From contig JBDRGY010000006.1 of the NCBI GenBank assembly GCA_043817315.1, forward strand, positions 18,077 to 82,076: a stretch of 64,000 bases of DNA. Reading direction: 5' to 3'. The stretch comes from Patescibacteria group bacterium (lineage in GTDB: Bacteria; Patescibacteriota; Patescibacteriia; JBDRGY01). Of the stretch, positions 1-64,000 are shown one piece after another (the stretch's first letter is position 1; every line of letters begins with the position of its first letter). The position numbers and the translations under genes were made by a program. A model generated the notes under the pieces. That model worked only from the letters and a program-made list of their open reading frames with translations. It searched no databases and was not told the origin of the DNA.

Positions 1-746
1 AAAGAACTCCAGGCTTTACTGGTGCTGATTTGGCCAATTTATTAAACGAATCAGCTATTTTAGCGGCTCGTCGCAATAAAAAATATATAGGTATGGAAGA
101 TTGCTTGGAGAGCATCGAAAAAGTGCTGTTGGGCCCTGAAAGAAAATCTAGACTGTTATCCAAAAAAGAGAAGCTAATTACCGCCTACCACGAAGCAGGG
201 CACGCTTTGGTCGCCCACATACTTCCCCATATTGACCCTGTTAGAAAAGTTTCCGTAATCTCCCGCGGTCAAGCGGCTGGCTATACCTTAAAACTACCCA
301 AAGAAGATAAAAGGCTTAGTACCAAAACAGAGTTTTTGGAAGAGTTGTCTGTGTTGCTGGCCGGGCACGCCGCTGAAAAGGAAATCTTTAATGAAATCAC
401 CACTGGCGCCACTTATGATCTGAGGCAGGCTACCAAACTAGCCCGCAAGCTAGTGACTGACTTTGGGATGAGTGACAAGCTGGGCCCGAGGACCTTTGGC
501 GAAAGAGAGGAGTTGATATTTCTAGGGCGGGAAATTCACGAGGAAAGAGACTACTCAGATAAAGTAGCTCAACAAATTGACAGTGAGATTAGTATGTTCA
601 TCGATAACGCCTATAGCAAAGCACGCTCCGTAATTACCAAGGCCAAGCCGATGCTCAAGAAAATTGCAGATACCTTGGTCAAGCAAGAAACCTTAGAGCA
701 GGAAGAATTTGTAGCCCTCTTTAAAAAGTCATCCGCTAAAGCCTAA
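1..746 (+). CDS. ftsH: ATP-dependent zinc metalloprotease FtsH, C-terminal part (5' end lies outside the window)
   Basis: Zn-binding HEAGHAL motif and conserved FtsH protease-domain sequence (VSVISRGQAAGYT...). The frame is open to the window edge. Confidence 0.85.
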   Translation, partial: RTPGFTGADLANLLNESAILAARRNKKYIGMEDCLESIEKVLLGPERKSRLLSKKEKLITAYHEAGHALVAHILPHIDPVRKVSVISRGQAAGYTLKLPKEDKRLSTKTEFLEELSVLLAGHAAEKEIFNEITTGATYDLRQATKLARKLVTDFGMSDKLGPRTFGEREELIFLGREIHEERDYSDKVAQQIDSEISMFIDNAYSKARSVITKAKPMLKKIADTLVKQETLEQEEFVALFKKSSAKA

Positions 747-775
747 TTTTATTAGATAATTAACTTGGAGGAAAT

Positions 776-1762
776 ATGACAGTCTATCGACCCATAATTA
801 AGAAGGCCTGGGAGATTACTCGAAAGTACAAATTTCTCTGGTTCTTCGGCTTGTTTGCCGCCTTGTTGGGGAATGGAGGGGAAATTGAGATTATTTATGA
901 AAACTTCCAGCGACTCTCCAATCAGCCCGAAACCATGTCAGCTCTCAAAGATCTGTATGTGGCTGGTCGTTTTGAAGAGATTATCAGCCAGGCCACCCAG
1001 TATTTTTCAACCAACACGCCAGTGGCCATCGCCTATGCAATTTTGGTGGTTCTGTTATTTATCCTAATCCTTTGGCTGATCGTTATTTCCCAATCTGCAC
1101 TTATAAACAAGGTGTATAAAATCAATAAGGGTCAGGAATCCAAATTTGATGACGGGATGCGGGTCGGTAAAAAATTCTTCTGGCCGGTTCTTTCGGTCAA
1201 CATAATTTCCCGGGCAGTTATTTACGGCCTCTTCTTGGCAATCTGTGGCCCCCTGCTCTATCTTTATTTTCAAAATGCTGAAACTGGCTACGTAATTGCC
1301 TATATGCTGATCTCCTTTATCATCTTTGTCCCTCTAGGAATTATTATTGCCTTCATCACCAAATACGCTACAGCCTATGTGGTTATCAAGGAAATGTCAG
1401 TCTGGTCATCCATCAAAAAGGGTTGGGTTCTGTTTGTCAGAAATTGGCTCATCAGCATCGAAATGGCAATAATCCTTCTGGCCATTAACGTAATTGTAGG
1501 TCTTGGTTTTCTGGTTCTGGTCAGCCTGCTGGCCCTTCCATTTCTGTTGCTCAGTTTCATCTTTGGGGCAGCAGCCGGAACAATTGGCTCATATTTAATC
1601 ATCGTCCCGGCAGCTATTCTTTTCTTCGCTGTATTGTTTATTGTTGGGGCCGCTTTTTCCACTTTCCAATTCTCCTCATGGACTCAGTTGTTTTTACGGC
1701 TAAACGAAGGTAAAGTAATCAGTAAAATAGCCAGGTTGTTTTCTTCATCCGGGGGCAAGTAG
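776..1762 (+). CDS. polytopic membrane protein, function unknown
   Basis: 328-aa ORF with about eight hydrophobic helices. GGAGG SD 7 nt upstream (771-775 region). The internal overlapping ORFs are spurious. Confidence 0.5.
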   Translation: MTVYRPIIKKAWEITRKYKFLWFFGLFAALLGNGGEIEIIYENFQRLSNQPETMSALKDLYVAGRFEEIISQATQYFSTNTPVAIAYAILVVLLFILILWLIVISQSALINKVYKINKGQESKFDDGMRVGKKFFWPVLSVNIISRAVIYGLFLAICGPLLYLYFQNAETGYVIAYMLISFIIFVPLGIIIAFITKYATAYVVIKEMSVWSSIKKGWVLFVRNWLISIEMAIILLAINVIVGLGFLVLVSLLALPFLLLSFIFGAAAGTIGSYLIIVPAAILFFAVLFIVGAAFSTFQFSSWTQLFLRLNEGKVISKIARLFSSSGGK

Positions 1763-1774
1763 CACTATTCTTTA

Positions 1775-1803
1775 TTGACATAAATCTCCCAATATTTTAA
1801 AGT
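1775..1803 (+). promoter_or_regulatory. sigma70-like promoter for the tRNA pair (TTGACA-17-TAAAGT)
   Basis: TTGACA at 1775-1780, 17-nt spacer, TAAAGT at 1798-1803, about 60 nt upstream of the first tRNA. Confidence 0.35.
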
Positions 1804-1864
1804 AATACGCACACCTTTTGGCCGCGCCCCTAGTTTTTGGCCAAAAAAGTGGCGTCTAATGCCA

Positions 1865-1941
1865 GGGCATATAGCTCAGTCGGTTAGAGCACCACGCTTA
1901 TAACGTGGGGGTCGATGGTTCAAGTCCATCTATGCCCACCA
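1865..1941 (+). tRNA. tRNA-Ile, anticodon UAU (reads AUA), CCA encoded
   Basis: Cloverleaf hand-folded: acceptor GGGCATA/TATGCCC, D GCTC/GAGC, anticodon stem CCACG/CGTGG with loop CTTATAA, T GATGG-TTCAAGT-CCATC, discriminator A, CCA. Confidence 0.7.
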
Positions 1942-1950
1942 CTATCACAA

Positions 1951-2027
1951 GGGAGCGTAGCTCAGTTGGTTAGAGCGCTTGCTCGACACGCAAGAGGTCA
2001 GAGGTTCAAATCCCCTCGCTCCCACCA
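1951..2027 (+). tRNA. tRNA-Val, anticodon GAC (loop TCGACAC has C at position 33), CCA encoded
   Basis: Acceptor GGGAGCG/CGCTCCC, D GCTC/GAGC, anticodon stem CTTGC/GCAAG, T arm AGAGG-TTCAAAT-CCCCT (one A-C mismatch), discriminator A, CCA. Confidence 0.65.
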
Positions 2028-2059
2028 CCAAAAACCTCGTTGAGGATTTTTTTAATCAT

Positions 2060-2746
2060 ATGGGTGACTCTATTAAAATCATAAAAAACTGCGATGATTA
2101 TTTGGTAATTGTTAAGCCCTCCGGTTTAATCGTCCACCCTAACGCTCACCAGAAAACCAGCACCCTTGTTGATTGGCTTATCGAGAAATATCCTATTATC
2201 AAAGGTGTCGGAGAAAATGAAATGCGTCCCGGGATCGTTCACCGTCTAGACCAAGACGTATCCGGACTAATGGTGGTAGCTAAGAATAGCAAGAGCTTCT
2301 ATCATCTGAAAAAACAATTTCAAGATCGTTTGGTAAAAAAAGAATATTATGGGTTAGTGTTCGGGAAACCGGATCCAGATCAAGGCGAAATTACTCTATC
2401 AGTGGGCCGCTCTAAAACTGAACCCGGCAAATTTAAAATCAAGCATGACCAGACCGGCAAACCTTGTCTAACTCAGTATCAGGTGACCAAGAAATTCAAG
2501 AAGTTCGCCCTGCTGGACATCATTCTGAAAACCGGGCGCACTCATCAAATCCGAGTTCACCTAAAAGGCATTGGCCACTCTCTGGTCGGCGATAAGCTCT
2601 ATAAATCAAAAGGGGGGAAGACCAGTTTAGACAGGATTTTCTTACACGCCTACTCCCTGGGTTTTAACGACCTAAATGGTCAGTGGCAACAGTTTAAAAT
2701 TGATTTACCTCCTGATTTGAAAAGCTATTTGGCGAAATTGGAATAA
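2060..2746 (+). CDS. RluA-family RNA pseudouridine synthase
   Basis: Motifs LVIVKPSGLIVHP, RPGIVHRLDQDVSGLMVVAKN, HQIRVHL. Start moved to the first ATG after the tRNA; the ORF-track start at 1979 overlaps tRNA-Val. Confidence 0.8.
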   Translation: MGDSIKIIKNCDDYLVIVKPSGLIVHPNAHQKTSTLVDWLIEKYPIIKGVGENEMRPGIVHRLDQDVSGLMVVAKNSKSFYHLKKQFQDRLVKKEYYGLVFGKPDPDQGEITLSVGRSKTEPGKFKIKHDQTGKPCLTQYQVTKKFKKFALLDIILKTGRTHQIRVHLKGIGHSLVGDKLYKSKGGKTSLDRIFLHAYSLGFNDLNGQWQQFKIDLPPDLKSYLAKLE

Positions 2747-2799
2747 TTCCCACTATTTGCTAAAATATAACTAACCTAATCAGACTAAAAACGCATTAC

Positions 2800-3111
2800 A
2801 TGGAAAAAGAAGAAATTCAAAATCTAAAAACAGGACAAACCGTTCGAGTTCACCAAAAAATCAAAGAGGGTGATAAAGAAAGAACCCAGATCTTTGAAGG
2901 GATGATTCTGAAGAAGAAGGGCGGTAATCAAAAAAACGCCACCATCATGGTTAGAAAAATCTCTGAAGGAATCGGAGTAGAAAAGATTTTTCCTCTTTAT
3001 TCTCCCACTATTCCCAAGATAGAGGTAATTAAGCAGGCCAACACACGCAAAAGTAAATTATATTATTTGAGGACTTACAAGAAGAAATTAAAGGAGAAGG
3101 TAATCAAATAG
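2800..3111 (+). CDS. rplS: 50S ribosomal protein L19
   Basis: GQTVRVHQKIKEGDKERTQIFEGMIL...KISEGIGVEKIFPLYSP...KLYYLR matches the L19 family throughout. Confidence 0.9.
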   Translation: MEKEEIQNLKTGQTVRVHQKIKEGDKERTQIFEGMILKKKGGNQKNATIMVRKISEGIGVEKIFPLYSPTIPKIEVIKQANTRKSKLYYLRTYKKKLKEKVIK

Positions 3112-3182
3112 TTGGCGGGGCGGGGCGGAATATTTTGATATCTGCCTACTAACTTGGCAAAAGTTGATGTAGCTCCTAATAA

Positions 3183-3266
3183 GCCCAGGTGGTGGAACTG
3201 GTATACACACAAGCTTGAGGAGCTTGGCTCGACATGAGCGTGCGGGTTCAAATCCCGCCCTGGGCA
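3183..3266 (+). tRNA. tRNA-Leu, anticodon GAG, long variable arm, no encoded CCA
   Basis: Acceptor GCCCAGG/CCTGGGC, 3-bp D stem with long D loop, anticodon stem CAAGC/GCTTG with loop TTGAGGA, variable arm GCTC-GACAT-GAGC, T GCGGG-TTCAAAT-CCCGC, discriminator A followed by TGA. Confidence 0.7.
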
Positions 3267-3293
3267 TGAGGGTTTCTACCCCTCCGTCCGCAT

Positions 3294-3371
3294 GGGCGAT
3301 TAGCTCAGTTGGTTTAGAGCGCTTCGTTTACACCGAAGAGGTCGGGGGTTCGATTCCCTCATCGCCCACCA
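3294..3371 (+). tRNA. tRNA-Val, anticodon UAC, CCA encoded
   Basis: Acceptor GGGCGAT/ATCGCCC, anticodon stem CTTCG/CGAAG with loop TTTACAC, T GGGGG-TTCGATT-CCCTC. Confidence 0.85.
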
Positions 3372-3399
3372 CGACAAATAATTATTTTCATCAGAAACA

Positions 3400-3639
3400 A
3401 TGAACTACCTGTACGGTATTATTAGTATCATGATCGGAGTCATCTTGGTCTTGGGTACGGAAAACATCATGCGTATGTTCGGTCGAGTTGAGTGGGCAGA
3501 AACCCATATGAGCACTTGGGGTGGCTCCAGGATGTTTACTAAATTTCTTGGAGTTGGACTAATCTTTTTGGGTTTTATCTTTATGGGTGGTTGGTTCGGT
3601 CCCCTATTACGGGCATTATTCACTCCCACCGGTCAATAA
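3400..3639 (+). CDS. small two-helix membrane protein, hypothetical
   Basis: 79-aa ORF with two hydrophobic segments between tRNA genes. No recognisable family. Confidence 0.4.
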   Translation: MNYLYGIISIMIGVILVLGTENIMRMFGRVEWAETHMSTWGGSRMFTKFLGVGLIFLGFIFMGGWFGPLLRALFTPTGQ

Positions 3640-3643
3640 TCGA

Positions 3644-3719
3644 GGGCCCTTAGCTCATCTGGTAGAGCGCCGCCTTTGCATGGCGGAGGTGACCGGTTCG
3701 ATCCCGGTAGGGTCCACCA
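3644..3719 (+). tRNA. tRNA-Ala, anticodon UGC, CCA encoded
   Basis: Acceptor GGGCCCT/AGGGTCC with the G3:U70 Ala identity pair, anticodon stem CCGCC/GGCGG with loop TTTGCAT, T ACCGG-TTCGATC-CCGGT. Confidence 0.9.
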
Positions 3720-3737
3720 GATTTAATCTATAAAAAA

Positions 3738-3762
3738 TCTCGAGAAGTGTTCTCGAGTTTTT
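3738..3762 (+). terminator. intrinsic terminator after the tRNA cluster
   Basis: Perfect 8-bp hairpin CTCGAGAA-GTG-TTCTCGAG followed by TTTTT. Confidence 0.6.
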
Positions 3763-3829
3763 AGTTTCTTGGGTGAAATTATGCTAGCTAATCTAGACTA
3801 AAGTCGTTGAAAAACAATCTTTTCATATT

Positions 3830-5665
3830 TTAATCTACTCTGGTGACTAAGCCGAAATTACCCCCAGTGACTTCCATGTCATTTCTTAGCCAATCCAGCT
3901 CGAAGAGTTGATGATAAAAGCCGGGCTGTCTATTGAAGTAATAAAATTCAAAAGTGCCGATCTCGCCGTGTCTGACCACTTTCTCTTTTAATCGTATCTG
4001 GCCAATTGTACTGTTCCAGCTGCTGTCATAAAACAAGCTGGGCTTATAATTAAGATCGTAGATGTTTAATCTCATATTTTGATCCCAAATAGCCAGTCCG
4101 GTGTTTTTAAACTTAACCACGGCTTTGGGTCTCCAGGCGGATTGAATGGCTTGAGGGATATTGTGTTCTACTAGCTCTGCTTTAAAATGAGAATCCACTC
4201 TGGTCACTAAATCAAATTCGCCGTTAATCGCCTCTTGGTCCTCACAAAACAGCTTGAATATCTGTTTATAATTTCCAGGAGAATTGGGAGATTTTAGGTA
4301 AAAGGTAAAGGTGCCGGTTTGGCCGCTTTTTACCGCTTCTTCATTTAACACTATCTGGCCGTAGGGCGACGCCCAGGAACCGTCTTGATAAACTGAAGGG
4401 GCCAAGCCCAAGTCATAGATGTTTAAATGAGTATTGTTTTTAGTCCAAGTAACCACGCCTCGGTTCTGGAAACTAAAAGTAGTTTTAAGGCGAGCCCCGG
4501 TAAAAGTTGCCGACAGAACATCGTTGTCAATTAAATTACCGGCATAGTCAAAGCCAATCACATTTACCTTGATATTAAATCGGGTATCTGGGATTTCTTT
4601 ACCATCGTACATTAGATAGAATTCATCAGTAATCTCTAGTTGGTCAGCTGGTGCCTCGATAGTAAAAGAAATCTTGCCAATTTCTTGGGGAGCTACATTG
4701 GCAGTCAGTAAATCTATATGATTACCATCAGCGCTGGTCAATTGTAACAGGCTGTTACTGCCATAATCAGCTGAGGCCAGATACACTGTGTCTTCGAAAT
4801 AACGCCGCCAGGTGAAGTTGCCGGTGTTTTTATACTTAGCCCAGATAGTAGCAGTTTCTCCTGGCTCTAGGGTAATTTCCTTAGCACTCTGCTCGGTTAA
4901 TTCGGCCTTGGCTACCGGTATAAAGGATGCTCCGGTATCTTTAAGGCTTTGATACAGGGACAGGGCCGAAGATCTAATGCTGCTCAGCTTGATTTCTACA
5001 TTGCTACCAGGGCAAAGGGTGCAGTCCACGTCTTGGTGGCCAACTACGTTAGGCATATTGGCGATATCCCGCCAAGTTAGTTTGGCATTAGGATTAATCC
5101 CCAGGCTAGCTCCTTTGTGAGCGATTAATTTTACCAAGGCGTTAATCGCTTTCTGGCTAGGCTGGCTCTCTTCGTAATTCCCTAGAAGCGAAATACCGAT
5201 AGTGCCCTCATTAAAATCAATTCCTTCTTTGGATCCGCCGAAGCGCACTACGTTACAACCAGAATCTCTAAAGGCGTGAGCTCCGACCACTCCGTCTCCT
5301 CCCTTTCTTCCTTCATAAATATTTCCCTGGGAATCGATCAAATAGTTATAACCAATATCACCCCAGCCTAATATTTGAGCGTGGTAGTAATAAATAGCTC
5401 TGACTGTAGCTTCCGGGTTGTCACCACCGTTGGAGCCGGCTGTATGATGGATCACAAATTTTTGTGGTCTTTGATACTGCAAGGGCCAGATAGTATCCTT
5501 GTCCGAATCCAAAAGATAATCAGCATCAGCTTCCCATTGCTCTCTGGTAATTATAGTTAACGGGCTAGCTGCTGCTTCGGTTTTTTGAGGACAAAATAAA
5601 ACCGCTAATAAAATAGCGGCAAATATAACCAAAAATGGCTTGAATTGACTAAGGACTTTTTTCAT
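3830..5665 (-). CDS. secreted N-acetylmuramoyl-L-alanine amidase (Amidase_2/PGRP-type domain) with C-terminal tandem ~100-aa repeat domains
   Basis: N-terminal signal peptide. Amidase_2-like block IHHTAGSNGG...GWGDIGYNYLIDSQGNIYEGR. Two full and one partial repeat of a ~100-aa domain (…GQIVLNEEAVKSGQTGTFTFYLKSP…DLVTRVD). Confidence 0.75.
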   Translation of the reverse strand: MKKVLSQFKPFLVIFAAILLAVLFCPQKTEAAASPLTIITREQWEADADYLLDSDKDTIWPLQYQRPQKFVIHHTAGSNGGDNPEATVRAIYYYHAQILGWGDIGYNYLIDSQGNIYEGRKGGDGVVGAHAFRDSGCNVVRFGGSKEGIDFNEGTIGISLLGNYEESQPSQKAINALVKLIAHKGASLGINPNAKLTWRDIANMPNVVGHQDVDCTLCPGSNVEIKLSSIRSSALSLYQSLKDTGASFIPVAKAELTEQSAKEITLEPGETATIWAKYKNTGNFTWRRYFEDTVYLASADYGSNSLLQLTSADGNHIDLLTANVAPQEIGKISFTIEAPADQLEITDEFYLMYDGKEIPDTRFNIKVNVIGFDYAGNLIDNDVLSATFTGARLKTTFSFQNRGVVTWTKNNTHLNIYDLGLAPSVYQDGSWASPYGQIVLNEEAVKSGQTGTFTFYLKSPNSPGNYKQIFKLFCEDQEAINGEFDLVTRVDSHFKAELVEHNIPQAIQSAWRPKAVVKFKNTGLAIWDQNMRLNIYDLNYKPSLFYDSSWNSTIGQIRLKEKVVRHGEIGTFEFYYFNRQPGFYHQLFELDWLRNDMEVTGGNFGLVTRVD

Positions 5666-5688
5666 TTTTATTTTTATTTTACATCTAC

Positions 5689-5717
5689 ATTATAGCGCAT
5701 TTTGACGGTTTTGTAAA
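5689..5717 (-). promoter_or_regulatory. sigma70-like promoter for the amidase gene (TTTACA-17-TATAAT on minus strand)
   Basis: Reverse complement reads TTTACA (5712-5717), 17-nt spacer, perfect TATAAT (5689-5694), about 25 nt before the ATG at 5665. Confidence 0.45.
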
Positions 5718-5729
5718 GGCCTGTGGTTT

Positions 5730-5759
5730 AAAAAAACCGCACAGAAAGATTCTGTACGG
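5730..5759 (-). terminator. intrinsic terminator of the GC-rich two-gene cassette (minus strand)
   Basis: Minus strand reads CCGTACAGA-ATCTT-TCTGTGCGG followed by TTTTTTT, immediately after the 73-aa ORF stop. Confidence 0.5.
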
Positions 5760-5773
5760 TAAGGGCTGACTAA

Positions 5774-5995
5774 TCAGCTCCTTGATGTCCTTAGTCCCTG
5801 GTCAATGTGGGACAAAGAAAGAGGCATGTCGTCTTCGGGAAACGGTGTCTCTTCAAGGGTAGGCGGTATCGGCTTGCCCAGCAGAGCTGCTTGGCGCTGA
5901 GAGTGCGCCAGAGCTCTAATTCGGGTGTGATCGCTCTTGGTCCCCTCTTTAGCTGTTTGCATTCCTCGATCCATCACTTCATCGATATCAGCCAT
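5774..5995 (-). CDS. hypothetical 73-aa protein, GC-rich cassette gene 2
   Basis: ORF preceded on the minus strand by AAGGAG SD (TAAGGAGTAATACAGATG). Acidic C-terminus. No recognisable family. Confidence 0.5.
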   Translation of the reverse strand: MADIDEVMDRGMQTAKEGTKSDHTRIRALAHSQRQAALLGKPIPPTLEETPFPEDDMPLSLSHIDQGLRTSRS

Positions 5996-6010
5996 CTGTA
6001 TTACTCCTTA

Positions 6011-6406
6011 TCACAGTCCCAGTTCATCAACGGTCTCAGCCACCGGAATCCATCTGGCCTGACCGACCGTTTCGACCGGCTGCGGCTGCTCGGTGCAGTT
6101 GTCCTGCAACAGCTGGTAAAGATCCGGTTCAGTGGTGAAGTAATCGAGTCCACCGGTCCACATCAGATAGCCCAAATAAACTTCCAGGGCCAGTATCTGT
6201 TCTGATCCTGAATACCCCCTGACAAAAAATCGGGGGGCGATAGGTACGTCGACTACGGGATCAAAGGCTGTTCTGGACTGCACTGCCTTGGTCACTTTGG
6301 CCAAAATAGCTGCATCGGTTATTACCATCTTGGGGGTCTGCTGATGCTCATAGGGCAACACTTTCCAGAACTCAATCCGGGTGATGGTCTGCCCATCATA
6401 CTGCAT
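6011..6406 (-). CDS. hypothetical 131-aa protein, GC-rich cassette gene 1
   Basis: Double SD (AGGAGG…GGAGGTCCAAATG). A promoter-like TTGACT-16-TATAAT sits upstream on the minus strand (-10 at ~6438-6443; the -35 falls inside the last codons of the 6466-7725 gene). No recognisable family. Confidence 0.55.
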   Translation of the reverse strand: MQYDGQTITRIEFWKVLPYEHQQTPKMVITDAAILAKVTKAVQSRTAFDPVVDVPIAPRFFVRGYSGSEQILALEVYLGYLMWTGGLDYFTTEPDLYQLLQDNCTEQPQPVETVGQARWIPVAETVDELGL

Positions 6407-6465
6407 TTGGACCTCCTTAGTTTTTGCCTCCTATAATGAACTTCTCTTGATTATATACTAAGTAG

Positions 6466-7725
6466 TTATTTAGTCAAAGATTTCTGATTCCACTGATAAA
6501 CAACTGCCATCATGCCCAATAGCAGCCAGAATAAGATGGCTAAATCATTTTTGAAATAGGGAACGTCGACCAGACCGTGGCCCAATAAACAAACCATAGC
6601 CGTCATCAGAGCAATGGCCCAGTTGAGCTCCACGTTCTTGGTCTTCAACAACCTGCGTGCCTGACGGAAGAACTGAATTATCAGACCGACAAAGACAATC
6701 AGGCCAAAGAGTCCCAATTCTACCCAGAAGTTCAAAACTACGTTGTGAGGATATAGTAAAAACTCGGTGTGTTTAATCAGCCGATACTGTTCATAATAAT
6801 GAGGAAAGCCGGCCAAGCCTGCACCCACCATTGGCCTGGCCTTCAATAGATTATAAGTGCCTTGCCACATTACTTTACGCACATCGCCGGAAACATCTGA
6901 GAAAGTAATCAGCGGCATTACATAATCTCTAGTTTGAGGAATGGCCAAAATTAATATTACCAGCACTAGCCAGGTGGCTAAAACCTTCTTCCAGTTGAAT
7001 AAGAAAAAGCTTAAAAAAACCATTGCCAAACCCAAACCCAGCCAAGCGCCCTGGGAAACCGAAGCCATGAGGGAAAAAATGCCCAAAATAACAATCATAA
7101 AACCCCACCAGAAATTGCGCGGGGTAAAGAATTTAACTCGGGCTGCCAAAGCAATAAATAGGGCGATGATAGGAGCGATTATTAATCCCAGGGCATTAGG
7201 ATAATCGTAGACCGAAACGATTCTACGGCCTTCTTCTGCCTGCCAGGGATCAGGAATGCCAACTCCGCTAAACATTTGGACTACCCCGTAAATTGATAAC
7301 CAAACTACCAAAAGGCCCAGAGCCCAGGCTATCATCTTTAACTGTTTCTTCTCCTTAATAACGTTGACTAAGACAAAAAAGAATAAGGCAGGTTCAATGA
7401 AATAGGCCTTAAGCAACCCTGAAGCTGACCTTAAGTCCGGTGACAAAAAAGTAGCCACAATCGCCGACAACAAGAAAATGACCGCAAGTAGCCAATTGGG
7501 CCAGATTATCTTTTCTTTATTTTTTACAGCCTTAAATAACCAGATCAGGAACAACAGCAGCAGCATTGCTTCCAGCAAAGTAAAGGGAAAGAAGTCATTG
7601 CTGTATCGAATTAAGTAAGTGGGCAGTAACAAAATAGTAATCGCCACAGCCCAATCGGTCCTGCGATAAGCAATAAAAGCATAGCACAGAGAAAAAGCTA
7701 TTAATAAAATTATTTGGCTAGTCAT
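6466..7725 (-). CDS. O-antigen ligase (Wzy_C) family polytopic membrane protein
   Basis: About 11 TM helices. Periplasmic-loop motif MVGAGLAGFPHYYE…YPHNVVLNFWVELGLFG is typical of O-antigen ligase/polymerase proteins. Confidence 0.6.
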   Translation of the reverse strand: MTSQIILLIAFSLCYAFIAYRRTDWAVAITILLLPTYLIRYSNDFFPFTLLEAMLLLLFLIWLFKAVKNKEKIIWPNWLLAVIFLLSAIVATFLSPDLRSASGLLKAYFIEPALFFFVLVNVIKEKKQLKMIAWALGLLVVWLSIYGVVQMFSGVGIPDPWQAEEGRRIVSVYDYPNALGLIIAPIIALFIALAARVKFFTPRNFWWGFMIVILGIFSLMASVSQGAWLGLGLAMVFLSFFLFNWKKVLATWLVLVILILAIPQTRDYVMPLITFSDVSGDVRKVMWQGTYNLLKARPMVGAGLAGFPHYYEQYRLIKHTEFLLYPHNVVLNFWVELGLFGLIVFVGLIIQFFRQARRLLKTKNVELNWAIALMTAMVCLLGHGLVDVPYFKNDLAILFWLLLGMMAVVYQWNQKSLTK

Positions 7726-9199
7726 TCTTGATTTTTAATACTCGAACGTTGCCAAAGTCATTTGACTCTATTATGTTAGCACCGTCCCAGTTTTCGGTTA
7801 AGGCTAGACCTTTGGGGTTTAGAACAACGTAACCGATCGCTTCGTTATAGAAACTGGGCTCTATTCCTTTTAGGGACAATAAATACAGATAAGCCTGGTC
7901 GTAATACTGGCTGGGTTCAGAATAAAAGTTGAATTGGTGATTCCCAATGTCGTCGGCGATATAATCGGTCACCTTTCTTTGTTCTTCAATTATGACCGAG
8001 TGGGAATTAGCTCGACTTCCGCTATATTCCAGGTCGATAAAATGATGAGTCACGAAAAACAGATTGGTGGTAATCACAGTCAGCAGGATTAACCCGGTAA
8101 TTATCTTTAGGTGTTTTTGCTGGAGCAGCCAAATTAAAAAGGCGGCTATCAACAAGAAACAAAGCGGGTAAATCAGCGAGTAATAATGAGGGGGAATCTG
8201 TTCTTTATAAAAAATAAATATTAGCAGCGGGATAAAAAACCAGAGAGCCAAGACCGAATAGTGATAGCTTTTTTCTTTGGCTGAAATTTTCTGATAATTT
8301 TTTGTTAGCAGCCAAGCCAGAATACCGATTATTAAAAGAGCAGACAAAAACTGCAAGCGGTTATTCATGGTCAATTCATCCCAGAAACCGTGGAAGCTTA
8401 AATAGCTTTTATCAATTTTCTGCCATAAGGGCAGAGCTCCCTGGCTGTCTGACTGGCCCAGTATTCGAAAGAAGCCTTTAGTGTTAGCCAAATTATTCTG
8501 TAGGTCATAAATTATCAGGGGAGAAATAACGATTAGAAAACAGACTGTGGCCAGCAACCATTTTTGCCATTTAATTTTGGGCCGGAAAATAATCCAGTAG
8601 ACAACTAGAAAAACTGGTAGGACAAATAAAGCTGTTCCGTGAAGTTGGATGATAAATCCCAGTGAGATAGCTAAGAGAATCAGATAATTTTGCTTACCCC
8701 TATGCAACTTCCATAGGGCCAACAGCAACAAGAGAATAAAGAAAGGCACGGGATGAGGGTTCCAGGTCCATCGGGAATACCTAATCATCAGGAAATTGGT
8801 AGCCATTAGGAAAGCTGCTAGTAATCCTACCCAGCGATCAAACAGTTTTTTGCCCAGATAATAAATTAGAAAAAGGCTGGCGATAGAAAGTAAGGCTACC
8901 AGGTAGGCTCCTCCCACCGGATCCGATCCGCTGAGCCAGAAAAAAGGAGCCAGTAGATAATAAAAAGCCGGTCCCAAATGAAAATCTGGTCGGTTATTGG
9001 GAGCTGCCGGGCCTAATAGGGGTAATTCTTCCCCCTCTACTATGCTTTTGACGACGAAAGCGTCTCTTCCTTCATCATTGGCAAAATGCATGGAATCATT
9101 CAGGTCATACAGTCGCAAGAAGGCTCCCACCGCCAGAATTATAACCAGCAGCCAGAATTCGGTTCTATTTTTTTTGATGAAATCAGTTAGTTTTTTCAT
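7718..9199 (-). CDS. glycosyltransferase family 39 (ArnT/PMT-like) membrane protein
   Basis: N-terminal GT39 signature LRLYDLN...FANDEGRDAFVVKS...DFHLGPAFYYLLAPFFWL and many TM helices. Confidence 0.75.
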   Translation of the reverse strand: MKKLTDFIKKNRTEFWLLVIILAVGAFLRLYDLNDSMHFANDEGRDAFVVKSIVEGEELPLLGPAAPNNRPDFHLGPAFYYLLAPFFWLSGSDPVGGAYLVALLSIASLFLIYYLGKKLFDRWVGLLAAFLMATNFLMIRYSRWTWNPHPVPFFILLLLLALWKLHRGKQNYLILLAISLGFIIQLHGTALFVLPVFLVVYWIIFRPKIKWQKWLLATVCFLIVISPLIIYDLQNNLANTKGFFRILGQSDSQGALPLWQKIDKSYLSFHGFWDELTMNNRLQFLSALLIIGILAWLLTKNYQKISAKEKSYHYSVLALWFFIPLLIFIFYKEQIPPHYYSLIYPLCFLLIAAFLIWLLQQKHLKIITGLILLTVITTNLFFVTHHFIDLEYSGSRANSHSVIIEEQRKVTDYIADDIGNHQFNFYSEPSQYYDQAYLYLLSLKGIEPSFYNEAIGYVVLNPKGLALTENWDGANIIESNDFGNVRVLKIKND

Positions 9200-10610
9200 G
9201 GGTTCCCAAAATTAGATTTTGGCAGGCAATCATTAGCCCAAATAAAAACCAGATGTGCATTATATATAAAATAGAAAAAGTTTGATACTGCACCATCACG
9301 CCAAGGAAAGCACCCAAGAGGCCGATCATCATCGCCTTTAGGTAATTATTGTCTGTTATTTTAATGGCCTTGATTGACCTAATAAATAATATAATAAAGG
9401 CAGCCATCATAAAGATAAATCCTAGTATTCCGGTTTCGGTTAACAGTTCGATAAATTCATTATTAACAATCTTCCAACCACCCCCCGGTATTATGTGAGT
9501 ATAAGTAGCTACCTGCGGACCAAAACCGCCCGGCCCAATGCCAAACAGCGGGTGATCATTAAAGGCCAGGAACGCTTTTTCAAAGGTATCTATTCTTTCT
9601 AAATAGGACGGCCCGGCGAAAACTCCCCGCACATGACTGATAAAGGTCTCCCAGTTGAGGGCCCCTCCACCGATCTGGAGAAATTGCACACCGACAACGT
9701 ATAGAAGAGTAATAGTGATGATCAAAATTACGATTTTTTTCCAAGTGAAAAAACTGCGGAAGTACAGAAAGGTAATCAGCAAGATCGAGGCGATCAAGCC
9801 CAGATAACCACCGCGGGAAATTGTCAGAAAAAGATTTATGCCCAGAATAAAAATCAATATTACCAAAAACCATTTTTTGCTTTGATAAAACCGGCTGAGA
9901 AAAAGAGCGTAGATAATAGACAAAGGGATCAATAAATAATTAGCGAAATACAAAGGCTCGAGGGCGGTTGACTGAATCCTGGTAAAACCCAACACGTCCT
10001 TGGTGTAGTGGGGGCGCAAACCGGTCACTTCAGGAGCCAGGCCAACCATGTCTCCCATAAATTGATAAAGTCCGAAGATGCTTACCAAAGTAGCACTGAC
10101 CAATAACACCACCATGACTTTTTTTAGCTTCTCCTTGTCATCAATCAAATTGGCCACCAGCACCGCAATCAACATGGTAAAAGCTGTTATCAATAAGACG
10201 AAGATAGATCGATCAAGGTTGTCGGCATAAATCAAACCCACTAGGTTAACTACTAAAAATAGAACTAGCGGCAGGGTTATGGGGAAACTTCTAAATGTTA
10301 GGCGGCGGCGTGCCATCATTTTAAACAGCCAGGCCAAAAGTGTGATGCCTAAGAATACTTGGCTCAGACGTATCGTCCCCAAACTGGCTTCATAAGCTCC
10401 TAGCCTTTCGAACGGCAAAAAGAATACAATAGCTAGAAACCCTAAAAAGGGGTTCCTAAAAATCAGCAACGCCAGGAATAAAACAATGACTGCAGCCAGA
10501 ACTAGGCCAGAGGGCATAATCAGTTCAAGAAGAGCTAAGGCAATAATTAGCAAACTGGCCAGTAGATACATCTTTTTTTCTTGCTGAGGTATTTTATGGA
10601 GAAAGCTCAT
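9183..10610 (-). CDS. second O-antigen-ligase-like polytopic membrane protein
   Basis: Multi-TM protein with loop motif FGIGPGGFGPQ…NNEFIELLTETGILGF, resembling the Wzy_C loop of the 6466-7725 protein. Confidence 0.5.
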   Translation of the reverse strand: MSFLHKIPQQEKKMYLLASLLIIALALLELIMPSGLVLAAVIVLFLALLIFRNPFLGFLAIVFFLPFERLGAYEASLGTIRLSQVFLGITLLAWLFKMMARRRLTFRSFPITLPLVLFLVVNLVGLIYADNLDRSIFVLLITAFTMLIAVLVANLIDDKEKLKKVMVVLLVSATLVSIFGLYQFMGDMVGLAPEVTGLRPHYTKDVLGFTRIQSTALEPLYFANYLLIPLSIIYALFLSRFYQSKKWFLVILIFILGINLFLTISRGGYLGLIASILLITFLYFRSFFTWKKIVILIITITLLYVVGVQFLQIGGGALNWETFISHVRGVFAGPSYLERIDTFEKAFLAFNDHPLFGIGPGGFGPQVATYTHIIPGGGWKIVNNEFIELLTETGILGFIFMMAAFIILFIRSIKAIKITDNNYLKAMMIGLLGAFLGVMVQYQTFSILYIMHIWFLFGLMIACQNLILGTHEKTN

Positions 10611-11758
10611 TGTTTTTTGCGAAATAGCAATTTGTAATATTCTTCCACCATCAAATCCAGGCTAAACATTTTTTCCACTTTGAGGCGTCCCCTTTTGGCA
10701 GCCTGCCTGGCCTCTTGGTAGTTTTTATAAATATAGATAATTTTTTCGGACAAGGCGTCTGAGTTTTTGGGGGGCACCAGATATCCAGTCTCCTTCTCCT
10801 CTATAATTTCCGTAACTCCTCCCATCTGGGAAGCGACTACCGGTACTTCAAAGGCCAGTGCTTCCACTAAAGAAATGCCAAACGATTCTCTAATGGCAGA
10901 GGGCAGGGCAAAAAGGTCAAACAGAGGATACCATTTTTCAATGTTATGTTGAAAACCCACAAATTGGGTGACCTGATCAATTTCTAGCTTTTTGGCTAGC
11001 CATTCTAAATTTTTTCGAGCCCCGCCATCACCTACGATTATCAGGGAAATATTGGGAATGAGCGGTAAGGCCCGTTTAGTTGCCTGCATCAGGTATTCTA
11101 TCCCTTTTTCCGGCTCCAGGCGACAAATGGTTCCTATAATAAAACTTTTTTTAAACCTCCTTTCAAAATTGCGGCGCACAATATCTATTTTGCCTAAATC
11201 AATCCCGGGGTATATTACCTTAATATTTTTTTCTTTTACTCCGATCTCTAACAACTGGTTTTTGATCGCCTGGGAAATCGGTACTACGGTCACCAAGCGG
11301 GAGTGCCAAACATAGAGCCAGCGCCAAGGGTTTTTGGTTAACCAACGGTCAATAGTGGTATGTTCCGTCCAAAATACGCGGACACCCAGTAATTTGGCCC
11401 AGAAGGCAATCAACAACTTTTCCGTAAGGGATAAACAGTAAATAATCCTTACCTGCTTAAAAAAGCGATAATAGAAAACCGTACAAGCTAATTTGGGGAA
11501 GGTCAAAGGAGCCAGCAAGGGAAAAACAATGGCACTCCATTTGCTGACCGGTTCGAAACCAGCCCAGGTTTTTTGATTATGCCAGCCTCTTTTTTTGAAC
11601 TCTCGTAACAGGACTGGGCAACTAGAAGCCAAATAAAAATTAAAATCTTGACTAATCAAACCTCTGACCAAAGAAATGGTGTGCTTCTCTCCGCCGCCGT
11701 AGGCTGAGTCGTAGGGGAATTTTAATATCAAAACGTTAGTCATCGTTTCTTTGTCCAA
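10607..11758 (-). CDS. glycosyltransferase family 4
   Basis: C-terminal GT4 block ICRLEPEKGIEYL…IVGDGGARKNLE…PSAIRESFGISLVEALAFEVPVVASQMGGVTEII. Confidence 0.8.
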   Translation of the reverse strand: MDKETMTNVLILKFPYDSAYGGGEKHTISLVRGLISQDFNFYLASSCPVLLREFKKRGWHNQKTWAGFEPVSKWSAIVFPLLAPLTFPKLACTVFYYRFFKQVRIIYCLSLTEKLLIAFWAKLLGVRVFWTEHTTIDRWLTKNPWRWLYVWHSRLVTVVPISQAIKNQLLEIGVKEKNIKVIYPGIDLGKIDIVRRNFERRFKKSFIIGTICRLEPEKGIEYLMQATKRALPLIPNISLIIVGDGGARKNLEWLAKKLEIDQVTQFVGFQHNIEKWYPLFDLFALPSAIRESFGISLVEALAFEVPVVASQMGGVTEIIEEKETGYLVPPKNSDALSEKIIYIYKNYQEARQAAKRGRLKVEKMFSLDLMVEEYYKLLFRKKQ

Positions 11759-13163
11759 TTATTTCCAGCACTGTCTCTTTAGAAAAACCTCGAAACAAAT
11801 AAAGAAGTGCTACATAGGCCACGCCGCCTATAATTAAGACTAAAAGGAAGTTCAGGGCTGGCAGCAGCCAAAGAATCAAGCTGGTTAGTCCGGTGGCTAG
11901 GACAATTTTACCCAGGGTTAAAAGCTCCAACTTGATCTTGGTGCTTTTTAGAACTAGCCAGATACTGCCCAAACATATCAATACTTCTGTAACTACGGTC
12001 ATCCAGGCCGCCCCGAAATAAGAAAAGCGCGGGATGAAATATAAATACCCGAGGACGGCTATAACGGCGACTGCGGCGTATATTTTTATCATTCTTTTCT
12101 GCTGACCGATAGCCACCACGGCATTGCCGAATAGATTGCCAACAAAAATTGAGGCAGTGGCGATAATTAAAATTCTTAGAACCGGACCAGAGGCTACAAA
12201 TTCATCACCAGCGATCAGTAACATTACATCTTTAGCAATAAATGCAGTGAGAACTACCATGGGAAAGGCAATCATGGCCATGAAATTAAACGATTTAGAT
12301 AATCCATTTTTAAACCGCTCCATATTTTTTTCAGCGAACGATCTGGTAAATAATGGGGTGACCAAGCCGGCGAAAATGGCCGGCAAAGTGATAAGCACTT
12401 CCAGGACCTTATAGGGGGCACCATAAATTCCCACCTCAGCCGCCGGCTTAAACAGAGATAGCATGACGGTATCGGCTTTAAAGTAAATAAGGTTTAAGCC
12501 AATCGATATAGCAATGGGCCAGCTTTCTTTGATAATCTGTTTCCAGTAGGGCCAATCGAAAGACAAACGGATTCTGATAAAGCGCCTGGAGAATAAATAG
12601 GTAGTAAAAAAATTAGCAAAGCTGCCCAGGACAACTGCCCCCAAAATGTAGAGCAGATCCAGTTTGTAGTGAATAGCTAGAAAGGTGAAAACAAGCAAGA
12701 TCACTTTACCCAGAACTTCAGTTAAGGCTACTATATTCATCTTCAGCTTTTTCTGAAATACTCCAATCAGAACTTGGTTGAGGGTAATAAATAAAATTGA
12801 CAAAGTGGTAATCAACACTCCCCACTTGACTATTGACGGATAGGGAAGGAACAAAATAATTATTGGCGCCAAACCCAAAAAGACAATTGCGGAAATTAGT
12901 CTAAGGGTAAAAATGTTAGAAACTATTTTGTTTTCCTCGGCTCCTGATTCCGATATTTTCTTCAATAGGATTATATACAATCCCATGTCAACCAAAATGC
13001 CAAAAAACTGCAGGTAGGCAATGATGGTGATATAGTGCCCGTACCCGGTCTGGCCCAAATATCGGGTCATTAAACCCACCGTCACAATGCCTAAAATTGT
13101 CGCTAAACCCTTGCCAATAATTTGGTAAAGGGTGTTGTGGGCAATTTTGCGAGTCAAAGACAT
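11736..13163 (-). CDS. Wzx-type polysaccharide/oligosaccharide flippase
   Basis: 475 aa, about 14 TM helices. N-terminus NTLYQIIGKGLATILGIVTVGLMTRYLG is typical of the Wzx/RfbX (MOP) family. Confidence 0.75.
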   Translation of the reverse strand: MSLTRKIAHNTLYQIIGKGLATILGIVTVGLMTRYLGQTGYGHYITIIAYLQFFGILVDMGLYIILLKKISESGAEENKIVSNIFTLRLISAIVFLGLAPIIILFLPYPSIVKWGVLITTLSILFITLNQVLIGVFQKKLKMNIVALTEVLGKVILLVFTFLAIHYKLDLLYILGAVVLGSFANFFTTYLFSRRFIRIRLSFDWPYWKQIIKESWPIAISIGLNLIYFKADTVMLSLFKPAAEVGIYGAPYKVLEVLITLPAIFAGLVTPLFTRSFAEKNMERFKNGLSKSFNFMAMIAFPMVVLTAFIAKDVMLLIAGDEFVASGPVLRILIIATASIFVGNLFGNAVVAIGQQKRMIKIYAAVAVIAVLGYLYFIPRFSYFGAAWMTVVTEVLICLGSIWLVLKSTKIKLELLTLGKIVLATGLTSLILWLLPALNFLLVLIIGGVAYVALLYLFRGFSKETVLEIIGQRNDD

Positions 13164-13242
13164 AAAAAAAGATAAAGCTAAGCTTTAAATGAGTGTCTTG
13201 ATTTTATCAGATTTTCGGCTATTTTGAAAATGGAAATTGTAT

Positions 13243-13271
13243 TGACTTTTTAGGAAAAATATGCTAATATA
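13243..13271 (+). promoter_or_regulatory. sigma70-like promoter (TTGACT-17-TAATAT) for the SpoIID-domain gene
   Basis: TTGACT at 13243-13248, 17-nt spacer, TAATAT at 13266-13271, in the divergent intergenic region. Confidence 0.4.
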
Positions 13272-13332
13272 GTAATGGTAAAACATACCGGGGATAATAT
13301 TGCGTCCTTTTGCAGGCGCAATTTTTTTATCT

Positions 13333-15264
13333 ATGAAAATAAAAAGCAAAAAACAGAACTTTGTCACTTTTAAACAGTTAATTCAGATACTTCTTTTGGT
13401 AGCTTTTGTCGTAGCCGTATCTGGTATCTTACGCTTGGTGGAATCGATATTTACCGACGATGAAGTAATCGCCAAAGAGCCTGCCGAATCCATAACCTCT
13501 ACCCTGCAAACCGGTTATGTAGGTTATGGTTCCATTCTTCCGTTGCCTAATAACCCGGCAACAACTGCCCAACCACAGGTGTTGGGCATGGCTTTTGCCT
13601 CCCGAAGCGCCTCTACTGTTTGGCAGGCCAAAAACGTCGGCCAAATCGCTCCTGATATAAAGATACTACCAGGGCGCAGCCTGACCTTCTGGGTGGATTT
13701 TCAAAATGTTGGTAATACCACCTGGCGCAATGACGATGAACACTTTATCGCTATGAATGTTGACCAGCCAGCCGGCCGGCACAGTATTTTCCAGCATGAC
13801 TTTTGGTCTGAATCCTATAGGCCCTGCTCTATGTTAACTGACGAGGTTAAGCCGGGACAGGTAGGTCGTTTTCAATTCGCTATTGTGGCACCAGACAGAC
13901 CAGGCCAGTACTTGGAACAGTTCCACTTGGTAGCAGAAAATTTGATCTGGATCCCGGGTGGCAATTTTGTTTTGCCCATTACTGTCTTGCCTCATCCTCC
14001 GGCCTGGCAAGCTGAGCTAATTTACCGATCCTTTGAAGAAATCGAGATTGCGCCGGATGACGCCTTTACTTTCGAAGTAAAATTTCGTAATACCGGTACC
14101 GCCACCTGGTACAATGATGGCGATAACTTTATTGCCTTAAACCTGACCGGCCCCCCGGGTCGTCAAAGTTCTTTTCGGCATGATTTTTGGCCAGCTGATT
14201 ACCGGCCCTGTAAAATGCTAACCGATGAAGTAAGGCCTGGAGAAGTCGGTCGCTTCCGCTTTGCTATGCAAGTGCCGGATCAACCCGGTTTTTATTTCGA
14301 AGAATTTAACCTAGTAGCAGAAAACCTTATTTGGATTGAAGGAGGGTACCTGTCTTTACCCGTTACGATTAAGAACCCGACTACTCCGGCTAATGCCAAC
14401 CCGGAACAAGAAGATATTCGAGTCGGTTTATTCGATAGTGATGATTCTTTTCAATTAACTGCCAATAAGAACTTTAAAGTGGTCAATACTCACGGCACAA
14501 TTTTTGCCACCCTGGTTGGTGGTGCCCAGGTAACGGTTACTTTTGAAGATAATAAATACCATCTCGAATTACCCGGCACCACTAAAACCAGTTACTATCC
14601 TGTAAGATTTATTCCGGTCAAAGCTGAGACTATTTTTGAAATTGTCAGTTTTAAAAATGCTACTGCCTGGAATAGTGAGGTCAACGATAACCGATTTAGA
14701 GGAATTCTGGAGATTAATCACGCTGCCCCAACGGAGAAAACTTGGATAATTAACGAGCTGCCACTCGAACTTTACCTGCGCGGGGTGGCCGAGGCCGGAA
14801 ACGAAAATCCGGAAGACTACCTCAAAGCTCTGGTCATAGCTGAGCGGACCTACGCTCAGTATCATATCAACACCGGCACCAAGCACGCTGATGAGAACTT
14901 CACTGTTGATGCCACTTATGACCAGGTCTACCGAGGATATGGGTTTGAGGAGAGAGCCCATGTCATCGTAGAGTTGATTGAAGAAACTGAAGGCATGGTA
15001 GTAACCTATGATGATGAAGTAGTGGTCACCCCATATTTCTCCCGCACAGACGGACGCACCCGTTCCTGGGAAGAGGTTTGGTCTGGCGATCCCAAGCCCT
15101 GGTTGATTACAGTGCCTGACCCGGCTTGTGAGGGTATGGTAATGCTGGGCCACGGAGTCGGTATGTCAGCATATGGAGCCAGGGCCATGGCCGAAGATGG
15201 ATCAACTTACGACGAAATATTAAAATACTACTATACTGGTATCGAAATAGCAGACTTTTACTAA
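13333..15264 (+). CDS. SpoIID/LytB-domain cell-wall protein with N-terminal tandem ~100-aa repeat domains
   Basis: C-terminal SpoIID-like block ELYLRGVAEAGNENPEDYLKALVIAERTYA…GHGVGMSAYGARAMAEDGSTYDEILKYYYTG. Two N-terminal repeats (FQHDFWSESYRPCSMLTDEVKPGQVGRFQF… / FRHDFWPADYRPCKMLTDEVRPGEVGRFRF…). ATG at 13333 chosen over the upstream TTG at 13300. Confidence 0.75.
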   Translation: MKIKSKKQNFVTFKQLIQILLLVAFVVAVSGILRLVESIFTDDEVIAKEPAESITSTLQTGYVGYGSILPLPNNPATTAQPQVLGMAFASRSASTVWQAKNVGQIAPDIKILPGRSLTFWVDFQNVGNTTWRNDDEHFIAMNVDQPAGRHSIFQHDFWSESYRPCSMLTDEVKPGQVGRFQFAIVAPDRPGQYLEQFHLVAENLIWIPGGNFVLPITVLPHPPAWQAELIYRSFEEIEIAPDDAFTFEVKFRNTGTATWYNDGDNFIALNLTGPPGRQSSFRHDFWPADYRPCKMLTDEVRPGEVGRFRFAMQVPDQPGFYFEEFNLVAENLIWIEGGYLSLPVTIKNPTTPANANPEQEDIRVGLFDSDDSFQLTANKNFKVVNTHGTIFATLVGGAQVTVTFEDNKYHLELPGTTKTSYYPVRFIPVKAETIFEIVSFKNATAWNSEVNDNRFRGILEINHAAPTEKTWIINELPLELYLRGVAEAGNENPEDYLKALVIAERTYAQYHINTGTKHADENFTVDATYDQVYRGYGFEERAHVIVELIEETEGMVVTYDDEVVVTPYFSRTDGRTRSWEEVWSGDPKPWLITVPDPACEGMVMLGHGVGMSAYGARAMAEDGSTYDEILKYYYTGIEIADFY

Positions 15265-15271
15265 TTCAAAA

Positions 15272-15306
15272 TAAAAAAGGGTGCAGCTTAAGGGCACTCT
15301 TTTTTG
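15272..15306. terminator. bidirectional hairpin terminator between the SpoIID gene and queA
   Basis: AAAAAAGGGTGC-agcttaa-GGGCACTCTTTTTT: stem flanked by an A-run and a T-run. Confidence 0.5.
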
Positions 15307-15308
15307 AA

Positions 15309-16334
15309 TCATTTTATCAACATAGCATCGCCAAATGAGTAAAAGCGGTATTGTTTCTTAGTGGCAATTTGGTAGCAGTCCAGAATAAAGCGACGGCCGG
15401 CCAGGGCCGAGACCAGCATCAACAAGGTTGATCTGGGCAGATGAAAGTTGGTAATCAGGGCGTCTAAATTCTTAAACTTATATCCGGGATAGATAAATAA
15501 GTTGACCCAGCCCCTAAAGCTTTTATTGGGTTTTTTTAATGCCGTCTCCAGGGTTCGGACCGAAGTAGTCCCCACTGCTATGACCCTGTTGCCTTTTTTC
15601 CTGGCAATTTTAATTCTATTAATCGTTTCCTTAGAAACCTCTACCCACTCTGGGTGCATACGATGCTTCTTTATATCTTTTACCTTAACCGGCTGGAAAG
15701 TGCCGAAGCCAACATGTAGAGTTACGTATTCTATTTGCACTCCTTGGCGTTTCAATTTATTCAATAAACTCTTGGTAAAATGCAACCCGGCAGTGGGGGC
15801 CGCTACCGAACCGACTTTATCAGCATAAACTGTTTGATAATCTCTTTTTGCTTTCTGCTTTTTGTCTTTTATTTTGATGTAGGGTGGCGTTGGTGCTTCC
15901 CCAATCTTATCTATGATTGGCCAAAAGTCCTTGGCAGATTTGTTAAGCTTGATGTGCCAAATTCCTCCTGTCAGTTGTTTAATAACTTTTCCTTCTAGAC
16001 CCTCCTTAAATTGTAATACCATTCCAGCTTTTCTGATCTTACCTCCGATTAAAACCTCCCAGGTCCGGCCTGTTAATTTTTTTAATAGAAATACCTCAAT
16101 TTTACCACCGCTTTCCTTTTTCCTGCCCTGGAGCCGGGCTGGGAATACTTTAGTATTGTTTAAAACCAATACGTCGCCTTTAACCAATAATTTTGGTAAA
16201 TCAAAAAAATGGCGGTGCCAAACTGTTTTTGTTTGGCGATCAACCACCATTAAGCGAGAATGGTCCCGGGGATAAACCGGTTTTTGAGCAATATATTGTT
16301 TGGGCAGGTTATAGTCGAATGAGGAAAGCTTCAT
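15309..16334 (-). CDS. queA: S-adenosylmethionine:tRNA ribosyltransferase-isomerase
   Basis: QueA N-terminus MKLSSFDYNLPKQYIAQKPVYPRDHSRLMVVDR…VLNNTKVFPARL and family-wide similarity. Confidence 0.9.
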   Translation of the reverse strand: MKLSSFDYNLPKQYIAQKPVYPRDHSRLMVVDRQTKTVWHRHFFDLPKLLVKGDVLVLNNTKVFPARLQGRKKESGGKIEVFLLKKLTGRTWEVLIGGKIRKAGMVLQFKEGLEGKVIKQLTGGIWHIKLNKSAKDFWPIIDKIGEAPTPPYIKIKDKKQKAKRDYQTVYADKVGSVAAPTAGLHFTKSLLNKLKRQGVQIEYVTLHVGFGTFQPVKVKDIKKHRMHPEWVEVSKETINRIKIARKKGNRVIAVGTTSVRTLETALKKPNKSFRGWVNLFIYPGYKFKNLDALITNFHLPRSTLLMLVSALAGRRFILDCYQIATKKQYRFYSFGDAMLIK

Positions 16335-16341
16335 TTAGTTA

Positions 16342-17007
16342 CTACAGCCCGGGAATCTTGGCTATAATTTCATCGGCCGTAGAAAAAAAGTTGATTTCTG
16401 ATAAATACTCCCGCTTAAAAACACCAATGTTTATCAAAGTGTCCAAGATAGGAATCCAGTAGCTGCTGACAAATACTTGTTGAGGGGCAGATTCTTCCTT
16501 GGTAATTTTTTTGTTAATCATGTGCACCACTGAACGAATCAGAATCTGAAAAGTACCGAGTTCTCCCTGAAAAATGACAACTACTGGAGGTGAAATTGCC
16601 ATCAGCTCTACTCTGGGGGCGGGCATGTTTACAATTGCCTTGGGACCGACTTTGTTAGCGTGCGGTTTCTGCTCTGTATACAATATTCCCAGACATTTGT
16701 CTTTAACTTCTTCGGCTACCGCTTTCATGATTCCGGTATCACGACCAGCATTGATAACACAGCCTCCCCAGTCTACTACTGCTTTGGCCAGAGCTATACC
16801 GTCCAGAGCGGCCGGATGATCCAATTTTAAGCCGCCTCCCCCGTTAATGGCCACTACCAACCCCTTGCTCTCGTAAGTAATCAAAAAAGCTTTGGAAGAA
16901 TCATGAACTGTAACCCAGGATTTGGTATTTTTGACCTCGGCCTCTTGGTCAATTTTTCCTAATACCCTTACCTTTCTTTGGGCAAATAAATTTTCGGCGT
17001 GTGTCAT
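16342..17007 (-). CDS. LOG/SLOG-like Rossmann-fold nucleotide-binding protein (TIGR00725-like)
   Basis: Gly-rich INGGGGLKL…DWGGCVINAGRDTGIMKAVAEE block resembles the LOG/DprA-related SLOG superfamily. Assignment is tentative. Confidence 0.4.
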   Translation of the reverse strand: MTHAENLFAQRKVRVLGKIDQEAEVKNTKSWVTVHDSSKAFLITYESKGLVVAINGGGGLKLDHPAALDGIALAKAVVDWGGCVINAGRDTGIMKAVAEEVKDKCLGILYTEQKPHANKVGPKAIVNMPAPRVELMAISPPVVVIFQGELGTFQILIRSVVHMINKKITKEESAPQQVFVSSYWIPILDTLINIGVFKREYLSEINFFSTADEIIAKIPGL

Positions 17008-17112
17008 ATGTTCTTAGGTTACTTATCTTGATTTTATAATAGCATAAATCTAGATTTTTCTCACAATACCCCCTGGCTTGACAAGATAAAAGGTGGTGTT
17101 ATTATAGGCTTG

Positions 17113-17583
17113 CATTCAGGTCCTGGCTCGGATCTCGAGTGGCACGAGGGGGCTAGCCTCTCATCCTTACACTGAGGGGCTAGCAAAAAGACAACAAGAG
17201 CCATTAGCTCTTTTCAATGTTTCCGCGCGTGACGTCCTATCCTCTGGGTAGATCAAGTCTGCGTTGCGGGGGTCGGCATCTGTCTCCACCGGCTGTCAGC
17301 GCTAAGGTGCTGATTGGAACGGCGGCGGGTGCGCGACGGTCGCTGCCTAGCAGTCCTGTTGGGCTGGGTGGTGACAAAAACCTGCCTCTTGGAAACCGGG
17401 GGTTGACGAGAGGCAGGGAATTTTTCTCAGCACGGACGCTGAGTGTGTAAGTAGACATCCGCGACTCTGTCGCCGCGGTTCTCTCTTGCCATCCGGCTCA
17501 GCGTCCAAAAAAATAGATCGCCGTATGGGGGAGATGGGCGATCCAAAGAGGAGCCTTCATTACTTCAGCTCCTCTATTTTTTT
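17113..17583 (+). ncRNA. unassigned GC-rich structured-RNA candidate (~470 nt), with promoter TTGACA-17-ATTATA at 17078-17106 and terminator at 17547-17583
   Basis: About 60-67% G+C in sampled lines against an ~40% background. Only short, overlapping, SD-less ORFs on both strands. Consensus -35 with a good -10 upstream. AGAGGAGC…GCTCCTCT hairpin plus T7 at the 3' end. Confidence 0.35.
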
Positions 17584-17593
17584 ACCTTAAATT

Positions 17594-18031
17594 TTATTCT
17601 CGGGAATAGGTGCCTATCAATTCTGCCTTGGCAATAGTATGTTCCTGTACTTTAGCGGCAAAATTATCCTTAGTGACATCAATTAATTGGTCGGTGTCTA
17701 AAGCATAAACCACAAAGACGTAATGGTGGGTACCTGCTGGAGGGCAAGGACCCCCGTAACTCTCCTTACCAAAATCATTAGCGATTTCGATAGCTCCGGT
17801 GGGCTTTTCTGCTCCTTCCTCTAGTTCGCTTTCCGAAACAGGAATGTTAATCATTACCCAGTGGACCCAATTGCCGGTAGGGGCATCAGGGTCCATGCAG
17901 GATAGGGCGAAACTTTTTGTAACTTCTGGGTACTCACTCCATTTGAGATGGGGAGACCAATCCTCGCCGTCACAAGTGTGCTTGGTGGGGATGACCTGGT
18001 CAGGCTCAAAATCGTTGGATTGTAAAATCAT
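17594..18031 (-). CDS. YbhB/YbcL-family phosphatidylethanolamine-binding protein (PEBP)
   Basis: PEBP signature CMDPDAPTGNWVHWVMINIP…GPCPPAGTHHYVFVVYALD. Confidence 0.75.
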   Translation of the reverse strand: MILQSNDFEPDQVIPTKHTCDGEDWSPHLKWSEYPEVTKSFALSCMDPDAPTGNWVHWVMINIPVSESELEEGAEKPTGAIEIANDFGKESYGGPCPPAGTHHYVFVVYALDTDQLIDVTKDNFAAKVQEHTIAKAELIGTYSRE

Positions 18032-18043
18032 AGAATAAAGACT

Positions 18044-19168
18044 CTAAATGTTTTTATCAAAGCGAAAGCTTTTCCAGGCGATAAAGAAAGTAACTACTAC
18101 CCAAGCTAAAATTATCCATAATTGACTGGTAACTTCTGCCAATCCCACTCCGTCATTGGCTATTTTGCGTAAAGCTTCAATTAGGGGAGAAAGGGGCAAG
18201 TATTTGGTAACTGCGTAGGCCCAGGATGGCAACATCTCTGGGGCGAAGAAAACTCCGGATAGAAACATCATGGGCATGGCAATAATATTGGACATTGATT
18301 CGGCTGCGTTAACTGATTTGGCCCATCCAGCTACTGAAAAACCCAGATTGAGAAAAATGATAGTGCCCAGAAAGCTTAAAAGATAAATATAAAAGTAGCT
18401 GCCGAACACCTGTACATTATAAAGCAGTCGGGCCACTAAGATTATCAGGGTTATTTGGATAGCGGCGATAATTAAATAGGAAAGCACCTCGGCAATCAAG
18501 AAGTTTCTGACTTTAAGAGGGGTGGCTGTTAATCTTTTTAGTAATCTTTGTTCGCGGTATTTGGTAATCTCCGAGGCAATGCCAATAATTGCCGCCATCA
18601 TAATAGCCATACCCAGAATACCGGGCATGATGACGTCTATATAATTGATGTTCTTGGATTCAAAGGCTTCTGGTTGAATGGCGAAGTATTCAGGTGCCTG
18701 GGTAATTTCTTTATTCAACCCGTCAATAAATTGATTAAATACGCTCAGCACCAGCTGATTAGTTGTGATATTGCTTTCGTCGTAATAAATTTGGATTTCT
18801 ACAGGTTTGCTAACGGTCGTTTCCAGCCCGGGTTGGGTCGGGTCTAAAACAGTCGGGGCAGGAACGGTAAATTCTGCCGGGATAATCAGAATAAAATCCA
18901 GCTCCCCCTGCCGCAGCATATTCTTGGCATCCTCTTCGTCTACCACCGGTTCGATGGTTAAAAACTCAATCTCTTCAATGCCTGATTTAAATTGCTGCGA
19001 TATTTCATTGTTGGCTTTATCGATAAAAGCAATGCTGGAGCTGGCCATGCCTTCAAAGTCAAACAGGCCAAAAATGACGATGAACATAGTGGGAAAAGCC
19101 AGGGTCCAAAACAAAGCTTGCTTATTGCGGAAAGTCATTTTAATTAATGCCCAAAGTAGTTGAACCAT
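18044..19168 (-). CDS. ABC-2 type transporter permease
   Basis: N-terminal TM helix, large extracytoplasmic region, then five C-terminal TM helices. Immediately downstream of an ABC ATPase gene. Confidence 0.75.
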   Translation of the reverse strand: MVQLLWALIKMTFRNKQALFWTLAFPTMFIVIFGLFDFEGMASSSIAFIDKANNEISQQFKSGIEEIEFLTIEPVVDEEDAKNMLRQGELDFILIIPAEFTVPAPTVLDPTQPGLETTVSKPVEIQIYYDESNITTNQLVLSVFNQFIDGLNKEITQAPEYFAIQPEAFESKNINYIDVIMPGILGMAIMMAAIIGIASEITKYREQRLLKRLTATPLKVRNFLIAEVLSYLIIAAIQITLIILVARLLYNVQVFGSYFYIYLLSFLGTIIFLNLGFSVAGWAKSVNAAESMSNIIAMPMMFLSGVFFAPEMLPSWAYAVTKYLPLSPLIEALRKIANDGVGLAEVTSQLWIILAWVVVTFFIAWKSFRFDKNI

Positions 19169-19169
19169 A

Positions 19170-20102
19170 CTATTCTTTTAACTTCTTCCCGGTTAATTCT
19201 AAGAAGACGTCTTCCAAATCAGCGTGAGTGACCTCTTCATCTAATATATTTATCCTTTTGTTTTTGGCCCAATTGATCAGTTTGGGAAAAGTTTCTGTTA
19301 CTTTGCCGACTCTCATGTGGTATTTGTTGTGACCCATCTGCTCTACTTTGACTACTCCCTCTATCTTATGTAACTCTGCCAAATCAACTTTCTGGTCTAC
19401 CTGAAAGTCTATCCGGCCTGAAGCGTCTAGTTGATTAATCAAATTTATCGGAGTATCTAGGGCTCTGATTCTGCCAGCGTCCATAATCCCCACTCGATCA
19501 CACAATTCTTGAGCTTCCTCCATGTAATGAGTGGTAATAATTACTGTTTTGCCCTCTTTGTTTATCTTTTGGATAAACTCCCAGATGTTACGTCGGGCTT
19601 GAGGGTCTAAACCAGTGGTTGGTTCGTCAAGAAAGGCTATCTTGGGATCATTAACCAAAGAGGCGCAAATGGAAAAACGTTGTTTTTGACCTCCGGACAA
19701 ATGACGAACCAGAGATTTTTTCTTTTCCGTCAGGTCGACAATTTCTAACAATTTCATCGGGTCCATTTGTTTTTTATAGAAGGTGCCGAAAAGTTTTAAA
19801 ATTTCTTCCAAGGTCAAATAATCAAAATAGGCAGAAGCTTGTAATTGTACTCCTATTCTTTCTTTGATCTTATTCACTTCTTTTTGGGGATTTATCCCCA
19901 AGACTGATATCTCGCCTTTGGTGGCCTTTTGGATTCCTTCAATAATTTCTAGAGTTGTGGTCTTGCCGGCACCATTGGGCCCCAATAAACCAAAAACTTC
20001 TCCTTCTTTGACCTCAAAGGAGACGTCATCAACTGCTTTCAAAAATCCCCCTTCCGGTTGGGGAAATTGTTTGGTCAAATGTTTTACTTCGATAACTGGC
20101 AT
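19170..20102 (-). CDS. ABC transporter ATP-binding protein
   Basis: Walker A GPNGAGKTT, signature LSGGQKQR, Walker B DEPTTGLD. Confidence 0.85.
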   Translation of the reverse strand: MPVIEVKHLTKQFPQPEGGFLKAVDDVSFEVKEGEVFGLLGPNGAGKTTTLEIIEGIQKATKGEISVLGINPQKEVNKIKERIGVQLQASAYFDYLTLEEILKLFGTFYKKQMDPMKLLEIVDLTEKKKSLVRHLSGGQKQRFSICASLVNDPKIAFLDEPTTGLDPQARRNIWEFIQKINKEGKTVIITTHYMEEAQELCDRVGIMDAGRIRALDTPINLINQLDASGRIDFQVDQKVDLAELHKIEGVVKVEQMGHNKYHMRVGKVTETFPKLINWAKNKRINILDEEVTHADLEDVFLELTGKKLKE

Positions 20103-20108
20103 TTGAGT

Positions 20109-21122
20109 TTATACTAATTGCTTCTGGCTCTTTTGTAAACCTAAATGTTGATAGGCTTTATCGGTAACTACTCGACCTCGTGGGGTTCTGGCTAAAAAAC
20201 CAATTTGCAATAAAAACGGCTCATAAACGTCTTCGATAGTGGCAATCTCTTGGCCCACTGAAGCGGCAATGGAATTGACTCCAACAGGTCCTCCCTGATA
20301 GCGATCAACCATGGTTTCTAATATCTTGCGGTCTACCGCGTCTAGACCCTTGGCATCAATATCCAACATATTTAAGGCAGCTTGGGCTAAATCCAGAGTA
20401 ACCTGACCATCTGCCTTTACCTGGGCGTAGTCTCTAACCCTTTTTAATAGTCGATTGGCCACTCTGGGTGTCTTCCTGGCCCTTTTAGCTATTTCCACCA
20501 AAGCATCCTTGGCCACTTTTACTTTTAAGATTTTTGCAGCTCGTTTTATTATCTTCTCAATATCGTCGTCGCTGTAATAATCCAAGTGAAAAACTGCCCC
20601 GAATCTGTCCCTAAGCGGAGAGGAGACTGAACTGACCCGCGTAGTCGCTCCGATTAAAGTAAAACGGGGCAAATCCAGTCTGATGGTTTGGGCCGATGGG
20701 CCTTTTCCCACCACCATATCGATCACGTACTCCTCCATGGCCGGGTATAATACTTCTTCTACTGTTCGGTGTAAGCGATGGATTTCATCGATAAACAAAA
20801 TGTCGCCGTCTACCAGATTGGTAATAATTGCGGCTAAATCACCGGCTCGTTCGATAGCCGGACCAGAGGTGATCCTAATGCTTGATTGCATTTCATGGGC
20901 AATCACATGAGCCAAGGTTGTCTTGCCCAAGCCAGGACAGCCGTGCAGCAAAACGTGCTCGATGGGCTCTTTTCTTTTCTGGGCAGCAGCCATGAAGATT
21001 TGCAGATTCTCCTTGATTTTTTCCTGGCCCACATATTCCGCCAATTGCTTGGGTCGTAAAGTCAGGTCAAGGGTCTTGTCCTCTTCTTTCTCCTCGGAGG
21101 TAATTATCCTTTCTTCAGACAT
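20109..21122 (-). CDS. ruvB: Holliday junction branch migration ATPase RuvB
   Basis: LRPKQLAEYVGQEKIKENL…LLHGCPGLGKTTLAHVIAHEM…ILFIDEIHRL and a C-terminal winged helix; typical RuvB. Confidence 0.9.
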   Translation of the reverse strand: MSEERIITSEEKEEDKTLDLTLRPKQLAEYVGQEKIKENLQIFMAAAQKRKEPIEHVLLHGCPGLGKTTLAHVIAHEMQSSIRITSGPAIERAGDLAAIITNLVDGDILFIDEIHRLHRTVEEVLYPAMEEYVIDMVVGKGPSAQTIRLDLPRFTLIGATTRVSSVSSPLRDRFGAVFHLDYYSDDDIEKIIKRAAKILKVKVAKDALVEIAKRARKTPRVANRLLKRVRDYAQVKADGQVTLDLAQAALNMLDIDAKGLDAVDRKILETMVDRYQGGPVGVNSIAASVGQEIATIEDVYEPFLLQIGFLARTPRGRVVTDKAYQHLGLQKSQKQLV

Positions 21123-22105
21123 TATTTTTTCTTTTTGGCTTTATTAAATCTTTTTACTCTTATTATTCCAGATCCGACAATCACCTCTACCCCTCTTTTT
21201 TCTAGTTCATCCAACAATAAATTCATCCCGATGGAGTCCGAGGCCATGTGCCCTGCTACAATAATGTTTAAGTGTTGTTTCTCCGCCTCCTCTTTATTCT
21301 CTTCTTTCATGTGCATACTAACGATAGTACCGATACCGGCCTGGGATAATTTTTCATATAGCTCGATAGCCCCGGAGGTACCGCCGGTTACTTCTGTCAA
21401 AGCGATCTTACCGCAATAGCGCTCCAGTCCTCCGGTAAACAAGGTGGGGCCGGCCTTCTGTTTCATGGCTTCCTGGTATTCGGGAATTGATTTTAATAAT
21501 TTTAGCAGGTCTTTAACAAACTCCAATTTTTTCTGGTTACGATCTATCAACTTTTTGAGGTGTCGTTGCACTAAATTATCTGCAGGAGTATGTACGCAGA
21601 AGAGTGGAAAGCCAAGTTTGTCAGCGGCATCAATAACTTTGTTGTGATTAATCGGTGCTAATGACCTGGATACCGCGGCAATCCTCTTGCTCATCAGATC
21701 TTCGGCCAAGTGAACCGGCACTCCGTACATGGCCAGCATTTCGGTTTGCATCTCCATCACTTCATACATGCCTGCCAGGGCTTTGCCCAGAGGATGGTGC
21801 GAGATTACTAAATCAATTGGATTTTTGGCGGACAGTTTGTCTACCAGCAGCATCTCAGAGACATCAATATCAATTCCCGCATAAACTCGCTTAATCTTTT
21901 TGTCAGGGTCGTCTGTAAAATAACGGGTGTCCGAATAAGGGTTGGTTAACTTTTCCAGATCGAACTCCGCTTTTTGGTCTTTGGGCAGGTTTTGATAGCG
22001 CTCCTTTTCCTGTTTCAGTTTACGAAACACCCCTTGATTAGGTCGCATATCTGCGTCAATGCCCTTTTTAACGGCTAGGTCATAGATTTGCTTAATTGTC
22101 ATCAT
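21122..22105 (-). CDS. Nif3-like dinuclear metal centre protein (tentative)
   Basis: DLVISHHPLG and IIVAGHMASDSIG motifs resemble the NIF3/YqfO family. The N-terminus is atypical. Confidence 0.45.
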   Translation of the reverse strand: MMTIKQIYDLAVKKGIDADMRPNQGVFRKLKQEKERYQNLPKDQKAEFDLEKLTNPYSDTRYFTDDPDKKIKRVYAGIDIDVSEMLLVDKLSAKNPIDLVISHHPLGKALAGMYEVMEMQTEMLAMYGVPVHLAEDLMSKRIAAVSRSLAPINHNKVIDAADKLGFPLFCVHTPADNLVQRHLKKLIDRNQKKLEFVKDLLKLLKSIPEYQEAMKQKAGPTLFTGGLERYCGKIALTEVTGGTSGAIELYEKLSQAGIGTIVSMHMKEENKEEAEKQHLNIIVAGHMASDSIGMNLLLDELEKRGVEVIVGSGIIRVKRFNKAKKKK

Positions 22106-22239
22106 CTGGCATGTGAGTTAATGTTTTAGTCTTTATATTCTATCAGGTTTGGGCTAAAAAATCAATAAAAATGGCTAATTTTAGCTAAATTTAACCAAAG
22201 GCCCTTGACAGGTGTTAGATTCTATGATAATATTTTTTG

Positions 22240-22381
22240 TTCTTCTGAAATTGAAGAAACTGCTTTGGAATCTGCAGTCACGACAAGCATGGGGATCCTT
22301 TGAAGGCTTATTGGGCCCTTCCTCCACTCAATAATACCTTTTAAGGATTCTCTTGACTGCAGATTCTTGAGCAGTTTTTTT
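22240..22381 (+). ncRNA. candidate rod-like small RNA; promoter TTGACA-17-TAATAT at 22205-22233, closing 13-bp stem, T7 tail
   Basis: Perfect 13-bp inverted repeat GAATCTGCAGTCA (22268-22280) / TGACTGCAGATTC (22354-22366) enclosing an internally pairing, GC-richer segment (GGATCCTT/AAGGATTC; TTATTG/CAATAA). T7 at 22375-22381. Antisense to the flanking gene ends. Confidence 0.3.
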
Positions 22382-24293
22382 ATGTTCCATTTACGTTTAG
22401 GTTGGTATTAGAATTGATATTGGCGTTGGTGTTAGTGGGCTCTACCTCTTCTTCTGGTTGCTTCAAAGTTCCCGGCTCCACTCCTAACAAACACACCTCT
22501 TGCCACGGTTTATAATGAGATTCCCAGACTTCATTAGTTTCTTCTCCTTCAGCACTGGTAATAGTCCTGGTAAATTCAGTATCGGCCCCGGTGTGCGCTC
22601 TTTCGGTGCATTTCCTTTCGCCTGGAGCCAGGTCCTCTGTTTCCACCACATTAGTATCCGGTGGTTTTACAAAATTGAAAATTCGCGGCTTGGTCATGGC
22701 AACTTGACGACCGTCACTGGTACCATAGAATTCAAATGTCAGCAGGTTGCCATCAATACTGGTTATAAATAAAATGTAATGACCAGTATCGTTAATAAAT
22801 TTCAAGTCAGGGGCCGGGTTATAAATAGTGGCATCAGTACCAGCCGGTTCATAATAGGAAACCCGATAGGAGTGGGGACTTCTGGCTGTAATCGGCAGAC
22901 CAGCATCCAAAGCTACTCGAAAAGCGGTGGTTCCAATTTGGCACAGGCCGCCGCCGTATTCCGGAATGGTTTTATTGCCCTTAATCACCAACTCTGGCAA
23001 GTAACCGGTTGAGGCTTCAATCTCCCCTAGGGTTCCAACCAGGGAAAACTCTTCATCGGGCTTGATTAATATCCCATTCAAAGTATCAGCTCCCACGGCA
23101 ATATTGTGCCTGCGGTTTTTAGGACTGCCGCTGAAGTCTGATTGGCCACGACCGATCAATTCTTTAATTCCATAAGTGTTGATTTGCTCGGTAGCTACCT
23201 TGGGCAACACCTCCTCAACGACTAGGGTAGTTACCTGGCCGCCAGCCGCCACTATGTCTTTTTCCATTAAGGTGATTGTCTGATCAATAGCGATCTGCTG
23301 TCCGATTTGGGAAGGTTGAAATTCAATCACCCGCTCTCCTTCCATTTGGAATTTACCCTCTTTAACTTCGACGTCTACTTCTTTAGCCAGCTCGGTCAAG
23401 AAAGTAACCGCCGTCTCATTAAAACCAACTGTCGGCACTGGCTTTCGGGCATCTTGCTTAAAGGCCAGCCACTGTTTCAATTCTTCTTTATCAACTAGCC
23501 AATGGTAATCAAGATACTTGATAGAAATAGGGGCCTGGTCTGTCACCTCCCTGGCTACTTTTAGGGCGTTATCACACTGCGCTGACTTAACCACAGGCTG
23601 ATCTTCCTCTAATTGCAAATTTATTGACTCCAAGGACAAGGTTTTCAGACTAGTCTCAGCTTGACTAACCAAACTGGAATAATCAAAAGCTTGGCCCGAC
23701 TGTTCCGGGGCAACCCCAGGTTCATCTCCCACAAAAGTCAGCTTGGCATCTACGGCCGGATCTTCATATGAGGCAAAATTAACCTGCAGTATATCAATCA
23801 ATTTGCTTTCTTCGAGAAAGACTACCGGTTCTACTTTGTGGGTTTTGAATAGACTGATCAATAAATCTTTCCAGTTGACTAAAAAATTTACAGAATGACC
23901 ATACTGATAAATATCATTTACAGTTTGCTCAACATCAAAGGCAAATATTTCATAGGTTAGGTCAGGGTCGGCTGTAGCTACTGCTTGGGATTCCACTTCA
24001 ACCACTTCGTCCTCATAAATATAGGTGATGCCTGCTTCCGCCACCTCGTTTATCCTCTCAGCCACTAAATCGGCTACTTGATCATAGGTTAGGCCGCTTA
24101 CTGACAGGTTTCCTATAACCACTTTGGGCAGTATCTTGTTAGAATAATTTAGTTGATAAAAAAACCAAGCTGTGGTGATTATCATTAAAACAAAAAAGAT
24201 GGCAATAATTTTTCCCAACCATCTTCGCCTATTCTTTTCCTTGCTCTTTGGAGCCGATTTGCCTTTGGTGGGCTTTTTTTTAGCTTTGGGCAT
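22380..24293 (-). CDS. VanW-domain protein with N-terminal membrane anchor
   Basis: Lys-rich N-terminus plus one TM helix. C-terminal VanW-like block GGGLCQIGTTAFRVALDAGLPITARSPHSYRVSYYEPAGTDATIY. Confidence 0.6.
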   Translation of the reverse strand: MPKAKKKPTKGKSAPKSKEKNRRRWLGKIIAIFFVLMIITTAWFFYQLNYSNKILPKVVIGNLSVSGLTYDQVADLVAERINEVAEAGITYIYEDEVVEVESQAVATADPDLTYEIFAFDVEQTVNDIYQYGHSVNFLVNWKDLLISLFKTHKVEPVVFLEESKLIDILQVNFASYEDPAVDAKLTFVGDEPGVAPEQSGQAFDYSSLVSQAETSLKTLSLESINLQLEEDQPVVKSAQCDNALKVAREVTDQAPISIKYLDYHWLVDKEELKQWLAFKQDARKPVPTVGFNETAVTFLTELAKEVDVEVKEGKFQMEGERVIEFQPSQIGQQIAIDQTITLMEKDIVAAGGQVTTLVVEEVLPKVATEQINTYGIKELIGRGQSDFSGSPKNRRHNIAVGADTLNGILIKPDEEFSLVGTLGEIEASTGYLPELVIKGNKTIPEYGGGLCQIGTTAFRVALDAGLPITARSPHSYRVSYYEPAGTDATIYNPAPDLKFINDTGHYILFITSIDGNLLTFEFYGTSDGRQVAMTKPRIFNFVKPPDTNVVETEDLAPGERKCTERAHTGADTEFTRTITSAEGEETNEVWESHYKPWQEVCLLGVEPGTLKQPEEEVEPTNTNANINSNTNLNVNGT

Positions 24294-24516
24294 TTAATAG
24301 AATCCGATTTAAGAGCGCTTTGGCGATTTCTTCCCTTTCCTCTTGATCAGTCATATTGGTTGTAGCAACTAATCGTAGAGTGCTTCCTTCCTTAACGTGC
24401 TCCGGCAAATTTTTGATCGGCCAAAAAACCTCTTGTTGATCATCGGTGCGTATTACCGCATTTTTCTCCTCAAAACGATCAATTACTCCTTTTAAATGAT
24501 ACGGTCTCTCCGTCAT
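24280..24516 (-). CDS. DUF3006-family small protein
   Basis: GVIDRFEEKNAVIRTDDQQEVFWPIKNLPEHVKEGSTLRL matches the DUF3006 pattern. Start placed at the internal Met to avoid overlap with the hsp20 stop. Confidence 0.5.
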   Translation of the reverse strand: MTERPYHLKGVIDRFEEKNAVIRTDDQQEVFWPIKNLPEHVKEGSTLRLVATTNMTDQEEREEIAKALLNRILLNAQS

Positions 24517-24520
24517 GCCC

Positions 24521-25003
24521 TTATTCTTCAATTTCTTTTACTTTTATGGCCTGCGCCTTGGGATGATTGGCCTTGGGTAAGGTAACTGTTAAAATTCCAT
24601 TTTTGAGAGTTGCTCTTACTTTATCCGCCTTGATTTCCGTCGGCAAAATAATTGACCGGGAAAATCCTCCCCAATAGCACTCTCGGTATAAATAATTTTC
24701 ATCAGGGATGGCTTCATCTTCGCGCCGACGCCCCTTGATGGTTACCATGTCTTTATTTATGGAAATATCAATGTCCTCAGGTCTGACCCCGGCAATGGTT
24801 GACTTGATCATAATCTCTTTTTCAGTCTGATAAACGTCAATAGAAAGCTGGCCATCGTAACTTTCCTCTAACCAGTCTTCGTTGTATAAATCATCTACGA
24901 TCCCGGTTGGCTCCTCAGGTTTTTTCTGTTCCAAATAAAAAGAGTCCTCCGCTTTTTTGGTTGTTGCTTTAGTTCTTACTGCTGCTTTTTTGGTCTCAGC
25001 CAT
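24521..25003 (-). CDS. Hsp20/alpha-crystallin family small heat-shock protein
   Basis: Alpha-crystallin domain LSIDVYQTEKEIMIKSTIAGV…GILTVTLPK. Confidence 0.85.
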   Translation of the reverse strand: MAETKKAAVRTKATTKKAEDSFYLEQKKPEEPTGIVDDLYNEDWLEESYDGQLSIDVYQTEKEIMIKSTIAGVRPEDIDISINKDMVTIKGRRREDEAIPDENYLYRECYWGGFSRSIILPTEIKADKVRATLKNGILTVTLPKANHPKAQAIKVKEIEE

Positions 25004-25081
25004 AGGATGTACTAACTGTCTAAAATTCTTTTATTACTATAATACATATTACGGTTTTTGACAAGAAACAGGTTGTGGTAT

Positions 25082-25630
25082 TTAGATTTTTTGATAAATG
25101 AATATTTTATATTTTTTGCCTAACTTAACAACTTGTTCCCGGAAATTTTCTTTGTTTTTTAAGGAAAACATATAGGAGATAATTTTTGAGCCGGGTCGTA
25201 GCTGGGTAAAGGATTTTTCTAGTTGTTTCATCCCCTTAGTGGTTAAAAAGCAAAAAATAATATCATAAGGCTCTAGGGCAGACTTAAAGATGTCTCCTCG
25301 GACGAATTTTACTTTGGCTTTTTTACGATTGAATGCTTTCCTGATATTAGATACTAGTAACAGTATTTTGGAATTCTCAACACCCCAAACTTCTCCTTGA
25401 AGCTGCTTGGCTGCCCTGAGAACAATCCTGCCACTTCCTGATCCTAAATCAATTATCTTGTCTCCCTTTTTCATCTGGGCTAACTCTATCATTTTGTCAA
25501 TGATTTTAAAGGGAGTGGGAACATAGGGAACAACTTTACGGAAGCTCCAGAAAACAAAACCCAAATACAACACAAAGGTCAACATCAGTAGGGCAAAAAG
25601 CAGGTTTATGCTAACAATTAAATAGTCCAT
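25082..25630 (-). CDS. membrane-anchored class I SAM-dependent methyltransferase (small)
   Basis: N-terminal TM helix. SAM-binding motif IDLGSGSGRIVL. Confidence 0.55.
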   Translation of the reverse strand: MDYLIVSINLLFALLMLTFVLYLGFVFWSFRKVVPYVPTPFKIIDKMIELAQMKKGDKIIDLGSGSGRIVLRAAKQLQGEVWGVENSKILLLVSNIRKAFNRKKAKVKFVRGDIFKSALEPYDIIFCFLTTKGMKQLEKSFTQLRPGSKIISYMFSLKNKENFREQVVKLGKKYKIFIYQKI

Positions 25631-25644
25631 ATTCTAATTATACA

Positions 25645-25670
25645 AAAAACGGCTCAATTGGCCGAATTTT
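25645..25670 (-). terminator. hairpin terminator downstream of the 25910-31094 operon
   Basis: AAAAACGGC-tcaattg-GCCGAATTTT: CGGC/GCCG stem flanked by A and T runs, so bidirectional in appearance. Confidence 0.4.
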
Positions 25671-25909
25671 ATGAATTTAGATATTTTTAGTATAGCTCTC
25701 GAGGTACAAACCTATTTTTTCAATAACTCCTGATTCCTTGAAGCGGGGCAGAATGGGAGGGTGAGGGGGAAAGGCCGCTCCATCCCTGCAAAAAGAAATA
25801 GGGGTAAACTATATTCATAACTGTAAGTTTTAATCAAAACGATAAAAAGAAGAGTCCAGATTTCAGAATATATATATTCATCCATTCTAGACTCTTTTAT
25901 TTTAGCAGC

Positions 25910-26824
25910 TTACCTTGTTCGGTAATTGGGAAGATCAACCACACGAGGCAAAAGAGTGTCTGCAACATGGATTGTTCCCGAAGTGATACCTTGATCGCTG
26001 CCGATAGTGGCATTGAACACCTTTACTTCCTGCTGCACATCTACCATGAGTGTCAATCTCTGGTAGTGCTCAGCAAGATGCAGAAGCGTGTACAGAATGT
26101 TGCCTGCCATCTTACCGAGCGAGGGAACGTCTTGCAGTGGATGAACCCGCTGATCAAGAAACACTTGAGTAATCCGCTCTGGACCGTACTCGAGCACTGC
26201 TTGAAGCAGTATGGCAACCTCCACACTATAGCCAGAATAGAAGGAAGCATTCTCGAGGAATTTACGAGTCCCAGCGTACTCCCCAGCTAAAGGCTGTATG
26301 AAATCAGTGGATTCAGGAAAGAGCATGTTGAGGAAAGGACGAACTAAAAGCTCTGTCACCCGAGCATCACCTTTGGGCCGCTTATAGTACCCCTTGGTAA
26401 AGACTACTTCGGGGTCCATTAAAAAGGGAGCGACAATTCCTAGAATGAAACGTGGATGGATGTTTTCTATGTCGGTGTCAATCCAGGCGATGACATCGCC
26501 AGTTGTGAAGTATACACTACTCCAAAGATTCCATCCCTTTCCCCTTGATAGAGGAATAGATATGATTCGGGCGGCATCCTCGTCTCGGATTATTCTGATG
26601 TCAAACTGAGAGCACACACCCAAAGTGTTGTCGGTGGATCCGCTGTCAAACACTAGGATCTCATCAATCAGTGGTTGACACGACATGGCACATTCAATGA
26701 CACGACCAACTGTTGCTTCCTCATTCCTAACCGGGAGGACTAAGCTGATCGTTATCTGCCGCTCTTGCTTAAGCGACAAGAGGTAAACCATGTCAGAGGC
26801 GTCTAGGTACGATAAATGTTTCAT
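25910..26824 (-). CDS. GT81 glycosyltransferase, glucosyl-3-phosphoglycerate synthase (GpgS)-like
   Basis: LPVRNEEATVG…VFDSGSTDNT…RGKGWNLW…DTDI…GYYKRP…VTELLVRPFLNMLFPE…PLAGEYAGTR…GYSVEVAILL is collinear with GpgS/MpgS-type retaining GTs. Confidence 0.7.
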   Translation of the reverse strand: MKHLSYLDASDMVYLLSLKQERQITISLVLPVRNEEATVGRVIECAMSCQPLIDEILVFDSGSTDNTLGVCSQFDIRIIRDEDAARIISIPLSRGKGWNLWSSVYFTTGDVIAWIDTDIENIHPRFILGIVAPFLMDPEVVFTKGYYKRPKGDARVTELLVRPFLNMLFPESTDFIQPLAGEYAGTRKFLENASFYSGYSVEVAILLQAVLEYGPERITQVFLDQRVHPLQDVPSLGKMAGNILYTLLHLAEHYQRLTLMVDVQQEVKVFNATIGSDQGITSGTIHVADTLLPRVVDLPNYRTR

Positions 26825-27990
26825 GGCTCACCCCTTATCATGGTACTACATACCTTACGGACAGCAGCGCAACAGATGTCAACGAAGTGACTGGTCACAT
26901 CAGGATTAGTGTACAGATTGAATAGAGATGCTGCCACTTGCTGTGAGTTTACGGGCCTGTTAAAGCCGGCAAATAGTGCAGTTTGAGAAAGCGCCAAGGG
27001 GTAAAGACAGTTAATCATGGCACCTTCAGCTCTGACGGCATCCAAAAACCAATTGCGGTGTTTCATCCAGACTACAGGAAGAGTTGCTGTCAGGCAGTGA
27101 TTAACATGTCCATTTGCGTCAGTTTGAAATTGAAGCGGCAGGTCGCTCAACTTATCCCTATATCGCCTGGCAATTTCACCACGACGGCGATTGAGTTCCG
27201 CGAGCTTGCGTAATTGGACAAGCCCAATTGCCGCTTGCAGTTCAGTCATCACGTAATTGTAGCCAATCTTGTCGTAGTCGTAAACAGTCAGATCATCACT
27301 GATTAATCCGTGTCGGGTCAACGATCTGCACCGCTGAGCCAACTCTTCATTTCTGGTGATAATCATCCCGCCTTCACCACAGCTCATGTTCTTGGTCTGG
27401 TAAAAGCTGTAACAGGCTATATCACCAAAAGTGCCGACTATCTGTTCGCCAATAGTAGCGCCATGAGCTTGGGCACAATCTTCGACCAGCCATAAATCAT
27501 GTTCTCTGACTAGAAGAATGATCTGGCTCATCTCAACTGGGGCACCATAGAGGTGGACCACAATTACTGCCTTGGTTCTGGCAGTTATCTTGGAGCTAAG
27601 GTCCTCGACCGATAGGTTGAAAGTTGTGGGGTCGACGTCGCAGAAAACAACTCGCGCCCCGGTTTGTAAAACTACTGATGCTGTGGAGACAAAGGTTAAA
27701 TCTGGCACAATCACCTCGTCTCCAGGTCCTAGCTGCAAAACGTCAACAGCAGTATGTAGGGCAGTAGTACCGGATGTAGTGGAGATAGCAAAAGGGACTT
27801 GATGGTAAGCAGAGAACGCCTGCTCAAACTGCTGGACCATCTCGCCCATACCCGCTCTTGAAACTACGCCTTTTCCCATTACCTCCCATACTGCCTGCCG
27901 TTCTTCTTCACCGAAGACCCGGCCCCGTTTGAGGCCTTCTGGATAAACAGCTGATCCGCCGTTTATCGCCAGAGAAAGTCTTTCGCACAT
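26821..27990 (-). CDS. DegT/DnrJ/EryC1/StrS-family PLP-dependent sugar aminotransferase
   Basis: Family block FYQTKNMSCGEGGMIITRNEELAQRCRSLTRHG with a conserved Lys region. Confidence 0.85.
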   Translation of the reverse strand: MCERLSLAINGGSAVYPEGLKRGRVFGEEERQAVWEVMGKGVVSRAGMGEMVQQFEQAFSAYHQVPFAISTTSGTTALHTAVDVLQLGPGDEVIVPDLTFVSTASVVLQTGARVVFCDVDPTTFNLSVEDLSSKITARTKAVIVVHLYGAPVEMSQIILLVREHDLWLVEDCAQAHGATIGEQIVGTFGDIACYSFYQTKNMSCGEGGMIITRNEELAQRCRSLTRHGLISDDLTVYDYDKIGYNYVMTELQAAIGLVQLRKLAELNRRRGEIARRYRDKLSDLPLQFQTDANGHVNHCLTATLPVVWMKHRNWFLDAVRAEGAMINCLYPLALSQTALFAGFNRPVNSQQVAASLFNLYTNPDVTSHFVDICCAAVRKVCSTMIRGEP

Positions 27991-27993
27991 TGT

Positions 27994-29169
27994 TTACTCC
28001 TTAATCGTCAGAGCGAAGCTTTCACCAAGAGGAATGGGATTAGCTCCAATCAGCTCACAGATTGTCTGACCCAGATCGGCAAAACTAGCTCTAGTTCCCA
28101 GATTGGAGCCAATTTGGTGACTTCCATTGAGCACCAAAAGAGGTACGTATTCCCGAGTATGACCTCTTACAACAAAAACTGGGTCACAACCGTGATCGGC
28201 CACGATAAACAGTAAATCATCTTGACCGATAAGTTGTAACAATTCTCCCAACCTATCATCAAAGTACATGATATCACGAGCGTACTGGTTAGGCTTATTA
28301 CCGTGTCCGGACATGTCAAAATCCGGGACTACGAACATTGAGACACCGCTATGGTTCTTTCCCAGGTATTTACAAACAGAATCCATGATACCGGCAGAAT
28401 CCATGATACCGGGAATTATAACCGTTACGAACTCCTTCCCGATTATGGAGGTGAGGTGTTCTGTGGCTATAAACGGTACACCAACCTCTTGCATCCTTTG
28501 AAACAGATGTTCCTGACTTCTATCGAGAGGAACAACAATATCCGTCCGGTTCTTGGTACGAATGAAGCTTCCTTTCTCACCGATGAAAGTACGAGCAATA
28601 ATTCTTGCTACGTTCTTCCCGACGAAAAACCTGGACATCTTCCAGGCGATTTCGTGCAATCTCGCCGGAGGCATCACGTTCTCGTGAGCTGCTATCAGAA
28701 CTACGCCGTCATCACAGGTATAGACGATTGGCTGACCAGTGGCATAGTGTTCATCAGCGTATTCATCAAATACCCTGAAACCCGATACATAGGCGTTGCA
28801 GAGGGTTTCCGTACCCAGGACCTGTTGCATTTCACGCACCAAACCAACTGACATTCCCGGATAGAACGACGTGAATCGTTCTTTATAAATAACACCTGCC
28901 ATTTCCCAGACACCAAAGAAAGTGTCGTTACCTGAGGTGACCTCGGCCATACGTCCGTAATGGGCTAAAGGTTTATCAGCCGTTGGTATATTGCTGATGC
29001 CAACGATATTGCCAATACCCAATTTCTCGAGATTGGGGACTCGAAATCTTGGATGTGCTTGAGCTGCATGATGGAAGGTATGTGCGCCAACGCTCTTATA
29101 GTCTGCCGCGTCTAGCTGAGCGCCGATGCCGACGCTATCCATCACGAGGATAATGATACGTCGGAACAT
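27994..29169 (-). CDS. phosphopentomutase (DeoB)-like alkaline-phosphatase-superfamily phospho-sugar mutase
   Basis: IIILVMDSVGIGA…, DFDMSGHGN…, FIVADHGCDP…GHTREYVPLLV are collinear with DeoB. Start moved to the internal Met MFRRIIILVMDS, which has an SD. Contains an 18-bp in-frame tandem duplication at 28377-28412. Confidence 0.75.
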   Translation of the reverse strand: MFRRIIILVMDSVGIGAQLDAADYKSVGAHTFHHAAQAHPRFRVPNLEKLGIGNIVGISNIPTADKPLAHYGRMAEVTSGNDTFFGVWEMAGVIYKERFTSFYPGMSVGLVREMQQVLGTETLCNAYVSGFRVFDEYADEHYATGQPIVYTCDDGVVLIAAHENVMPPARLHEIAWKMSRFFVGKNVARIIARTFIGEKGSFIRTKNRTDIVVPLDRSQEHLFQRMQEVGVPFIATEHLTSIIGKEFVTVIIPGIMDSAGIMDSVCKYLGKNHSGVSMFVVPDFDMSGHGNKPNQYARDIMYFDDRLGELLQLIGQDDLLFIVADHGCDPVFVVRGHTREYVPLLVLNGSHQIGSNLGTRASFADLGQTICELIGANPIPLGESFALTIKE

Positions 29170-29191
29170 CACTCTTTTCCTTTCCGGCCTT

Positions 29192-30274
29192 TTAGCCAAT
29201 TCTAATCGGCAGACCGCTGGTAGCTGACAGATAAATCGCATCGATGATGCTCATTAGCCGACAAGCCTCAAAGGGTGTAGTCAACGGCTCAGCCTTGCCC
29301 TGTAGTGTCTGTACGAAGTTGACTGCAGCAGCTACACGCCCCATCGTACTGTCGAAAGGCACGGTGATGCTCTGATCGTTTGGTTGACCATTTTCCTGAG
29401 AGTAAACCTCACAGGTACCAGTAATGACCTCGCTAGTGTGATCCTGAAACAACCTGCCAACCCTCCCTCCGGCTTTCTGTCCCTGGAAGGTAACAAAGCA
29501 CTGTTCTTCTCGAACCATCTCGGCCCAAGAAGTATGGAGGCTAAGCACCTGTCCGCTTTCGAAAGTTACGATTGCGTGAGCACTAGATTCAACATCCGTA
29601 ATACCGTCTCCGTTCGGAACTCCGTAGGAACCCCGGCGCGTGGGGTCATCCATAAAGCAGTTGAAGATTTGACCCAACACATGTTTCGGCCTGGGATAAC
29701 CCATGAAATAGAGCGCCAAGTCTATCATGTGAAGTAAGTCTATCAGAGCTCCACCGCCAGCTACTTTTTGATTGGTAAACCAGTTTTCGAAACCCGGAAT
29801 ACCAGATCTACGAACCCAAACAGCCTGGGCGGAGTTAATCCGTCCAAAAAAACCACTCCTAATGCGACAAGTGATCTCCTGTGATTCTGGTCGTGCACGA
29901 TTGTTGAAGTCAAACAGCAGATGTTTACCAGAAGCTTCGGCAATTTTCATCATCTCCTGAACTTCCGCAGAGTTCATGGCCGGCGGCTTTTCACAGAATA
30001 CGTGCTTTCCAGCTTGTAGCGCCTGGATAGCCAACATTTTGTGAGACACCGGCGGAGTGAGAATACTGATGGCGTCAATTTGTCCGGACGCCCTATCCAG
30101 CATTTCTTCAAGAGTGTTGAAAGTTGCCAGAATACCGTAAGTCGCAGCTGCTTTCTGGGCAGCTGCTTGGTTTGTATCGACAACGCAGGTTATCTCCGCA
30201 CCAGCTGAACGAAATCCGTTAGCTTGGTATTTGAGCATTGCGCCTGCACCGACAATACCGATTTTCCAAGACAT
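29192..30274 (-). CDS. Gfo/Idh/MocA-family NAD(P)-dependent sugar oxidoreductase
   Basis: N-terminal Rossmann KIGIVGAGAMLKYQANGF…ISILTPPVSHKMLAIQALQAGKHVFCEKP. Start at MSWKIGIVG with an AAAGGA SD; the ORF-track start further upstream overlaps the next gene. Confidence 0.8.
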   Translation of the reverse strand: MSWKIGIVGAGAMLKYQANGFRSAGAEITCVVDTNQAAAQKAAATYGILATFNTLEEMLDRASGQIDAISILTPPVSHKMLAIQALQAGKHVFCEKPPAMNSAEVQEMMKIAEASGKHLLFDFNNRARPESQEITCRIRSGFFGRINSAQAVWVRRSGIPGFENWFTNQKVAGGGALIDLLHMIDLALYFMGYPRPKHVLGQIFNCFMDDPTRRGSYGVPNGDGITDVESSAHAIVTFESGQVLSLHTSWAEMVREEQCFVTFQGQKAGGRVGRLFQDHTSEVITGTCEVYSQENGQPNDQSITVPFDSTMGRVAAAVNFVQTLQGKAEPLTTPFEACRLMSIIDAIYLSATSGLPIRIG

Positions 30275-30287
30275 CTTTTTTTCCTTT

Positions 30288-31094
30288 CTAAGCCTTGGTA
30301 CAGACGAATGTTCCGCGTGACCTGTCCAATATGATCGGCTTTTCTTGGTCAATCATCAATCTCCTGATCTCTGCAGCTAAGGCAAGCTTAAGATCTGCAT
30401 CATTGGTCGATTCTTGAAAGCATGGCAGGGTAGTATAGTACGACATAAAGCCGTCTGCGTCCGGAAACACCAATTGAAATCCATAGAAATGATATTCTAC
30501 TTCTCCGAAAAGTCCATTCAGATACTCTCTGGCATTGTTGCAGTGGAAAGGTGAGCGAGAAAAGCGCACGTTAGTTTCAATACCAACTTGTGCTATTGCC
30601 TCCTGATGAGAGATCCTAAGAAGATCGTCCTCAAGGGTCTTTACACCCGTAGTGATGATGACTTTTCCTTCCTGTCTGACTACTCGAGCTGTTTCGTTCA
30701 ATCCTCTATCAAGGTCGCCGACGTGATTGAGCACATGCTTAGCAACCACCACATCAAATTGACCATCCCCGAAGGGCAAATCTTCAATCGATGCGATAAC
30801 ACATACTGGCGTTGCGATTGTGTTACAAACTCTCTGGCGGGTAATTTTCAATAGGTCTTGTGAGATGTCTACGGCAAAAACTTTCCCGCCCCTGTTCAGC
30901 CGTTGGCTGATGATGGCAACGTCTTTCCCTGTTCCCGAGCCGATGTCTAATACTAGCTCATCACCTTCAAGGTCGATAAAATCGATTCCATACCTGCCAA
31001 CACCCACGCCGTATCTATCCCAAGCAAGTTCTCTGTTGAGCAGATTTCGGGCGACACCGTACTGAATTCGCGGATCACTGTACTGGATCCTCAT
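30288..31094 (-). CDS. class I SAM-dependent methyltransferase
   Basis: Motif I VLDIGSGTGKDV, then FAVDIS…, consistent with the Methyltransf_11/25 fold. Confidence 0.75.
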   Translation of the reverse strand: MRIQYSDPRIQYGVARNLLNRELAWDRYGVGVGRYGIDFIDLEGDELVLDIGSGTGKDVAIISQRLNRGGKVFAVDISQDLLKITRQRVCNTIATPVCVIASIEDLPFGDGQFDVVVAKHVLNHVGDLDRGLNETARVVRQEGKVIITTGVKTLEDDLLRISHQEAIAQVGIETNVRFSRSPFHCNNAREYLNGLFGEVEYHFYGFQLVFPDADGFMSYYTTLPCFQESTNDADLKLALAAEIRRLMIDQEKPIILDRSRGTFVCTKA

Positions 31095-31209
31095 GTCTAT
31101 TTCTCCTTATCTTGTCAAGGTGCAATGTCAAATGATTTTGACTTTACATAGTAGCAAGAAATTTGTTATTGTGTCAATAGTAATACTATAAAGATGAACC
31201 ATATATAAT

Positions 31210-31596
31210 ATGACAAAAAAAATACAACAGCTATCAGTAAAAGGTCTATTCAGAAGAGGTGGAAATGTCCTCTTGGTTAAGGATCCTAAGGGGGTTTGGG
31301 AACTTCCTGGTGGTAGAATAAAACACGGCGAAGAACCAGAAGAAGCTCTTAGGAGAGAATTGGATGAGGAATTGGGCTGGTCAAAAGTTGATATCAAAAA
31401 TATTATCAATACTTGGAGTTTTTCTTCAAAGATTAATGGTACCTATTATCATTTTATTATAATTATATATACCTGCACTTCAGATGAAGAAAATATTAAA
31501 AAAAATGATGAATATATTAAATACCAATGGGTTCCGATTTCTGAGATTAATAATCTAAATATGCGAGATGGTTATAAAAAGATTTGTAAGTTATAG
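31210..31596 (+). CDS. NUDIX hydrolase
   Basis: Nudix box GGRIKHGEEPEEALRRELDEELG. The gene is very AT-rich, unlike the adjacent cluster. Confidence 0.75.
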   Translation: MTKKIQQLSVKGLFRRGGNVLLVKDPKGVWELPGGRIKHGEEPEEALRRELDEELGWSKVDIKNIINTWSFSSKINGTYYHFIIIIYTCTSDEENIKKNDEYIKYQWVPISEINNLNMRDGYKKICKL

Positions 31597-31742
31597 ATAA
31601 ATATGTTCACGTATTTCTTTGTTGCAAGGAGGAGTGCTCCCTCAGTTACTAGAAATTAGGAATTATTGAAAAAACTTAGTGTCTCATTACAAAGTCATAC
31701 CAAAAAAGAGTAAAGCTTAAAGAAGCTATAATATCATATACA

Positions 31743-31773
31743 AAATTCGGCCCGATAGGCCGAATTTTTTTGA
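31743..31773. terminator. perfect bidirectional hairpin terminator between the NUDIX gene and tRNA-Glu
   Basis: AAAATTCGGCC-cgata-GGCCGAATTTT (11-bp stem) followed by TTTT. Shares GGCCGAATTTT with the hairpin at 25645-25670. Confidence 0.5.
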
Positions 31774-31800
31774 ACCTAGATTTTTTTGCCTAAACTTCCT

Positions 31801-31875
31801 TGGTACCGCCAAGGGGAATCGAACCCCTGTTTTCAGGATGAAAACCTGATGTCCTAACCACTAGACGATGGCGGC
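31801..31875 (-). tRNA. tRNA-Glu, anticodon UUC, CCA encoded
   Basis: Minus strand: acceptor GCCGCCA/TGGCGGT, D GTCT/GGAC, anticodon stem TCAGG/CCTGA with loop TTTTCAT, T AGGGG-TTCGATT-CCCCT, discriminator A, CCA. Confidence 0.85.
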
Positions 31876-31947
31876 AGAAAAGATGTAAAAATATGATAAC
31901 TTATAATTCCCCTTAAGTCAATGTCTAAACCGTGCTAAGATTAGTTT

Positions 31948-32955
31948 ATGAAAATTCTAGGCATAGAAACATCATGTGACGAAACAGCCGCTGCTTTGAT
32001 TCAGGCTGAAGGTGAAAAAATTAAAGTTATCACTAGCGTCATTTCTTCGCAAGTTGATATCCATAGAAAATTTGGCGGAATTGTTCCGGAAGTGGCAGCA
32101 CGGGAACACCTGAAAAACATTTTACCGATTATTGACCAGGCTTTGGGACGAAATAAATGGTCTGACGTTGATTATATTGCCGTGACTTCTGGTCCTGGCT
32201 TAGTCACCTCCTTACTAGTGGGAGTGGAAACAGCTAAAACACTATCGCTGGTCCTTAAAATTCCCTTACTGTCCATAAACCACATTGAAGCTCATGTTTA
32301 TGCCAACTGGCTGTCCGGCAGGATTAAATTGCCGGCTTTAAGTTTGGTAGTTTCTGGCGGCCATACCCAATTAATTTTGATCAATAATCAGGGTCACTAT
32401 AAAATTATCGGTCAAACCTTGGACGATGCTATCGGCGAATGCTTTGATAAAGTGGCCAAGATTCTAAATGTTGGTTATCCGGGCGGTCCGGCGATTGAAA
32501 AGTTAGCACGATCCGGTGATTCTAAAAAGATCAACTTTCCTCGTCCTCTAATTAACCAGTTAAACTATAATTTTAGTTTCTCTGGTCTAAAAACTTCTGT
32601 ACTTTATTTCACTCGATCGGTTCCTAATAAAGGGTTCCTGAAGCCCGACATTTGTGCCAGCTTTCAGCAGGCAGCCGTTGACGTTTTGGTGGCCAAAACG
32701 GTACGAGCTACTAATGAGCATAAGGTAAAGACGGTCATGCTGGCCGGTGGAGTTGCTGCTAACCAGAAATTGCGCACCACTCTAAAAAACCAACTAAAAA
32801 AACAGTCTCCCAAAACATCATTTATGGTGCCGGATTTTCCTCTGTGTACCGACAACGCTTTAATGATTGCCATAGCTGGTTATTTTAAGGCCAAGAAGGG
32901 GCTGACCACTCCCTGGCAGCAATTAACTGCTGACCCCAATTGGCAGTTGAGTTAA
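31948..32955 (+). CDS. tsaD: tRNA N6-adenosine threonylcarbamoyltransferase TsaD
   Basis: MKILGIETSCDETAAALI…HIEAH…SGGHTQL…GVAANQKLR is typical of TsaD/Kae1. Confidence 0.9.
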   Translation: MKILGIETSCDETAAALIQAEGEKIKVITSVISSQVDIHRKFGGIVPEVAAREHLKNILPIIDQALGRNKWSDVDYIAVTSGPGLVTSLLVGVETAKTLSLVLKIPLLSINHIEAHVYANWLSGRIKLPALSLVVSGGHTQLILINNQGHYKIIGQTLDDAIGECFDKVAKILNVGYPGGPAIEKLARSGDSKKINFPRPLINQLNYNFSFSGLKTSVLYFTRSVPNKGFLKPDICASFQQAAVDVLVAKTVRATNEHKVKTVMLAGGVAANQKLRTTLKNQLKKQSPKTSFMVPDFPLCTDNALMIAIAGYFKAKKGLTTPWQQLTADPNWQLS

Positions 32956-32956
32956 C

Positions 32957-33190
32957 TTGACTCAATGCTGTCTAGGCCCTAAAATAGAACTATCATTAAA
33001 TCAAGCTAATAGCGCTATGATCAGAGTCTGTGTCGCTCTGAAAGCTGAGGGTCCTAAAAGGCCGACTGCCTCGATAAGTCCTCCGGGTACGTCCGTCATC
33101 GCGTAAAATAAGCGTCCTGTCTCCCGGGAGTACAGGGAATTAAGGTGGTACCGCCTGAGAGGGTCCTTAAACGTACTAAGGACTTTTTTA
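32957..33190 (+). promoter_or_regulatory. T-box riboswitch leader of valS (promoter TTGACT-17-TAAAAT at 32957-32985, T-box sequence at 33138-33155, terminator at 33163-33188)
   Basis: AATTAAGGTGGTACCGCC matches the T-box consensus AAUUAGGGUGGNACCGCG, followed by GTCCTTA-aacgtac-TAAGGAC + T6. Lies upstream of an aminoacyl-tRNA synthetase gene. Stem I contains a GA-rich (AUGAUCAGAG) segment. Confidence 0.6.
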
Positions 33191-33192
33191 AT

Positions 33193-35502
33193 ATGAAAAA
33201 AGAGTTAAGCAAACAATATAATCCCTTCGACGTTGAAGACAAAATTTACCAACAATGGGAAAAATCTGGATATTTTAATCCGGATAAACTGCCGGATGCC
33301 AAGAAAAGAAAGCCCTATTCCATTGCTATGCCTCCGCCCAATGTAACCGGCGACCTCCACCTGGGGCACGCCATTACCCTAACCATAGAAGACGTCTTGG
33401 CTCGCTTTAAAAGAATGCAGGGGTACGCCGCTCTATGGCTTCCGGGGACTGACCACGCAGGAATTTCTACCCAAATAATGGTTGAAAGATTGATCGCCAA
33501 GTCCGGCTTAGACCGCCATAAATTAGGTCGCCAGAAATTCTTAGAAAGGGTCTGGCAATGGAAAAATGAGTATGGCGATATCATTACCAAACAGATTCGC
33601 AAGATGGGCGCTTCCTGTGATTGGTCGCGAGAGCATTTCACTTTAGACCCCAAATTAACCAAAGCCACACAAACTGCTTTTATCAAACTGTTTAACGACG
33701 GGTTGATTTATCGCGGCAATCGTATTATTAATTGGTGTCCCCGATGTGCTTCTGCAATTTCTGACCTGGAAGTGACTCACCGGGAACATAAAACAAAATT
33801 ATGGCACCTTAAATATCCACTTTTACAAAATGGCCAGCCAAGTAATCAATTTCTGATTGTAGCTACGACCCGTCCTGAAACTATGCTGGGCGATACCGCC
33901 GTGGCCGTCAATCCTAAAGATAAACGCTACAAGAAACTAGTCGGGCAAAGGGTCTTGCTACCCTTAATGGACCGGGCCATCCCTGTTATAGCTGATTCCC
34001 GAGTGGATATGGAGTTTGGCACCGGAGCAGTTAAAGTAACTCCGGCTCATGATCCTTTGGACTGGGAGATCGGTCAAAAGCACCGGCTAGAAGCCATCCA
34101 GGTAATAGACGAGAGAACCTTTATCACCAAAAACGGCGGCCGCTACGCCGGGCTGAAAGCTAAAGAAGCACGGCAGAAAATAATTATCGATTTGCAAAAT
34201 ATAAAACTGCTGGATAAGGAAGAAGATTATGACCACTCTATTGCTCGTTGTGAAAGATGCAATTCGGTAATCGAGCCGCTAATCTCTAAACAATGGTTTG
34301 TAAAGATAAAACCTTTGGCCCAGTCAGCTATTGAGGAAGTTAAGAAGGGTAAAATAAAAATCACCCCTAAACGCTTTGAAAAAGTGTACTTCCACTGGAT
34401 GAATAATATCAAAGACTGGTGCATTTCCCGTCAGCTGTGGTGGGGGCATCAAATACCTATCTGGTATTGCCAATCCTGCGATGAAGCTATTGCCTCGGTA
34501 ACCAAACCAAAATCCTGTACAAAGTGTACGGACAAAAAGTTTAAGCAAGATGAAGACACTCTAGATACCTGGTTCAGCTCCGGCCTATGGACTTTTTCCA
34601 CTTTGGGCTGGCCAGCCAAAACCTCTGACCTTAAGCGATTCCACCCCACCGATCTAATGGAGACCGGTTGGGATATTCTCTTTTTCTGGGTGGCCAGAAT
34701 GATTATGCTAAGTCTCTATTTGCACCAGGAAAAACCTTTTAACCAAGTATACCTTCATGGACTAATCCTGGACCGCCAAGGTAGAAAAATGAGTAAGTCT
34801 AAAGGCACCGGACTAGATCCCCTGGTCTTAACTGAAAAATATGGTACCGATGCTTTGAGGATGTCTTTGGTGATCGGAAATTCTGCCGGCCAGGACTTTC
34901 GTCTCTATGAGGAAAAAGTGGCCGGCTACCGCAATTTTTCCAATAAACTCTGGAACGTATCCCGCTACATTCTAATGCAGGAATATAAATGTTGTTCCTA
35001 CGACGCCTCTGCTTTGGCTGACCAGTGGATTATCAGCCGCCTCAATCAAGTAATCGAAGAAACCACCACCAATTTGGAGAACCTCCGTTTCTCAGAGGCC
35101 GGGACTTTGCTATATGAGTTTATCTGGCATGAGTTGGCTGACTGGTATCTAGAAGCAACTAAATTTCGGCCCAATCCTGACCTCCTCTATCACTTATTAA
35201 TAAACGTCCTCAAGCTGCTACACCCCTTCATGCCTTTCATCACCGAAGAAGTCTGGTCCCAACTTCCTCATCAGAACCTTCTGATGATAGAAGATTGGCC
35301 CGTAACTAAAAAGGCTCTAATAAAAAGCGAATCTATTGATCGCTTTCAGCAGTTACAAGGTTTGGTGACTGAATTTCGTAATTATAAAAAGGACCAAAAA
35401 ATTCCGCCCAAGGAAGTTGTCGGGATTAAAAAGATAATACCTGCCAAGATCAAAGATCAGAAAGGGCTTATTGAATTTTTGGCCAACGTAAAAATTGCTT
35501 AA
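33193..35502 (+). CDS. valS: valine--tRNA ligase
   Basis: Class I HIGH (PPNVTGDLHLGHA) and KMSKS (GRKMSKSKG) motifs plus ValRS-wide similarity. Start moved to the ATG after the leader terminator. Confidence 0.9.
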   Translation: MKKELSKQYNPFDVEDKIYQQWEKSGYFNPDKLPDAKKRKPYSIAMPPPNVTGDLHLGHAITLTIEDVLARFKRMQGYAALWLPGTDHAGISTQIMVERLIAKSGLDRHKLGRQKFLERVWQWKNEYGDIITKQIRKMGASCDWSREHFTLDPKLTKATQTAFIKLFNDGLIYRGNRIINWCPRCASAISDLEVTHREHKTKLWHLKYPLLQNGQPSNQFLIVATTRPETMLGDTAVAVNPKDKRYKKLVGQRVLLPLMDRAIPVIADSRVDMEFGTGAVKVTPAHDPLDWEIGQKHRLEAIQVIDERTFITKNGGRYAGLKAKEARQKIIIDLQNIKLLDKEEDYDHSIARCERCNSVIEPLISKQWFVKIKPLAQSAIEEVKKGKIKITPKRFEKVYFHWMNNIKDWCISRQLWWGHQIPIWYCQSCDEAIASVTKPKSCTKCTDKKFKQDEDTLDTWFSSGLWTFSTLGWPAKTSDLKRFHPTDLMETGWDILFFWVARMIMLSLYLHQEKPFNQVYLHGLILDRQGRKMSKSKGTGLDPLVLTEKYGTDALRMSLVIGNSAGQDFRLYEEKVAGYRNFSNKLWNVSRYILMQEYKCCSYDASALADQWIISRLNQVIEETTTNLENLRFSEAGTLLYEFIWHELADWYLEATKFRPNPDLLYHLLINVLKLLHPFMPFITEEVWSQLPHQNLLMIEDWPVTKKALIKSESIDRFQQLQGLVTEFRNYKKDQKIPPKEVVGIKKIIPAKIKDQKGLIEFLANVKIA

Positions 35503-35554
35503 ATATAAAAAAGCCGGAAGGTTAGCCCTACGGTTTTTTTAAATCTAAAATATT

Positions 35555-37279
35555 TTATTGAGCTACTCTGAACACTTCCTCTACCGTTGTGATTCCGTCC
35601 TTAGCCTTTAACAAGCCGTCCTGGACCATGGAAACCATGCCGTTTTGGACGGCTAATTCCTTCATGCGATATTCAGAAACTTCTTCCGATATTATCACTT
35701 TTTCTATTTCTTTGTCCATGGCGAAAATCTCGAAAATTCCGATTCGGCCCTTGTAACCCAAGCTGTGGCAAGCCTCACAACCTTTGCCTTTGTAGAAAGT
35801 TAACTCCTGATTCAAATCAATCTTCTCCCCGGAATTAGTCGGAATGGCCCCCAGAATATTTTTAATTCTCTCCGTTGTAGCTCCGTCCAAATCAACTTTT
35901 TCTTTACAGTGATCGCAAATCTTTCTGACCAGTCGTTGCGCCATTATAGCGTTGAGGGCTGGGGCCAACAAAAACGGCTTAACCCCCATGGCCATAAACC
36001 GAGGCACAGCTCCGGCTGCATCGTTGGTATGAATAGTTGATAAAACCAAGTGTCCGGTCAGAGCTGATTGGATGGCTACTTCTGCTGTTTCTTTATCCCG
36101 AATTTCACCTACCATGATAATGTCCGGGTCTTGTCGTAATATAGAACGCAGTCCCTTGGCGAAATCATAGTCCTTACTGTGATCAACTTGACTTTGGTTG
36201 ACCCCTTCGACTTGATATTCGATAGGGTCTTCCAGGGTAATGATCTTTGTTTCGGGGGTATTTAGCTTATTAATGACAGCGTAGAGAGTAGTGGTTTTAC
36301 CAGAGCCAGTGGGACCAGTTGTAATAATCATGCCATTGGGTTTTTCTACTTCCGTTTTTACCTGTTCATAGGCCCTTCCTCTAATGCCAAGCTCTTCAAA
36401 ACCAATACCTACTGTCGAAGACATTAGCAGGCGCATTACTATGCTTTCACCAAAAGCAGTAGGCAGAGTAGAAACACGTACATCAATTTTCCCATCGGTC
36501 AAATAGATGGTTATCCTCCCGTCCTGCGGTACTGCAGTGATATTGAGTTTTAGTCCGGCCATCAATTTTACCCGGGAAATAATCTTGGGCCAGTCTTGTT
36601 TACGTAAAGTAGCTACGTTCTGCAGAACACCGTCAATTCTATAGCGCACTACTAACTCATTCTCTTCGGTCTCGATATGAACGTCTGACGATTCAGCCTG
36701 GATAGCGCCGGCTAATACTATGGTGAATATCTGTGTGACATTGGTTCCTTTTAGTTTCTCATTCATTTCCCGAAAAGATTTGATACCCTTACGATATTTT
36801 TCAATCTCCTCCTTGGGTATCTCTACTCCCCTTTTGATCTGCTTAGGGATATGAACGTGTTCATACAACTGGTAAGCTTGGTAAAAACTGTGCTCCGAAG
36901 TAAGGAAAATATCAATAGTCAAATTGAAAAACTGTTTCTTTAAGTCCTCTATAATTTCGTTAACACCCGGGCTCTCTGGGTCAACAACTGCCAGTCTGAC
37001 GGCCTTGGGATCTTTAAAAAAGCTGATAATTTTATACTTTTTAGATTTTTCCCGTGGCACCAGCTTGAGATAGTCCGCCGCAATAGGAAACCCCTTAAGG
37101 TTCATATAAGGCAGTCCTCTGGTCATGGCTTCCTGCTCTGTGGCCATTTCTTTCTGCCTCAGGTCCATTTCCGTCATTTTATCGTCAAAAGCATCCTGAG
37201 TCTCCTTGGAGGCAGGGGCAATTTTGGCTTTTTGCGAATTTAGCAGATCGTCAATTGTTTGATCTTGTTTTTGGTCCAT
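35555..37279 (-). CDS. type II/IV secretion-system ATPase (PilB/GspE family)
   Basis: Walker A GPTGSGKTTTLYAVINKLN, Asp box, His box and a C-terminal Zn-binding tetracysteine (CDHC…CEAC). Confidence 0.85.
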   Translation of the reverse strand: MDQKQDQTIDDLLNSQKAKIAPASKETQDAFDDKMTEMDLRQKEMATEQEAMTRGLPYMNLKGFPIAADYLKLVPREKSKKYKIISFFKDPKAVRLAVVDPESPGVNEIIEDLKKQFFNLTIDIFLTSEHSFYQAYQLYEHVHIPKQIKRGVEIPKEEIEKYRKGIKSFREMNEKLKGTNVTQIFTIVLAGAIQAESSDVHIETEENELVVRYRIDGVLQNVATLRKQDWPKIISRVKLMAGLKLNITAVPQDGRITIYLTDGKIDVRVSTLPTAFGESIVMRLLMSSTVGIGFEELGIRGRAYEQVKTEVEKPNGMIITTGPTGSGKTTTLYAVINKLNTPETKIITLEDPIEYQVEGVNQSQVDHSKDYDFAKGLRSILRQDPDIIMVGEIRDKETAEVAIQSALTGHLVLSTIHTNDAAGAVPRFMAMGVKPFLLAPALNAIMAQRLVRKICDHCKEKVDLDGATTERIKNILGAIPTNSGEKIDLNQELTFYKGKGCEACHSLGYKGRIGIFEIFAMDKEIEKVIISEEVSEYRMKELAVQNGMVSMVQDGLLKAKDGITTVEEVFRVAQ

Positions 37280-37368
37280 AGTTTTCTTGGCTACCTAATT
37301 ATAGGATAAAATTGGTTAAATATCAAAAAGCTGCCCGGGTGTTCCTGGCAGTCTTTATATTCTCTCGT

Positions 37369-38499
37369 TTACATATTTTTTCTTAAATTCTCCAATGTTA
37401 CTTTTTCTGCCTCGGCTAAAGTGTGGTTCTTAAGCACAAACTCTGTAAAGTCCTTGCTACCCTTTGGATTAAATTCTTTCAAGATTTGTAGGGCATCAAT
37501 CTTTTCTTCTGTAGAAACAATTCCATGGACATCCCCGTCTCCTTTTTCAAAAAGGATCAGGACTATCTTAGCTTCAGGTGTATTGATAATCAATTCATCA
37601 ATTACTCCCCTAAGGTCGTTTTCTTTAGCACCTGATCGCTCAAAATCTTCTTTGTTTAAAGCTGTCCAGACAACCCTGTTGTTGACGTCGGTTCTTAATC
37701 TGGCCAGTGCCCTACCCCACAGCTTCAAAGTTGAAATTGATTTGGTTCGATAAAGATTTTTGACAATTTCTTCTCGTCTGGCTCCGGAGGCAATTAGATG
37801 GGATGCGATTGACAAGGTTCGAGGAGTCACCTGGGGACTTTGAAAACTTTTGGTCTTGGATATAATGCCAGTCATTAGGTTGGTGGCAATATGTTCGTCG
37901 ATCAATTCTTCTCGGTAATCTTTTAATAGTTCAAAAACAATTTCGGAGGTCGAGGTGGCAGTAAGATCAACCAGGTTAATCTGTCCAAAATATTCATTCT
38001 CCGGGTCGTGATCAATGTTTACAATCGGCTTATGATAAAAGAATTCTCTGTTATCTTCGTATATTTTACCCAGAGAATCTATATCGGGTGTGCTTAAGGT
38101 AAAAATCATGTCATAAGCAAAGCCACCAGAAGAAGTTGAAATATCTCTTTCTTCGAAAAATCCGTTCTTGGGAGTAACGTAAACATTCAATTTATGATCC
38201 TTAATATCATAACTGAGCTCCTCCACTTTAGTTTTGGAAACGTCTAAAGAGATAATAAATTTTCTGAGACTGGATAAATCAGCCATTATCTCTTCACTCT
38301 TGGGCAGAAAAGAGTGAGCTGGCAGTAAATCAAATCCGGCACATACAATTTTGACTCTTTTGTTTATTTTTTCTAAAAATAAAGCAAGGGCCAGTGAAGA
38401 AGCGATGGAATCTGTGTTAAACTTCCTAGCCGTAGCAATTAAAACCGTATTGCTTTTTTTAACAGCCTCCTTGATTTGTTCAAAAATGGAAAGCCCCAT
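37369..38499 (-). CDS. DHH-family phosphoesterase (NrnA-like)
   Basis: DHH-domain architecture with an NIDHDPEN motif variant and a DHHA1-like C-terminus. Confidence 0.7.
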   Translation of the reverse strand: MGLSIFEQIKEAVKKSNTVLIATARKFNTDSIASSLALALFLEKINKRVKIVCAGFDLLPAHSFLPKSEEIMADLSSLRKFIISLDVSKTKVEELSYDIKDHKLNVYVTPKNGFFEERDISTSSGGFAYDMIFTLSTPDIDSLGKIYEDNREFFYHKPIVNIDHDPENEYFGQINLVDLTATSTSEIVFELLKDYREELIDEHIATNLMTGIISKTKSFQSPQVTPRTLSIASHLIASGARREEIVKNLYRTKSISTLKLWGRALARLRTDVNNRVVWTALNKEDFERSGAKENDLRGVIDELIINTPEAKIVLILFEKGDGDVHGIVSTEEKIDALQILKEFNPKGSKDFTEFVLKNHTLAEAEKVTLENLRKNM

Positions 38500-38618
38500 A
38501 TTATAAATAGGCAGGCAACGTCTGCCTAGGTAATGATTTAATTTTGATTTATCAGCATACCTAAATATTAAATGGCTGTCAAGATATATTTCCGGGATAA
38601 AGTAAAATCTCTTAAAAA

Positions 38619-39098
38619 ATGGCTAAGATTAGGCAAAAAATCACAAAAAGCGCTCTCCAAACCCAGGATTTTGGGCTAAGATTGGCTAAAAGGATCCCCA
38701 AAGGGACTATCTTGGCCTTGTCAGGTGATTTAGGTGGAGGCAAAACCTGCTTCACCCAAGGACTGGGTAAGGGCCTTGGGATAAAACAGCCGATTTTAAG
38801 CCCCAGCTTTGTTATCACTAAAGTTTTTCCTGTTAACAGAAAGGGGTATCGTAACTTGTATCACCTTGATCTCTATCGTCTTCGGAAAGCGCAAATCGAT
38901 AAACAGTCTTTGATGGAGATTATAAACGACCAAAATTCCATATCAGCCATTGAATGGGCGGAAAAAATCAAAGATTGGCTACCCCAATCCCGTACCATCT
39001 ATCTGCAATTTGATTATTTGGATCAGGAGCGACGTAGCCTTAAAATGAAGGCTTTTTCCAAGCCCCTTGACAAAATACTAAAATTGGCGTATAATTAA
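38619..39098 (+). CDS. tsaE: tRNA threonylcarbamoyladenosine biosynthesis protein TsaE
   Basis: P-loop LSGDLGGGKTCFTQG and HLDLYRL motif, typical of YjeE/TsaE. Confidence 0.8.
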   Translation: MAKIRQKITKSALQTQDFGLRLAKRIPKGTILALSGDLGGGKTCFTQGLGKGLGIKQPILSPSFVITKVFPVNRKGYRNLYHLDLYRLRKAQIDKQSLMEIINDQNSISAIEWAEKIKDWLPQSRTIYLQFDYLDQERRSLKMKAFSKPLDKILKLAYN

Positions 39099-39109
39099 GA
39101 TAAGAAAAT

Positions 39110-39143
39110 GGAAATCTAGGGGTGACTCCGGATTTCCTTTTTT
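39110..39143 (+). terminator. intrinsic terminator after tsaE
   Basis: GGAAATC-(14 nt)-GATTTCC followed by TTTTTT. Confidence 0.45.
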
Positions 39144-39166
39144 AAATGTGTATATAGGCAATATCA

Positions 39167-42100
39167 ATGTTACGATTCATGAAAAACACTCGGGCAAAAT
39201 TAATTGATTTTGCTGCCAACAACAAGTGTAAAAAAGAAAGCGCTAAACATCTAACCTGGCCTATTTGTAGTGTGGCCAGTTTCTTTTTGGGTATTGCTAC
39301 CTTTGTGGTCAATTTTTTTATTGTCTTATTGACCATTCCTTTCTCTATGGTCTACACCCCAACTAAAGGTTTTCAGAAACTGGGACGGCACAACGGTAAA
39401 GGATACTTCTTCGATTCCTATACTCGCTATCTCAGATTTCATCGCGCCTCTATAGGAACTGTTGTAGCCGTCATCGTAGTAGTTGCCGCCAAAGTTATTC
39501 TAACCTTTGTGGCCCTGCATCCCGACGTTATCGGAGCTAAGGGAGGAGGGGAGCCTCCAGTCAATCCTGGCTGTGAAGTGGTTACGATATATACTAATGA
39601 GCCCAGCTCCGCTCAAACCATTGAGCAAGGTGACACCTTTACCCTCTCTGGTCATTTTTGTAACGCTGATATTGATGACCTTTGTGCTGTTTGCGGTTAT
39701 GACCAGCCGGTTTGGGGTCGTTTCAGGCTTAGTGGCGGTGGTTGGGGTACTATTACCACTTCTTCTGCGCTTAAAACCAGTGGCAGTAATTACTCTGCTG
39801 ATTACGGCTCTTCAGGGGATACTATGGGTATGGGCTGCTATTGCCAAAACTATGATGCTGAGTGGTCCAGAACTGTTACCGCTAACACCGGATCTGAAGG
39901 AAAAGTTTATGAAGTAAGATTTCGTCTACAAAATGGTTCAGTAATCCCCGAGGAATATCACTACTCAAGCGCCAAGACTATTAATATCTTACCTCTAGCT
40001 CCTACCAACTTTACTCATAGCGCTAACACTACTTCATCTATCACCTGGTCCTGGGCTGATGCTTCTGCCAATGAAACCGGTTACTACGTCCAGAATGCCG
40101 GTGACACTAATCTTTCGGCTGATTTAGGTGCTAATGCCAGCTCCTGGCAAGAAACTAGCCTATCTCCCAACACCCAATACACCCGCCACAGTAATGTCTA
40201 CGCCGCTTCCGGGGATAACGATAGTAATCAGCTATCTGCTTATACCGCCATCGAAACCCCGACCGGGGTGGCGATCGGCACTACCACCAGTACCGCTGTC
40301 ACCCTGTCAGCCTCCGGTACTTTGTCCTATTTAGCCAGTGGCAGTTCTGGACTATACTTTAGTGAAACTGTTACCAACACTAATTCCAACTGGACCCAAA
40401 CCAATTCCTGGCAAAAAACAGGTCTGTCGCCCAACACTGCATACACCTTTAAAGTAAAGGCGAGGAACGGTGATAGTGATGTGACTGCTGAAACAGCCAC
40501 TAGCAGCGTCAGAACTCTGTCTCCGGCCCCTGATGTTTCTTCAGATCGCAATACTCAAACTTGGTACAAAACAGGGAACTTTACCTTTACTAATGATTTA
40601 GGCTTCGGAGAAGGAGCGGTTGGTTATTATCGTTATTCCTGGAAAAAATCCGCTACTCACTCCTGGACTGGCAGTGAAACCCAATGGAACAGTGGCAGCC
40701 TTGGCCTGGCCGCCACCAGTGCGGGCTCTTGGTATCTACACCTGAAATCTTACAACGATGACGACGTGGCCAATAGTACTGAAACATATGGGCCATACTA
40801 TTTTGATAATGTTGTTCCAACCATTACCAGCTACGAACCAACACTCGACGCTACAACCACTACTAGCCAACCACCTGTTATTAACGTTGATTTCTCTAAA
40901 ACAGGTGGCAATAGCACTTCTACCCTTAGTAACTTCGCCATCAGGGGCAGAACCACCAAGGGAATAGTTCAAGCTATCTGGACCACTGTCGCTCAAAATA
41001 TTAACGCCAAAACTTATTCAAATAACTGGACCGTTCCTCGGACTTTTTTCAACTCGTTAAAGGAAGGCGTTAACGTAATCGATATAAAGGTTACCGACAA
41101 AGCGGGTAACGTAACCACTGAGGAGGCTGTCTTTTATATTATCAAGGACACTCTTGGTCCTGAAATTTCTCTGATCGCTGTTGCTGCCATTACTAACGCG
41201 GCCACTATTACCTGGACCACTGATGAGGCCGCCACCAGCCAACTGGAGTGGGGGAGTAGCAATGCCCTTGGTTATTTAACTACCGCTACGGATGAATATG
41301 TTACTAGTCATTCGGTTATTTTAACCGGCCTGGATGAAAATACCAGCTACTTTTTCAAGTGCCATTCGACTGACCAACAGGGCCAGGAAAGCACTTCCAG
41401 TATTTATCCCTTTACTACGGCCGAGCTGCCAGCCTTACTCATCTCGGATGTTCTAGTAGTCGACGCTACCGACACTACAGTCGTTGTCACCTGGACAACT
41501 GACCGGGCTGCTGCCTCCAAAGTACGCTATGGTACCACTACTGATTTCGGAGAAACTGTTCAAGACACTGAATATGTTACTGATCATTCTATTTCTTTGA
41601 CCGACCTAGAGCCCAACACTCAATATTACTACGAAGTTATTAGTTGGGATGCTGACGGAATTTATGCCTACGATTCTTACGCCACCTTCTCTACCGGAGA
41701 GACAGTGGTGACCCCTGAAGAATTTGAAGAAACTGCTCCGGAACTAGAAGAAATTACTGTTAACGATTCAGAGTTGCCTTGCGATTCTGTTTCAAAGAAC
41801 GAATCTAGGCCACTAATTAGACAACGCGACGTTACTCTTGAGGGGAAGACCACCCCCTTCGCCACTGTAGTCGTAGAGCTTTTCTCTGATCCTGTAATCA
41901 CCACGGTAACTGCTGACGCTAACGGATATTGGTCAGCCACTTTTGTAAATGTTTCTTTGGGTGAACATAAAGTATTTATTACCGTTTCTAAAAATAGTAT
42001 CACTATAGAAAAGAAGGTGGGCTCTTTCATTGTTTATAATCCAGCTGCAACAATTGTTTATCCGGTTGATGAAATAGAGATCGTTGAACAGAGACCATTA

Positions 42101-42805
42101 ATAAAGGGTCTGGCAAAATCCGGATACCGAGTCAATATTTATCTAGACGGCAACCTCAACGGCTACACCACGGCCACTACCCACTCTTCAGGCACTGGCT
42201 CTTTTGCCTATCAGCCGCCCGAAGATCTTGGCATCGGCTGTCACCAACTTTATACAATCTCTGTAGACAATAATGGTATCGCTTCTGACACTTCTGATAC
42301 TATTTCTTTTTGTATCTTTCCTCCTTTTATCTCTCCGGCTGTTTTTGACCCCAATATTGATGCTGCGGCTCCTCCCAATATCACCCTTACCGGCTTGGCT
42401 CATAACGGATCAACTATTCTGGTCTATTTGGATGACAGCCTTTATGGTAGTTTTGAGGTTACTGATCATCCCTCGGGAACTGCCTATTTCTCCTATACGC
42501 TGTCTACTAATAGCGATCTTGCATCTGGCAATCATTCGATCTACCTGGTAGCAACTGATGCTGTCGGTAGATCTTCTTTACCCTCTCGTACTATTTCTTT
42601 CAACAAGCCTTCGACCACTTCTGTTACCGCTACCGATTCTCTTGTCTACACTGTACAAGCAAGGGATAGTCTCTGGAATATTGCCCAAAGCTATTACGGT
42701 GATGGTAAATTGTATCAACGTTTAATCGATAATAACAAAGAACAATACCCCGCTTTACTAAATAATCCCGGTGTCATCCAGGCTGGCTGGCGTTTATTGC
42801 TATAA
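39167..42805 (+). CDS. large membrane-anchored surface protein with fibronectin-III/Ig-like repeats and a C-terminal LysM domain
   Basis: N-terminal TM helix. Multiple Fn3-like repeats (…SITWSWADASANETGYYV…, …TITWTTDEAATSQLEWG…SYFFKCHS…, …VVVTWTTDRAAASKVRYG…QYYYEV…). C-terminal LysM (YTVQARDSLWNIAQSYYGDGKLYQRLIDNN). Confidence 0.6.
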   Translation: MLRFMKNTRAKLIDFAANNKCKKESAKHLTWPICSVASFFLGIATFVVNFFIVLLTIPFSMVYTPTKGFQKLGRHNGKGYFFDSYTRYLRFHRASIGTVVAVIVVVAAKVILTFVALHPDVIGAKGGGEPPVNPGCEVVTIYTNEPSSAQTIEQGDTFTLSGHFCNADIDDLCAVCGYDQPVWGRFRLSGGGWGTITTSSALKTSGSNYSADYGSSGDTMGMGCYCQNYDAEWSRTVTANTGSEGKVYEVRFRLQNGSVIPEEYHYSSAKTINILPLAPTNFTHSANTTSSITWSWADASANETGYYVQNAGDTNLSADLGANASSWQETSLSPNTQYTRHSNVYAASGDNDSNQLSAYTAIETPTGVAIGTTTSTAVTLSASGTLSYLASGSSGLYFSETVTNTNSNWTQTNSWQKTGLSPNTAYTFKVKARNGDSDVTAETATSSVRTLSPAPDVSSDRNTQTWYKTGNFTFTNDLGFGEGAVGYYRYSWKKSATHSWTGSETQWNSGSLGLAATSAGSWYLHLKSYNDDDVANSTETYGPYYFDNVVPTITSYEPTLDATTTTSQPPVINVDFSKTGGNSTSTLSNFAIRGRTTKGIVQAIWTTVAQNINAKTYSNNWTVPRTFFNSLKEGVNVIDIKVTDKAGNVTTEEAVFYIIKDTLGPEISLIAVAAITNAATITWTTDEAATSQLEWGSSNALGYLTTATDEYVTSHSVILTGLDENTSYFFKCHSTDQQGQESTSSIYPFTTAELPALLISDVLVVDATDTTVVVTWTTDRAAASKVRYGTTTDFGETVQDTEYVTDHSISLTDLEPNTQYYYEVISWDADGIYAYDSYATFSTGETVVTPEEFEETAPELEEITVNDSELPCDSVSKNESRPLIRQRDVTLEGKTTPFATVVVELFSDPVITTVTADANGYWSATFVNVSLGEHKVFITVSKNSITIEKKVGSFIVYNPAATIVYPVDEIEIVEQRPLIKGLAKSGYRVNIYLDGNLNGYTTATTHSSGTGSFAYQPPEDLGIGCHQLYTISVDNNGIASDTSDTISFCIFPPFISPAVFDPNIDAAAPPNITLTGLAHNGSTILVYLDDSLYGSFEVTDHPSGTAYFSYTLSTNSDLASGNHSIYLVATDAVGRSSLPSRTISFNKPSTTSVTATDSLVYTVQARDSLWNIAQSYYGDGKLYQRLIDNNKEQYPALLNNPGVIQAGWRLLL

Positions 42806-42853
42806 AAAAGCACCCCATTATGAGGTGAGTGGCCATTAGTAATTTCTAAATAT

Positions 42854-43132
42854 CTATACGGACAGGGCAGCAGCTTTCTCGGCAACTGCCTCTTTTTGTT
42901 TTATTACCAGGTCGTCAACTACCATCTTCTTGTCGTCAATAGATACAACCTGACCAGAATCGATTATTAATTCTTTTTCTATTAATTCTTTAATTATATT
43001 CTCTCCTTTTACGTAGTATCTCACAATCTCCTGCATTTCTGCATTGAATTCGAAATCAACTATCCGACCCAGTTTCTTTCCGGACTTGGTAAAGACGGGC
43101 AAATTAAGTAGCTGGTTCTTTTTTAGGTTCAT
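42854..43132 (-). CDS. PRC-barrel domain protein (YlmC/YmxH-like)
   Basis: 92-aa protein with the PRC-barrel-like core LPVFTKSGKKLGRIVDFEF…DSGQVVSIDDKKMVV. Confidence 0.5.
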   Translation of the reverse strand: MNLKKNQLLNLPVFTKSGKKLGRIVDFEFNAEMQEIVRYYVKGENIIKELIEKELIIDSGQVVSIDDKKMVVDDLVIKQKEAVAEKAAALSV

Positions 43133-43889
43133 CTTGACCTGCCTTTTTTTTACGGCGTAAGAAGTAATATTGTTGCCCTACCATAAATAAAGTTGAAAAC
43201 ATCCAATATAAGGTTAACCCCGCCGGGAAGGTAAACCCAATAAACAGGGTTAAAATTGGCCCGAAATACAGCATTTGTTTTCCCATGCTGGCGGCCATTC
43301 CTTCATCTTTGGCGCCTGGTATTTTGGGCACTTTCTTTCTAACCATGATCATTTTCGACTGCCAGAATTGGAAGCCAGCGGCCAGGATAGCAAACCCCCA
43401 AAAGGGGTTGGCCAACTCTACCAGTCCCAGAAATTTAGTGGAAATTGCTGTGGTAGTAAAGTAGTCTCGCAACGGGCCGTACAAATGAGCCAACTGATCG
43501 CCAACCAGGATACCCGTTTCCGGATCTGTATTTAGCCCCCCCATAAATACACGGAATAAAGCTAAAAGAATCGGAAGTTGTATAAGAAGAGGGAGGCAGG
43601 AAGAAAAGGGATTTACTTTATTCTGCTTATACACCTGCATTAATTCACGGCTTTGTTGTTCTTTGTTGTCTTTGTACTTCTTTTTTATTTCGTCGATCTT
43701 AGGTTGGATGTCCTGCATTGCCTTTTGCGATTTTATGGAAGAAAGTGACGGGAAGAACAGGACAAATTTGATAATAATAGTCACAAATATTATGGCCACA
43801 CCTAAGTCGTGTCCTGGTATTGATTTATAAAAAAGCATCAATAGATTTAGGAGTGGTTCGTATAAAATTGTGTTAAATAATTCTATCAT
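43104..43889 (-). CDS. yidC: membrane protein insertase YidC (short form)
   Basis: Five TM helices with the conserved C-terminal block …TLYWMFSTLFMVGQQY and a basic tail. Confidence 0.8.
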   Translation of the reverse strand: MIELFNTILYEPLLNLLMLFYKSIPGHDLGVAIIFVTIIIKFVLFFPSLSSIKSQKAMQDIQPKIDEIKKKYKDNKEQQSRELMQVYKQNKVNPFSSCLPLLIQLPILLALFRVFMGGLNTDPETGILVGDQLAHLYGPLRDYFTTTAISTKFLGLVELANPFWGFAILAAGFQFWQSKMIMVRKKVPKIPGAKDEGMAASMGKQMLYFGPILTLFIGFTFPAGLTLYWMFSTLFMVGQQYYFLRRKKKAGQDEPKKEPAT

Positions 43890-43893
43890 TTTT

Positions 43894-44145
43894 TTACTTT
43901 ACCGGATCATAGCCTCCCTTGGAAAAGGGGTTGCAGCGTAGCACCCGCCATGCCGCCTTGGTTGCTCCTTTGATTATACCGTATTTGGCAATTGCCTGGA
44001 TAGCGTATTCCGAGCAAGTAGGTGAGTAGCGGCAATAACCGTCCGGAAAATAGTGGCGCGGATAGCCGTGGTCAAAAGACAACGTCTTTTGATAAAACCG
44101 GATTATTTTTATTAAGAAATTTTTTATATAGTCGTTAATAAACAT
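43894..44145 (-). CDS. yidD: membrane protein insertion efficiency factor YidD
   Basis: Conserved Cys signature IRFYQKTLS…[19 protein letters not shown]. Confidence 0.85.
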
Positions 44146-44149
44146 CTTA

Positions 44150-44485
44150 TCACACTTTCATTTTTTTAAATAGTCTGCCGATTTCCTGTGCGATTCTCGA
44201 AAAATCTTCTTTGGTCGCCCTGGGCAGACTTACTATTACATAATCATGTTGCGCTGGAATCTGGGACAAGAGGGGACGAATTATTTCTGTTATCTGCCGT
44301 TTTAATTTGTTGCGTACTGGTGCCGATTTGCTGACTTTATTGGAAATTACGATCCCGAAACGCGACTGCTGATATTTGTTCGGCAGGTACCTTAAAATAA
44401 AAATCGGGCTGGCTGCTTTTTTTCCGTCTTTATAAACCCGTTGAAAATCCTTCTTTTTAGCTAGTCGATTTGCTTTTGCTAACAT
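44150..44485 (-). CDS. rnpA: ribonuclease P protein component
   Basis: [14 protein letters not shown]…[23 protein letters not shown] is typical of RnpA. Lies immediately downstream of rpmH. Confidence 0.8.
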
Positions 44486-44486
44486 A

Positions 44487-44624
44487 CTAAGCCGCTAGGC
44501 GTTTTCGTTTTTTTAAGCGTCTTCTTTTTATCACCTTTCGGCCGGTCCGGGTTGCGGCACGGGCCCGAAAGCCAAATCTTTTTTTTCTTCTCTTTTTCTT
44601 GGGTTGATAAGTTCTTTTAGGCAT
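44487..44624 (-). CDS. rpmH: 50S ribosomal protein L34
   Basis: Hand-translated minus-strand [48 protein letters not shown] (45 aa), below the ORF-track length cut-off. Canonical L34 sequence and position upstream of rnpA. Confidence 0.8.
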
Positions 44625-44844
44625 TTTCTTCTTTCTTAACAAATTTCTCATTTAGTTTAACAATTTATAGCATTTACGTCAAAAATTTGATCCCCATAAA
44701 TACCTCTAAAAAAACAGGCGTTCTTATCCTCCCTTAATCCACACTTTGTTAACATATTATTAACTTTAGGGGTGTTTTTATTGGGTTTCTTTTGTGTTAT
44801 AGTCAGAGGGCGACTTTATTTTTTTACACTTTTTTCCCGCTGCT

Positions 44845-46206
44845 ATGGACAAAGATCAGTTGTGGCAAGCCACTTTAGGCGAATTAGAGTTGTCGATTTC
44901 TAAGGCCAATTTCACCACTTGGTTTAAAAATACTTTTATTTCTTCATACGAAAACGATAAAGTAATTATTGCTGCGCCCAACGCTTTTACCAAGGCATGG
45001 TTGGAGCAAAAATACCATAAAGCTATTCTAAAAGCCCTCCAAAACGTTACTGGTAACGTTAAGGAGGTTATTTATAAAGTCGAAAATATTAAGACCGGGG
45101 ACAAGAAAGAGCCCAAAAAAGAAGTGGCCAAAATAAAAGAAGTGGCCCAAAGAATTGAAGATGAAAAAAGAGATTCTTTTAATAAATTCGGTATAAATCC
45201 TAAATACACTTTCGAAAGTTATGTCGTGGGCAAGGCTAACGAATTAGCCAAAGCTGCCTGTCATGCGGTAGCTGAAAAACCCGGTCTTGTTTACAATCCT
45301 TTATTTCTTTATGGCGGTGTAGGGCTGGGTAAAACCCATCTTATGCAGGCTATTGCCAATTATGTTTTGGCTAAGGATAAAAGTAAAAAAATACTATATG
45401 TTCCTAGTGAAAAATTTACCAATGAATTTATCCAATCGGTTTCTAATGGTAAAATAAGCAGCTTCAAAGATACTTATCGTACAGCTGATGTTCTTTTGAT
45501 TGACGATATCCAGTTTTTGGCTGGTAAAGAGGGTACACAGGAGGAATTTTTTCACACCTTTAACGCCCTGCATCAAGCCAACAAGCAAATTGTATTAAGT
45601 TCAGATCGTCCCCCTAAGGCCATCCCAGCCCTGGAACAACGATTAATTTCTCGGTTTGAATGGGGTATGATTGCAGACATTGCCTCTCCAGATTTAGAGA
45701 CTCGCATTGCTATTCTGGACACTAAATGCAGAGAAAAGGGCGTAAAAATAAACCGTGAAATTCTTAACTATATCGGCACCTCGATTCATAGTAATGTTCG
45801 GGAATTAGAGGGAGCGCTTAATAAGATCGTAGCCTACTCCCAACTAAATAACTCTGAACCCGACCTAGAGGCTGCTAAAAATGTACTTTCTTCGTTAGTT
45901 TCTGCTTCTCCTAATAAGGCGGTTACGGCCAAACAGCTGATCAGCACTGTGGCTAGTTATTTTGACATTTCTCCTGAAGATTTGGGAGGCCAAAGCCGCA
46001 AAAAAGAATTAGTAGTACCTAGACAAATTGCTATGTATCTGATGCGAGATGATTTGAAGTGTTCCTACCCCAATATAGGTCAAGAGTTAGGCGGGCGTGA
46101 TCACACCACCGCTATGCATGCCCATTCAAAAATAATCAAAGAAATTGAGAAGGATGAAAAGACCAGGCAAGACATAAATTTGATTCGCCAAAGACTCTAC
46201 AGCTGA
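44845..46206 (+). CDS. dnaA: chromosomal replication initiator DnaA
   Basis: AAA+ Walker A GGVGLGKTHL, sensor motifs, and a C-terminal DNA-binding domain. Confidence 0.9.
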   Translation: MDKDQLWQATLGELELSISKANFTTWFKNTFISSYENDKVIIAAPNAFTKAWLEQKYHKAILKALQNVTGNVKEVIYKVENIKTGDKKEPKKEVAKIKEVAQRIEDEKRDSFNKFGINPKYTFESYVVGKANELAKAACHAVAEKPGLVYNPLFLYGGVGLGKTHLMQAIANYVLAKDKSKKILYVPSEKFTNEFIQSVSNGKISSFKDTYRTADVLLIDDIQFLAGKEGTQEEFFHTFNALHQANKQIVLSSDRPPKAIPALEQRLISRFEWGMIADIASPDLETRIAILDTKCREKGVKINREILNYIGTSIHSNVRELEGALNKIVAYSQLNNSEPDLEAAKNVLSSLVSASPNKAVTAKQLISTVASYFDISPEDLGGQSRKKELVVPRQIAMYLMRDDLKCSYPNIGQELGGRDHTTAMHAHSKIIKEIEKDEKTRQDINLIRQRLYS

Positions 46207-46459
46207 TGTTAATAACATCTGTATTGTTCTGTTAAAAAAATGAGGATAAATAATCTACTTATTAAGACCTGTTGTTTTTTTAAAACTAATCAACAGTCTG
46301 TCCCGAAAGTTCTTAACAAGTTCTTCACAAAAAAATTTTTATTAAATCTTGAAATGGTCAATTGTTTCAACAGGATTACGCTTTCAATTAATTTAATCCA
46401 CAAATCCACAGCCCTTATTACTACTACTAAATAATTAAATTCAAATAAGGAATAATTAT
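46207..46459. other. candidate oriC (dnaA-dnaN intergenic): DnaA-box-like 9-mers plus AT-rich unwinding element
   Basis: TGAGGATAA (46241-46249), TAATCCACA (46394-46402), AAATCCACA (46402-46410), each within 1-2 mismatches of TTATCCACA/TGTGGATAA, then a very AT-rich tract at 46411-46459. A second box cluster sits upstream of dnaA (TTATCCTCC 44724-44732; TAATCCACA 44735-44743). Confidence 0.5.
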
Positions 46460-47557
46460 ATGAAATTCTCTTGCACCCAAGAAAATCTAAATCATGGCCT
46501 GAACGTGGTTAATCACGTAGCCAGTAAAAATGCCAACTTGCCGATTCTGGCTAATGTTTTAATTGAAGTCGACAAAACGGGTATTAAACTTTCTACCACC
46601 AATCTTGAAGTTGGCGTTTCTAGTACCGTGCGGGGCAAAATCGAAGAGCCTGGTAAACTTACCGTGCCGGCTCGTCTTTTTGCAGATTACGTAAGCTTGC
46701 TACCCAATGAAAAAGTTGACTTTGAGTCAGAAGAAAATGATTTGAAAGTATCCTGCCAAAAGTCACACACTAAAATAAAAGGGATGCAGGCAGATGAATT
46801 TCCGGTGATCCCCCAAGTAGACAAAAAAGACAAGTGCCAAATAAAGGCCAAGGACTTTAAGGCAAGTATTGCGTCGGTAATTTTTGCTGTAGCCTACGAT
46901 GAGTCTCGGCCAGAGATCTCAGGTGTTTTTACGCAGTTTAAGGACAAGGAAATGACATTGGTAGCCACAGATAGTTATCGGTTAGCCGAGAAAAAGGTGC
47001 AGCTGAGCGACGGATCAAAAAAGGAGCAAGGAGTGATTGTGCCAGTCAGAACCTATCAAGAGCTGATGCGTGTTTTGGAAAGCGAAGAGGATATTTTAGA
47101 AATTAATTTAAATGAAAACCAGATACAATTCAGTCTGGGCGATGTTGAACTGGTTTCCAGGGTTATTGATGGCCAATATCCAGATTATCAACAGATAATT
47201 CCTGCAGAACAGCGAACAACAGCAGTGGTTAACTTGCCAGAGTTCGTCAAGGCCATTAAAACCGCTTCCCTTTTTTGTAAAAGCGGTATCAACGATATCA
47301 ATCTAAATTTCGAGAAGGATAAGATTAAGATCCACACTTCGAACACCCAAATCGGAGAGAACGAATCGGAAGTAGAAGCCAAGATTCAGGGAGATAATAA
47401 CCAGATTGTATTTAACTACCGTTATTTGTTGGATGGCCTGGCTAACTTAGACGGAGAAGAGACCGAAATAAGATTGATTGACAGCGTTAATCCTGGCCTA
47501 TTGGTGCCCCCAGGACAGTCTGATTATCTGTATATTATAATGCCGATAAAACAGTAG
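46460..47557 (+). CDS. dnaN: DNA polymerase III beta sliding clamp
   Basis: 365 aa; N-terminus MKFSCTQENLNHGLNVV and a three-domain clamp-like profile. Directly downstream of dnaA. Confidence 0.9.
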   Translation: MKFSCTQENLNHGLNVVNHVASKNANLPILANVLIEVDKTGIKLSTTNLEVGVSSTVRGKIEEPGKLTVPARLFADYVSLLPNEKVDFESEENDLKVSCQKSHTKIKGMQADEFPVIPQVDKKDKCQIKAKDFKASIASVIFAVAYDESRPEISGVFTQFKDKEMTLVATDSYRLAEKKVQLSDGSKKEQGVIVPVRTYQELMRVLESEEDILEINLNENQIQFSLGDVELVSRVIDGQYPDYQQIIPAEQRTTAVVNLPEFVKAIKTASLFCKSGINDINLNFEKDKIKIHTSNTQIGENESEVEAKIQGDNNQIVFNYRYLLDGLANLDGEETEIRLIDSVNPGLLVPPGQSDYLYIIMPIKQ

Positions 47558-47561
47558 GTTG

Positions 47562-47858
47562 ATGATAGTTAAAATAAATCAAACGCTGTTAAAAAAGTCT
47601 TTAAGGCGATTGGGTGTTGAGGAGCAAGTAGAAGCCAGTCAGGTGCTTGAAGAATTTCAAAGACTAATAGAAGGGCAACTGGGTAAAAAAACCAGGCGGC
47701 TAGTAAAACCGCTTTATCTTAAAAACCAAACTCTCCACATCTCAGTTACTAGCTCTGTTTTGGCCACTGAAATAAAGATTCACCAAGGACAAATTATCAA
47801 AAATCTTAACTATAAATTCAAAAAAACCTTAGTAAAAAACCTAAGGTTTTTGGTTTAA
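47562..47858 (+). CDS. dciA: DUF721/DciA-like protein
   Basis: ~99 aa directly after dnaN. C-terminal pattern …LHISVTSSVLATEIKIHQGQIIKNLN…KNLRFLV resembles the DUF721 ending (…IRFRV). Confidence 0.5.
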   Translation: MIVKINQTLLKKSLRRLGVEEQVEASQVLEEFQRLIEGQLGKKTRRLVKPLYLKNQTLHISVTSSVLATEIKIHQGQIIKNLNYKFKKTLVKNLRFLV

Positions 47859-47862
47859 GTAA

Positions 47863-50697
47863 TTATTCTACAGTCAGGGCCAGGTTATTACTTTTAGTAA
47901 CCTGGTTTTTGGTATTGGTTATTCTAAAATGAATTTGATAGGTATTGACTGCTGGTGCTTCTTCCCAGGTAAAATTAACATTTGCAGACTCAGGGTTTTC
48001 TGACGAGGCGATTGAACGAGTGATATTATCGGTGGGGCTAAGCCAGAACAGTTCTACTTTTTTGATACCCGCTGGATCAAAGGCAAACACAGAGATGGTG
48101 TAGGGAAAGTCGCCAGTGTCTACAGTGGTCTTTCCCGATGGGGAAGAAAAGTAATAAATAGCTGAGCGGTCGGTAAGGGTTAGGGTAAAATCAATTTCGT
48201 CTTCAGAAAAAAAATCATTTTTATTATAAACCACTGCTTTGAGGGTGTGTTTTCCATTCTCCAGGCTGGTAATTGTATAAGAAAGAGTATAAGGAGCGCT
48301 GGCAGCACTACCGATTAGCTGGTTGTCAATATAAAACTTGACTGCCTTGACAGCGACAGGAGAAATAGCAGAGGTGGTGATTTCTATAGTCTGGGAGGTA
48401 ACCTTAGCCCCATCAGCGGGAGATTCAATAGTTATGGTTGGCTCAAGACTAGGTTGATTGCGTAGGTTGCAGTCTTCATAAGTGACGTCTGAAATCAGAT
48501 AGTCCCCTTTGGCGCTAGCCCATCTTTGGACAGGGCTTTCCCAAAAGGAATATTGAGGATCCAAAGAAGGATTTTCCGGAGGATCTCCTTGCGGGTTGTT
48601 TTTGTCAACAAAATACAGAATGTTATGGGTAGTTTTTAACTCTTTTTCCACTACGTATTTTTCAGGATAATCACTGAGGCAGTTTTCGGGGATAACACGA
48701 TTGGTGAACTTGTCAACCTTAACTTTAGCCAAGGTGTCGATCTCCCCTCTTAATATGGGTTTGTCCGCCTTGTTGGAGGCGGGGGCCTTAAACGTTTCCA
48801 GAGGGTGATTGGCGGTAGCCTTATCCATAAATTCGTGCCAAATAGGAGCGGCTACTACAGAGCCAGCAGCACCAAGGTTCATTTCTGTATTGTCATTGTT
48901 GCCCACCCAAACACCAGTTGCCAAAGAAGGAGTATAACCAATGGTCCAGGCGTCCCGATAGTCTTGCGTGGTACCGGTTTTAGCAGCCACTTGACGGGAG
49001 CCAAGGTTGAGGTAATTTTGGCCGCCAAAAACATAGGCCCTGGCACTGTTATCAGACAAAACACTATTTATCTGTCGGCAAGCCTCTTCGTCAAGAACTT
49101 CGGTTTCTACATCTTGTTTCTCTTCTAAAATTTCACCGCTTGAGTCCTCGATTCTTAAGATAGCGGCAACTGGATGACGCTTACCCTCTCTGGCAAAAAC
49201 TGAAAAGGCAGCAACATGATCTAGTAATTTAACCTCGCCGCCGCCCAGAACCAGAGAAAGACCGTAGCGCTCCCGATCATTAAGAGTGGTATAGCCCATT
49301 TCGTGCGCCAGATCCAAGACATTGTCAACGCCGGCTAGATATAAAGTTTTAACAGCCGGGATATTCAAGGAGCCAGCTAGGGCTTGGCGCATAGAAACCG
49401 GGCCGCGCTCAGCCAAATCATAGTTTTTGGGAGTATAAGGGGTGCCACCGGTGCCAAAATCAGTTACCAGATCAAAAAGCATTGTTTCGGGAGTAAAACC
49501 TTTTTGGAAAGCGGAGGCATAGGCAATTGGTTTAAAAGAAGAACCAGGCTGTCTGTCTCTGATGGTGACATTGACGTTGCCGTCGTTCTCCAGATCAAAA
49601 TAATCGCGGGAGCCAACCATGGTTAGAATTTCCCCATTCTTGGGGTCAACAGCAACCAGGGCGGCGTTGCCTGCCCCGTACTGTTCGTATTTGGCAGCAC
49701 CATTTTCCACGGCCTGCTCGGCCATTTCCTGTAGTTGCATGTCAAGAGTAGTAAAGACCTTAAGCCCGCCTTGTTCAATTATTTTTTCCCCGTATTTCTC
49801 GGTCAGGATTTCCTTTACGTACATTACAAAATGAGGAGCCTGGATGGATCCGGAGCGGTATGAGTAAGTCAACTCTTGATTTTTAGCCCCTTCTGCCTCC
49901 TCGGCGGTGATAAAATCCAGTTCAACCATTTGGTCAAGCACCCATTGCTGTCTCCAAATCAAATCATCTTGATGACTGCCATAAGGAGAGTAATAAGTAG
50001 GGGCCTGGGGTAGGGCCGCTAAAATGGCTGATTCAGCTAAAGTAAGCTCTTTGGCTGATTTACCGAAATAACCGTTGGCGGCTGATTCAATTCCGTAAAA
50101 GTTGGAGCCGTACGGGATTTCATTGAGATACATTTGCAGAATTTGGTCTTTGGAAAACTTTCTTTCTATTTGATAAGTAAGGATAGCCTCTTTGATTTTA
50201 CGGGTCCAGGTTTTTTCGATGGTTAGAATGGCATTTTTGACAAACTGTTGGGTGATAGTAGAGGCACCCTCTGCCTTTCTTCTTTGAATAACGTCTTTGA
50301 CAACAGCGGTGATAATTCTTTTTAAATTAAAACCGGTATGCTGGTAAAAATTATGGTCCTCGGCGGCGACAGTAGCCCACTCCATATAGTCAGGAATTTC
50401 TTCCAAAGGAATAATAGTTCTTCTTTCCTCTCCTGATATTTCATAGAGCACCTGTTCACCGGTGCGGTCATAGATCTTGGTGCTTTGAGCCACTTGCCTC
50501 TCTATTAGTTTATCCGGGTCGGGCAGATCTTTGGAAAACCAGGCAAAGACAGCGATAATAATAATTACCCCGGCAATAAAAGTAATGCCCAAAATAGGCA
50601 ACAGATTCTTTTTCCAATTGCCCTTTTTAAAAATTGGCTTCCTGGGCCTTTTATCTTTTTTTTGCTTATCTTTCCAGGTTAATTGCGGAATTGGCAT
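47863..50697 (-). CDS. class A penicillin-binding protein (PBP1A-type transglycosylase/transpeptidase) with extended C-terminal Ig-like region
   Basis: N-terminal TM helix. GT51 motifs (…AAEDHNFYQHTGFNLKRI…), transpeptidase motifs (SSFKP, SLN, KTGT), and a ~250-aa beta-rich C-terminal extension. Confidence 0.85.
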   Translation of the reverse strand: MPIPQLTWKDKQKKDKRPRKPIFKKGNWKKNLLPILGITFIAGVIIIIAVFAWFSKDLPDPDKLIERQVAQSTKIYDRTGEQVLYEISGEERRTIIPLEEIPDYMEWATVAAEDHNFYQHTGFNLKRIITAVVKDVIQRRKAEGASTITQQFVKNAILTIEKTWTRKIKEAILTYQIERKFSKDQILQMYLNEIPYGSNFYGIESAANGYFGKSAKELTLAESAILAALPQAPTYYSPYGSHQDDLIWRQQWVLDQMVELDFITAEEAEGAKNQELTYSYRSGSIQAPHFVMYVKEILTEKYGEKIIEQGGLKVFTTLDMQLQEMAEQAVENGAAKYEQYGAGNAALVAVDPKNGEILTMVGSRDYFDLENDGNVNVTIRDRQPGSSFKPIAYASAFQKGFTPETMLFDLVTDFGTGGTPYTPKNYDLAERGPVSMRQALAGSLNIPAVKTLYLAGVDNVLDLAHEMGYTTLNDRERYGLSLVLGGGEVKLLDHVAAFSVFAREGKRHPVAAILRIEDSSGEILEEKQDVETEVLDEEACRQINSVLSDNSARAYVFGGQNYLNLGSRQVAAKTGTTQDYRDAWTIGYTPSLATGVWVGNNDNTEMNLGAAGSVVAAPIWHEFMDKATANHPLETFKAPASNKADKPILRGEIDTLAKVKVDKFTNRVIPENCLSDYPEKYVVEKELKTTHNILYFVDKNNPQGDPPENPSLDPQYSFWESPVQRWASAKGDYLISDVTYEDCNLRNQPSLEPTITIESPADGAKVTSQTIEITTSAISPVAVKAVKFYIDNQLIGSAASAPYTLSYTITSLENGKHTLKAVVYNKNDFFSEDEIDFTLTLTDRSAIYYFSSPSGKTTVDTGDFPYTISVFAFDPAGIKKVELFWLSPTDNITRSIASSENPESANVNFTWEEAPAVNTYQIHFRITNTKNQVTKSNNLALTVE

Positions 50698-50965
50698 AAA
50701 ATAGGCTTGACAATAATCTCAATTTATGATAGATTACCATGACGCTTTGTGCCTGTAATCATAGGGTGAAACAGCGTTTTTGGCAACCGGGGCTGCAACA
50801 GAAAAGGGGATCGGTCATGAGAGTGCCGCCGGAAAACCAGGGCCGCCATGGTGGCCAGAAGAAAAAGGAAGATGACAGGGACGAACAGTCCACTCTAGAG
50901 CGTCATCCTCCCAGGAGGATGAGAGAGCTCGAAAGAAGAGCCAAGAAGAAAAAGAAACAGTCCAA

Positions 50966-52087
50966 CTAGTGCCAAGTGCGAGCCGAAGATCCAGACTCCA
51001 ACATTTCTTTGTTGGGAATTGAGAGAGCATCTCTAACCGGATCTTCCTCGCCATCAGTCGTGACTCCTGCGTCCGTGTGGGAGTCTTTTTTTATACTTTC
51101 CAGATACTTGTAAAGATTGAAATGTTGGTAGGCATTATCCGCTAAAGTTGGCTCCAGGCGGCGCAAGTCAACCTCGTTAACTTCAAGAAAGTTAAGTAAC
51201 TCCCGAAAATTATCGGTGTTAATTTCGTCGGAAAGATTATTGATTTTTTTCACGCCTTCCGATAAGTCCTTTAGAGTTTCCAACATAGACCGGTCTTCTT
51301 TTGGCAACTTGCCTCCCTTTTTGCCAAGCTTAAACTGCCACAACTTGCGGGTGCTAAGTTCGATGTAGTAACCTAATTGGAATTGCAATTCCTCTTGTAA
51401 ATCTTTAGCTACCGGGCTCTCGGCCAGCTCGTATTTGGGGGAGTTGCCATTAAGAGTGTCCACGAATTTTTGGTACAACTGCCTCCCCTTCTCGGTCTTT
51501 ACCCCCAAAACGACATGAGGCATCTTGATTGGGCCGCACATTTCAGGATTATCTTCCGGTTTGAAATAACGTACATTATTGAGGGTGCCAGCTTCGATGT
51601 TGGTAATATCGCGAATAATCTTTTGGTTAACCTGATCGGTTTCCGAGGTGCAGACGACATCTACGGCCAGTAAAAGGGGCTTGCCCTCTGCCTGATTAAA
51701 GACTAGCACCATATCGGTGCCATGACGGAAATCGTCTAATTCAGAGCCGGGCATGACGCTACAGTCAGGGCCTACCCAGTTGTGATAATAACAGCCTTCC
51801 ATCATGCAATACTCTAGCTTACGTCCCAGCTTGGTTTGCCTCTCAGTAATTGCATCAATATTTTCAGCAAAACCCCTTTTGGTTCTTTCTACCCACTTGG
51901 TATCCTTGTCAATTGTATCGGTGGAGATGGTGCCGGCAAACTGCTCAGGTCGGGGTCGGGAAGTATCCCATTTGGCTTCAATCTTGTCATGAAAAAGCTG
52001 ATCCTCTACTACCTCTTCATCTCTTTCGGCCAGTTCGCTAAACATTTTGCTGTCCAGGCCACTGCTGATGCCGTGACTACGACGCAT
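50966..52087 (-). CDS. hypothetical 373-aa cytoplasmic protein, no recognisable family
   Basis: Long ORF with no TM segments, acidic N-terminus, Cys/His-containing segment CMMEGCYYHNWVGPDC. Followed at its 3' side by a GC-rich non-coding element. Confidence 0.5.
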   Translation of the reverse strand: MRRSHGISSGLDSKMFSELAERDEEVVEDQLFHDKIEAKWDTSRPRPEQFAGTISTDTIDKDTKWVERTKRGFAENIDAITERQTKLGRKLEYCMMEGCYYHNWVGPDCSVMPGSELDDFRHGTDMVLVFNQAEGKPLLLAVDVVCTSETDQVNQKIIRDITNIEAGTLNNVRYFKPEDNPEMCGPIKMPHVVLGVKTEKGRQLYQKFVDTLNGNSPKYELAESPVAKDLQEELQFQLGYYIELSTRKLWQFKLGKKGGKLPKEDRSMLETLKDLSEGVKKINNLSDEINTDNFRELLNFLEVNEVDLRRLEPTLADNAYQHFNLYKYLESIKKDSHTDAGVTTDGEEDPVRDALSIPNKEMLESGSSARTWH

Positions 52088-52976
52088 ACTTTTTACGATT
52101 AGTTATTAGAGCTGCTCCTAAAATATTGGAATGATATGGAGTTTTAGATTTCACAATTTTGGTTTTTAACTGTTCAGGATATAATAATAGTTTTTTCACT
52201 TTTTGTCTAGCCGGGTTAATAATCGGAGCCACAGTGCTAAGTCCTCCGCCGATGACAATAATATGGGGGTCATAGGCGTAGATAATATTAGCCAGACCAA
52301 TGGCCAAGTAATCAGACATCGTTTTAAGTAGTAACGAAGCGGCTCTCTCCCCTTTTTTGGCTGCCGCTACGATTTCATAAGTATCTTTTTTCTGCCCAGT
52401 TCTCTTCTTGTAAAGATAGATCATGGCGTTACCAGAGACGTAAGATTCAAAATGACCAAATCCTCCACACTTACATTTTTCCCCGTCCTTTTGCACTATG
52501 ATATGTCCAGCCTCTACAAGATTTTGACTGCCAGGATAAATTTTCTTATTAATAGTCAGAGCAAAGCCAATGCCGGTGCCTAAAGTTATACCGGCCACAA
52601 TAGGATATACTTTACCTTGTCCTATAATTGTTTCGGCCAGAACAAAACAGTTGGGATCATGCTCGATGAAGGTGGGCAGGCCAAGGCGTTGTTGTAAGAT
52701 TTTGGCTACTGCAAGATGACGACGAGCCCGCGGAAGATTATGACAATAGTGAAGAACTCCCTTGTGAGGATCAATGTTTCCAGGCAAAGCAACACCAATT
52801 TTTTTAACAAGCGGTGTTTTTAACTTTTTTGTAACATCGACTATGTCCTCAATTAAATATTTCCCCTGGGCTCGTATCGCTTTCTTGGAAAAAGCGACAA
52901 CCTGGTTATCAGAAACCAACCCGGCCTTAACCGAGGTACCCCCCACATCAATTCCTATAATAGTGCCTTTTTTCAT
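52077..52976 (-). CDS. ROK-family sugar kinase (glucokinase-like)
   Basis: N-terminal GIDVGGTSVKAGLV and ROK Zn motif CKCGGFGHFE…. Confidence 0.8.
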   Translation of the reverse strand: MKKGTIIGIDVGGTSVKAGLVSDNQVVAFSKKAIRAQGKYLIEDIVDVTKKLKTPLVKKIGVALPGNIDPHKGVLHYCHNLPRARRHLAVAKILQQRLGLPTFIEHDPNCFVLAETIIGQGKVYPIVAGITLGTGIGFALTINKKIYPGSQNLVEAGHIIVQKDGEKCKCGGFGHFESYVSGNAMIYLYKKRTGQKKDTYEIVAAAKKGERAASLLLKTMSDYLAIGLANIIYAYDPHIIVIGGGLSTVAPIINPARQKVKKLLLYPEQLKTKIVKSKTPYHSNILGAALITNRKKYAS

Positions 52977-52987
52977 AACCTAATTAT

Positions 52988-53023
52988 AACAAAAACAAGC
53001 AGTTATAAGAAGTTTCTGCTTGT
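52988..53023 (-). terminator. intrinsic terminator after the galT-like gene (minus strand)
   Basis: Minus strand reads ACAAGCAG-(13 nt)-CTGCTTGT followed by TTTTTGTT. Confidence 0.45.
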
Positions 53024-53032
53024 TCTATTGAT

Positions 53033-53962
53033 CTATTTTTTGTTATAGAATTTAGCTGCTACCTCCGGGGGGACGGAATTAATCACTACCCCTGAACCCA
53101 ATTCCACTCCAGCCCAGATACTTTCGCGGGGTTGAATTTTTAGATAGAAATGCTGGTCAGGATCTTTAATCACCTGATGTAGAAAGTAATTATAGGAAAT
53201 GCCGTTCTTATTTAGTTTGCCGATAATTTTCTTCAAAGCCTTGGCAAAAGAAAGCCGCTCCTCTTTAGTCAATTCAGTAACGTTGTCCGGATGCCGTCTG
53301 GGGAATATCCAGACTTCATAGTGGTAGGCGGAGGCGTAAGGACAAAAGGCGATGACATATTTATCGGAGTAAACCTGGCGGGGGCCGCCCTGTTCTTTCT
53401 TGATGATTTCACAAAAGGGACAGATGCCATTTTGAGTTTGATATTGATGGGCTTTGGTTAATTCATCTAAGACATCAGGGGGCAATAGCTCAGAGGCAAA
53501 GATCTGGGAGTGAGCGTGGTAGATAGAAGCACCGGCTTTGCCACCGTAGTTTTTAAAAACCAAGACGTATTCAATTTTCTTGTCCTGAGATAGCTTTTTG
53601 GTACGATCAGCATAAGCATCGATAATTTTAGTGACGTGAGTGACGGGTAAATCACCGATTTCTTTACTGTGGTCGGGAGTTTCCACTATTACCTCTTGGT
53701 AGCCATACGCCTTGGGGTTGTCCGGGGTCAGGGCAGGAAATTTATTTTTGATGGCTTTGACAAACCATTTGTCTTTAGGTCCGTAGGTGGTTACTTCTAA
53801 ATCTTTCTCTAGATTGCCCGGGCAAAATGGGCAAGAATGTAAAAACTCAATCTTGGTCTCCTCTTTGATGTCTCTGGGCCGCTTGGCTCTTTTGGGTGTA
53901 ATAACAACGTAACGATCCAAGAAATAATCTTTGCGGATTTCTGATTGGTGATTTTTAACCAT
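53033..53962 (-). CDS. galT: galactose-1-phosphate uridylyltransferase-like HIT-family nucleotidyltransferase
   Basis: Zn-site CPFCPG and active-site SIYHAHSQI (HxHxQ) as in class I GalT. Confidence 0.7.
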   Translation of the reverse strand: MVKNHQSEIRKDYFLDRYVVITPKRAKRPRDIKEETKIEFLHSCPFCPGNLEKDLEVTTYGPKDKWFVKAIKNKFPALTPDNPKAYGYQEVIVETPDHSKEIGDLPVTHVTKIIDAYADRTKKLSQDKKIEYVLVFKNYGGKAGASIYHAHSQIFASELLPPDVLDELTKAHQYQTQNGICPFCEIIKKEQGGPRQVYSDKYVIAFCPYASAYHYEVWIFPRRHPDNVTELTKEERLSFAKALKKIIGKLNKNGISYNYFLHQVIKDPDQHFYLKIQPRESIWAGVELGSGVVINSVPPEVAAKFYNKK

Positions 53963-55415
53963 TTTTGACTTTCTGATAGAGTTTAAGATATTCTTCCGAG
54001 GACTTTCGCCAGGAAAAATCAGTTTCCATTCCCCTAATCATTATCTTAGCCCATTTCTCCCGTTCTTTAAAGAGACTGACTGCTTCTTTGGCTTTTTGAA
54101 GTAGTCCCTGACTATTATACTCCTCAAAAACAAACCCCTTGCCTAACTTCGGATCTTCTACCGCATCAGCAACCGTATCCTTAAGCCCTCCGGTGGCTCG
54201 TACAATAGGCAAAGTACCATAGCGCATGGCAATTAACTGACCCAAACCGCAAGGTTCGAACCTTGACGGCATCAGGAATATATCAGAGCCGGCATAAATC
54301 TTTTGAGCCAGTCCGGCATCAAAACCAATAGTGACAAAGACGTCTTTTTTGAACTTTTTTTGGGCAGCCACCAGGATTCTTTCTAAATCAGGGGCTCCTT
54401 GACCCAAGACAACAAATTGACCGCCCAGCTTGACTATCGGTTCGATTATCTCTCCGATTAGCTCAATCCCTTTCTGATCGGTCAGGCGGGACACCAGGCC
54501 AAAAAGGGGCGACTCAGTGTTTTGTTTGAAACCAACCTCCTTTTGCAGGTCCAGTTTATTGAGCATTTTATCTTCAACATTTTTAGCGGAATAGTTGGCT
54601 TTAATTTCCGGGTCAGTGGCGGGATTAAACCGGTCCATATCAATACCGTTGAGAATACCGAAAAGATGGTCTTTTTGTTTCCGCAAATCCTTTTCTAATT
54701 GTTCGCCAAACTCTGGTGTTAAAATTTCCTGGGCGTAAGTAGGGCTAACTGTGTTTAACAAATCGGCATTGAGAATTCCTTGCTGGATGAGATTAATCTC
54801 CTTTTTGATCACTGGCTTAAGGTCGGGTAGGCCCAAAAATGATTTTATTTCTTCAGCGTCCCATTTACCTTGGTTGGCTAAATTGTGAATGGTAAAAACA
54901 GAATTGATCTTTTGATAACGGTCATCGACCAATTGCTTCTCTTCCAACAATTTGGGAATAATCCCAGTGTGCCAGTCCTGGCAGTGCAAGATATCAGGCC
55001 ACCAGTTTAATTTTTCAAAAATGGCTAGCGTGGCTGCCGAAAAGAACAAAAAGCGCTTGATTTCAGCAAAGCTGCCAACGAAAGCTGATTTCTCAAAGTA
55101 GATGCCGTTCTCTCCTAAAAATTCCTTATTTTCAATCAGATAAATAGGCGCTTTGATGTTGGGTATTTTTGCTTCCCAGAGATTAATAATCTTTTTTTCT
55201 TCACCTAGAGTAACCTCGATATTGTCTATAATCTTTTTGGCCGGATATTTCTTAGAATCTATTGATCCGTACTTGGGAATGGTTACTCGAATGTCCTGTC
55301 CCAGGTTTTTCAGAGCAATAGGCAAAGCCCCGGCCACATCACCAAGACCTCCTACTTTGGCAATAGGGGTTAGCTCTGAAGAAGCGAATAAGATTTTGTA
55401 TTTTGGTTTCGCCAT
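53955..55415 (-). CDS. glgA: glycogen/starch synthase (GT5), copy 1
   Basis: N-terminal KILFASSELTPIAKVGGLGDVAGALP (K-X-G-G-L) and C-terminal GT-B motifs. Confidence 0.85.
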   Translation of the reverse strand: MAKPKYKILFASSELTPIAKVGGLGDVAGALPIALKNLGQDIRVTIPKYGSIDSKKYPAKKIIDNIEVTLGEEKKIINLWEAKIPNIKAPIYLIENKEFLGENGIYFEKSAFVGSFAEIKRFLFFSAATLAIFEKLNWWPDILHCQDWHTGIIPKLLEEKQLVDDRYQKINSVFTIHNLANQGKWDAEEIKSFLGLPDLKPVIKKEINLIQQGILNADLLNTVSPTYAQEILTPEFGEQLEKDLRKQKDHLFGILNGIDMDRFNPATDPEIKANYSAKNVEDKMLNKLDLQKEVGFKQNTESPLFGLVSRLTDQKGIELIGEIIEPIVKLGGQFVVLGQGAPDLERILVAAQKKFKKDVFVTIGFDAGLAQKIYAGSDIFLMPSRFEPCGLGQLIAMRYGTLPIVRATGGLKDTVADAVEDPKLGKGFVFEEYNSQGLLQKAKEAVSLFKEREKWAKIMIRGMETDFSWRKSSEEYLKLYQKVKNG

Positions 55416-55417
55416 AT

Positions 55418-56302
55418 TTATTTTCTCACCTTTCTTATTAATTTTGCCAATCCTTGTTGGTATATCTTATCAGGAATTTGGAAATAATCCCATTGTCGCC
55501 TAGCTACCAGGCGGCCGTCTTTTACGTCGCCATGATAGTCGGTGCCGCCAGTAATTATAAGTTTTAAATCACTAGCCAGTCTTTGGTAATGTAAGACTTG
55601 ATGCCAGTTGTGGTATGGGGTAAAGGCCTCGACCCCCTGGATGCCCAGTTTTTTAAGTTGAGCAATTAATCCATCTTCGGCCCAAGACAATTGTTGGCCG
55701 GGATGAGCCAGAACTACTACAGCCCCCGCCTTTTTTAGGGTAATAATCACTTTACTGGCTGGCCAATCGATTGGCTCCACATAACCTTTTTTGCCTGGTG
55801 AGAAATATTTATTGAGAACTTCAAATAAATCGGCCCTGGGCCTGATTTCCCTAGTAAGTTTTTGGCGATTTTTGGGATGTTGTTGTAAATTACCGATTAT
55901 CTCTGCCCAACCGACATAGACTGACTTGGTTTTATTTAATTTCTGATAGTCGATAAAAAAACCCATTTTTTCGGCATTAGTCAGAATTTTGGCTACTCTT
56001 TGCTGGTGTTTCTTCTGAACAGTTTCCAGTAATTTAGCCAGAGCTTTACTGCTGGGGTCGAAATTATAGCCCAAAATATGCAAGCGTCTTTTTTTGTAAA
56101 TTGAATAGATTTCAATTCCACTTAAACAGGTCATTTCTAATCGCCTGGCAGCTTTTTGGGCTTCGGTAATCCCAGCTACGCCATTGTGGTCAGTTAGAGC
56201 GACTACTCGGCAACCAGCTTGGTTTGCTTTGTTAATAACCACCCGGGGAGCTAATTGCCCATCAGAACAGTAAGAGTGAAAGTGTAAATCTATTTTTGAC
56301 AT
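55418..56302 (-). CDS. PHP-domain metal-dependent phosphoesterase
   Basis: IDLHFHSYCSDGQ…ALTDHNGVAG is a PHP-family signature. Confidence 0.7.
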   Translation of the reverse strand: MSKIDLHFHSYCSDGQLAPRVVINKANQAGCRVVALTDHNGVAGITEAQKAARRLEMTCLSGIEIYSIYKKRRLHILGYNFDPSSKALAKLLETVQKKHQQRVAKILTNAEKMGFFIDYQKLNKTKSVYVGWAEIIGNLQQHPKNRQKLTREIRPRADLFEVLNKYFSPGKKGYVEPIDWPASKVIITLKKAGAVVVLAHPGQQLSWAEDGLIAQLKKLGIQGVEAFTPYHNWHQVLHYQRLASDLKLIITGGTDYHGDVKDGRLVARRQWDYFQIPDKIYQQGLAKLIRKVRK

Positions 56303-56309
56303 CTTAAAA

Positions 56310-57389
56310 TTAGAAAAATTTATTAGGCTTTTTTATGGCTGTTTGTAGATCTTTCAGATGAGCCGGCAGAGCCTTTAGGGCTTTGGTCCGAATCGATTTG
56401 ATTTTGTTTGGGGGATAGCCGCTTTTTTTCATCTGCATAGCATAGTCATTAGTTTTGGCTAGTCTGGCGTGACGAACAAATCTAAGTGATAGAGAAAAGA
56501 CACAGATTCTAAAAAGTTTTTGGAAACGATCTTGATTTTTCTGTTGACGATAGATGGTTCTGAGAAATTTATCTCGCCAGCCAGAACGACGCCAGGACAA
56601 CATATAAATAAAACAGGGGTCAAAAGCTACATTATTCAGATTGAGCAGTTCCCAATCGAATAAAACCAGCTTCCCTTGAGGGTTGACCATTACATTGTTG
56701 GGATAGAAATCACCGTGGGACAAGGTATTGGAATTTTTTTCAATAAACTGCTTTTGACTTTTATAGAAATGATCGATGAAGGGAACTTCTTCCTTGAGAA
56801 ATCTCTGTAAATGAGGTTTCTGGATATAATACTGAAAATCGGTATTATACCAATTGAAGCCATGCTTGGGTACTTTAATAACTTTGGTTACCTTTTTGGT
56901 TAGCACTTGGAAGGCAATAACCGCTTTGGCCAAACGATCAGGAGATATTTTTTTGAGGAATTCATCGGTGTACCCAATATCCAGATCCATTATTCCGGCA
57001 AATTTACCCTCTTGGTATTCTCTTAAAAACCAGATAAAACCATAATCTTTTTCTATCCCAGATTTTTTGTATTCTGGAATTATAAAGTGAGAGCGAACCT
57101 GATGGGTAATGGGCCTGATTTTTTTATGGAAATTAATCTCGTTGAGAGCAGCCCGATAGACTTCGTGAGTATCCTGTAACCTGGCTTTAAAAAAATAAGT
57201 ATCCCCCTTTTTGTCATGGACTGCCGGCATGAAAAAGCGCTTTTCGTTTTTGACGAAATGATCAATAGTCACCTTGGGGTCAACCGGCACGATGTCCAAC
57301 TTTTTCATGGTTGCTTTTATTTTTTGCCTGGCCCGGGGCAGTAAGCCATAGCGGTAAGTAAAGACACTATCTTTTTTTCTTTTTGGCAT
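56310..57389 (-). CDS. phosphotransferase-family kinase (APH-like, possible maltokinase)
   Basis: Catalytic loop LSHGDFYPNNVMVN…LFDWE as in APH/choline-kinase/maltokinase enzymes. Context among alpha-glucan genes. Confidence 0.55.
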   Translation of the reverse strand: MPKRKKDSVFTYRYGLLPRARQKIKATMKKLDIVPVDPKVTIDHFVKNEKRFFMPAVHDKKGDTYFFKARLQDTHEVYRAALNEINFHKKIRPITHQVRSHFIIPEYKKSGIEKDYGFIWFLREYQEGKFAGIMDLDIGYTDEFLKKISPDRLAKAVIAFQVLTKKVTKVIKVPKHGFNWYNTDFQYYIQKPHLQRFLKEEVPFIDHFYKSQKQFIEKNSNTLSHGDFYPNNVMVNPQGKLVLFDWELLNLNNVAFDPCFIYMLSWRRSGWRDKFLRTIYRQQKNQDRFQKLFRICVFSLSLRFVRHARLAKTNDYAMQMKKSGYPPNKIKSIRTKALKALPAHLKDLQTAIKKPNKFF

Positions 57390-58857
57390 TTTTGGCTAAA
57401 GGTATAAAGTATTTTTTAGCGAACTTAGAAAACTTTTTTTGCTTAAGAAAGGGTTTGACTGAAGGAATCTTTCGTACTGTCCACAACTCATTAACCACAT
57501 GCAAAACATCAAAAACATCAGCGCCTGACTTCAACTTGATAACTGCGTCACGCCACTTGATAGCCTGCTCGTATTCTTGATTACTGGCAGCTTTTTTCAT
57601 TTCGGCTTCGAATTCCAGAACCATTTGATTGAACCATTCGGCATGAGTTCTTTTTTTAAACGGCTGCCCCTGCCAATCTTCTTGAGCCTTATGAAAGCGA
57701 CGGATGACGCCGTTTCTTTGCCAGTCAAAAGCGACATTAAGGATCTCCCGGTAAAACTTATCAGCTCGCTCTTTGGTTTTTTTAGATAGACCGGGTATGT
57801 CAAATATTACATTTCTCATCTCAAAAGCCCCCTGTTCTACAATCTCCAGGGACCACCAATATTTTGAAGCCCACCAGTAGTAACAGCTGGCCAGGGCATT
57901 ATCCAGCCTAGTTCTGGTTTTTTGATATTCTTGCCTGCCCTTTAATTTATATACTTCCTTAATGACAAAGTTGGTGAAGCCCCACTGTACTTTATGTAGC
58001 GTATTCTGAGGGTCCCACCACAGCTTATAGGGAAGGTTTTTCCTTAGATCTTTTTCAAAAGTAGACCAGGTAGAGTCAATGGGTCTAATTGATCCAGCGC
58101 TAGGGAATTTTTTGATAATGTCTGAAATAAATACTTTTTTGAATTCGGGTCGAGCGAATATGTCATAAAGCAACTCTTCCAGGCCGGGGCGGTGATGTCC
58201 AAAAGTCTCTCCATCCATAGCAGTCAGCAGGTAGCGATCCTGCTTTAATTGCTGCTTCATTTCTTTTTCCAGTGACCGTCCGGAACGGACAATAGCCTCC
58301 ACAATTAAATTAGAGGTTCGTCGCTCTTTAAATATTAGGGAAAAGTTATCCAAGCCTTTTATGGTATAGATCTGGGAAAAATCTGCTGCTCCCTCTTTTC
58401 CATTAAAGGCTAATTCATCAGCCAGCATCCATTTATAGCCCAGCTCCTTGGCTACCTTGGCCACTTTATTGCTATAGGCCATTTCTGGAGAGAAAAAACC
58501 TTCTGGTCGATAAGCGCGGCCCAAAAAATGACTATTTGTTTTATTATTCAGTAGAATCTGCCGCTTAATCTCCGATTCCGGTAACAAGGGAAGAAAGGCG
58601 TGGTTTTGGGCGCTAGCCACGAACTCTATTCTTCTGAGGTTGGCTAATTTCTTCAAATCTCTGACTACATCTTTATACTTATTGTTTTGAGCCAGCTTAG
58701 CGGTCAACACTCCGTTGATGTTCAGGGTAATCCGAGCCTGCTTGTACTTAAAAAGTCCCCTGATAATCGGTCGGTAACTTTCGAAGACGACCCTTTCAAA
58801 AATATCGGGTAATTGGGAGGGTGGTTGGTAAATATGGAGGAAATTAGCCCAATGCAT
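57367..58857 (-). CDS. glycoside hydrolase family 57-like alpha-glucan enzyme, copy 1
   Basis: N-terminal FLHIYQPPSQ…ESYRPII…ITLNINGVLTAKL resembles the GH57 N-terminal (beta/alpha)7 region. Paralogous to 58863-60095. Confidence 0.6.
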   Translation of the reverse strand: MHWANFLHIYQPPSQLPDIFERVVFESYRPIIRGLFKYKQARITLNINGVLTAKLAQNNKYKDVVRDLKKLANLRRIEFVASAQNHAFLPLLPESEIKRQILLNNKTNSHFLGRAYRPEGFFSPEMAYSNKVAKVAKELGYKWMLADELAFNGKEGAADFSQIYTIKGLDNFSLIFKERRTSNLIVEAIVRSGRSLEKEMKQQLKQDRYLLTAMDGETFGHHRPGLEELLYDIFARPEFKKVFISDIIKKFPSAGSIRPIDSTWSTFEKDLRKNLPYKLWWDPQNTLHKVQWGFTNFVIKEVYKLKGRQEYQKTRTRLDNALASCYYWWASKYWWSLEIVEQGAFEMRNVIFDIPGLSKKTKERADKFYREILNVAFDWQRNGVIRRFHKAQEDWQGQPFKKRTHAEWFNQMVLEFEAEMKKAASNQEYEQAIKWRDAVIKLKSGADVFDVLHVVNELWTVRKIPSVKPFLKQKKFSKFAKKYFIPLAKNAKKKKR

Positions 58858-58862
58858 AGAAG

Positions 58863-60095
58863 TTATTTTACTACGTTTCCGCTAAAAAGACGAGATACTT
58901 TTTCTCGATGTAAATAGTTTTTACGGATTTGATTGATTAATCCGGATTCGGTAACAAATTTAATAATCTTTTTCATTTCCGCTACTAGTTTTTCGGCCTC
59001 TTCCTTTTTCTGAGCGGGAACGTATTTAAGAACATCGAGCACCCGTGCCAGATTATTAGCTCCTTTCAAAACGATTTTGGGCTCCCACCAAGGGCTGGCT
59101 GAGGCCCACCAATACTGATCGCTCATCAGGCGCTTATCCAGAAGTAGGCGGGCCTTGGGATAACCGGGGTCTTTCCCAGATTGTTTCACAGTCTTGAGGA
59201 CCAAATATGTTAATTTCCACTGTAGTAGGTGTATGCGGTTATCGGGATTTTGCCACAGGGGGTAAGGAATATTATCTCCGAAATTGTCTTCCCAGGAAGC
59301 CCAGGAAGAAGCCAGGGGATCTACTATAGCTTCTTTGTGGTAGTGCTCTAGAATTTCTGAAACCGTTAAGGTCTTGAATTTGCCGGAGTCAACAATCTCG
59401 GCAAAGACTTTATCCATACCGGGGTTGTGATGTCCCAGATTTTCTCCGTCAAAAGCGGTAATAAGATGACGAGTAGCATTGCCGTCTTTCCTGAGGCATT
59501 TAAAGAAATCGGTTCGGTTCTTAATTTCCTTGGTGTGAAAAAGATCGCTGATTATCCGGTTACGAAAGATAACTCGCAAATGGGTTCCCTTAATCTTGTA
59601 ACGCTGGTCGAAAGATATCTCACCCAATTTACCGTGATGGGCGATCTCGTCAAGAATGATCCAACGGTACCCCAGTTTTTCCAGCAATATCGCTAATTTA
59701 CGGTGATAGCACATTTCCGGAATGAAAAATCCTCTAGGTCGATAGATAGCCCCAAAATATTTATAATTGGTTTTATGGTTCAGCTCAATCTGTCTCTTAA
59801 TCTCGTCATTGGGCAGTAGGGCCAACATAACGTGGTACTGGGCGCTGTCGGTGAATTCTATCTGCCCTTTTTGGGCTAACTCGGTTATTGATTTAATCAC
59901 ATCAGTGTAGCGGTGACTAACCAATTGCTCAGTTAAAGAGCCGTTAATATTTAGGGTAATTTTTAGCCAGGGCCGGTTTTTAAGAATCCGAAAAATAGGC
60001 CGGTAACTTTCCTTGACTACTCGGTCTATGATTTCCTTGGACCAATCAGGCGGTTGATAGATATGAAAAAAGATTGACCAGATTCTTTGAGTCAT
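58863..60095 (-). CDS. glycoside hydrolase family 57-like alpha-glucan enzyme, copy 2
   Basis: FFHIYQPPDWS…ESYRPIF…ITLNINGSLTEQL is collinear with copy 1. Confidence 0.6.
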   Translation of the reverse strand: MTQRIWSIFFHIYQPPDWSKEIIDRVVKESYRPIFRILKNRPWLKITLNINGSLTEQLVSHRYTDVIKSITELAQKGQIEFTDSAQYHVMLALLPNDEIKRQIELNHKTNYKYFGAIYRPRGFFIPEMCYHRKLAILLEKLGYRWIILDEIAHHGKLGEISFDQRYKIKGTHLRVIFRNRIISDLFHTKEIKNRTDFFKCLRKDGNATRHLITAFDGENLGHHNPGMDKVFAEIVDSGKFKTLTVSEILEHYHKEAIVDPLASSWASWEDNFGDNIPYPLWQNPDNRIHLLQWKLTYLVLKTVKQSGKDPGYPKARLLLDKRLMSDQYWWASASPWWEPKIVLKGANNLARVLDVLKYVPAQKKEEAEKLVAEMKKIIKFVTESGLINQIRKNYLHREKVSRLFSGNVVK

Positions 60096-60097
60096 GC

Positions 60098-61573
60098 TTA
60101 TTTTTCTTTCTGCTTAATTTTAACTGCTCGTTGAAACAATTTAATATACTTATTGGCCGGAATTTCCCACCCAAAACTTTGCTGCATGGCATTGCTTACC
60201 AGTCGTAGCCATTTTTCTTGATGACGGTAGTTTTCCAAAGCTCGGGTGATAGCTACCAGCATATCTCTGGAATCGTAGCTCTTAAAGACAAACCCATTGC
60301 CGCTCTCTGTCTGGGGATTATAATTTTTGATAGTATCGGCCAAACCTCCAGTGGCACGAACAATGGGAATGGAGCCATAGCGGGAGGAAATTAGCTGGCC
60401 CAAGCCGCAGGGCTCAAAGCGCGAAGGCATTAGGAATAAATCAGAACCAGCGTATATTTGAGTGGCTATCTTAGTGCTGAATTCTAAATGAGCGGCGATC
60501 TTGGCAGGATACTCCTGGCGTACCTTTTTAATAAAACGCTCGTACTTTTTTTCACCGCCCCCCACCAGAATTAACTGGAAGTCGAGACGCATCAAAGGCT
60601 CCACGATGTCCATTATTAGATCAAAGCCTTTCTGCTCGGAGATACGAGTAGCCATGCCGATTACCGGGATATCGCGCATCACCGGCAGTTTAAAAACCTT
60701 TTGTAAATAAGCTTTATTTTCTTTTTTACCATCGAGGTGATTGGCATCGTAGTTTACCCTGAGTCCGGGGTCCTTGGCGGGGTTATAAACATCATAGTCA
60801 ATCCCGTTAACAATCCCAAACAGCTTGTCGGAACGTCCCTGAAGATGCCGGTGCAGATCTTGGCCGAAGTGCCTAGTCATAATCTCTTGAGCATATTGCT
60901 CAGAGACGGTATTGATAATATCGGCGTTGATAATTGCCCTTTTGGCGAAATTTATTCTTTCAACCTTTTCTTTTTCGGCGAAACGAGGTAAACGAGTGTG
61001 CCCTTTATCTTTCAGTTTATTGGGGATAGACCACCAGTTATGGGCAAACTGGAAAGCCAGATTGTGAATAGTGAAGACGGTAGCTGTATTATCAAAAAAA
61101 GTCTCTTGGGGAAAACGTTTATTTATGAAATGGGGAATCAGCCCGGTTTGCCAATCGTTACACTGGATGAGATCCGGTTTAAATTTTATCTGTCGCAGCA
61201 GCTCCAAGGTGGCCAGATTAAAAAAGAAAAAGCGTCGGTTATCAAAACGGGAACCGTATATCCTTTTTTGTCCGGAGAAGTAACGTTTGCTGTCTATAAA
61301 ATAGATGGGCAGGCCCTCCATCAGCCAGCCTTGCCAGACAGCAAAATGCCGGGTGGTTGTTTCGTCGATATTAAGAGTGATATCACTGATGATCAGATTC
61401 AACTTGTGCTTTTTAGTGTCGATACTACGGTATAAAGGGGTGATTACAATAATCTGATGCCCCAACCGCTTAATGGCCTTGGGTAACGACCTAGCCACAT
61501 CGCCCAAGCCTCCTGCCTTAGAGAAGGGGTCAACTTCAGAAGCAACAAAAGCGATTTTTAGAGAATGTCTCAT
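60098..61573 (-). CDS. glgA: glycogen/starch synthase (GT5), copy 2
   Basis: KIAFVASEVDPFSKAGGLGDVARSLP and GT-B C-terminal motifs. Paralogous to 53955-55415. Confidence 0.85.
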   Translation of the reverse strand: MRHSLKIAFVASEVDPFSKAGGLGDVARSLPKAIKRLGHQIIVITPLYRSIDTKKHKLNLIISDITLNIDETTTRHFAVWQGWLMEGLPIYFIDSKRYFSGQKRIYGSRFDNRRFFFFNLATLELLRQIKFKPDLIQCNDWQTGLIPHFINKRFPQETFFDNTATVFTIHNLAFQFAHNWWSIPNKLKDKGHTRLPRFAEKEKVERINFAKRAIINADIINTVSEQYAQEIMTRHFGQDLHRHLQGRSDKLFGIVNGIDYDVYNPAKDPGLRVNYDANHLDGKKENKAYLQKVFKLPVMRDIPVIGMATRISEQKGFDLIMDIVEPLMRLDFQLILVGGGEKKYERFIKKVRQEYPAKIAAHLEFSTKIATQIYAGSDLFLMPSRFEPCGLGQLISSRYGSIPIVRATGGLADTIKNYNPQTESGNGFVFKSYDSRDMLVAITRALENYRHQEKWLRLVSNAMQQSFGWEIPANKYIKLFQRAVKIKQKEK

Positions 61574-62670
61574 TATAAATATCCTAAGTGTTTAGAGGCA
61601 ATAATAAAAAAACTGTGGGCCCATGAGAGAGGATAAATACCTTGCCTAAAATCATCAAATATTTGCTCGGGAATATAGCCATGATATTTATCCAAACGCT
61701 CAATGACCCAATTGTAGTATTGCAAAGCTTTCTTTTTATCTTGACGCAGCGACCAATAAATACTCATCCAGAAATTAAGCAGCGGCCAGCTACCCCCTCC
61801 TTCCCAGGCAGTGCCTTCTCCGTCGTAATAGTCATGCTGGAAGCGATGTACCCCGCCGTTTTTTACTAGTTTTTCTTCGATCATAGCCACTGTTTTTACT
61901 ATTCTTTCATCATCAACTTCATAAATTTTGAAAGGCCAAGCCAGACCCAGTAGAGAAGCATCAATGTTGGGATCAGAAATTTTTCCTTGGTTTCTAAAAA
62001 TGTAGCCTTCTTTGGGGTGATAAGCTTCGTCGATTTCTTTCAGCATCTGCATAGCTGTTTCTTTCCAGAAGTTATTGGGAAAAATCTCGTTGGCACACAA
62101 TAGTCCCCTGGCACAAGCTGCCAATGAGTAGGTAAAATTATTCTCAACTTGAGTGGAGGTCTTTCGGGTGCTTTCTTCCCAGATGTCGACAGTATTGGGG
62201 GTAAAGTAAGTTTTATTCCAAGCCTCAGCCAAGCCGTTAGCCAAAAGCTCGATCAAATCCTGTAGAGAATGAGCATTTTTTAGATCATCTTGGTAGTAAT
62301 AGTGGATAGCCCACAAAGTAGATCCCATTTGGTCTGGCTGAAAAGCATGTCCCATACTGCCAATGCGGCCGTTAGTGCTGTAGTTGGCGAACAACCGCTT
62401 TTCTTTCTTGAAATCTTCCGGCCGAGCATAAAGCCACTTAAAATAAGGTTCTTGAATTTCAAGATTAAGGTATTTGGCAGCGATACAAACAAAGGCGGCA
62501 TCTCTGGGCCAAACAGCCCGGTAATTGCCGGCTTCTCTCGGAGTGTATTCTTTATCGGTATTGGCAGCCACAATGGCTCCATTTTCCAAGGCACAGTCAG
62601 CAATAACCTCTTTAGAGCGGTTGATTAAGGCTTGAATTGGCTGGGTGGGTTTAGTCATAATTACTTCCAT
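61573..62670 (-). CDS. glycoside hydrolase family 15 (glucoamylase/glucodextranase-like)
   Basis: YRAVWPRDAAF motif and (alpha/alpha)6-like profile. Confidence 0.6.
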   Translation of the reverse strand: MEVIMTKPTQPIQALINRSKEVIADCALENGAIVAANTDKEYTPREAGNYRAVWPRDAAFVCIAAKYLNLEIQEPYFKWLYARPEDFKKEKRLFANYSTNGRIGSMGHAFQPDQMGSTLWAIHYYYQDDLKNAHSLQDLIELLANGLAEAWNKTYFTPNTVDIWEESTRKTSTQVENNFTYSLAACARGLLCANEIFPNNFWKETAMQMLKEIDEAYHPKEGYIFRNQGKISDPNIDASLLGLAWPFKIYEVDDERIVKTVAMIEEKLVKNGGVHRFQHDYYDGEGTAWEGGGSWPLLNFWMSIYWSLRQDKKKALQYYNWVIERLDKYHGYIPEQIFDDFRQGIYPLSWAHSFFIIASKHLGYL

Positions 62671-63173
62671 TTTTTAGTTTGGAAACAACAGATGGCAATG
62701 GCCAGGGCATCGGCCAGATCATCGGGGCGGGGAAGTTGTTTTAGTTTCAATCTGCTTTTAACCATCAGCTGTATTTGTTTTTTAGTCGCCTGGCCGTAGC
62801 CGGTTATGGCTTGTTTGACTTGGAGTGGAGTATATTCCTTCAACGCAACATTATTAGTGGAACAAGCCAGTAAAATTACACCCCGGGCCATACCCACACT
62901 CATAGCAGTTTTAACATTACGACTGAAAAACAGCTGTTCCACGGCTACCACCCTTGGCTTATGTTTCTTTATTAATTTGTTAAGTTCACGAAATATTATT
63001 TCCAATCTTTTCTCTATCGGTAGGCCGACGGCCGTTTTAATGATACCAGCTTTTCCTAAAAGTATTTTGTTGCCAGATATATTGATTAGTCCATAGCCGG
63101 TGGTGGCCAGACCGGGATCAATGCCTAATATTTTTTCCTGAGGGCTAGTCTTTGGCATTAGAGTAGAAAGCAC
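62661..63173 (-). CDS. ruvC: crossover junction endodeoxyribonuclease RuvC
   Basis: ILGIDPGLATTGYGLI N-terminus and catalytic acidic residues in RuvC arrangement. Confidence 0.85.
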   Translation of the reverse strand: MLSTLMPKTSPQEKILGIDPGLATTGYGLINISGNKILLGKAGIIKTAVGLPIEKRLEIIFRELNKLIKKHKPRVVAVEQLFFSRNVKTAMSVGMARGVILLACSTNNVALKEYTPLQVKQAITGYGQATKKQIQLMVKSRLKLKQLPRPDDLADALAIAICCFQTKKWK

Positions 63174-63861
63174 TTACTTCGTCGCTGGCGTCTAAAGCTT
63201 CTTGCAATCTGGAAAAAGCGTTTTTGTCCTTTTCTGATAAGTCGACCCTGGCATCAGGAACCATTTCAATTTCAAAGTAATCGACAGCAATATCATTCTG
63301 TTCTAATTTATTTCTGATCCGTTCCAGGTCCTCAGGTTTAGTAAAAACTGCTAAGCCCTCGTCCTCTTCAACAATATCCTCTGCTCCGGCATCAATAGCC
63401 GTCAGCTCAACTTCTTCTTTGTTATTAACCGAGGAGAGACCGATTACTCCTTTTCTGACAAACATCCAATTGACGGAACCGCTGGCTCCTAATTTTCCTC
63501 CGTATTTTGTCAGGATGCTGCGGATAGAAGAACTGGCCCGATTGCGGTTGCTGCTTAGAGAATCGATGATTAAAGCAACTCCTCCCGGCCCGTAGCCTTC
63601 GAAAATCATTTGCTTCAATTCTTCACCGGCCAGCTCGCCGGTCCCCCGTTTAATGGCCCGATCTATGTTGTCATTGGGCATGTTGGCCGACTTGGCCCTG
63701 TCAACTGCCAAACGTAAAGTAAAATTGGATTCAAGATTGCCCCCGCCTTCTTTAGCGGCAATGGTAATCGCCTTGCCCAATTTGGTAAAAAGGTTGCCTC
63801 GTTTTTGATCAGCTGCCCCTTTTTGTCTCTTAATTTTTGACCACTTGTTATGACCTGACAT
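63145..63861 (-). CDS. yebC: YebC/PmpR-family transcriptional regulator
   Basis: MSGHNKWSKIKRQKGAADQKRGNLFTKL… canonical YebC N-terminus. Confidence 0.9.
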   Translation of the reverse strand: MSGHNKWSKIKRQKGAADQKRGNLFTKLGKAITIAAKEGGGNLESNFTLRLAVDRAKSANMPNDNIDRAIKRGTGELAGEELKQMIFEGYGPGGVALIIDSLSSNRNRASSSIRSILTKYGGKLGASGSVNWMFVRKGVIGLSSVNNKEEVELTAIDAGAEDIVEEDEGLAVFTKPEDLERIRNKLEQNDIAVDYFEIEMVPDARVDLSEKDKNAFSRLQEALDASDEVSAFYSNAKD

Positions 63862-64000
63862 AAGGAAATTATTTGTTGTTATCAGGAGTAAATATAACAG
63901 AAATTGCCTTAAAAATCAACTTGTTTTTATTACTTAACTGCCGTATACTGAAATAGAAAATTAAGAAAAATAAATGCCCATCCTAGACGACATCAAGACA

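Follow-up and report, generated by a model that had tools for sequence, protein, structure and literature searches.

A GC-rich two-gene operon, probably acquired horizontally, between a Wzy-like gene and a secreted amidase gene in a Patescibacteria genome

Among type II toxin–antitoxin (TA) operons, higBA, hicAB and mqsRA carry the toxin gene first, and SpoIISB of spoIISAB is a small disordered antitoxin. Type II antitoxins combine a structured DNA-binding part with a disordered toxin-binding C-terminus (PMC10135005), and the partners in TA pairs are known to ‘mix and match’ (PMC7192599). In acr–aca operons, the acr gene is typically followed by a conserved aca gene for a repressor (PMC8633003), and the phage morons of HK97 and HK022 are independent accessory transcription units (PMC3594210).

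Here, we describe a two-gene cassette in a Patescibacteria genome, found within a 64-kb stretch of DNA that is referred to below, at its full length, as the window. The cassette has the operon architecture of TA and acr–aca systems, and every sequence or fold comparison that was run leaves it outside their known members. It is in all likelihood a horizontally acquired, autonomous accessory unit of two essentially orphan protein families, and is both real and cleanly delimited. Our best explanation of the locus as a whole joins this acquired operon to a TA-like mechanism, a combination to which we give a probability of about one in three (0.35).

Layout and coding status of the cassette

The cassette is a minus-strand unit at 5729–6477 that comprises one promoter, two open reading frames (ORFs) led by Shine–Dalgarno (SD) sequences and a strong intrinsic terminator. 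In minus-strand order, the 3′ end of a Wzy gene is followed by the promoter, the SD motifs, orf131, orf73, the terminator, the amidase promoter and the amidase gene. The features are listed below; L085 and L086 are related loci that are described in the next section.

6466–7725, minus strand: Wzy_C/O-antigen-ligase-like gene, stop codon at 6466–6468; its last codons overlap the cassette −35 box
6477..6450, minus strand: cassette promoter TTGACT-16-TATAAT, −35 box at 6477–6472 and −10 box at 6455–6450
6474–6457, minus strand: inverted repeat ACTAA-N8-TTAGT (5 bp), within the spacer of the cassette promoter
6432–6427 and 6418–6411, minus strand: SD motifs of orf131, AGGAGG and AAGGAGGT respectively, read from the sequence
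6406–6011, minus strand: orf131 (NCBI tag ABIB97_03755), 131 aa, first cassette gene
6009–6004, minus strand: SD motif of orf73, AAGGAG, within the 15-nt spacer 3′ of the orf131 stop codon
5995–5774, minus strand: orf73 (NCBI tag ABIB97_03750), 73 aa, second cassette gene
5760–5729, minus strand: intrinsic terminator, stem at 5760–5736 (11 pairs) with a 3-nt loop, then T7
5718–5728, minus strand: last bases of the insert, at the junction with host DNA, placed by junction alignment with L085 and L086
5717..5689, minus strand: amidase promoter TTTACA-17-TATAAT, in the flank outside the insert and conserved with L085
5665–3830, minus strand: gene for a secreted N-acetylmuramoyl-L-alanine amidase (Amidase_2, E = 3.6e-19)

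The initial annotation had proposed two minus-strand ORFs of 131 and 73 aa, a near-consensus promoter, very strong SD motifs on both genes, an intrinsic terminator belonging to the unit and a separate promoter for the amidase, and all of these are found at the positions given. Its end point for the unit, 6465, proved too short: the −35 box shares bases with the stop and final codons of the Wzy gene, so the unit reaches 6477.

The cassette promoter agrees with the consensus at 11 of 12 positions. The 64 kb contain five matches of at least 11 of 12, where random sequence would give 1.3 ± 1.2, and each of the five precedes a gene or candidate RNA. The terminator hairpin has a free energy of −15.2 kcal/mol (z = −4.2). 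In a survey of 47 window genes, whose starts were set crudely at the first ATG, the SD of orf131 is the longest and only about eight genes show one of at least 5 nt, so that, with starts called in this way, most genes of the host genome appear to do without an SD. As two adjacent small genes that share one promoter and one terminator, orf131 and orf73 are predicted to be co-transcribed, and strong expression of the pair is predicted from consensus signals only.

Base composition also sets the segment apart. The G+C content of orf131 is 53.0% and that of orf73 53.2%, against 43.4 ± 2.6% (maximum 49.6%) in 42 long window genes, and the span 5774–6406 (633 bp) has 52.6%, against 43.0% for the window. 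Only 0.06% of all 633-bp intervals reach this value, and the 64-kb maximum (52.9%) falls at the cassette. An earlier estimate of 53–62% G+C was right as to GC richness and too narrow as to range, since lines of 60 nt vary from 45 to 62% about a mean of ~53%. The GC3 values of the two ORFs (0.61 and 0.51) exceed the 0.45 ± 0.04 of native genes, and their synonymous codon use lies within the native range (z = −0.4 for orf131 and −1.2 for orf73).

In the annotation of the Patescibacteria metagenome-assembled genome (MAG), both products are no more than hypothetical proteins. On comparative evidence both ORFs are real genes, since each has a homologue at the protein level (P0003 for Orf131 and the L086 protein for Orf73, both described below) and Orf73 displays a pattern of synonymous change. 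The reading that the cassette is not protein-coding, and that the GC-rich segment is a structured RNA or the plus-strand ORF at 5807–6205 (132 codons) the true gene, draws on the frequency with which GC-rich islands in AT-rich genomes are RNA genes, on the presence of the antisense ORF itself and on the near-orphan status of both minus-strand proteins. It is already contradicted, and its probability is close to nil: homologues were found for both minus-strand ORFs but none for the antisense ORF, which has atypical codon use (z = −2.9) and no SD, and it is the core of Orf73 that bears the synonymous-change pattern. A structured RNA was likewise rejected, as there is no Rfam match and the fold of the 685-nt transcript has a z-score of only −1.8. 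The initial annotation had raised the antisense ORF as a possible real gene, and these values speak against it.

Related loci and the inserted segment

The surroundings of the cassette are ordinary chromosomal genes: FtsH, a pseudouridine synthase (RluA), ribosomal protein L19, five tRNAs, the amidase and a glycan cluster with two Wzy-like genes, a PMT_2 transferase, a GT4 transferase, a flippase and a SpoIID-like protein. No mobile-element or phage gene was found among the neighbours. Related loci were sought with these flanking genes as anchors. The Wzy anchor yielded L085 and L086, the amidase anchor returned no relative in GTDB genomes or JGI metagenomes, and the 80 Patescibacteria loci recovered with L19 are distant, only one of them (L083) being syntenic. 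Two further loci, L001 and L002, are 99.9% identical to the window with no SNP inside the cassette, and are uninformative because they come from the same population.

In L085, the genes for Wzy (71% identical), the amidase (61%), a glycosyltransferase (53%), the second Wzy (63%) and a small membrane protein (61%) keep their order, and the junction carries no cassette: the amidase promoter is located within the 3′ end of the Wzy gene, the stop codon of Wzy forms part of the amidase −10 box, with a gap of 26 bp to the amidase ATG. L083, which is more distant from the window than L085 and L086 (L19 65% and Wzy 38% identical), retains the tRNA/L19/membrane-protein/tRNA-Ala synteny and has neither amidase nor cassette. 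L086, a metagenome contig of 1.3 kb whose Wzy is 81% identical, is closer to the window than L085. It holds a variant of the cassette at the same site, in the order TTGACA promoter, SD, an ORF for a 41-aa peptide, SD and a homologue of Orf73, inside which the contig ends. The G+C content of this second cassette is 55.9%, against 39.6% for the adjoining Wzy gene.

Because the amidase promoter is conserved and homology with L085 on the Wzy side stops at TCTTT(G/A), the segment that is extra relative to L085 corresponds to about 5718–6475 (~0.76 kb). The inserted segment has CTTT microhomology at both of its junctions. The absence of the cassette from L085 and the presence of a variant at the same site in L086 make it an accessory, moron-like insertion. 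It looks foreign, with an excess of G+C here and in L086 and an atypically strong use of SDs. We conclude that the cassette is very probably a horizontally acquired autonomous operon, at about 5718–6477, inserted where the 3′ end of the Wzy gene meets the amidase promoter; insertion into one Patescibacteria lineage, which is the structural and evolutionary part of our explanation, is held with the same high confidence. A module transplanted between the glycan cluster and the amidase was what the initial annotation had envisaged, and the cassette-free L085, the variant in L086 and the deviant composition and SDs bear it out. Conservation of the cassette at normal G+C in all relatives, which had been named as the finding that would speak against this view, is not what is seen, as neither L083 nor L085 carries it.

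Two inverted repeats occur in this region. One, with 13 of 17 positions paired (5767–5783 and 6460–6476), brackets the ORFs as transposon-like ends would; it is judged to be chance, because it excludes the terminator, which must belong to the insert, and because such repeats are common regionally. The other is a perfect repeat of 10 nt between the 3′ end of orf73 and the 5′ coding sequence of the amidase gene (5787–5796 and 5647–5656), of which ~0.7 would be expected by chance in 1.2 kb.

The state of L085 may reflect primary absence or secondary loss. If nothing had been transplanted, and orf131 and orf73 were native, vertically inherited genes of odd amino-acid composition that were lost in L085, then the L085 arrangement could have arisen by deletion between the CTTT microhomologies, and the native synonymous codon scores of both ORFs and the occurrence of the cassette in two lineages (the window and L086) would be accounted for. 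This is nevertheless highly unlikely: GC3 departs from the native values in both genes and the same GC excess recurs in L086, SD use is atypical for the genome, gene 1 has been replaced between the two cassette-bearing lineages, L083 lacks the cassette as L085 does, and no further relative exists among 5.8e9 protein clusters.

With the cassette taken as an acquired operon, comparison of its two versions suggests that the second gene, orf73, is very likely the conserved element and the first gene interchangeable. The first gene encodes an acidic soluble protein of 131 aa here, versus a membrane peptide of 41 aa in L086 (MDWKGVWESLRVAFPIGLAALSLFALCAYIYRRQVVDKRRA) with one hydrophobic span, which would make it single-pass, and a basic C-terminus. 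Counting the contig L003, on which the only homologue of Orf131 is encoded, three loci display three pairings: a 207-aa protein with an Orf131-like protein in L003, Orf131 with Orf73 in the window, and the 41-aa peptide with an Orf73-like protein in L086.

The two proteins and readings of their function

The initial annotation had seen no recognisable family in either protein, and this stands; the roles that it had offered, a toxin–antitoxin or immunity pair, a phage-derived module, or a regulator or partner of the amidase, are guesses. Profile scans of Pfam, PHROGs, PADLOC and NCBIfam returned nothing significant for Orf131, Orf73 or the antisense ORF, no credible match for the homologues of the cassette proteins or the L086 peptide, and no match of either cassette protein to a toxin, antitoxin, immunity or defence family. 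A word-indexed search of 5.8e9 protein clusters gave self-matches only, even with a two-sequence profile, and all four proteins of the locus are singleton clusters. Nothing was found in a PDB sequence search, in tblastn searches of phages and plasmids (beyond one chance match with E = 0.8), or in IMG/VR with either the Orf131 or the Orf73 alignment or with a degenerate DNA pattern of the Orf73 core. Because there is no relative in Pfam, NCBIfam, PHROG, PADLOC, PDB, phage, plasmid or IMG/VR data, the function of the cassette can only be inferred.

Orf131 is acidic (pI 4.4) and predicted to be cytoplasmic, with no signal peptide, transmembrane (TM) segment or hydrophobic segment. In a HMMER search across all 1.84 billion representative proteins, the only relative was a remote homologue, P0003 (122 aa, 26% identity, E = 1.3e-4), which is colinear with Orf131 from Met1 to residue ~120 and shares the motifs ITx(I/V)xFWxVxP and PxAPRFFxRxxSG. 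The gene for P0003 is the second on contig L003, 3′ of an unrelated ORF of 207 aa; its source organism has 61% GC, and the composition of the gene is native there, in keeping with the foreign look of the cassette. An AlphaFold2 model of Orf131 based on the two-sequence alignment is moderately confident (pLDDT 70, pTM 0.66), the single-sequence model being poor, and predicts a beta-beta-alpha-beta5-alpha core (residues 1–106) followed by a disordered acidic C-terminal tail. Foldseek found no similar fold for this model in the PDB (best E = 0.26, TM ≤0.32) and no match with E < 0.1 among the BFVD viral models.

Orf73 is likewise predicted to be cytoplasmic, with no signal peptide, TM or hydrophobic segment. 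It is acidic overall. By eye it has two short helices that are followed by a tail rich in proline and acidic residues, and its conserved second helix is basic and rich in Arg, Gln and His (T-IR-LAH-QRQA-L-GKP). The homologue in L086 occupies the orthologous position, begins with the same Met-Ala-Asp, has an AAGGAGG SD 5′ of it and is 46% identical over 54 aa (tblastn E = 1e-9), a conserved core giving way to a divergent tail. Sixteen of the 25 identical residues are encoded by different codons, and pN is 0.40 against a saturated pS of 0.77; because the codons differ and pS exceeds pN, it is the Orf73 protein that is conserved and not the DNA. Orf73 has diverged far more from its L086 copy (46% identity) than has the flanking Wzy (81%). 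PADLOC nominally assigned Orf73 to type IV Cas6 (E = 1.8e-4), which we discount because only part of the 216-aa model is matched and the L086 homologue shows no such match.

A role connected with the adjacent amidase, as regulator, chaperone, immunity inhibitor or export helper, or as a holin-like or lysis-control pair, might be suggested by the position of the cassette directly upstream of the amidase gene on the same strand. The 41-aa single-TM peptide of L086, with its basic C-terminus, is superficially holin-like, and the Orf131 homologue is encoded 3′ of the 207-aa protein, whose GHVD...SHNC motifs we take to recall permuted papain-like hydrolases. Such a partnership is distinctly unlikely, however, because in L085 the orthologous amidase exists with the same promoter and no cassette, and because here a strong terminator, together with the ancestral amidase promoter, separates and insulates the two units. 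The amidase is secreted whereas neither cassette protein carries a signal peptide or a TM segment, and the 207-aa protein has no match in Pfam, NCBIfam, PADLOC, PHROG or the PDB. Set beside holin–endolysin pairs, which are co-transcribed and co-inherited, the cassette and amidase are divided by the terminator and a separate conserved promoter, and the amidase occurs alone in L085; a TM segment, as expected of a holin, is present only in gene 1 of L086.

The phage moron is a closer comparison. Like a moron, the cassette is compact with its own promoter and terminator, differs from its neighbours in G+C (52.6% versus 43%), separates two genes that in a relative (L085) are direct neighbours, and is apparently built for expression independent of its flanks. 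Residence in a phage or prophage is the one of the four moron traits that is lacking: the cassette is located in a chromosomal cell-envelope cluster of the Patescibacteria, with no phage gene nearby and no relative among phages, IMG/VR or BFVD. It also carries two genes, whereas a moron usually carries one.

With type II TA systems, the cassette has in common two small, closely spaced genes for cytoplasmic proteins behind a strong promoter, and a second product of ~70 aa that is acidic, structured in its N-terminal part and probably disordered in its C-terminal tail (PMC10135005). Its partners are shuffled between loci (PMC7192599), and its distribution is patchy, consistent with horizontal transfer. 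It differs in that neither protein resembles a known toxin or antitoxin family in sequence or fold, and in that the putative toxin Orf131 is acidic. For Orf131, Pfam, NCBIfam and PADLOC, and Foldseek against the PDB, gave no recognised toxin superfamily or fold, and for Orf73 and its L086 homologue no RHH, HTH, AbrB or Phd/YefM match was found in Pfam or NCBIfam.

We favour, tentatively and with the odds still against it, the reading of Orf131 and Orf73 as a TA-like module in which an effector is paired with a neutraliser and autoregulator, because an insulated operon, swapped partners and fast divergence are how a selfish two-partner module behaves. In this scheme, the operon promoter or a common target would be contacted by the conserved basic helix of Orf73. 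Its variable tail, acidic and rich in proline, would capture and neutralise the product of the gene upstream, whichever that is in a given cassette. High expression that limits itself is typical of selfish accessory modules, and would follow from the strong promoter and SDs. This reading is weakened by the acidity of Orf131, atypical of type II toxins, by the lack of any known toxin or antitoxin domain and by the comparison of only two cassettes.

The closest rival is that of a cargo gene with an autorepressor, moron-like or acr–aca-like, which differs from the TA-like reading only in whether gene 1 harms its own cell. Orf73 would here be the repressor of a very strong promoter and gene 1 a non-toxic accessory cargo whose product might, for instance, inhibit a host or competitor system, counter defence or modify the membrane. 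As in an acr–aca operon, a hypervariable small orphan gene precedes a conserved small gene behind a strong promoter, in the two examples available. Within the spacer of the near-consensus promoter lies the small inverted repeat ACTAA-N8-TTAGT, what Orf73 conserves is its Arg/Gln/His-rich helix, Orf131 is small, acidic and orphan, as are many inhibitor proteins, and the unit has the moron features of promoter, terminator, deviant GC and absence in a relative (PMC3594210). We nonetheless consider this rival doubtful. The inverted repeat is only 5 bp long and absent from the L086 promoter; Orf73 has no match to an HTH or other DNA-binding family, in which it departs from Aca proteins; no phage, plasmid or IMG/VR relative was found and no mobile-element gene lies nearby; no link to CRISPR-Cas or to defence was seen; and only two cassettes are known.

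Significance for Patescibacteria

Orphan gene pairs are common in the genomes of uncultured bacteria and in MAGs. The cassette is one of very many such pairs and does not overturn current understanding. A further proposal, which we regard as a long shot, is that Orf73 founds a new family of small, helical ‘anchor’ proteins by which a hypervariable accessory cassette of the Patescibacteria can be recognised, its partners Orf131 and the 41-aa peptide belonging to new effector or toxin families of unseen fold. If so, Orf73 would be analogous to aca genes or to the antitoxins of shuffled TA pairs, and searches for Orf73-like proteins would offer a guilt-by-association route to the accessory and conflict genes of uncultured episymbionts. 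If our interpretation of the locus is correct, it would add two protein families with almost no counterpart among the sequences now available, and would provide a clean, small case of reduced Patescibacteria genomes acquiring and turning over foreign ‘plug-in’ operons at a defined junction.

The junction occupied by the cassette

The cassette, a GC-rich two-gene operon, lies between the O-antigen-ligase-like Wzy gene of the glycan cluster and the gene for a secreted N-acetylmuramoyl-L-alanine amidase. At 6855-6911 in L085, a relative that has no cassette, the whole amidase promoter is contained within the 3' end of the Wzy coding sequence, and the amidase -10 box TATAAT includes the TAA stop codon of Wzy. 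Insertion of the cassette has shortened and changed the Wzy C-terminus in the window lineage. The region from tRNA-Ala to the glycan cluster is generally variable, and carries other genes in L085 and in the more distant syntenic relative L083:

L085 8799-9719: after the amidase, an additional coiled-coil-like ORF of 306 aa
L083 10946-11905: multi-pass membrane ORF and 43-aa lysine-rich ORF, in place of amidase and cassette

A perfect 10-nt inverted repeat (window 5647-5656 and 5787-5796) pairs codons 3-7 of the amidase mRNA with the 3' coding end of orf73, the 73-codon gene of the cassette; this repeat is probably meaningless, because chance alone would yield approximately 0.7 of them in 1.2 kb. 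The secreted amidase (3830-5665) and a SpoIID-like protein (13333-15264), which lie at opposite ends of the glycan cluster, have N_BRCA1_IG (Ig-like) domains in common.

Neighbours of the Orf131 homologue

The only homologue of Orf131, the other cassette protein, is found on the contig L003, where the following ORF lies upstream of it:

L003 411-1034: 207-aa ORF

This ORF contains the motifs GHVDIKIG...YGFYP and SHNCVTLALRAL, which we take to be reminiscent of His...Cys permuted papain-like hydrolases; searches of Pfam, NCBIfam, PADLOC, PHROG and PDB gave no match to it. An 863-aa protein, also encoded on L003, scores 23.2 bits against Por_Secre_tail, the sorting domain of type IX secretion, a weak match below the Pfam cut-off of 27.

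Isoleucine tRNA and Shine-Dalgarno use

AUA is decoded in most bacteria by a lysidine-modified CAU tRNA and not by a UAU tRNA. A tRNA-Ile with a TAT (UAU) anticodon is kept between the window and L083:

window 1865-1941: tRNA-Ile, anticodon TAT (UAU)
L083 6550-6626: tRNA-Ile, anticodon TAT (UAU)

Most window genes apparently have no Shine-Dalgarno sequence, and at least 5 nt of AAGGAGGTGA are present upstream of only about 8 of the 47, with starts called crudely at the first ATG. Contrary to this majority, clear Shine-Dalgarno motifs are found on several genes of one block:

25910-31094, minus strand: five-gene block, adjoining tRNA-Glu at 31801-31875

At 47-50% GC, its five genes rank highest among the long genes of the window. 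This may be a second block that differs in composition or was acquired.

A GC-rich, gene-free gap

The second GC-richest spot in the window is a gap closed by hairpin/T-run terminators:

17008-17593: gene-free gap, approximately 590 bp, about 52% GC
about 17105-17585, plus strand: candidate transcript

No ORF in the gap exceeds 77 aa, an Rfam search of it found no match even at E <= 1, and a tmRNA search made no call. The promoter ahead of the candidate transcript (TTGACA-16-TATTAT at 17078) is among the five best sigma-70-like promoters in the window, and the gap is predicted to fold into a very stable structure, with z = -5.3 for the plus strand and -4.9 for the minus strand. The candidate transcript is possibly an undescribed structured RNA.

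Follow-up and report, generated by a model that had tools for sequence, protein, structure and literature searches.

A predicted large structured RNA of a narrow Patescibacteria clade, encoded in a GC-rich intergenic island

OLE, GOLLD, ROOL, raiA/ModT and HEARO are orphan large structured RNAs that lie in long GC-rich intergenic regions. RNAIII of Staphylococcus aureus is about 500 nt long and has many independent hairpins, pyrimidine-rich hairpin loops and its own strong promoter and terminator; it is restricted to a genus or clade and its sequence evolves fast. In RNase P RNA, the CR-I (GGAAAGUCC) and CR-V (CCGGCUUA) strands form the long-range P4 helix. The CPR bacteria, or Patescibacteria, have tiny genomes with scant non-coding DNA. 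Long GC-rich intergenic regions are the subject of the GC-IGR approach (Stav 2019, PMC6429828; Brewer 2021, PMC8632094; Narunsky 2024, PMC11109978), and in a word search of the 50-genome paper among these (PMC11109978) Patescibacteria, candidate phyla and Saccharibacteria were unmentioned. RNase P RNA was missing at default thresholds from 10 of 35 complete CPR genomes, and many CPR RNase P RNAs have missing or extended helices (Lui et al. 2021, PMC8172020). From CPR bacteria, TIGR arrays have been reported, stem-loop variants among them (PMC12045711). We came across no CPR-specific structured RNA like the one described here, either in Rfam 15 or in the literature searched.

The window, which is the whole 64-kb stretch of Patescibacteria DNA that was analysed, holds a GC-rich island that is very probably a real ncRNA gene of about 400-470 nt without a described family. 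More specifically, we regard it as fairly probable that positions 17112-17583 of the plus strand encode an independently transcribed, structured ncRNA of an undescribed family, which belongs to a narrow clade of Patescibacteria and has a predicted scaffold or regulatory role.

The locus and its transcription signals

The neighbourhood of the island consists of core chromosomal genes (QueA, SLOG, PEBP, an ABC transporter, RuvB and envelope genes). The original prediction placed it in a gap between convergent genes, which is incorrect, as the genes on its two sides are both encoded by the minus strand; the RNA diverges from the SLOG-like gene (16342-17007) and converges with the PEBP/YbhB gene (17594-18031). 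At a resolution of 300 nt, 17112-17583 is the top G+C island of the window, with 0.59-0.60 against a mean of 0.430, and 200-nt windows across 17100-17499 give 0.545-0.605. The presence of a GC-rich island is thereby borne out, but of the predicted range of about 60-67% the upper value fits single 60-nt lines only.

A sigma-70-type promoter with 11 of 12 matches in the promoter scan is found at 17078-17105 on the plus strand. It is the same site that had been read as TTGACA-17-ATTATA, and scans as TTGACA, a 16-nt spacer, an extended TG and TATTAT. The G at 17112, seven nt past the -10 element, is the predicted transcription start; it comes from an alignment of three promoters, those of the window and two homologous loci (TATTAT/TAAGAT/TACGAT, then 6 nt and G), and like the RNA ends it is a prediction. 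At the other end, the predicted intrinsic terminator at 17547-17583 is present in the sequence, as AGAGGAGC, 13 nt and GCTCCTCT, then A and T7. In the RNA this reads AGAGGAGC-13 nt-GCUCCUCU followed by A and U7. It has no second copy in the window, and was unlisted by the terminator scan because its 13-nt loop exceeds the 8-nt limit of the tool. Just upstream, 17507-17546 contains an A7 run and the hairpin GAUCGCC...GGCGAUC (17515-17542); seen from the minus strand, this is a hairpin with U7 behind it. Going by the sequence, it likely serves the PEBP/YbhB gene as intrinsic terminator, and the 3' tail of the RNA would include it as a passenger. An inverted repeat, I3 (A7UAGA/UCUAU7), encloses both hairpins of the 3' end.

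The divergent promoter region, outside the RNA itself, contains an ultra-conserved block at 17032-17063. All 32 nt are the same in the L003/L012 species (100% identity), although the neighbouring gene has reached saturation at its third codon positions; they include the perfect palindrome AAATCTAGATTT at 17047-17058. A predicted promoter for the SLOG/QueA operon on the minus strand (promoter-like site 17064->17036) overlaps the block, whose centre is about 59 nt upstream of the predicted RNA start; the block is a candidate for a shared operator.

Judged by sequence, the locus would pass for a generic terminator-ended bacterial ncRNA gene, with a promoter and a terminator of its own, no ORF, and a structure that is kept at orthologous loci. 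The comparison comprises three species-level sequences and one close strain. Homologous GC-rich islands flanked by promoter and terminator are found in two other Patescibacteria lineages, L012 (= L003/13/14/31/38) and L011 (= L039), and in both they lie between the 3' end of PEBP/YbhB and the start of SLOG/QueA. In both, the TTGACA and -10 elements are at the same distance from a (C/T)TTGC start as in the window, and the terminator stem AGAGGAGC/GCUCCUCU with the U-rich run after it is kept.

Fold of the RNA and selection on its helices

The extensive secondary structure that had been expected is evident, with an MFE of -215.6 kcal/mol and z = -6.2 against dinucleotide shuffles in the window, and z = -5.2 and -8.1 in L012 and L011. 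Every domain folds better than its shuffles in all three species (z -1.8 to -5.4). When the two strands are compared, the plus strand of the window has an MFE of -186 vs -142 kcal/mol for the minus strand and 24 vs 6 G-U pairs, and L011 has an MFE of -197 vs -172, while the folding energy in L012 is without strand asymmetry. The bias towards the plus strand agrees with the direction of the promoter.

The 5' domain would consist of three hairpins at fixed positions with an A-rich linker between them. H1 (17113-17141, CAUUC-A-GGUCC / GGAUC-UC-GAGUG in the MFE fold) is the 5'-terminal hairpin, and in all three species a hairpin begins at most 5 nt from +1; a strain difference at 17115, U to C, turns a U-G pair of H1 into C-G. 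H2 (17152-17184, inverted repeat I2) is a 12-bp hairpin, GCUAGCCUCUCA / UGAGGGGCUAGC, with a 9-nt pyrimidine-rich loop. It occupies RNA positions 39-74 in each of the three species and was recovered by RNAalifold, unsupervised, from a plain MAFFT alignment of the homologues. The direct repeat GGGGCTAGC, reported earlier, does occur twice, at 17149 and 17176, because GCUAGC is self-complementary and the two copies are the arms of H2. The A-rich single-stranded linker S1 (AAAAAGACAAC, 17185-17195) is kept between the window and L011 (AAAAAGCAAC), and carries two substitutions in the near-identical strain L001. H3 (17196-17212) is a small hairpin of 6 bp, followed by the U-rich tract UUUUCAAUGUUU up to 17224; its position in the RNA, 76-103, is the same in the three species, with different stem sequences.

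H3 and its U-rich tract are possibly a weak internal terminator, and the locus could then be composite, with an sRNA of about 105 nt (H1-H2-H3) that ends there and with read-through or a separate element downstream. H3 lies between an A5 run and a U-rich tail, like the bidirectional terminator module at the 3' end of the RNA, its reverse complement was scored as terminator-like by the scan, and in position the 5' domain, which folds well alone (z -3.3 to -4.3), is the best conserved part, the coordinates of H1-H3 being shared by the three species. The stem of H3 is however just 6-7 bp with 2-3 G-C pairs, its U-tract is 3-4 nt, interrupted and weaker still in L012, and a second promoter upstream of the HC hairpin described below is not predicted. 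Moreover, the most conserved elements are HC, the H7 helix and the strong terminator, which implies that transcription reaches them, and we find a composite locus unlikely.

The single long RNA that we prefer would continue into a central part with a variable set of G-U-rich hairpins (H4, H5 and H6 in the MFE fold, 17222-17375). The length of this region is 160, 75 and 156 nt in the three species, and the content differs too; it folds better than shuffles in each of them (z -1.8 to -3.8). Of its hairpins, H6 (17339-17375) alone can be recognised in the homologues. The next element, the HC rod at 17376-17425, is the most conserved of all and may be described as an almost invariant rod, with an 11-bp stem (17381-17391 / 17407-17417), a 15-nt loop and an extension helix. 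In all three species the stem sequence is nearly invariant and the loop is exactly 15 nt; the 11 pairs are all kept, two of them altered on both sides. The extension, A5/U5 at 17376-17380 / 17421-17425, is formed across a 3-nt bulge, and reads AAAAA/UUUUU in the window, AAGG/CCUU in L012 and CGGA/UCCG in L011. The 3' part would be a multi-branch domain (17434-17506, inverted repeat I4) closed by the 10-bp long-range helix H7, whose arms are GGACGCUGAG at 17434-17443 and CUCAGCGUCC at 17497-17506, and it encloses the small hairpin GCGAC-UCU-GUCGC at 17461-17473. A kissing loop or pseudoknot between the HC loop and either the A-rich linker or the H3 loop was rejected, the complementarity of 4-5 bp being that expected by chance. 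The idea of anti-Shine-Dalgarno-like loops is suggestive only.

The flanking gene is only 45-47% identical between the lineages at third codon positions, which is saturation, and the RNA as a whole, with an identity of 0.47-0.50 from species to species, comes close to shuffled controls. What is kept in spite of this is the promoter, the terminator stem, the HC hairpin with its 11 bp and 15-nt loop, and the positions of H1, H2, H3 and H7. In H7, 6 of the 10 pairs show double compensatory changes among the three species with the pairing kept, whereas slid controls are about 40% paired. A spliced alignment of HC and H7 has 96.8% of its cells paired and 8 pairs changed on both sides, against 37-57% paired in slid controls, although the arms were chosen by hand, which inflates the paired share. 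H1 and H3 are not structure-consistent in plain MAFFT alignments, and their pairs were left uncounted because hand-picked stems would be circular. With three species-level sequences and one strain, statistics of covariation are weak. The element exists, its position is conserved and its helices are under selection on the plus strand.

The sequence divergence could also be taken as a sign that the island has no function as RNA and is a decaying, horizontally acquired fragment or GC-rich palindromes of hairpin DNA (REP/BIME- or MITE-like). The distribution is very narrow, the similarity between species is that near shuffled level, and several hairpins share similar stem motifs (GCCUCU/AGAGGC). 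Differences between strains are in excess, which points the same way: 5 of the 12 differences over 5.9 kb to the strain L001/L002 are inside the 472-nt RNA (binomial p about 0.002, our own estimate), and could reflect relaxed constraint; all five are structure-neutral. A neutral fragment would, on the other hand, lose its G+C excess, promoter, terminator and helix positions, and all of these are kept. Dispersed palindromes would have many copies in the genome, but within the 64-kb window no segment of the RNA has a second one, and no tandem periodicity was detected. Two of the three species show strand specificity in G-U pairs and folding energy, an argument for selection at the RNA level. A lack of RNA function therefore seems quite improbable to us.

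Known families, coding capacity and distribution

A covariance-model scan had been proposed for the island, and it matched no known family. At the gathering scores of Rfam 15, the whole window and ten related loci gave only tRNAs and chance matches, and at E<=10 the element in the window and in L039 matched no family, RNase P, tmRNA, SRP and 6S included; neither did the models of OLE, GOLLD, ROOL, raiA, HEARO and the other large ornate RNAs of Rfam 15. As the E-values were multiplied by 4227 families, matches below about 13-15 bits are unlisted. The earlier search for motifs of RNase P, tmRNA and SRP RNA had likewise turned up nothing convincing, and Rfam and ARAGORN are in agreement with it.

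An extremely diverged RNase P RNA could be hidden below that score limit. The size of about 395 nt, the high G+C and the stand-alone transcription unit would fit, and no RNase P RNA is found elsewhere in the 64-kb window. Diverged CPR forms have, however, been found with RF00010 (PMC8172020), and here no model matched at E<=10 in two species. A fuzzy motif search revealed no CR-I- or CR-V-like block common to the three homologues; two of the three RNAs had one isolated near-match each to CCGGCUUA, at places that are not homologous, and CR-I had none, and a likeness to the P4 strands seen by eye (AGGUCCUGGCUC, CCGGCUCA) was discarded, its positions being non-homologous among the three. In the predicted folds of the three RNAs, no pairing of the 5' and 3' ends of the P1 kind appears. 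The sole sequence conserved in all three RNAs is the local hairpin HC and not a long-range P4, the identity is near that of shuffled controls, unlike a catalytic core, and the RNA is absent from the syntenic slot of the nearest relatives. Taken together, we consider RNase P very unlikely.

The other housekeeping RNAs fare no better. ARAGORN found no tmRNA, permuted forms included, in the window, L011, L012, L039 or L014; no T-arm motif is present on the plus strand, no T-arm or acceptor-like block is common to the three homologues, and candidate tag frames were dismissed, as they are not conserved between species. SRP RNA and 6S RNA were rejected too, with no Rfam match and a multi-branched fold instead of a single rod. 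The original suggestion of an unusual version of a housekeeping RNA is thus disfavoured, because the sequence is near shuffled controls and signature blocks of RNase P and tmRNA are missing, and also by the empty locus in the nearest relatives.

With its many hairpins the element might bring to mind a guide-RNA array, CRISPR- or TIGR-like, or the RNA of an RNA-guided mobile element (omega RNA, bridge RNA or retron). An array was rejected, since TRF detected no tandem repeat or periodicity and the neighbouring genes are housekeeping genes. No gene for Nop/Tas, Cas, TnpB/IscB, IS110 or a reverse transcriptase lies within about 10 kb, and HEARO and the CRISPR repeat families of Rfam gave no match; we give this explanation next to no credence.

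One or more small protein-coding genes hidden in the GC-rich region are scarcely plausible either. There are ORFs of at most 77 aa on the plus strand and 73 aa on the minus strand, which are short and without a Shine-Dalgarno sequence, as noted before; a gene caller also placed a 65-aa gene within the L011 element, and L012 has an open frame of 105 codons. The frame, strand and position of the ORFs vary, however, between species. A six-frame comparison gave no frame-consistent similarity, only weak matches (best E about 5e-4, in antisense frames), and in L001, L002 and L012 no gene was called in the region.

As far as can be seen, only a single small clade of Patescibacteria (CPR), near Komeilibacteria, has the RNA. 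At the syntenic locus, contigs with the closest PEBP homologues (P0007 and P0009) and with QueA homologues (P0067, P0070 and P0071) have no RNA in the slot and no comparable GC island, and the SLOG-like gene as protein anchor yielded no relative in GTDB genomes. A first DNA pattern of HC found six chance matches in GTDB genomes, e.g. a plain terminator in a Saccharibacteria contig. A degenerate version found only the already known loci and unrelated palindromes in JGI metagenomes and, together with a 5'-domain pattern, nothing in viral contigs. BLAST against phage and plasmid collections was without matches. A covariance model from the single sequence (R1) was too weak and missed L011 and L012, and the model built from homologues (R2) found no additional copies.

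Possible role and comparison with known systems

The other original suggestion, an undescribed large structured RNA, is the one that we retain. The promoter and terminator are conserved, homologues occupy the same slot in two lineages, helices show compensatory changes, the z of the fold is strongly negative, and Rfam has no match; the proposed check for covarying pairs in homologous regions gave the six double changes in H7, from three species. With three sequences known it is a candidate RNA family, not an established one. In genomes as small as those of the CPR, a unit of about 470 nt with no ORF and a near-consensus promoter implies a function that is worth its cost. We picture that the strong sigma-70-type promoter would drive an RNA with a core of about 395 nt, and that the hairpin and U7 would stop transcription, giving a full transcript of about 470 nt. 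It would probably be a stable RNA acting in trans; its most likely role is that of a scaffold for protein binding or of a regulatory RNA, and not that of a universal housekeeping ribozyme, because the helices are conserved with almost no single-stranded sequence, the identity between species is at the shuffled level and the distribution is very narrow. HC is the best candidate for a recognition site of a protein (or RNase III), because its stem is invariant and the length of its loop is fixed.

A further-reaching view is that the RNA is the founding member of a new class of large RNA that is peculiar to a lineage of ultra-small, symbiotic CPR bacteria, adopts a defined tertiary fold and serves biochemically as RNP core or ribozyme, with the invariant HC as a protein or RNase recognition element; this is conceivable, but we hold it to be doubtful. 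The bolder version, in which it stands in for a universal RNA (RNase P RNA, for example) in unrecognisable form, is highly improbable. If transcription and structure are confirmed, this would be a new class of large RNA from an uncultivated lineage, and the HC rod would be a defined target for a search for partners; if it should instead prove to be an unrecognisable housekeeping RNA, the completeness of CPR genomes would have to be judged in another way.

Compared with known systems, the RNA shares with the diverged CPR RNase P RNAs (PMC8172020) the host group, size range, high G+C, stand-alone gene and a score below the Rfam gathering level. Those RNAs still show features by which RNase P can be recognised, and RF00010 retrieves them with low scores, whereas the window RNA has no match at E<=10, no conserved long-range pairing of P4 type and no terminal P1 in the predicted folds. 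Like tmRNA (SsrA), it is a GC-rich stand-alone RNA in the range of 360-400 nt with a fast-evolving sequence (in tmRNA, outside the tRNA-like domain), has an A-rich stretch after a stable hairpin and, in two of three species, stop codons in the loop of a small hairpin (H3). It differs in having no tRNA-like domain, T-arm or acceptor/CCA end, in the negative ARAGORN and Rfam tmRNA models, and in candidate tag frames that are not the same between species. The likeness to RNAIII lies in the size, the number of hairpins, the own signals, the narrow clade, the fast-evolving sequence and the pyrimidine-rich loops, e.g. the H2 loop UCCUUACAC; there is no embedded peptide gene and no sequence relationship. 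From OLE, GOLLD, ROOL, raiA and HEARO it is set apart by the missing Rfam match, its CPR host, the three species against hundreds to thousands, and by having almost no conserved single-stranded nucleotides where those RNAs have conserved cores. As in these large RNAs, the neighbouring genes do not reveal the function, and what it has in common with them is an intergenic region of more than 300 nt with a G+C far above that of the genome, its own promoter and terminator, and many helices kept by compensatory change.

Genomic setting and boundaries of the element

The element at 17112-17583 (+) is real, and is best described as a large structured non-coding RNA of a new, clade-restricted family in candidate-phyla-radiation (CPR) bacteria, a claim that rests on three species-level lineages and on sequence-level evidence. 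That it is a functional structured RNA gene is in our view quite probable; the full statement, which includes a single long trans-acting RNA, is one that we favour with some reservation. Orphan GC-rich intergenic RNAs are a kind that is already known (PMC6429828, PMC8632094, PMC11109978); Rfam 15 does not contain this family, and no description was found in the literature searched.

The original prediction was of a GC-rich island with its own promoter and terminator, overlapped by short ORFs only, and all of this could be confirmed. In 200-nt windows the G+C content is 0.545-0.605 over 17100-17499, compared with 0.43 for the window as a whole, and at 300-nt resolution the element is the top G+C island of the 64 kb (0.59). 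The second G+C-rich patch of the window (5760-6420, 0.53-0.55) contains two small ORFs on the minus strand that have strong Shine-Dalgarno sequences, one of 131 aa without a Pfam match (6011-6406) and a shorter one ending near 5790, and may be an acquired two-gene module, e.g. a toxin-antitoxin pair.

The promoter scan places TTGACA and TATTAT, separated by a 16-nt spacer that includes an extended TG, at 17078-17105 (+, 11/12 matches), and the RNA is predicted to start at G17112. The 5' domain consists of the helices H1 (17113-17141) and H2 (17152-17184), an A-rich linker (17185-17195) and the helix H3 (17196-17212) with a U-rich tail, and is followed by variable central hairpins (17222-17375), the hairpin HC with its extension (17376-17425) and the helix H7 (17434-17443/17497-17506), which encloses a small hairpin (17461-17473), all on the plus strand. 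The terminator of the RNA (17547-17583, +) is a hairpin of AGAGGAGC, 13 nt and GCTCCTCT followed by A and T7, found once in the window; the terminator scan did not list it solely because the loop exceeds the limit of that tool. Read on the minus strand, an A7 run and hairpin at 17507-17546 probably terminates the PEBP gene. The A7UAGA/UCUAU7 inverted repeat in the 3' tail shows the last two hairpins to be a bidirectional terminator module, common to the convergent predicted transcripts of RNA and PEBP gene.

The repeat GGGGCTAGC does occur twice, as had been claimed, and since GCUAGC is self-complementary the copies are the two arms of one hairpin. A dispersed palindromic repeat was rejected, as the 64 kb contain no further copy of any piece of the element and show no tandem periodicity, and so was a TIGR- or CRISPR-like array, for which the locus has neither repeats nor an effector gene.

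The gap had been taken to lie between convergent genes, which is wrong. Both neighbours, a SLOG-like gene (16342-17007, 221 aa, weak PF18306 match) and a PEBP/YbhB gene (17594-18031, 145 aa, PF01161), are on the minus strand, and the RNA is therefore divergent from the former and convergent with the latter. The neighbourhood holds NIF3, RuvB, ABC transporter, PEBP, SLOG, QueA, SpoIID and envelope polysaccharide genes, neighbours on which a mobile or defence island was rejected; their order is kept in L039, a locus of a related genome, and in part in L041, a Komeilibacteria locus. What lies between RuvB and QueA varies in the clade (L041 8270-11029, L014 1-1753, window 17594-22105): Komeilibacteria (L041) have one FliS-like 130-aa gene there, the L012 species has a 158-aa gene together with PEBP, RNA and SLOG, and the window has the last three together with two ABC-transporter genes. 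A 32-nt intergenic block (17032-17063) of the window shows 100% identity to the L012/L003 species despite saturated synonymous sites. It contains a perfect palindrome, AAATCTAGATTT (17047-17058), within the spacer of the SLOG/QueA promoter predicted on the minus strand and ~59 nt upstream of the RNA start, and the block looks like a candidate operator common to both divergent promoters.

Distribution in related genomes

By its flanking proteins the window belongs to a MAG with the annotation 'Patescibacteria group bacterium', and the nearest named QueA relatives are from Candidatus Komeilibacteria (61-63% identity). A near-identical strain (L001/L002) has 12 differences to the window in 5.9 kb. 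The 472-nt RNA is 8% of the compared length (16251-22181) yet carries five of them, and is therefore a local substitution hotspot, where no helix is broken: all five are structure-neutral, in that one pair of H1 goes from U-G to C-G, two changes lie in the A-rich linker, another lies just 3' of HC and the last is a loop indel.

The same slot holds a GC-rich island in two diverged lineages, L012 (identical in L003, L013, L014, L031 and L038) and L011 (identical in L039; two NCBI assemblies). Compared with the window, the PEBP and SLOG proteins of L012 are 66% and 77% identical, and the PEBP protein of L011 72%; the SLOG gene is absent in L011, so that the RNA there lies between the PEBP and QueA genes. 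All three have TTGACA, and their -10 elements lie equally far from a start of the form (C/T)TTGC; the terminator stem, AGAGGAGC/GCUCCUCU, is likewise the same in each, with a U-rich run after it. In a PEBP tree the three loci that carry the RNA group as an exclusive clade. Neither RNA nor a comparable GC island was present at the slot in the sister clade (L015-L022), in L004 (SLOG 70% identical) and L040 (QueA 70% identical), or in Komeilibacteria and other loci (L041-L044). Pattern scans of GTDB genomes, JGI metagenomes and viral contigs gave zero further homologues, and BLAST against phages and plasmids no match to the element; the family is thus known from three species-level lineages only.

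Conserved folding and known RNA families

Against dinucleotide shuffles the fold z of the whole RNA is -6.2 in the window, -5.2 in L012 and -8.1 in L011, and domain-wise -1.8 to -5.4 in each species. The plus strand folds better than the minus strand in the window (-186 vs -142 kcal/mol; 24 vs 6 G-U pairs) and in L011 (-197 vs -172 kcal/mol; 19 vs 11 G-U pairs), and no strand asymmetry was seen in L012. At third codon positions the adjacent PEBP gene is only 45-47% identical among the lineages, and global RNA identity is 0.47-0.50, near shuffled controls. Despite this divergence the G+C excess, promoter and terminator are kept in all three, and so are the 5'-terminal hairpin H1, the hairpins H2 (RNA positions 39-74) and H3 (76-103), HC, whose 11-bp stem is near-invariant and whose loop is exactly 15 nt long, and H7, a long-range helix of 8-11 bp closing the 3' domain.

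Covarying pairs, proposed earlier as a check, were found. In an alignment spliced from HC and H7, pairing is kept in 96.8% of cells and eight pairs have changed on both sides, among them 6/10 of H7, and pairing falls to 37-57% when the partner is slid 1-3 columns; with three sequences and hand-picked arms this is supportive, not conclusive. RNAalifold on an unsupervised MAFFT alignment recovers H2, and the second helix that extends HC, as read from the sequences, covaries as well, with AAAAA/UUUUU (window), AAGG/CCUU (L012) and CGGA/UCCG (L011). The comparisons show a predicted transcription unit that is conserved, strand-specific and helix-preserving. Protein coding was rejected, as ORF strand, frame and place differ between species, and six-frame comparison between them gave no frame-consistent similarity.

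At gathering thresholds Rfam 15 finds six tRNAs only in the whole window. A tRNA-Ile with anticodon TAT (UAU) lies at 1865-1941, within a cluster of five tRNA genes (1865-3719), an uncommon bacterial way of reading AUA. With permissive filters (E<=10, E-values multiplied by 4227 families, matches below ~13-15 bits not displayed) the element gives chance matches only, in the window and in the L039 homologue. That floor matters because RNase P RNAs fall below usual thresholds in 10/35 closed CPR genomes (Lui et al. 2021, PMC8172020). The original prediction had allowed for an unusual housekeeping RNA. RNase P and tmRNA are unlikely: their signature blocks are not common to the three RNAs, the folds show no pairing of the ends, sequence conservation across all three is confined to one local hairpin, and ARAGORN found no tmRNA in the window or the homologous loci. 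We would be most surprised if a hidden RNase P RNA were the answer. The other proposal, an undescribed large structured RNA, is supported, being outside Rfam 15, with strongly negative fold z and with homologues in two other lineages.

Possible function

The RNA probably acts as a stable trans-acting RNA in which helices would count rather than single-stranded sequence, which favours a protein-binding scaffold or regulatory RNA over a catalytic housekeeping RNA, whose core would be constrained in sequence. HC is the most plausible candidate recognition site, for a partner protein or RNase III processing, because of its invariant stem, fixed loop length and ~16 bp in total. H3 (region 17185-17224) lies between an A5 run and its U-rich tail and for that reason looks like a small bidirectional terminator within the RNA; its reverse complement was flagged by the scan as a minus-strand terminator, and the arrangement is also found in L011 and, weaker, in L012. 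As an alternative, H3 and the U-tract might terminate some of the transcripts, which would yield an sRNA of ~105 nt.

In L012 the 3' domain contains CACCUCCU (1951-1958, RNA positions 337-344), a perfect match to the anti-Shine-Dalgarno core of 16S rRNA. In L011 the 12-nt GCUUCCGUCUGU is repeated (1661-1684 and 1627-1638, RNA positions 8-19 and 53-64), at the H1 apex, partly in the 5' arm, and in the H2 loop, as if one binding site were presented twice. GCCUCU/AGAGGC stems recur in all three RNAs, and together with pyrimidine-rich loops they recall regulators of the RNAIII type, which pair with Shine-Dalgarno sequences.

What the first reader, a model, noticed from the sequence alone, without database searches (positions are those of the whole stretch)
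25645..31875. GC-elevated five-gene amino-sugar/glycoside cluster next to tRNA-Glu: candidate undescribed pathway
Five co-directional, tightly packed or overlapping genes at 25910-31094 encode a GpgS-like GT81, a DegT aminotransferase, a DeoB-like phosphomutase, a Gfo/Idh/MocA oxidoreductase and a SAM methyltransferase. The oxidoreductase plus DegT pair is the logic of kanosamine (3-amino-3-deoxyglucose) synthesis (NtdC/NtdA in Bacillus), but here a phosphomutase replaces the NtdB phosphatase and a GpgS-type GT and an O/N-methyltransferase are added. That suggests a sugar-phosphate to 3-keto to 3-amino to C1-phosphate to glycoside to methylated product route; glucosyl-glycerate-type compatible solutes are the nearest known analogues for the GT. 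Hand counts of sampled 60-nt lines give ~47-55% G+C here against ~37-45% in most flanking genes, and the adjacent NUDIX gene is very AT-rich. The block ends beside the 3' end of tRNA-Glu and is bracketed by hairpins sharing GGCCGAATTTT (25645-25670 and 31743-31773). Together this points to a horizontally acquired metabolic island. I do not know of this gene combination as a described pathway.
Basis: partly seen in the sequence, partly recalled or inferred. Interest (0 to 1): 0.75.

Follow-up and report, generated by a model that had tools for sequence, protein, structure and literature searches.

The report
Mobile amino-sugar gene cassette in Patescibacteria
A six-gene block in an ultra-small (Patescibacteria) bacterium is a conserved, laterally transferred cassette that most likely makes an undescribed amino-sugar glycoside, using remodelled versions of two well-known enzymes.

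Summary
The five co-directional genes are real and their family assignments hold: GT81/GpgS-like glycosyltransferase, DegT aminotransferase, phosphopentomutase-like mutase, Gfo/Idh/MocA oxidoreductase and SAM methyltransferase. The host is a Patescibacteria (CPR) MAG. GT + DegT + mutase + NUDIX, usually with an oxidoreductase, recur together in every CPR-clade locus with enough sequence. None of 74 ordinary GpgS loci has them. Tailoring genes vary (methyltransferase, BtaA-like SAM enzyme, orphan ATP-grasp protein). The GT and the mutase both form clade-specific subfamilies. Catalytic residues are kept, but pocket positions that are highly conserved in GpgS and nearly invariant in canonical DeoB are switched. 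Lateral mobility is supported: the block is the window's strongest tetranucleotide and codon-usage outlier, and in relatives it has different flanks and discordant GC in both directions. The tRNA and hairpin "bracket" is not supported as an integration signature. The product is unknown. My best guess is a 3-amino-3-deoxy-hexosyl glycoside of a carboxylate-bearing acceptor, methylated here. The main rival is a puromycin-type 3'-amino-nucleoside cassette (Pur10/Pur4/Pur7 logic). I found no prior description.

The parts
25910..26824 (-). GT81-family (GpgS-like) glycosyltransferase, CPR-specific variant subfamily; last gene of the operon.
   Evidence: It scores 246.6 bits against NCBIfam NF010496 GpgS, just below the 262 cut-off. 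Mycobacterial GpgS structures score 143-147 bits. GKG, DxD, RVTE, QPLxGEY, GYxVE and RxH are kept. The clade-specific switches are E->W, K->S/A/T, GG->DA with a roughly 10-residue shorter loop, N->L and R->L.
26821..27990 (-). DegT/DnrJ/EryC1-family PLP aminotransferase (389 aa).
   Evidence: Pfam PF01041 scores 342 bits. No NCBIfam equivalog cut-off is reached. The motif SFYQTKNMSCGEGG, read in the translation, contains the Lys I take to be the Schiff-base lysine (own knowledge). The best solved relative is 7b0d at 201 bits; NtdA scores 133 bits. It is 79% identical in L001 and 48-66% identical in distant cassettes.
27994..29169 (-). Variant phosphopentomutase-family phosphomutase ('PPMv'). 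The ORF extends to 29241, but the likely start is M25 at 29169.
   Evidence: It scores 315 bits against NF003766 (cut-off 256) but is below the TIGR01696 cut-off. B. cereus PPM scores 233 bits. Thr85, D13, D286, H291, D327, H328, H339, R193, R197, R208 and R212 are kept. The switches are K83N, H89V, T133F, S154C, A155D, S157G, Q160L, G239E, K240H, T337R and D338G. Both cassette types share them, and 32 of 120 homologues carry them with no intermediates.
29192..30274 (-). Gfo/Idh/MocA NAD(P) oxidoreductase, probably a sugar C3 dehydrogenase. The ORF extends to 30352, but the likely start is M27 at 30274, giving 360 aa as in L001.
   Evidence: Pfam PF01408, PF02894 and PF22725 all match. The best solved relative is DgpA1 (9m3d), 169 bits over the full length, then DgpA at 122 bits; the next hit is only 75 bits. 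NCBIfam partial hits are iolG, levoglucosan dehydrogenase and UDP-GlcNAc 3-dehydrogenase.
30288..31094 (-). Class I SAM-dependent methyltransferase; first gene of the operon; an accessory (tailoring) member.
   Evidence: Pfam Methyltransf_11, _31 and _25 match. Solved relatives give only weak matches. A homologue is seen only in L001/L002 (78% identity) among the loci, and it is absent from the other cassettes.
31095..31209 (.). 115-nt divergent intergenic region with back-to-back promoter-like sites for the operon (minus strand) and NUDIX (plus strand).
   Evidence: The consensus scan finds TTGACA-18-TACTAT with a TG on the minus strand at 31177->31148 (10 of 12 matches), and TTTACA-18-TATTGT on the plus strand at 31143-31172. 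These are consensus matches only, not evidence of function.
31210..31596 (+). Small MutT/NudI-like NUDIX hydrolase, divergently transcribed; a constant member of the cassette.
   Evidence: Pfam PF00293 scores 75.5 bits. The nearest named relatives are NudI, MutT and Ap4A hydrolase. A 40-65% identical NUDIX gene lies next to the cassette in L001-L006 and L008-L012; L090 also has an adjacent NUDIX gene.
25842..25896 (-). Terminator-like hairpin plus U-run immediately after the GT stop codon; likely end of the operon.
   Evidence: The RNA fold shows an 11-bp stem, AAGAGUCUAGA...UCUGGACUCUU, followed by CUUUUUAU. L002 and L087 also have a GC-rich hairpin followed by a T-run directly after the GT gene.
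31742..31773 (.). Perfect palindrome (11-bp arms, 5-nt loop) flanked by A and T runs. It is a bidirectional terminator-like element between NUDIX and tRNA-Glu.
   Evidence: The sequence was read directly. The motif search places both arms there.

Best explanation
The block at 25842-31773 is one copy of a conserved, laterally mobile biosynthetic cassette. In these data it is confined to Patescibacteria, apart from MAG labels that look doubtful.

Its core has five genes: a sugar C3 dehydrogenase (Gfo/Idh/MocA), a DegT aminotransferase, a remodelled phosphopentomutase-family mutase (PPMv), a remodelled GT81 glycosyltransferase, and a small NUDIX hydrolase. The window's version adds a SAM methyltransferase.

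Most likely mechanism (inferred, not shown):
1. A hexose is oxidised at C3 and transaminated to a 3-amino-3-deoxy (kanosamine-type) sugar. This happens either on the nucleotide sugar or sugar phosphate before transfer, or on the glycoside after transfer.
2. PPMv moves a phosphate on the (amino)sugar phosphate to provide the C1-phosphate form.
3. The GT81 variant attaches the sugar to a small acceptor that bears a carboxylate but probably no 3-phosphate.
4. The methyltransferase then methylates the product, most likely on the new amine, as GenN does.
5. NUDIX probably acts on a nucleotide-linked intermediate or by-product. Its step is not resolved.

What is shown: the gene families, intact catalytic residues, conserved linkage, subfamily-specific pocket remodelling, and mobility. 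What is inferred: the substrates, the order of steps and the product.
For: Linkage:
- All CPR-clade GT loci with at least 45% identity (L001-L012) have DegT and/or PPMv beside the GT, and all but the truncated L007 also have NUDIX. None of 74 GpgS-type loci has them.
- Pfam-labelled contexts agree.
- Matching longest-contig lengths tie at least 17 PPMv proteins to GT-clade proteins.

Chemistry:
- The oxidoreductase is closest to the glycoside 3-dehydrogenase DgpA (169 bits).
- The non-orthologous oxidoreductase in type-B cassettes is closest to UDP-GlcNAc 3-dehydrogenase (154 bits). Both point to oxidation of a hexose at C3.
- DegT contains the Lys in SFYQTK that I take to be catalytic (own knowledge) and scores 342 bits against PF01041.

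GT:
- It keeps the donor-sugar residues (K114, D134, Y229, E232 equivalents) and the carboxylate-binding RVTE, as defined in PMC2581804.
- It loses K/R117, N260 and a C-terminal Arg, and turns the GG before RVTE into DA within a shortened acceptor loop.

PPMv:
- It keeps the nucleophile Thr, all metal ligands and the Arg cluster.
- It changes 11 pocket positions that are invariant or nearly so in canonical enzymes, gaining Asp155 and Glu239.
- The changes are identical in two clades that are only about 40% identical to each other.

Precedents:
- Kanosamine from UDP-glucose or glucose-6-phosphate (PMC8788734).

Mobility.
Against: - No enzyme was assayed and no ligand was modelled.
- NUDIX, a constant member, has no necessary role in this scheme.
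- The cassette contains no sugar-1-phosphate nucleotidylyltransferase.
- Several type-A cassettes (L003/L004, L008) show no oxidoreductase beside the other genes within the sequence available. The C3 oxidation may therefore be supplied elsewhere, or may not be universal.
- DeoB-family enzymes are known for furanose pentose phosphates, not hexoses.
- The roles I assign to the switched GT and PPM residues rest partly on my memory of structures whose papers were not readable here.
- The DegT family's best named matches are C4 aminotransferases (PseC, LegC), so amination at C3 is not established.
Confidence: 0.4

Rival explanations
1. The cassette makes a 3'-amino-3'-deoxy-nucleoside or nucleotide by puromycin/ADG logic. 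The oxidoreductase oxidises the 3'-OH of an NTP (as Pur10/AdgB does). DegT transaminates it (Pur4). NUDIX removes pyrophosphate or detoxifies the 3'-amino-NTP (Pur7). PPMv either replaces the Pur3 phosphatase or interconverts 3-amino-3-deoxyribose 5- and 1-phosphate for a nucleoside phosphorylase. The product would be a chain-terminating antimetabolite used against hosts, competitors or phages.
For: - A dehydrogenase with RifL-like similarity, an aminotransferase and a Nudix hydrolase, plus a monophosphatase, form a documented compact and laterally acquired cassette (PMC9239236, PMC11641026).
- The window's NUDIX is of the small MutT/NudI NTP-pyrophosphatase type.
- PPMv derives from a pentose-phosphate mutase, and its new acidic pocket residues would suit a 3-amino-ribose phosphate.
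- L090 has an inositol-monophosphatase-family gene about 700 nt from NUDIX. Pur3 is a monophosphatase, and I recall it as belonging to that family.
- This scheme gives NUDIX a natural role.
Against: - The GT81 variant is present in every cassette, keeps the hexose-donor and carboxylate-acceptor residues, and has no role here.
- The oxidoreductases resemble hexoside and UDP-hexose 3-dehydrogenases.
- Apart from L090, no Pur3-type (inositol-monophosphatase-family) gene was seen in or beside the cassettes examined.
Confidence: 0.2
2. The cassette supplies a nucleotide-activated 3-amino sugar for a cell-envelope glycan, comparable to UDP-GlcNAc3N or UDP-kanosamine in surface polysaccharide, S-layer or wall decoration. 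The GT81 variant would transfer it onto an envelope precursor rather than a small solute.
For: - The type-B oxidoreductase's best named match is UDP-GlcNAc 3-dehydrogenase.
- The DegT's best named matches are nucleotide-sugar aminotransferases.
- In L005 the cassette lies between a Mur ligase gene and murB.
- The window itself is rich in envelope genes, including a Wzy_C ligase-like protein, a PBP, an amidase and VanW.
Against: - In L005 the cassette is a sharp AT-rich insert (27-32% GC versus 43-50% in the mur genes). The adjacency therefore looks like an insertion site rather than co-function.
- Other cassettes have unrelated flanks.
- The characterised GT81 enzymes among the hits (GpgS, MpgS) act on a small soluble acceptor (3-phosphoglycerate), and the carboxylate-binding RVTE is kept.
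- The cassette has no flippase, polymerase or lipid-carrier enzyme.
Confidence: 0.15
3. The cassette is a catabolic or salvage module for a host-derived glycoside or nucleotide sugar. The DgpA-like dehydrogenase would initiate deglycosylation by C3 oxidation. NUDIX would cleave nucleotide sugars to sugar-1-phosphate. PPMv would feed the sugar phosphate into central metabolism.
For: - I recall DgpA as a catabolic C-glycoside 3-dehydrogenase; the tool output only names it as the best solved relative.
- NUDIX followed by a phosphomutase is a coherent breakdown sequence.
- Patescibacteria are generally described as scavengers (general knowledge).
Against: - A Leloir-type GT and an aminotransferase with intact catalytic residues are biosynthetic enzymes.
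- SAM-dependent and ATP-grasp tailoring genes are typical of biosynthesis.
- The cassettes contain no transporter, lyase or hydrolase.
Confidence: 0.08
4. This is ordinary glucosylglycerate (compatible-solute) synthesis by a normal GpgS. The neighbouring DeoB, DegT, Gfo, methyltransferase and NUDIX genes would be unrelated housekeeping genes that merely lie alongside.
For: The GT is annotated as GpgS by some sources and scores close to the NCBIfam cut-off. PPMv is annotated as phosphopentomutase.
Against: - The linkage is conserved across types that are only 45-52% identical. It persists through rearranged gene order and lateral transfer, and is absent from 74 GpgS loci.
- Both enzymes carry clade-specific switches, at positions highly conserved in GpgS and nearly invariant in canonical DeoB.
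- The five genes share one atypical composition.
Confidence: 0.04

Closest known systems
Glucosyl-3-phosphoglycerate synthase GpgS (GT81; M. tuberculosis Rv1208, M. hassiacum), with the GpgS/GpgP route to glucosylglycerate
   Same: It has the same GT-A fold family. GKG(K114), DxD, RVTE (carboxylate contact), QPLxGEY, GYxVE and RxH are conserved. Scores are 143-147 bits to solved GpgS structures and 246.6 bits to the NCBIfam model.
   Different: - It falls below the equivalog cut-off.
- K/R117, N260 and a C-terminal Arg are lost, GG becomes DA, and the acceptor loop is about 10 residues shorter.
- No 74-locus GpgS control has DegT, PPMv or NUDIX nearby, whereas those genes accompany this clade in all but one context examined (L088).
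- No recognisable phosphatase gene was seen in the cassettes examined.
Gentamicin/kanamycin sugar tailoring: GT, then GenD2 (dehydrogenase), GenS2 (DegT aminotransferase), GenN (N-methyltransferase)
   Same: The four-enzyme logic is the same: glycosyltransfer, oxidation of a sugar C3 hydroxyl, transamination and SAM-dependent methylation (PMC4340712).
   Different: The GT family and acceptor differ (GT81 with a small carboxylate acceptor, not a pseudodisaccharide). The cassette also has a mutase and a NUDIX gene that the gentamicin steps lack. Orthology to the Gen enzymes was not tested. The host is a reduced-genome CPR bacterium, not an actinomycete.
Kanosamine pathways: NtdC/NtdA/NtdB (glucose-6-phosphate route) and RifL/RifK/RifM/RifN (UDP-glucose route)
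   Same: Both use a Gfo-type 3-dehydrogenase and a DegT-type aminotransferase to make 3-amino-3-deoxyglucose (PMC8788734).
   Different: There is no NtdB or RifM phosphatase and no RifN kinase. NtdA is only a mid-ranking relative of the DegT protein (133 versus 201 bits). The cassette adds a GT, a mutase, a NUDIX gene and tailoring genes, so free kanosamine is probably not the end product.
3'-Amino-3'-deoxynucleoside cassette Pur10/Pur4/Pur7/Pur3 (puromycin, A201A, cystocin; AdgB-E for 3'-amino-3'-deoxyguanosine)
   Same: A compact and compositionally distinct cassette combines a Gfo/RifL-like dehydrogenase, an aminotransferase and a small Nudix hydrolase.
   Different: The window has no Pur3-type monophosphatase. 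The cassette contains a GT81 enzyme and a phosphomutase that the Pur and Adg sets lack. The oxidoreductase resembles hexoside and UDP-hexose dehydrogenases.
Phosphopentomutase DeoB (alkaline-phosphatase superfamily; B. cereus PPM)
   Same: It aligns over the full length at 233 bits. The nucleophile Thr85, both metal sites and the conserved Arg residues are kept.
   Different: Eleven positions that are invariant or nearly so in canonical enzymes are replaced as a block (K83N, H89V, T133F, S154C/A, A155D, S157G, Q160L, G239E, K240H, T337R, D338G), with no intermediates. In the loci examined it lies beside the GT and DegT genes, and no deo-type nucleoside-catabolism gene was seen in those cassettes.

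Membership tests
GpgS (GT81 glucosyl-3-phosphoglycerate synthase) | GT-A catalytic core: GKG Lys, DxD, and the Glu/Tyr donor-sugar residues | tested here: met
   K96, D116-x-D118, Y199 and E202 are conserved in all clade members. The residue roles come from PMC2581804.
GpgS (GT81 glucosyl-3-phosphoglycerate synthase) | Reaches the curated equivalog score | tested here: not met
   The window GT scores 246.6 bits against the NF010496 cut-off of 262. The type-B GT scores 242.3 bits.
GpgS (GT81 glucosyl-3-phosphoglycerate synthase) | Acceptor pocket suited to 3-phosphoglycerate (carboxylate and phosphate contacts) | tested here: inconclusive
   The carboxylate-binding RVTE is kept. K/R117, N260 and a C-terminal Arg, which are conserved in GpgS, are replaced, and the beta6-alpha6 loop is shortened with GG->DA. 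Which of these residues touch the phosphate could not be confirmed from the readable literature.
GpgS (GT81 glucosyl-3-phosphoglycerate synthase) | Enzymatic activity: NDP-glucose plus 3-phosphoglycerate | not testable with these tools
   This needs an in vitro assay.
Phosphopentomutase DeoB | Alkaline-phosphatase-type core with Thr nucleophile and two metal sites | tested here: met
   T107 (equivalent to Thr85) and the equivalents of D13, D286, H291, D327, H328 and H339 are all conserved.
Phosphopentomutase DeoB | Curated family score | tested here: inconclusive
   NF003766 scores 315 bits, above its 256 cut-off. TIGR01696 scores 290.9 bits, below its 341.2 cut-off.
Phosphopentomutase DeoB | Conserved substrate-pocket residues of canonical enzymes (K83, H89, T133, S154, S157, Q160, G239, K240, T337, D338) | tested here: not met
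   All are replaced. The same replacements occur in both cassette clades, in 32 of 120 homologues, with no intermediates.
DegT/DnrJ/EryC1/StrS sugar aminotransferases | Family HMM match and the catalytic Schiff-base lysine (as opposed to the His of dehydratases) | tested here: met
   PF01041 scores 342 bits over 27-377. The motif SFYQTKNMSCGEGG contains the Lys (translation; its assignment as the Schiff-base lysine is my own knowledge). No specific equivalog (PseC, LegC, WecE and others) is reached.
NtdC/NtdA/NtdB kanosamine operon | NtdA-type aminotransferase, NtdB HAD phosphatase, NtdC dehydrogenase | tested here: not met
   NtdA is only about the 34th solved relative (133 bits versus 201). 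No HAD phosphatase lies in or beside the cassette. NtdC could not be compared because no sequence was available.
Pur10/Pur4/Pur7/Pur3 aminonucleoside cassette | Co-located Gfo-like dehydrogenase, aminotransferase and Nudix hydrolase | tested here: met
   All three families are present and conserved together. This is an architectural match only.
Pur10/Pur4/Pur7/Pur3 aminonucleoside cassette | Pur3-type monophosphatase, and orthology to the Pur/Adg proteins | tested here: not met
   There is no inositol-monophosphatase-family gene in the window (tblastn). Only L090 has one nearby. Direct comparison with Pur and Adg sequences was not possible.
tRNA-targeted integrative genomic island | Integrase gene and direct repeats derived from the tRNA 3' end | tested here: not met
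   No integrase or transposase family lies in or beside the block. The 11-mer repeat lies outside the tRNA, and two of its three copies are arms of one hairpin. tRNA adjacency is not conserved in relatives.
tRNA-targeted integrative genomic island | Atypical composition, and variable genomic context among relatives | tested here: met
   Tetranucleotide z is 4.7 to 5.2 and RSCU z is 3.1. In relatives the flanks differ and GC is discordant in both directions.

The most novel reading that the evidence does not exclude
The six genes encode a self-contained six-step pathway to a new class of Patescibacteria metabolite: an N-methylated 3-amino-3-deoxy-hexosyl glycoside of a hydroxy- or amino-acid. 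On this reading, two textbook enzymes have acquired new jobs. The phosphopentomutase descendant acts as an amino-hexose-phosphate mutase. The small NUDIX protein supplies the missing activation step, either by running as a sugar-1-phosphate nucleotidylyltransferase (the reverse of pyrophosphorolysis, as I recall is reported for NUDT5) or by generating the sugar bisphosphate that primes the mutase. The cassette, exchanged laterally among episymbiotic ultra-small bacteria and with swappable amine-tailoring enzymes, would then be an accessory trait for host interaction or antagonism.
Probability: 0.12. Interest if true: 0.8.

Novelty: new variant of a known kind. Interest (0 to 1): 0.6.

Why it matters
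Patescibacteria have very small genomes and are usually described as having almost no biosynthetic or secondary metabolism. This cassette is conserved, repeatedly transferred and modular, and its tailoring genes vary. That would give these organisms a dedicated small-molecule pathway, possibly tied to their episymbiotic lifestyle.

It also provides two clean examples of neofunctionalised enzyme subfamilies, a GT81 variant and a phosphopentomutase variant. Current pipelines name them "glucosyl-3-phosphoglycerate synthase" (in some sources) and "phosphopentomutase". Those names are probably wrong for this clade and would mislead metabolic reconstructions of CPR genomes, for example the nucleoside-salvage pathways in which DeoB is counted.

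The cassette is about 5.7 kb, small enough to be tested directly by heterologous expression.

Tried and rejected
1. An empty-site test for insertion. A metagenome scan with the flanking TsaD protein returned only two distant, short contigs, so it was uninformative.
2. Rfam on 24000-33500. It found only tRNA-Glu and a sub-threshold T-box, and nothing in the cassette's untranslated regions.
3. The GC-rich 240-nt spacer after the GT gene (25671-25909). Its fold z-score is -1.25, which is not significant, and it is not conserved in L002, L087 or L090. I rejected it as a regulatory RNA.
4. The GGCCGAATTTT 'bracket'. There are three exact copies, two of them arms of one hairpin. With one mismatch allowed there are 6 copies against 2.5 expected, and 3 of 100 shuffles do as well. 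I treat it as similar terminator arms, not att sites.
5. Defence-system models (PADLOC). Only generic methyltransferase and NUDIX domain hits appeared.
6. Viral contigs. There was no CPR-clade GT, only three distant GpgS-type hits.
7. Literature. No paper combined these gene families, or Patescibacteria with GpgS.
8. The papers on the GpgS-PGA ternary complex and the B. cereus PPM structure were not in the readable library. The residue roles for K117/N260 in GpgS, and for the PPM pocket residues, metal ligands and Arg cluster, rest partly on my own recollection.
9. Solved-structure searches for the methyltransferase, the NUDIX protein and the type-B oxidoreductase gave only generic matches.
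10. The murC/murB adjacency in L005 as a functional clue. I rejected it because the cassette there is a sharp low-GC insert.

Full report
**What is in the sequence**

Five minus-strand ORFs occupy 25910-31094. In transcription order they are:
- a SAM methyltransferase (30288-31094);
- a Gfo/Idh/MocA oxidoreductase (29192-30352, likely start at 30274);
- a phosphopentomutase-family protein (27994-29241, likely start at 29169);
- a DegT aminotransferase (26821-27990);
- a GT2/GT81 glycosyltransferase (25910-26824).

The junctions are a 4-nt overlap, a 3-nt gap, and short gaps once the likely starts are used. Those starts give the same protein lengths as the 76-84% identical relatives L001/L002.

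Pfam and NCBIfam confirm every family:
- The GT scores 246.6 bits against the GpgS equivalog, just under its 262 cut-off.
- The mutase passes one phosphopentomutase model (315 bits against 256) and fails the other (291 against 341).
- DegT scores 342 bits against PF01041.

A NUDIX gene (31210-31596) is transcribed divergently from a 115-nt region with back-to-back promoter-like sites. tRNA-Glu lies at 31801-31875 on the minus strand. The exact GT protein is on record from a 114-kb contig of a "Patescibacteria group bacterium" MAG.

**The observation**

The five genes have 46.7-49.2% GC, against 42.4 +/- 3.3% for 46 other ORFs. It is confined to codon positions 1 and 2: GC3 z-scores are only 0.4-1.0, and lysine is 3.4% against 8.1%.

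Even so, the 5-kb window 26001-31000 is the strongest tetranucleotide outlier in the 64 kb (z 4.7; 5.2 after correcting for base composition). The five-gene block also has the most deviant synonymous codon usage of all 44 contiguous five-gene blocks (z 3.1).

NUDIX is the lowest-GC gene in the window (31.8%).

The hairpin at 31742-31768 is a perfect 11-bp palindrome between two convergent genes, which makes it a bidirectional terminator-like element. The 25645-25670 hairpin is weak (5 bp) and lies just upstream of the next gene. The operon's own terminator-like hairpin follows the GT stop directly. The shared 11-mer has three exact copies, two of them arms of the same hairpin.

**The genes form a conserved unit, and NUDIX is part of it**

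I looked up contexts of GT homologues at 84%, 72%, 66%, 62%, 48-52% and 45% identity. In every case DegT, the mutase and a NUDIX gene sit beside the GT wherever the contig allows. Gene order is rearranged in two layouts:
- Type A (window, L001/2, L003/4, L007/L087, L008, L090): NUDIX divergent, then [MT]-[Gfo]-mutase-DegT-GT.
- Type B (L005/6/9, L010, L011, L012/L089): DegT-Gfo2-mutase-GT-[DUF3419]-NUDIX-255-aa protein.

A scan of species-representative genomes returned 80 loci. The six that fall in the CPR clade all carry the partner genes. None of the 74 GpgS-type loci (37-44% identity; Chloroflexota and others) carries any of them. The only stray matches there were one unrelated Gfo and two weak methyltransferase hits. 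One clade member (L088) is solitary.

The oxidoreductase is non-orthologous between the two types (21-24% identity). It is not seen next to some type-A cassettes.

**Two remodelled enzyme subfamilies**

I compared the CPR-clade GTs with 55 GpgS-type sequences and M. hassiacum GpgS.
- Kept: the Lys of GKG, DxD, RVTE (Val186/Thr187 bind the acceptor carboxylate in M. tuberculosis GpgS, PMC2581804), QPLxGEY, GYxVE and RxH.
- Switched as a near-binary signature: E->W and K/R->S/A/T after GKG, GG->DA before RVTE within a loop about 10 residues shorter, N->L after RxH, and a C-terminal R->L.

The net effect is fewer basic or polar residues and one new acid around the acceptor site.

The mutase keeps the nucleophile Thr85, all six metal ligands and the conserved arginines of B. 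cereus phosphopentomutase. It replaces eleven positions that are invariant or nearly so in canonical enzymes: K83N, H89V, T133F, S154C/A, A155D, S157G, Q160L, G239E, K240H, T337R and D338G. Types A and B are only about 40% identical to each other, no closer than either is to Firmicutes DeoB, yet they share this signature. Among 120 homologues, 32 carry it, the rest are canonical, and there are no intermediates.

So both enzymes look catalytically competent but retargeted. The names that automatic annotation gives them ("glucosyl-3-phosphoglycerate synthase" in some sources, and "phosphopentomutase") are probably wrong for this clade.

**Clues to the chemistry**

- The window's oxidoreductase is much closer to the glycoside 3-dehydrogenases DgpA1 and DgpA (169 and 122 bits, full length) than to any other solved Gfo-family protein (next best 75 bits).
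- The type-B oxidoreductase's best named match is archaeal UDP-GlcNAc 3-dehydrogenase (154 bits). Two unrelated oxidoreductases therefore both point to C3 oxidation of a hexose.
- The DegT protein has the lysine that marks an aminotransferase. Its best solved relatives are a glutamine:scyllo-inosose-type transaminase, perosamine synthases and BtrR. NtdA scores only 133 bits.
- NUDIX resembles the small NTP pyrophosphatases NudI and MutT.

Documented precedents exist for each reading:
- oxidation, transamination and N-methylation at C3'' of an already attached sugar (GenD2/GenS2/GenN, PMC4340712);
- kanosamine from UDP-glucose (RifL/RifK/RifM) or glucose-6-phosphate (NtdC/NtdA/NtdB) (PMC8788734);
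- 3'-amino-3'-deoxynucleosides from NTPs (Pur10/Pur4/Pur7/Pur3; AdgB-E) (PMC11641026, PMC9239236).

**Most likely mechanism and its rivals**

I favour (confidence about 0.4) a pathway to a 3-amino-3-deoxy-hexosyl glycoside of a carboxylate-bearing, probably non-phosphorylated acceptor. In the window's version the product is methylated. In this scheme PPMv provides the C1-phosphate form of the (amino)sugar, and the oxidoreductase and DegT act either before or after glycosyl transfer. This accounts for five of the six genes and for the amine- and carboxylate-directed tailoring enzymes. It leaves NUDIX and the nucleotide-activation step unexplained.

The main rival (about 0.2) is an aminonucleoside cassette. 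It explains NUDIX and the pentose ancestry of the mutase, but not the ever-present GT.

I rate the other rivals lower:
- An envelope-glycan precursor role (about 0.15). The murC/murB adjacency in L005 is an AT-rich insertion, not co-function.
- Glycoside catabolism (about 0.08).
- Plain glucosylglycerate synthesis next to unrelated genes (about 0.04), which is contradicted by synteny and by the residue signatures.

**Mobility**

The cassette's composition disagrees with its flanks in several genomes, and in both directions:

| Locus | Cassette GC | Flank GC |
|---|---|---|
| L002 | 48-54% | 28-46% |
| L003 | 47-49% | 37-40% |
| L005 (between a Mur ligase gene and murB) | 27-32% | 43-50% |
| L089 | 41-44% | 46-50% |
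| L090 | 52-54% | 58-60% |

Flanking genes differ in every genome. In the window the flanks are housekeeping genes: RuvB, NIF3, VanW and HSP20 on one side, and tRNA-Glu, TsaD and ValRS on the other.

This supports repeated lateral transfer among Patescibacteria. Nothing supports tRNA-directed integration:
- there is no integrase;
- the repeat lies outside the tRNA;
- tRNA adjacency is not conserved;
- the cassette does not appear on viral contigs.

An empty-site test failed for lack of close relatives.

**Novelty and verdict**

I found no description of this gene set. Every enzyme family is known, and so is the oxidation/transamination/glycosylation/methylation logic. I therefore rate it a new variant of a known kind, not categorically new.

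Four things are new:
- the combination itself;
- the constant NUDIX partner;
- the two retargeted subfamilies;
- the restriction of the cassette to Patescibacteria and its mobility among them.

Interest is 0.6.

Noticed in passing
window 1865-1941: A tRNA-Ile with anticodon TAT (UAU) heads a tRNA cluster (Ile-Val, then Leu-Val-Ala at 3183-3719). From my own knowledge, bacteria usually decode AUA with a lysidine-modified CAU tRNA, so a UAU tRNA-Ile is uncommon.
   Followed up: no
window 33008-33171: A T-box-leader-like match lies just upstream of the valyl-tRNA synthetase gene (33145-35502). It scores 38.5 bits, well below the gathering score of 93, with E 7.8e-6. The position is plausible but the score is sub-threshold.
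   Followed up: no
window 5807-6205: This 132-aa ORF has the highest GC in the window (53.6%; GC3 64.7%; z about 3.5) and no Pfam match. It may be another foreign or spurious ORF next to a Wzy_C-type ligase gene.
   Followed up: partly
window 25082-25630: A low-GC (35.7%) 182-aa methyltransferase with an N-terminal hydrophobic helix lies directly downstream of the cassette. It has no counterpart next to the cassette in any relative, so it is not part of the unit.
   Followed up: partly
L005 6598-12138 (also L006, L009): A type-B cassette (GC 27-32%) sits as a sharp AT-rich insert between a Mur ligase gene (46% GC) and murB (43% GC). That places it inside a cell-wall gene cluster.
   Followed up: yes
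L010 1-3488: A 4-kb contig binned as 'Nanoarchaeota archaeon' carries a type-B cassette (mutase fragment, GT, DUF3419, NUDIX, ATP-grasp protein). The genes are 47-57% identical to Patescibacteria versions. This is either misbinning or transfer between ultra-small bacteria and DPANN archaea. Several other CPR-clade loci carry doubtful labels such as 'uncultured Gammaproteobacteria'.
   Followed up: no
L005 11371-12138; L089 9480-10241; L010 2709-3488; L011 6048-6821: This is an orphan 250-260-aa protein family with only 34 members in 5.8 billion proteins, all cassette-associated. It has no Pfam or PDB sequence match and is confidently predicted as a minimal ATP-grasp fold.
   Followed up: yes
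L088 10911-11192; L089 3040-3333: A DUF3467 gene lies next to the solitary CPR-clade GT in L088 and at the head of the cassette in L089. L089 also has two NUDIX genes. Whether DUF3467 is functionally linked is unknown.
   Followed up: no
window 39167-42805: A 1212-aa protein carries fibronectin-III, bacterial Ig-like and purple-acid-phosphatase N-terminal domains. It is likely a large surface protein.
   Followed up: no
homologue list, (P0066-P0120): Many GpgS-type proteins outside the CPR clade are fused to a PTS_EIIA_2 (PF00359) or universal stress protein (PF00582) domain. This suggests regulated GpgS variants in organisms such as Chloroflexota and Spirochaetes. No CPR-clade member in that list has such a fusion.
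   Followed up: no
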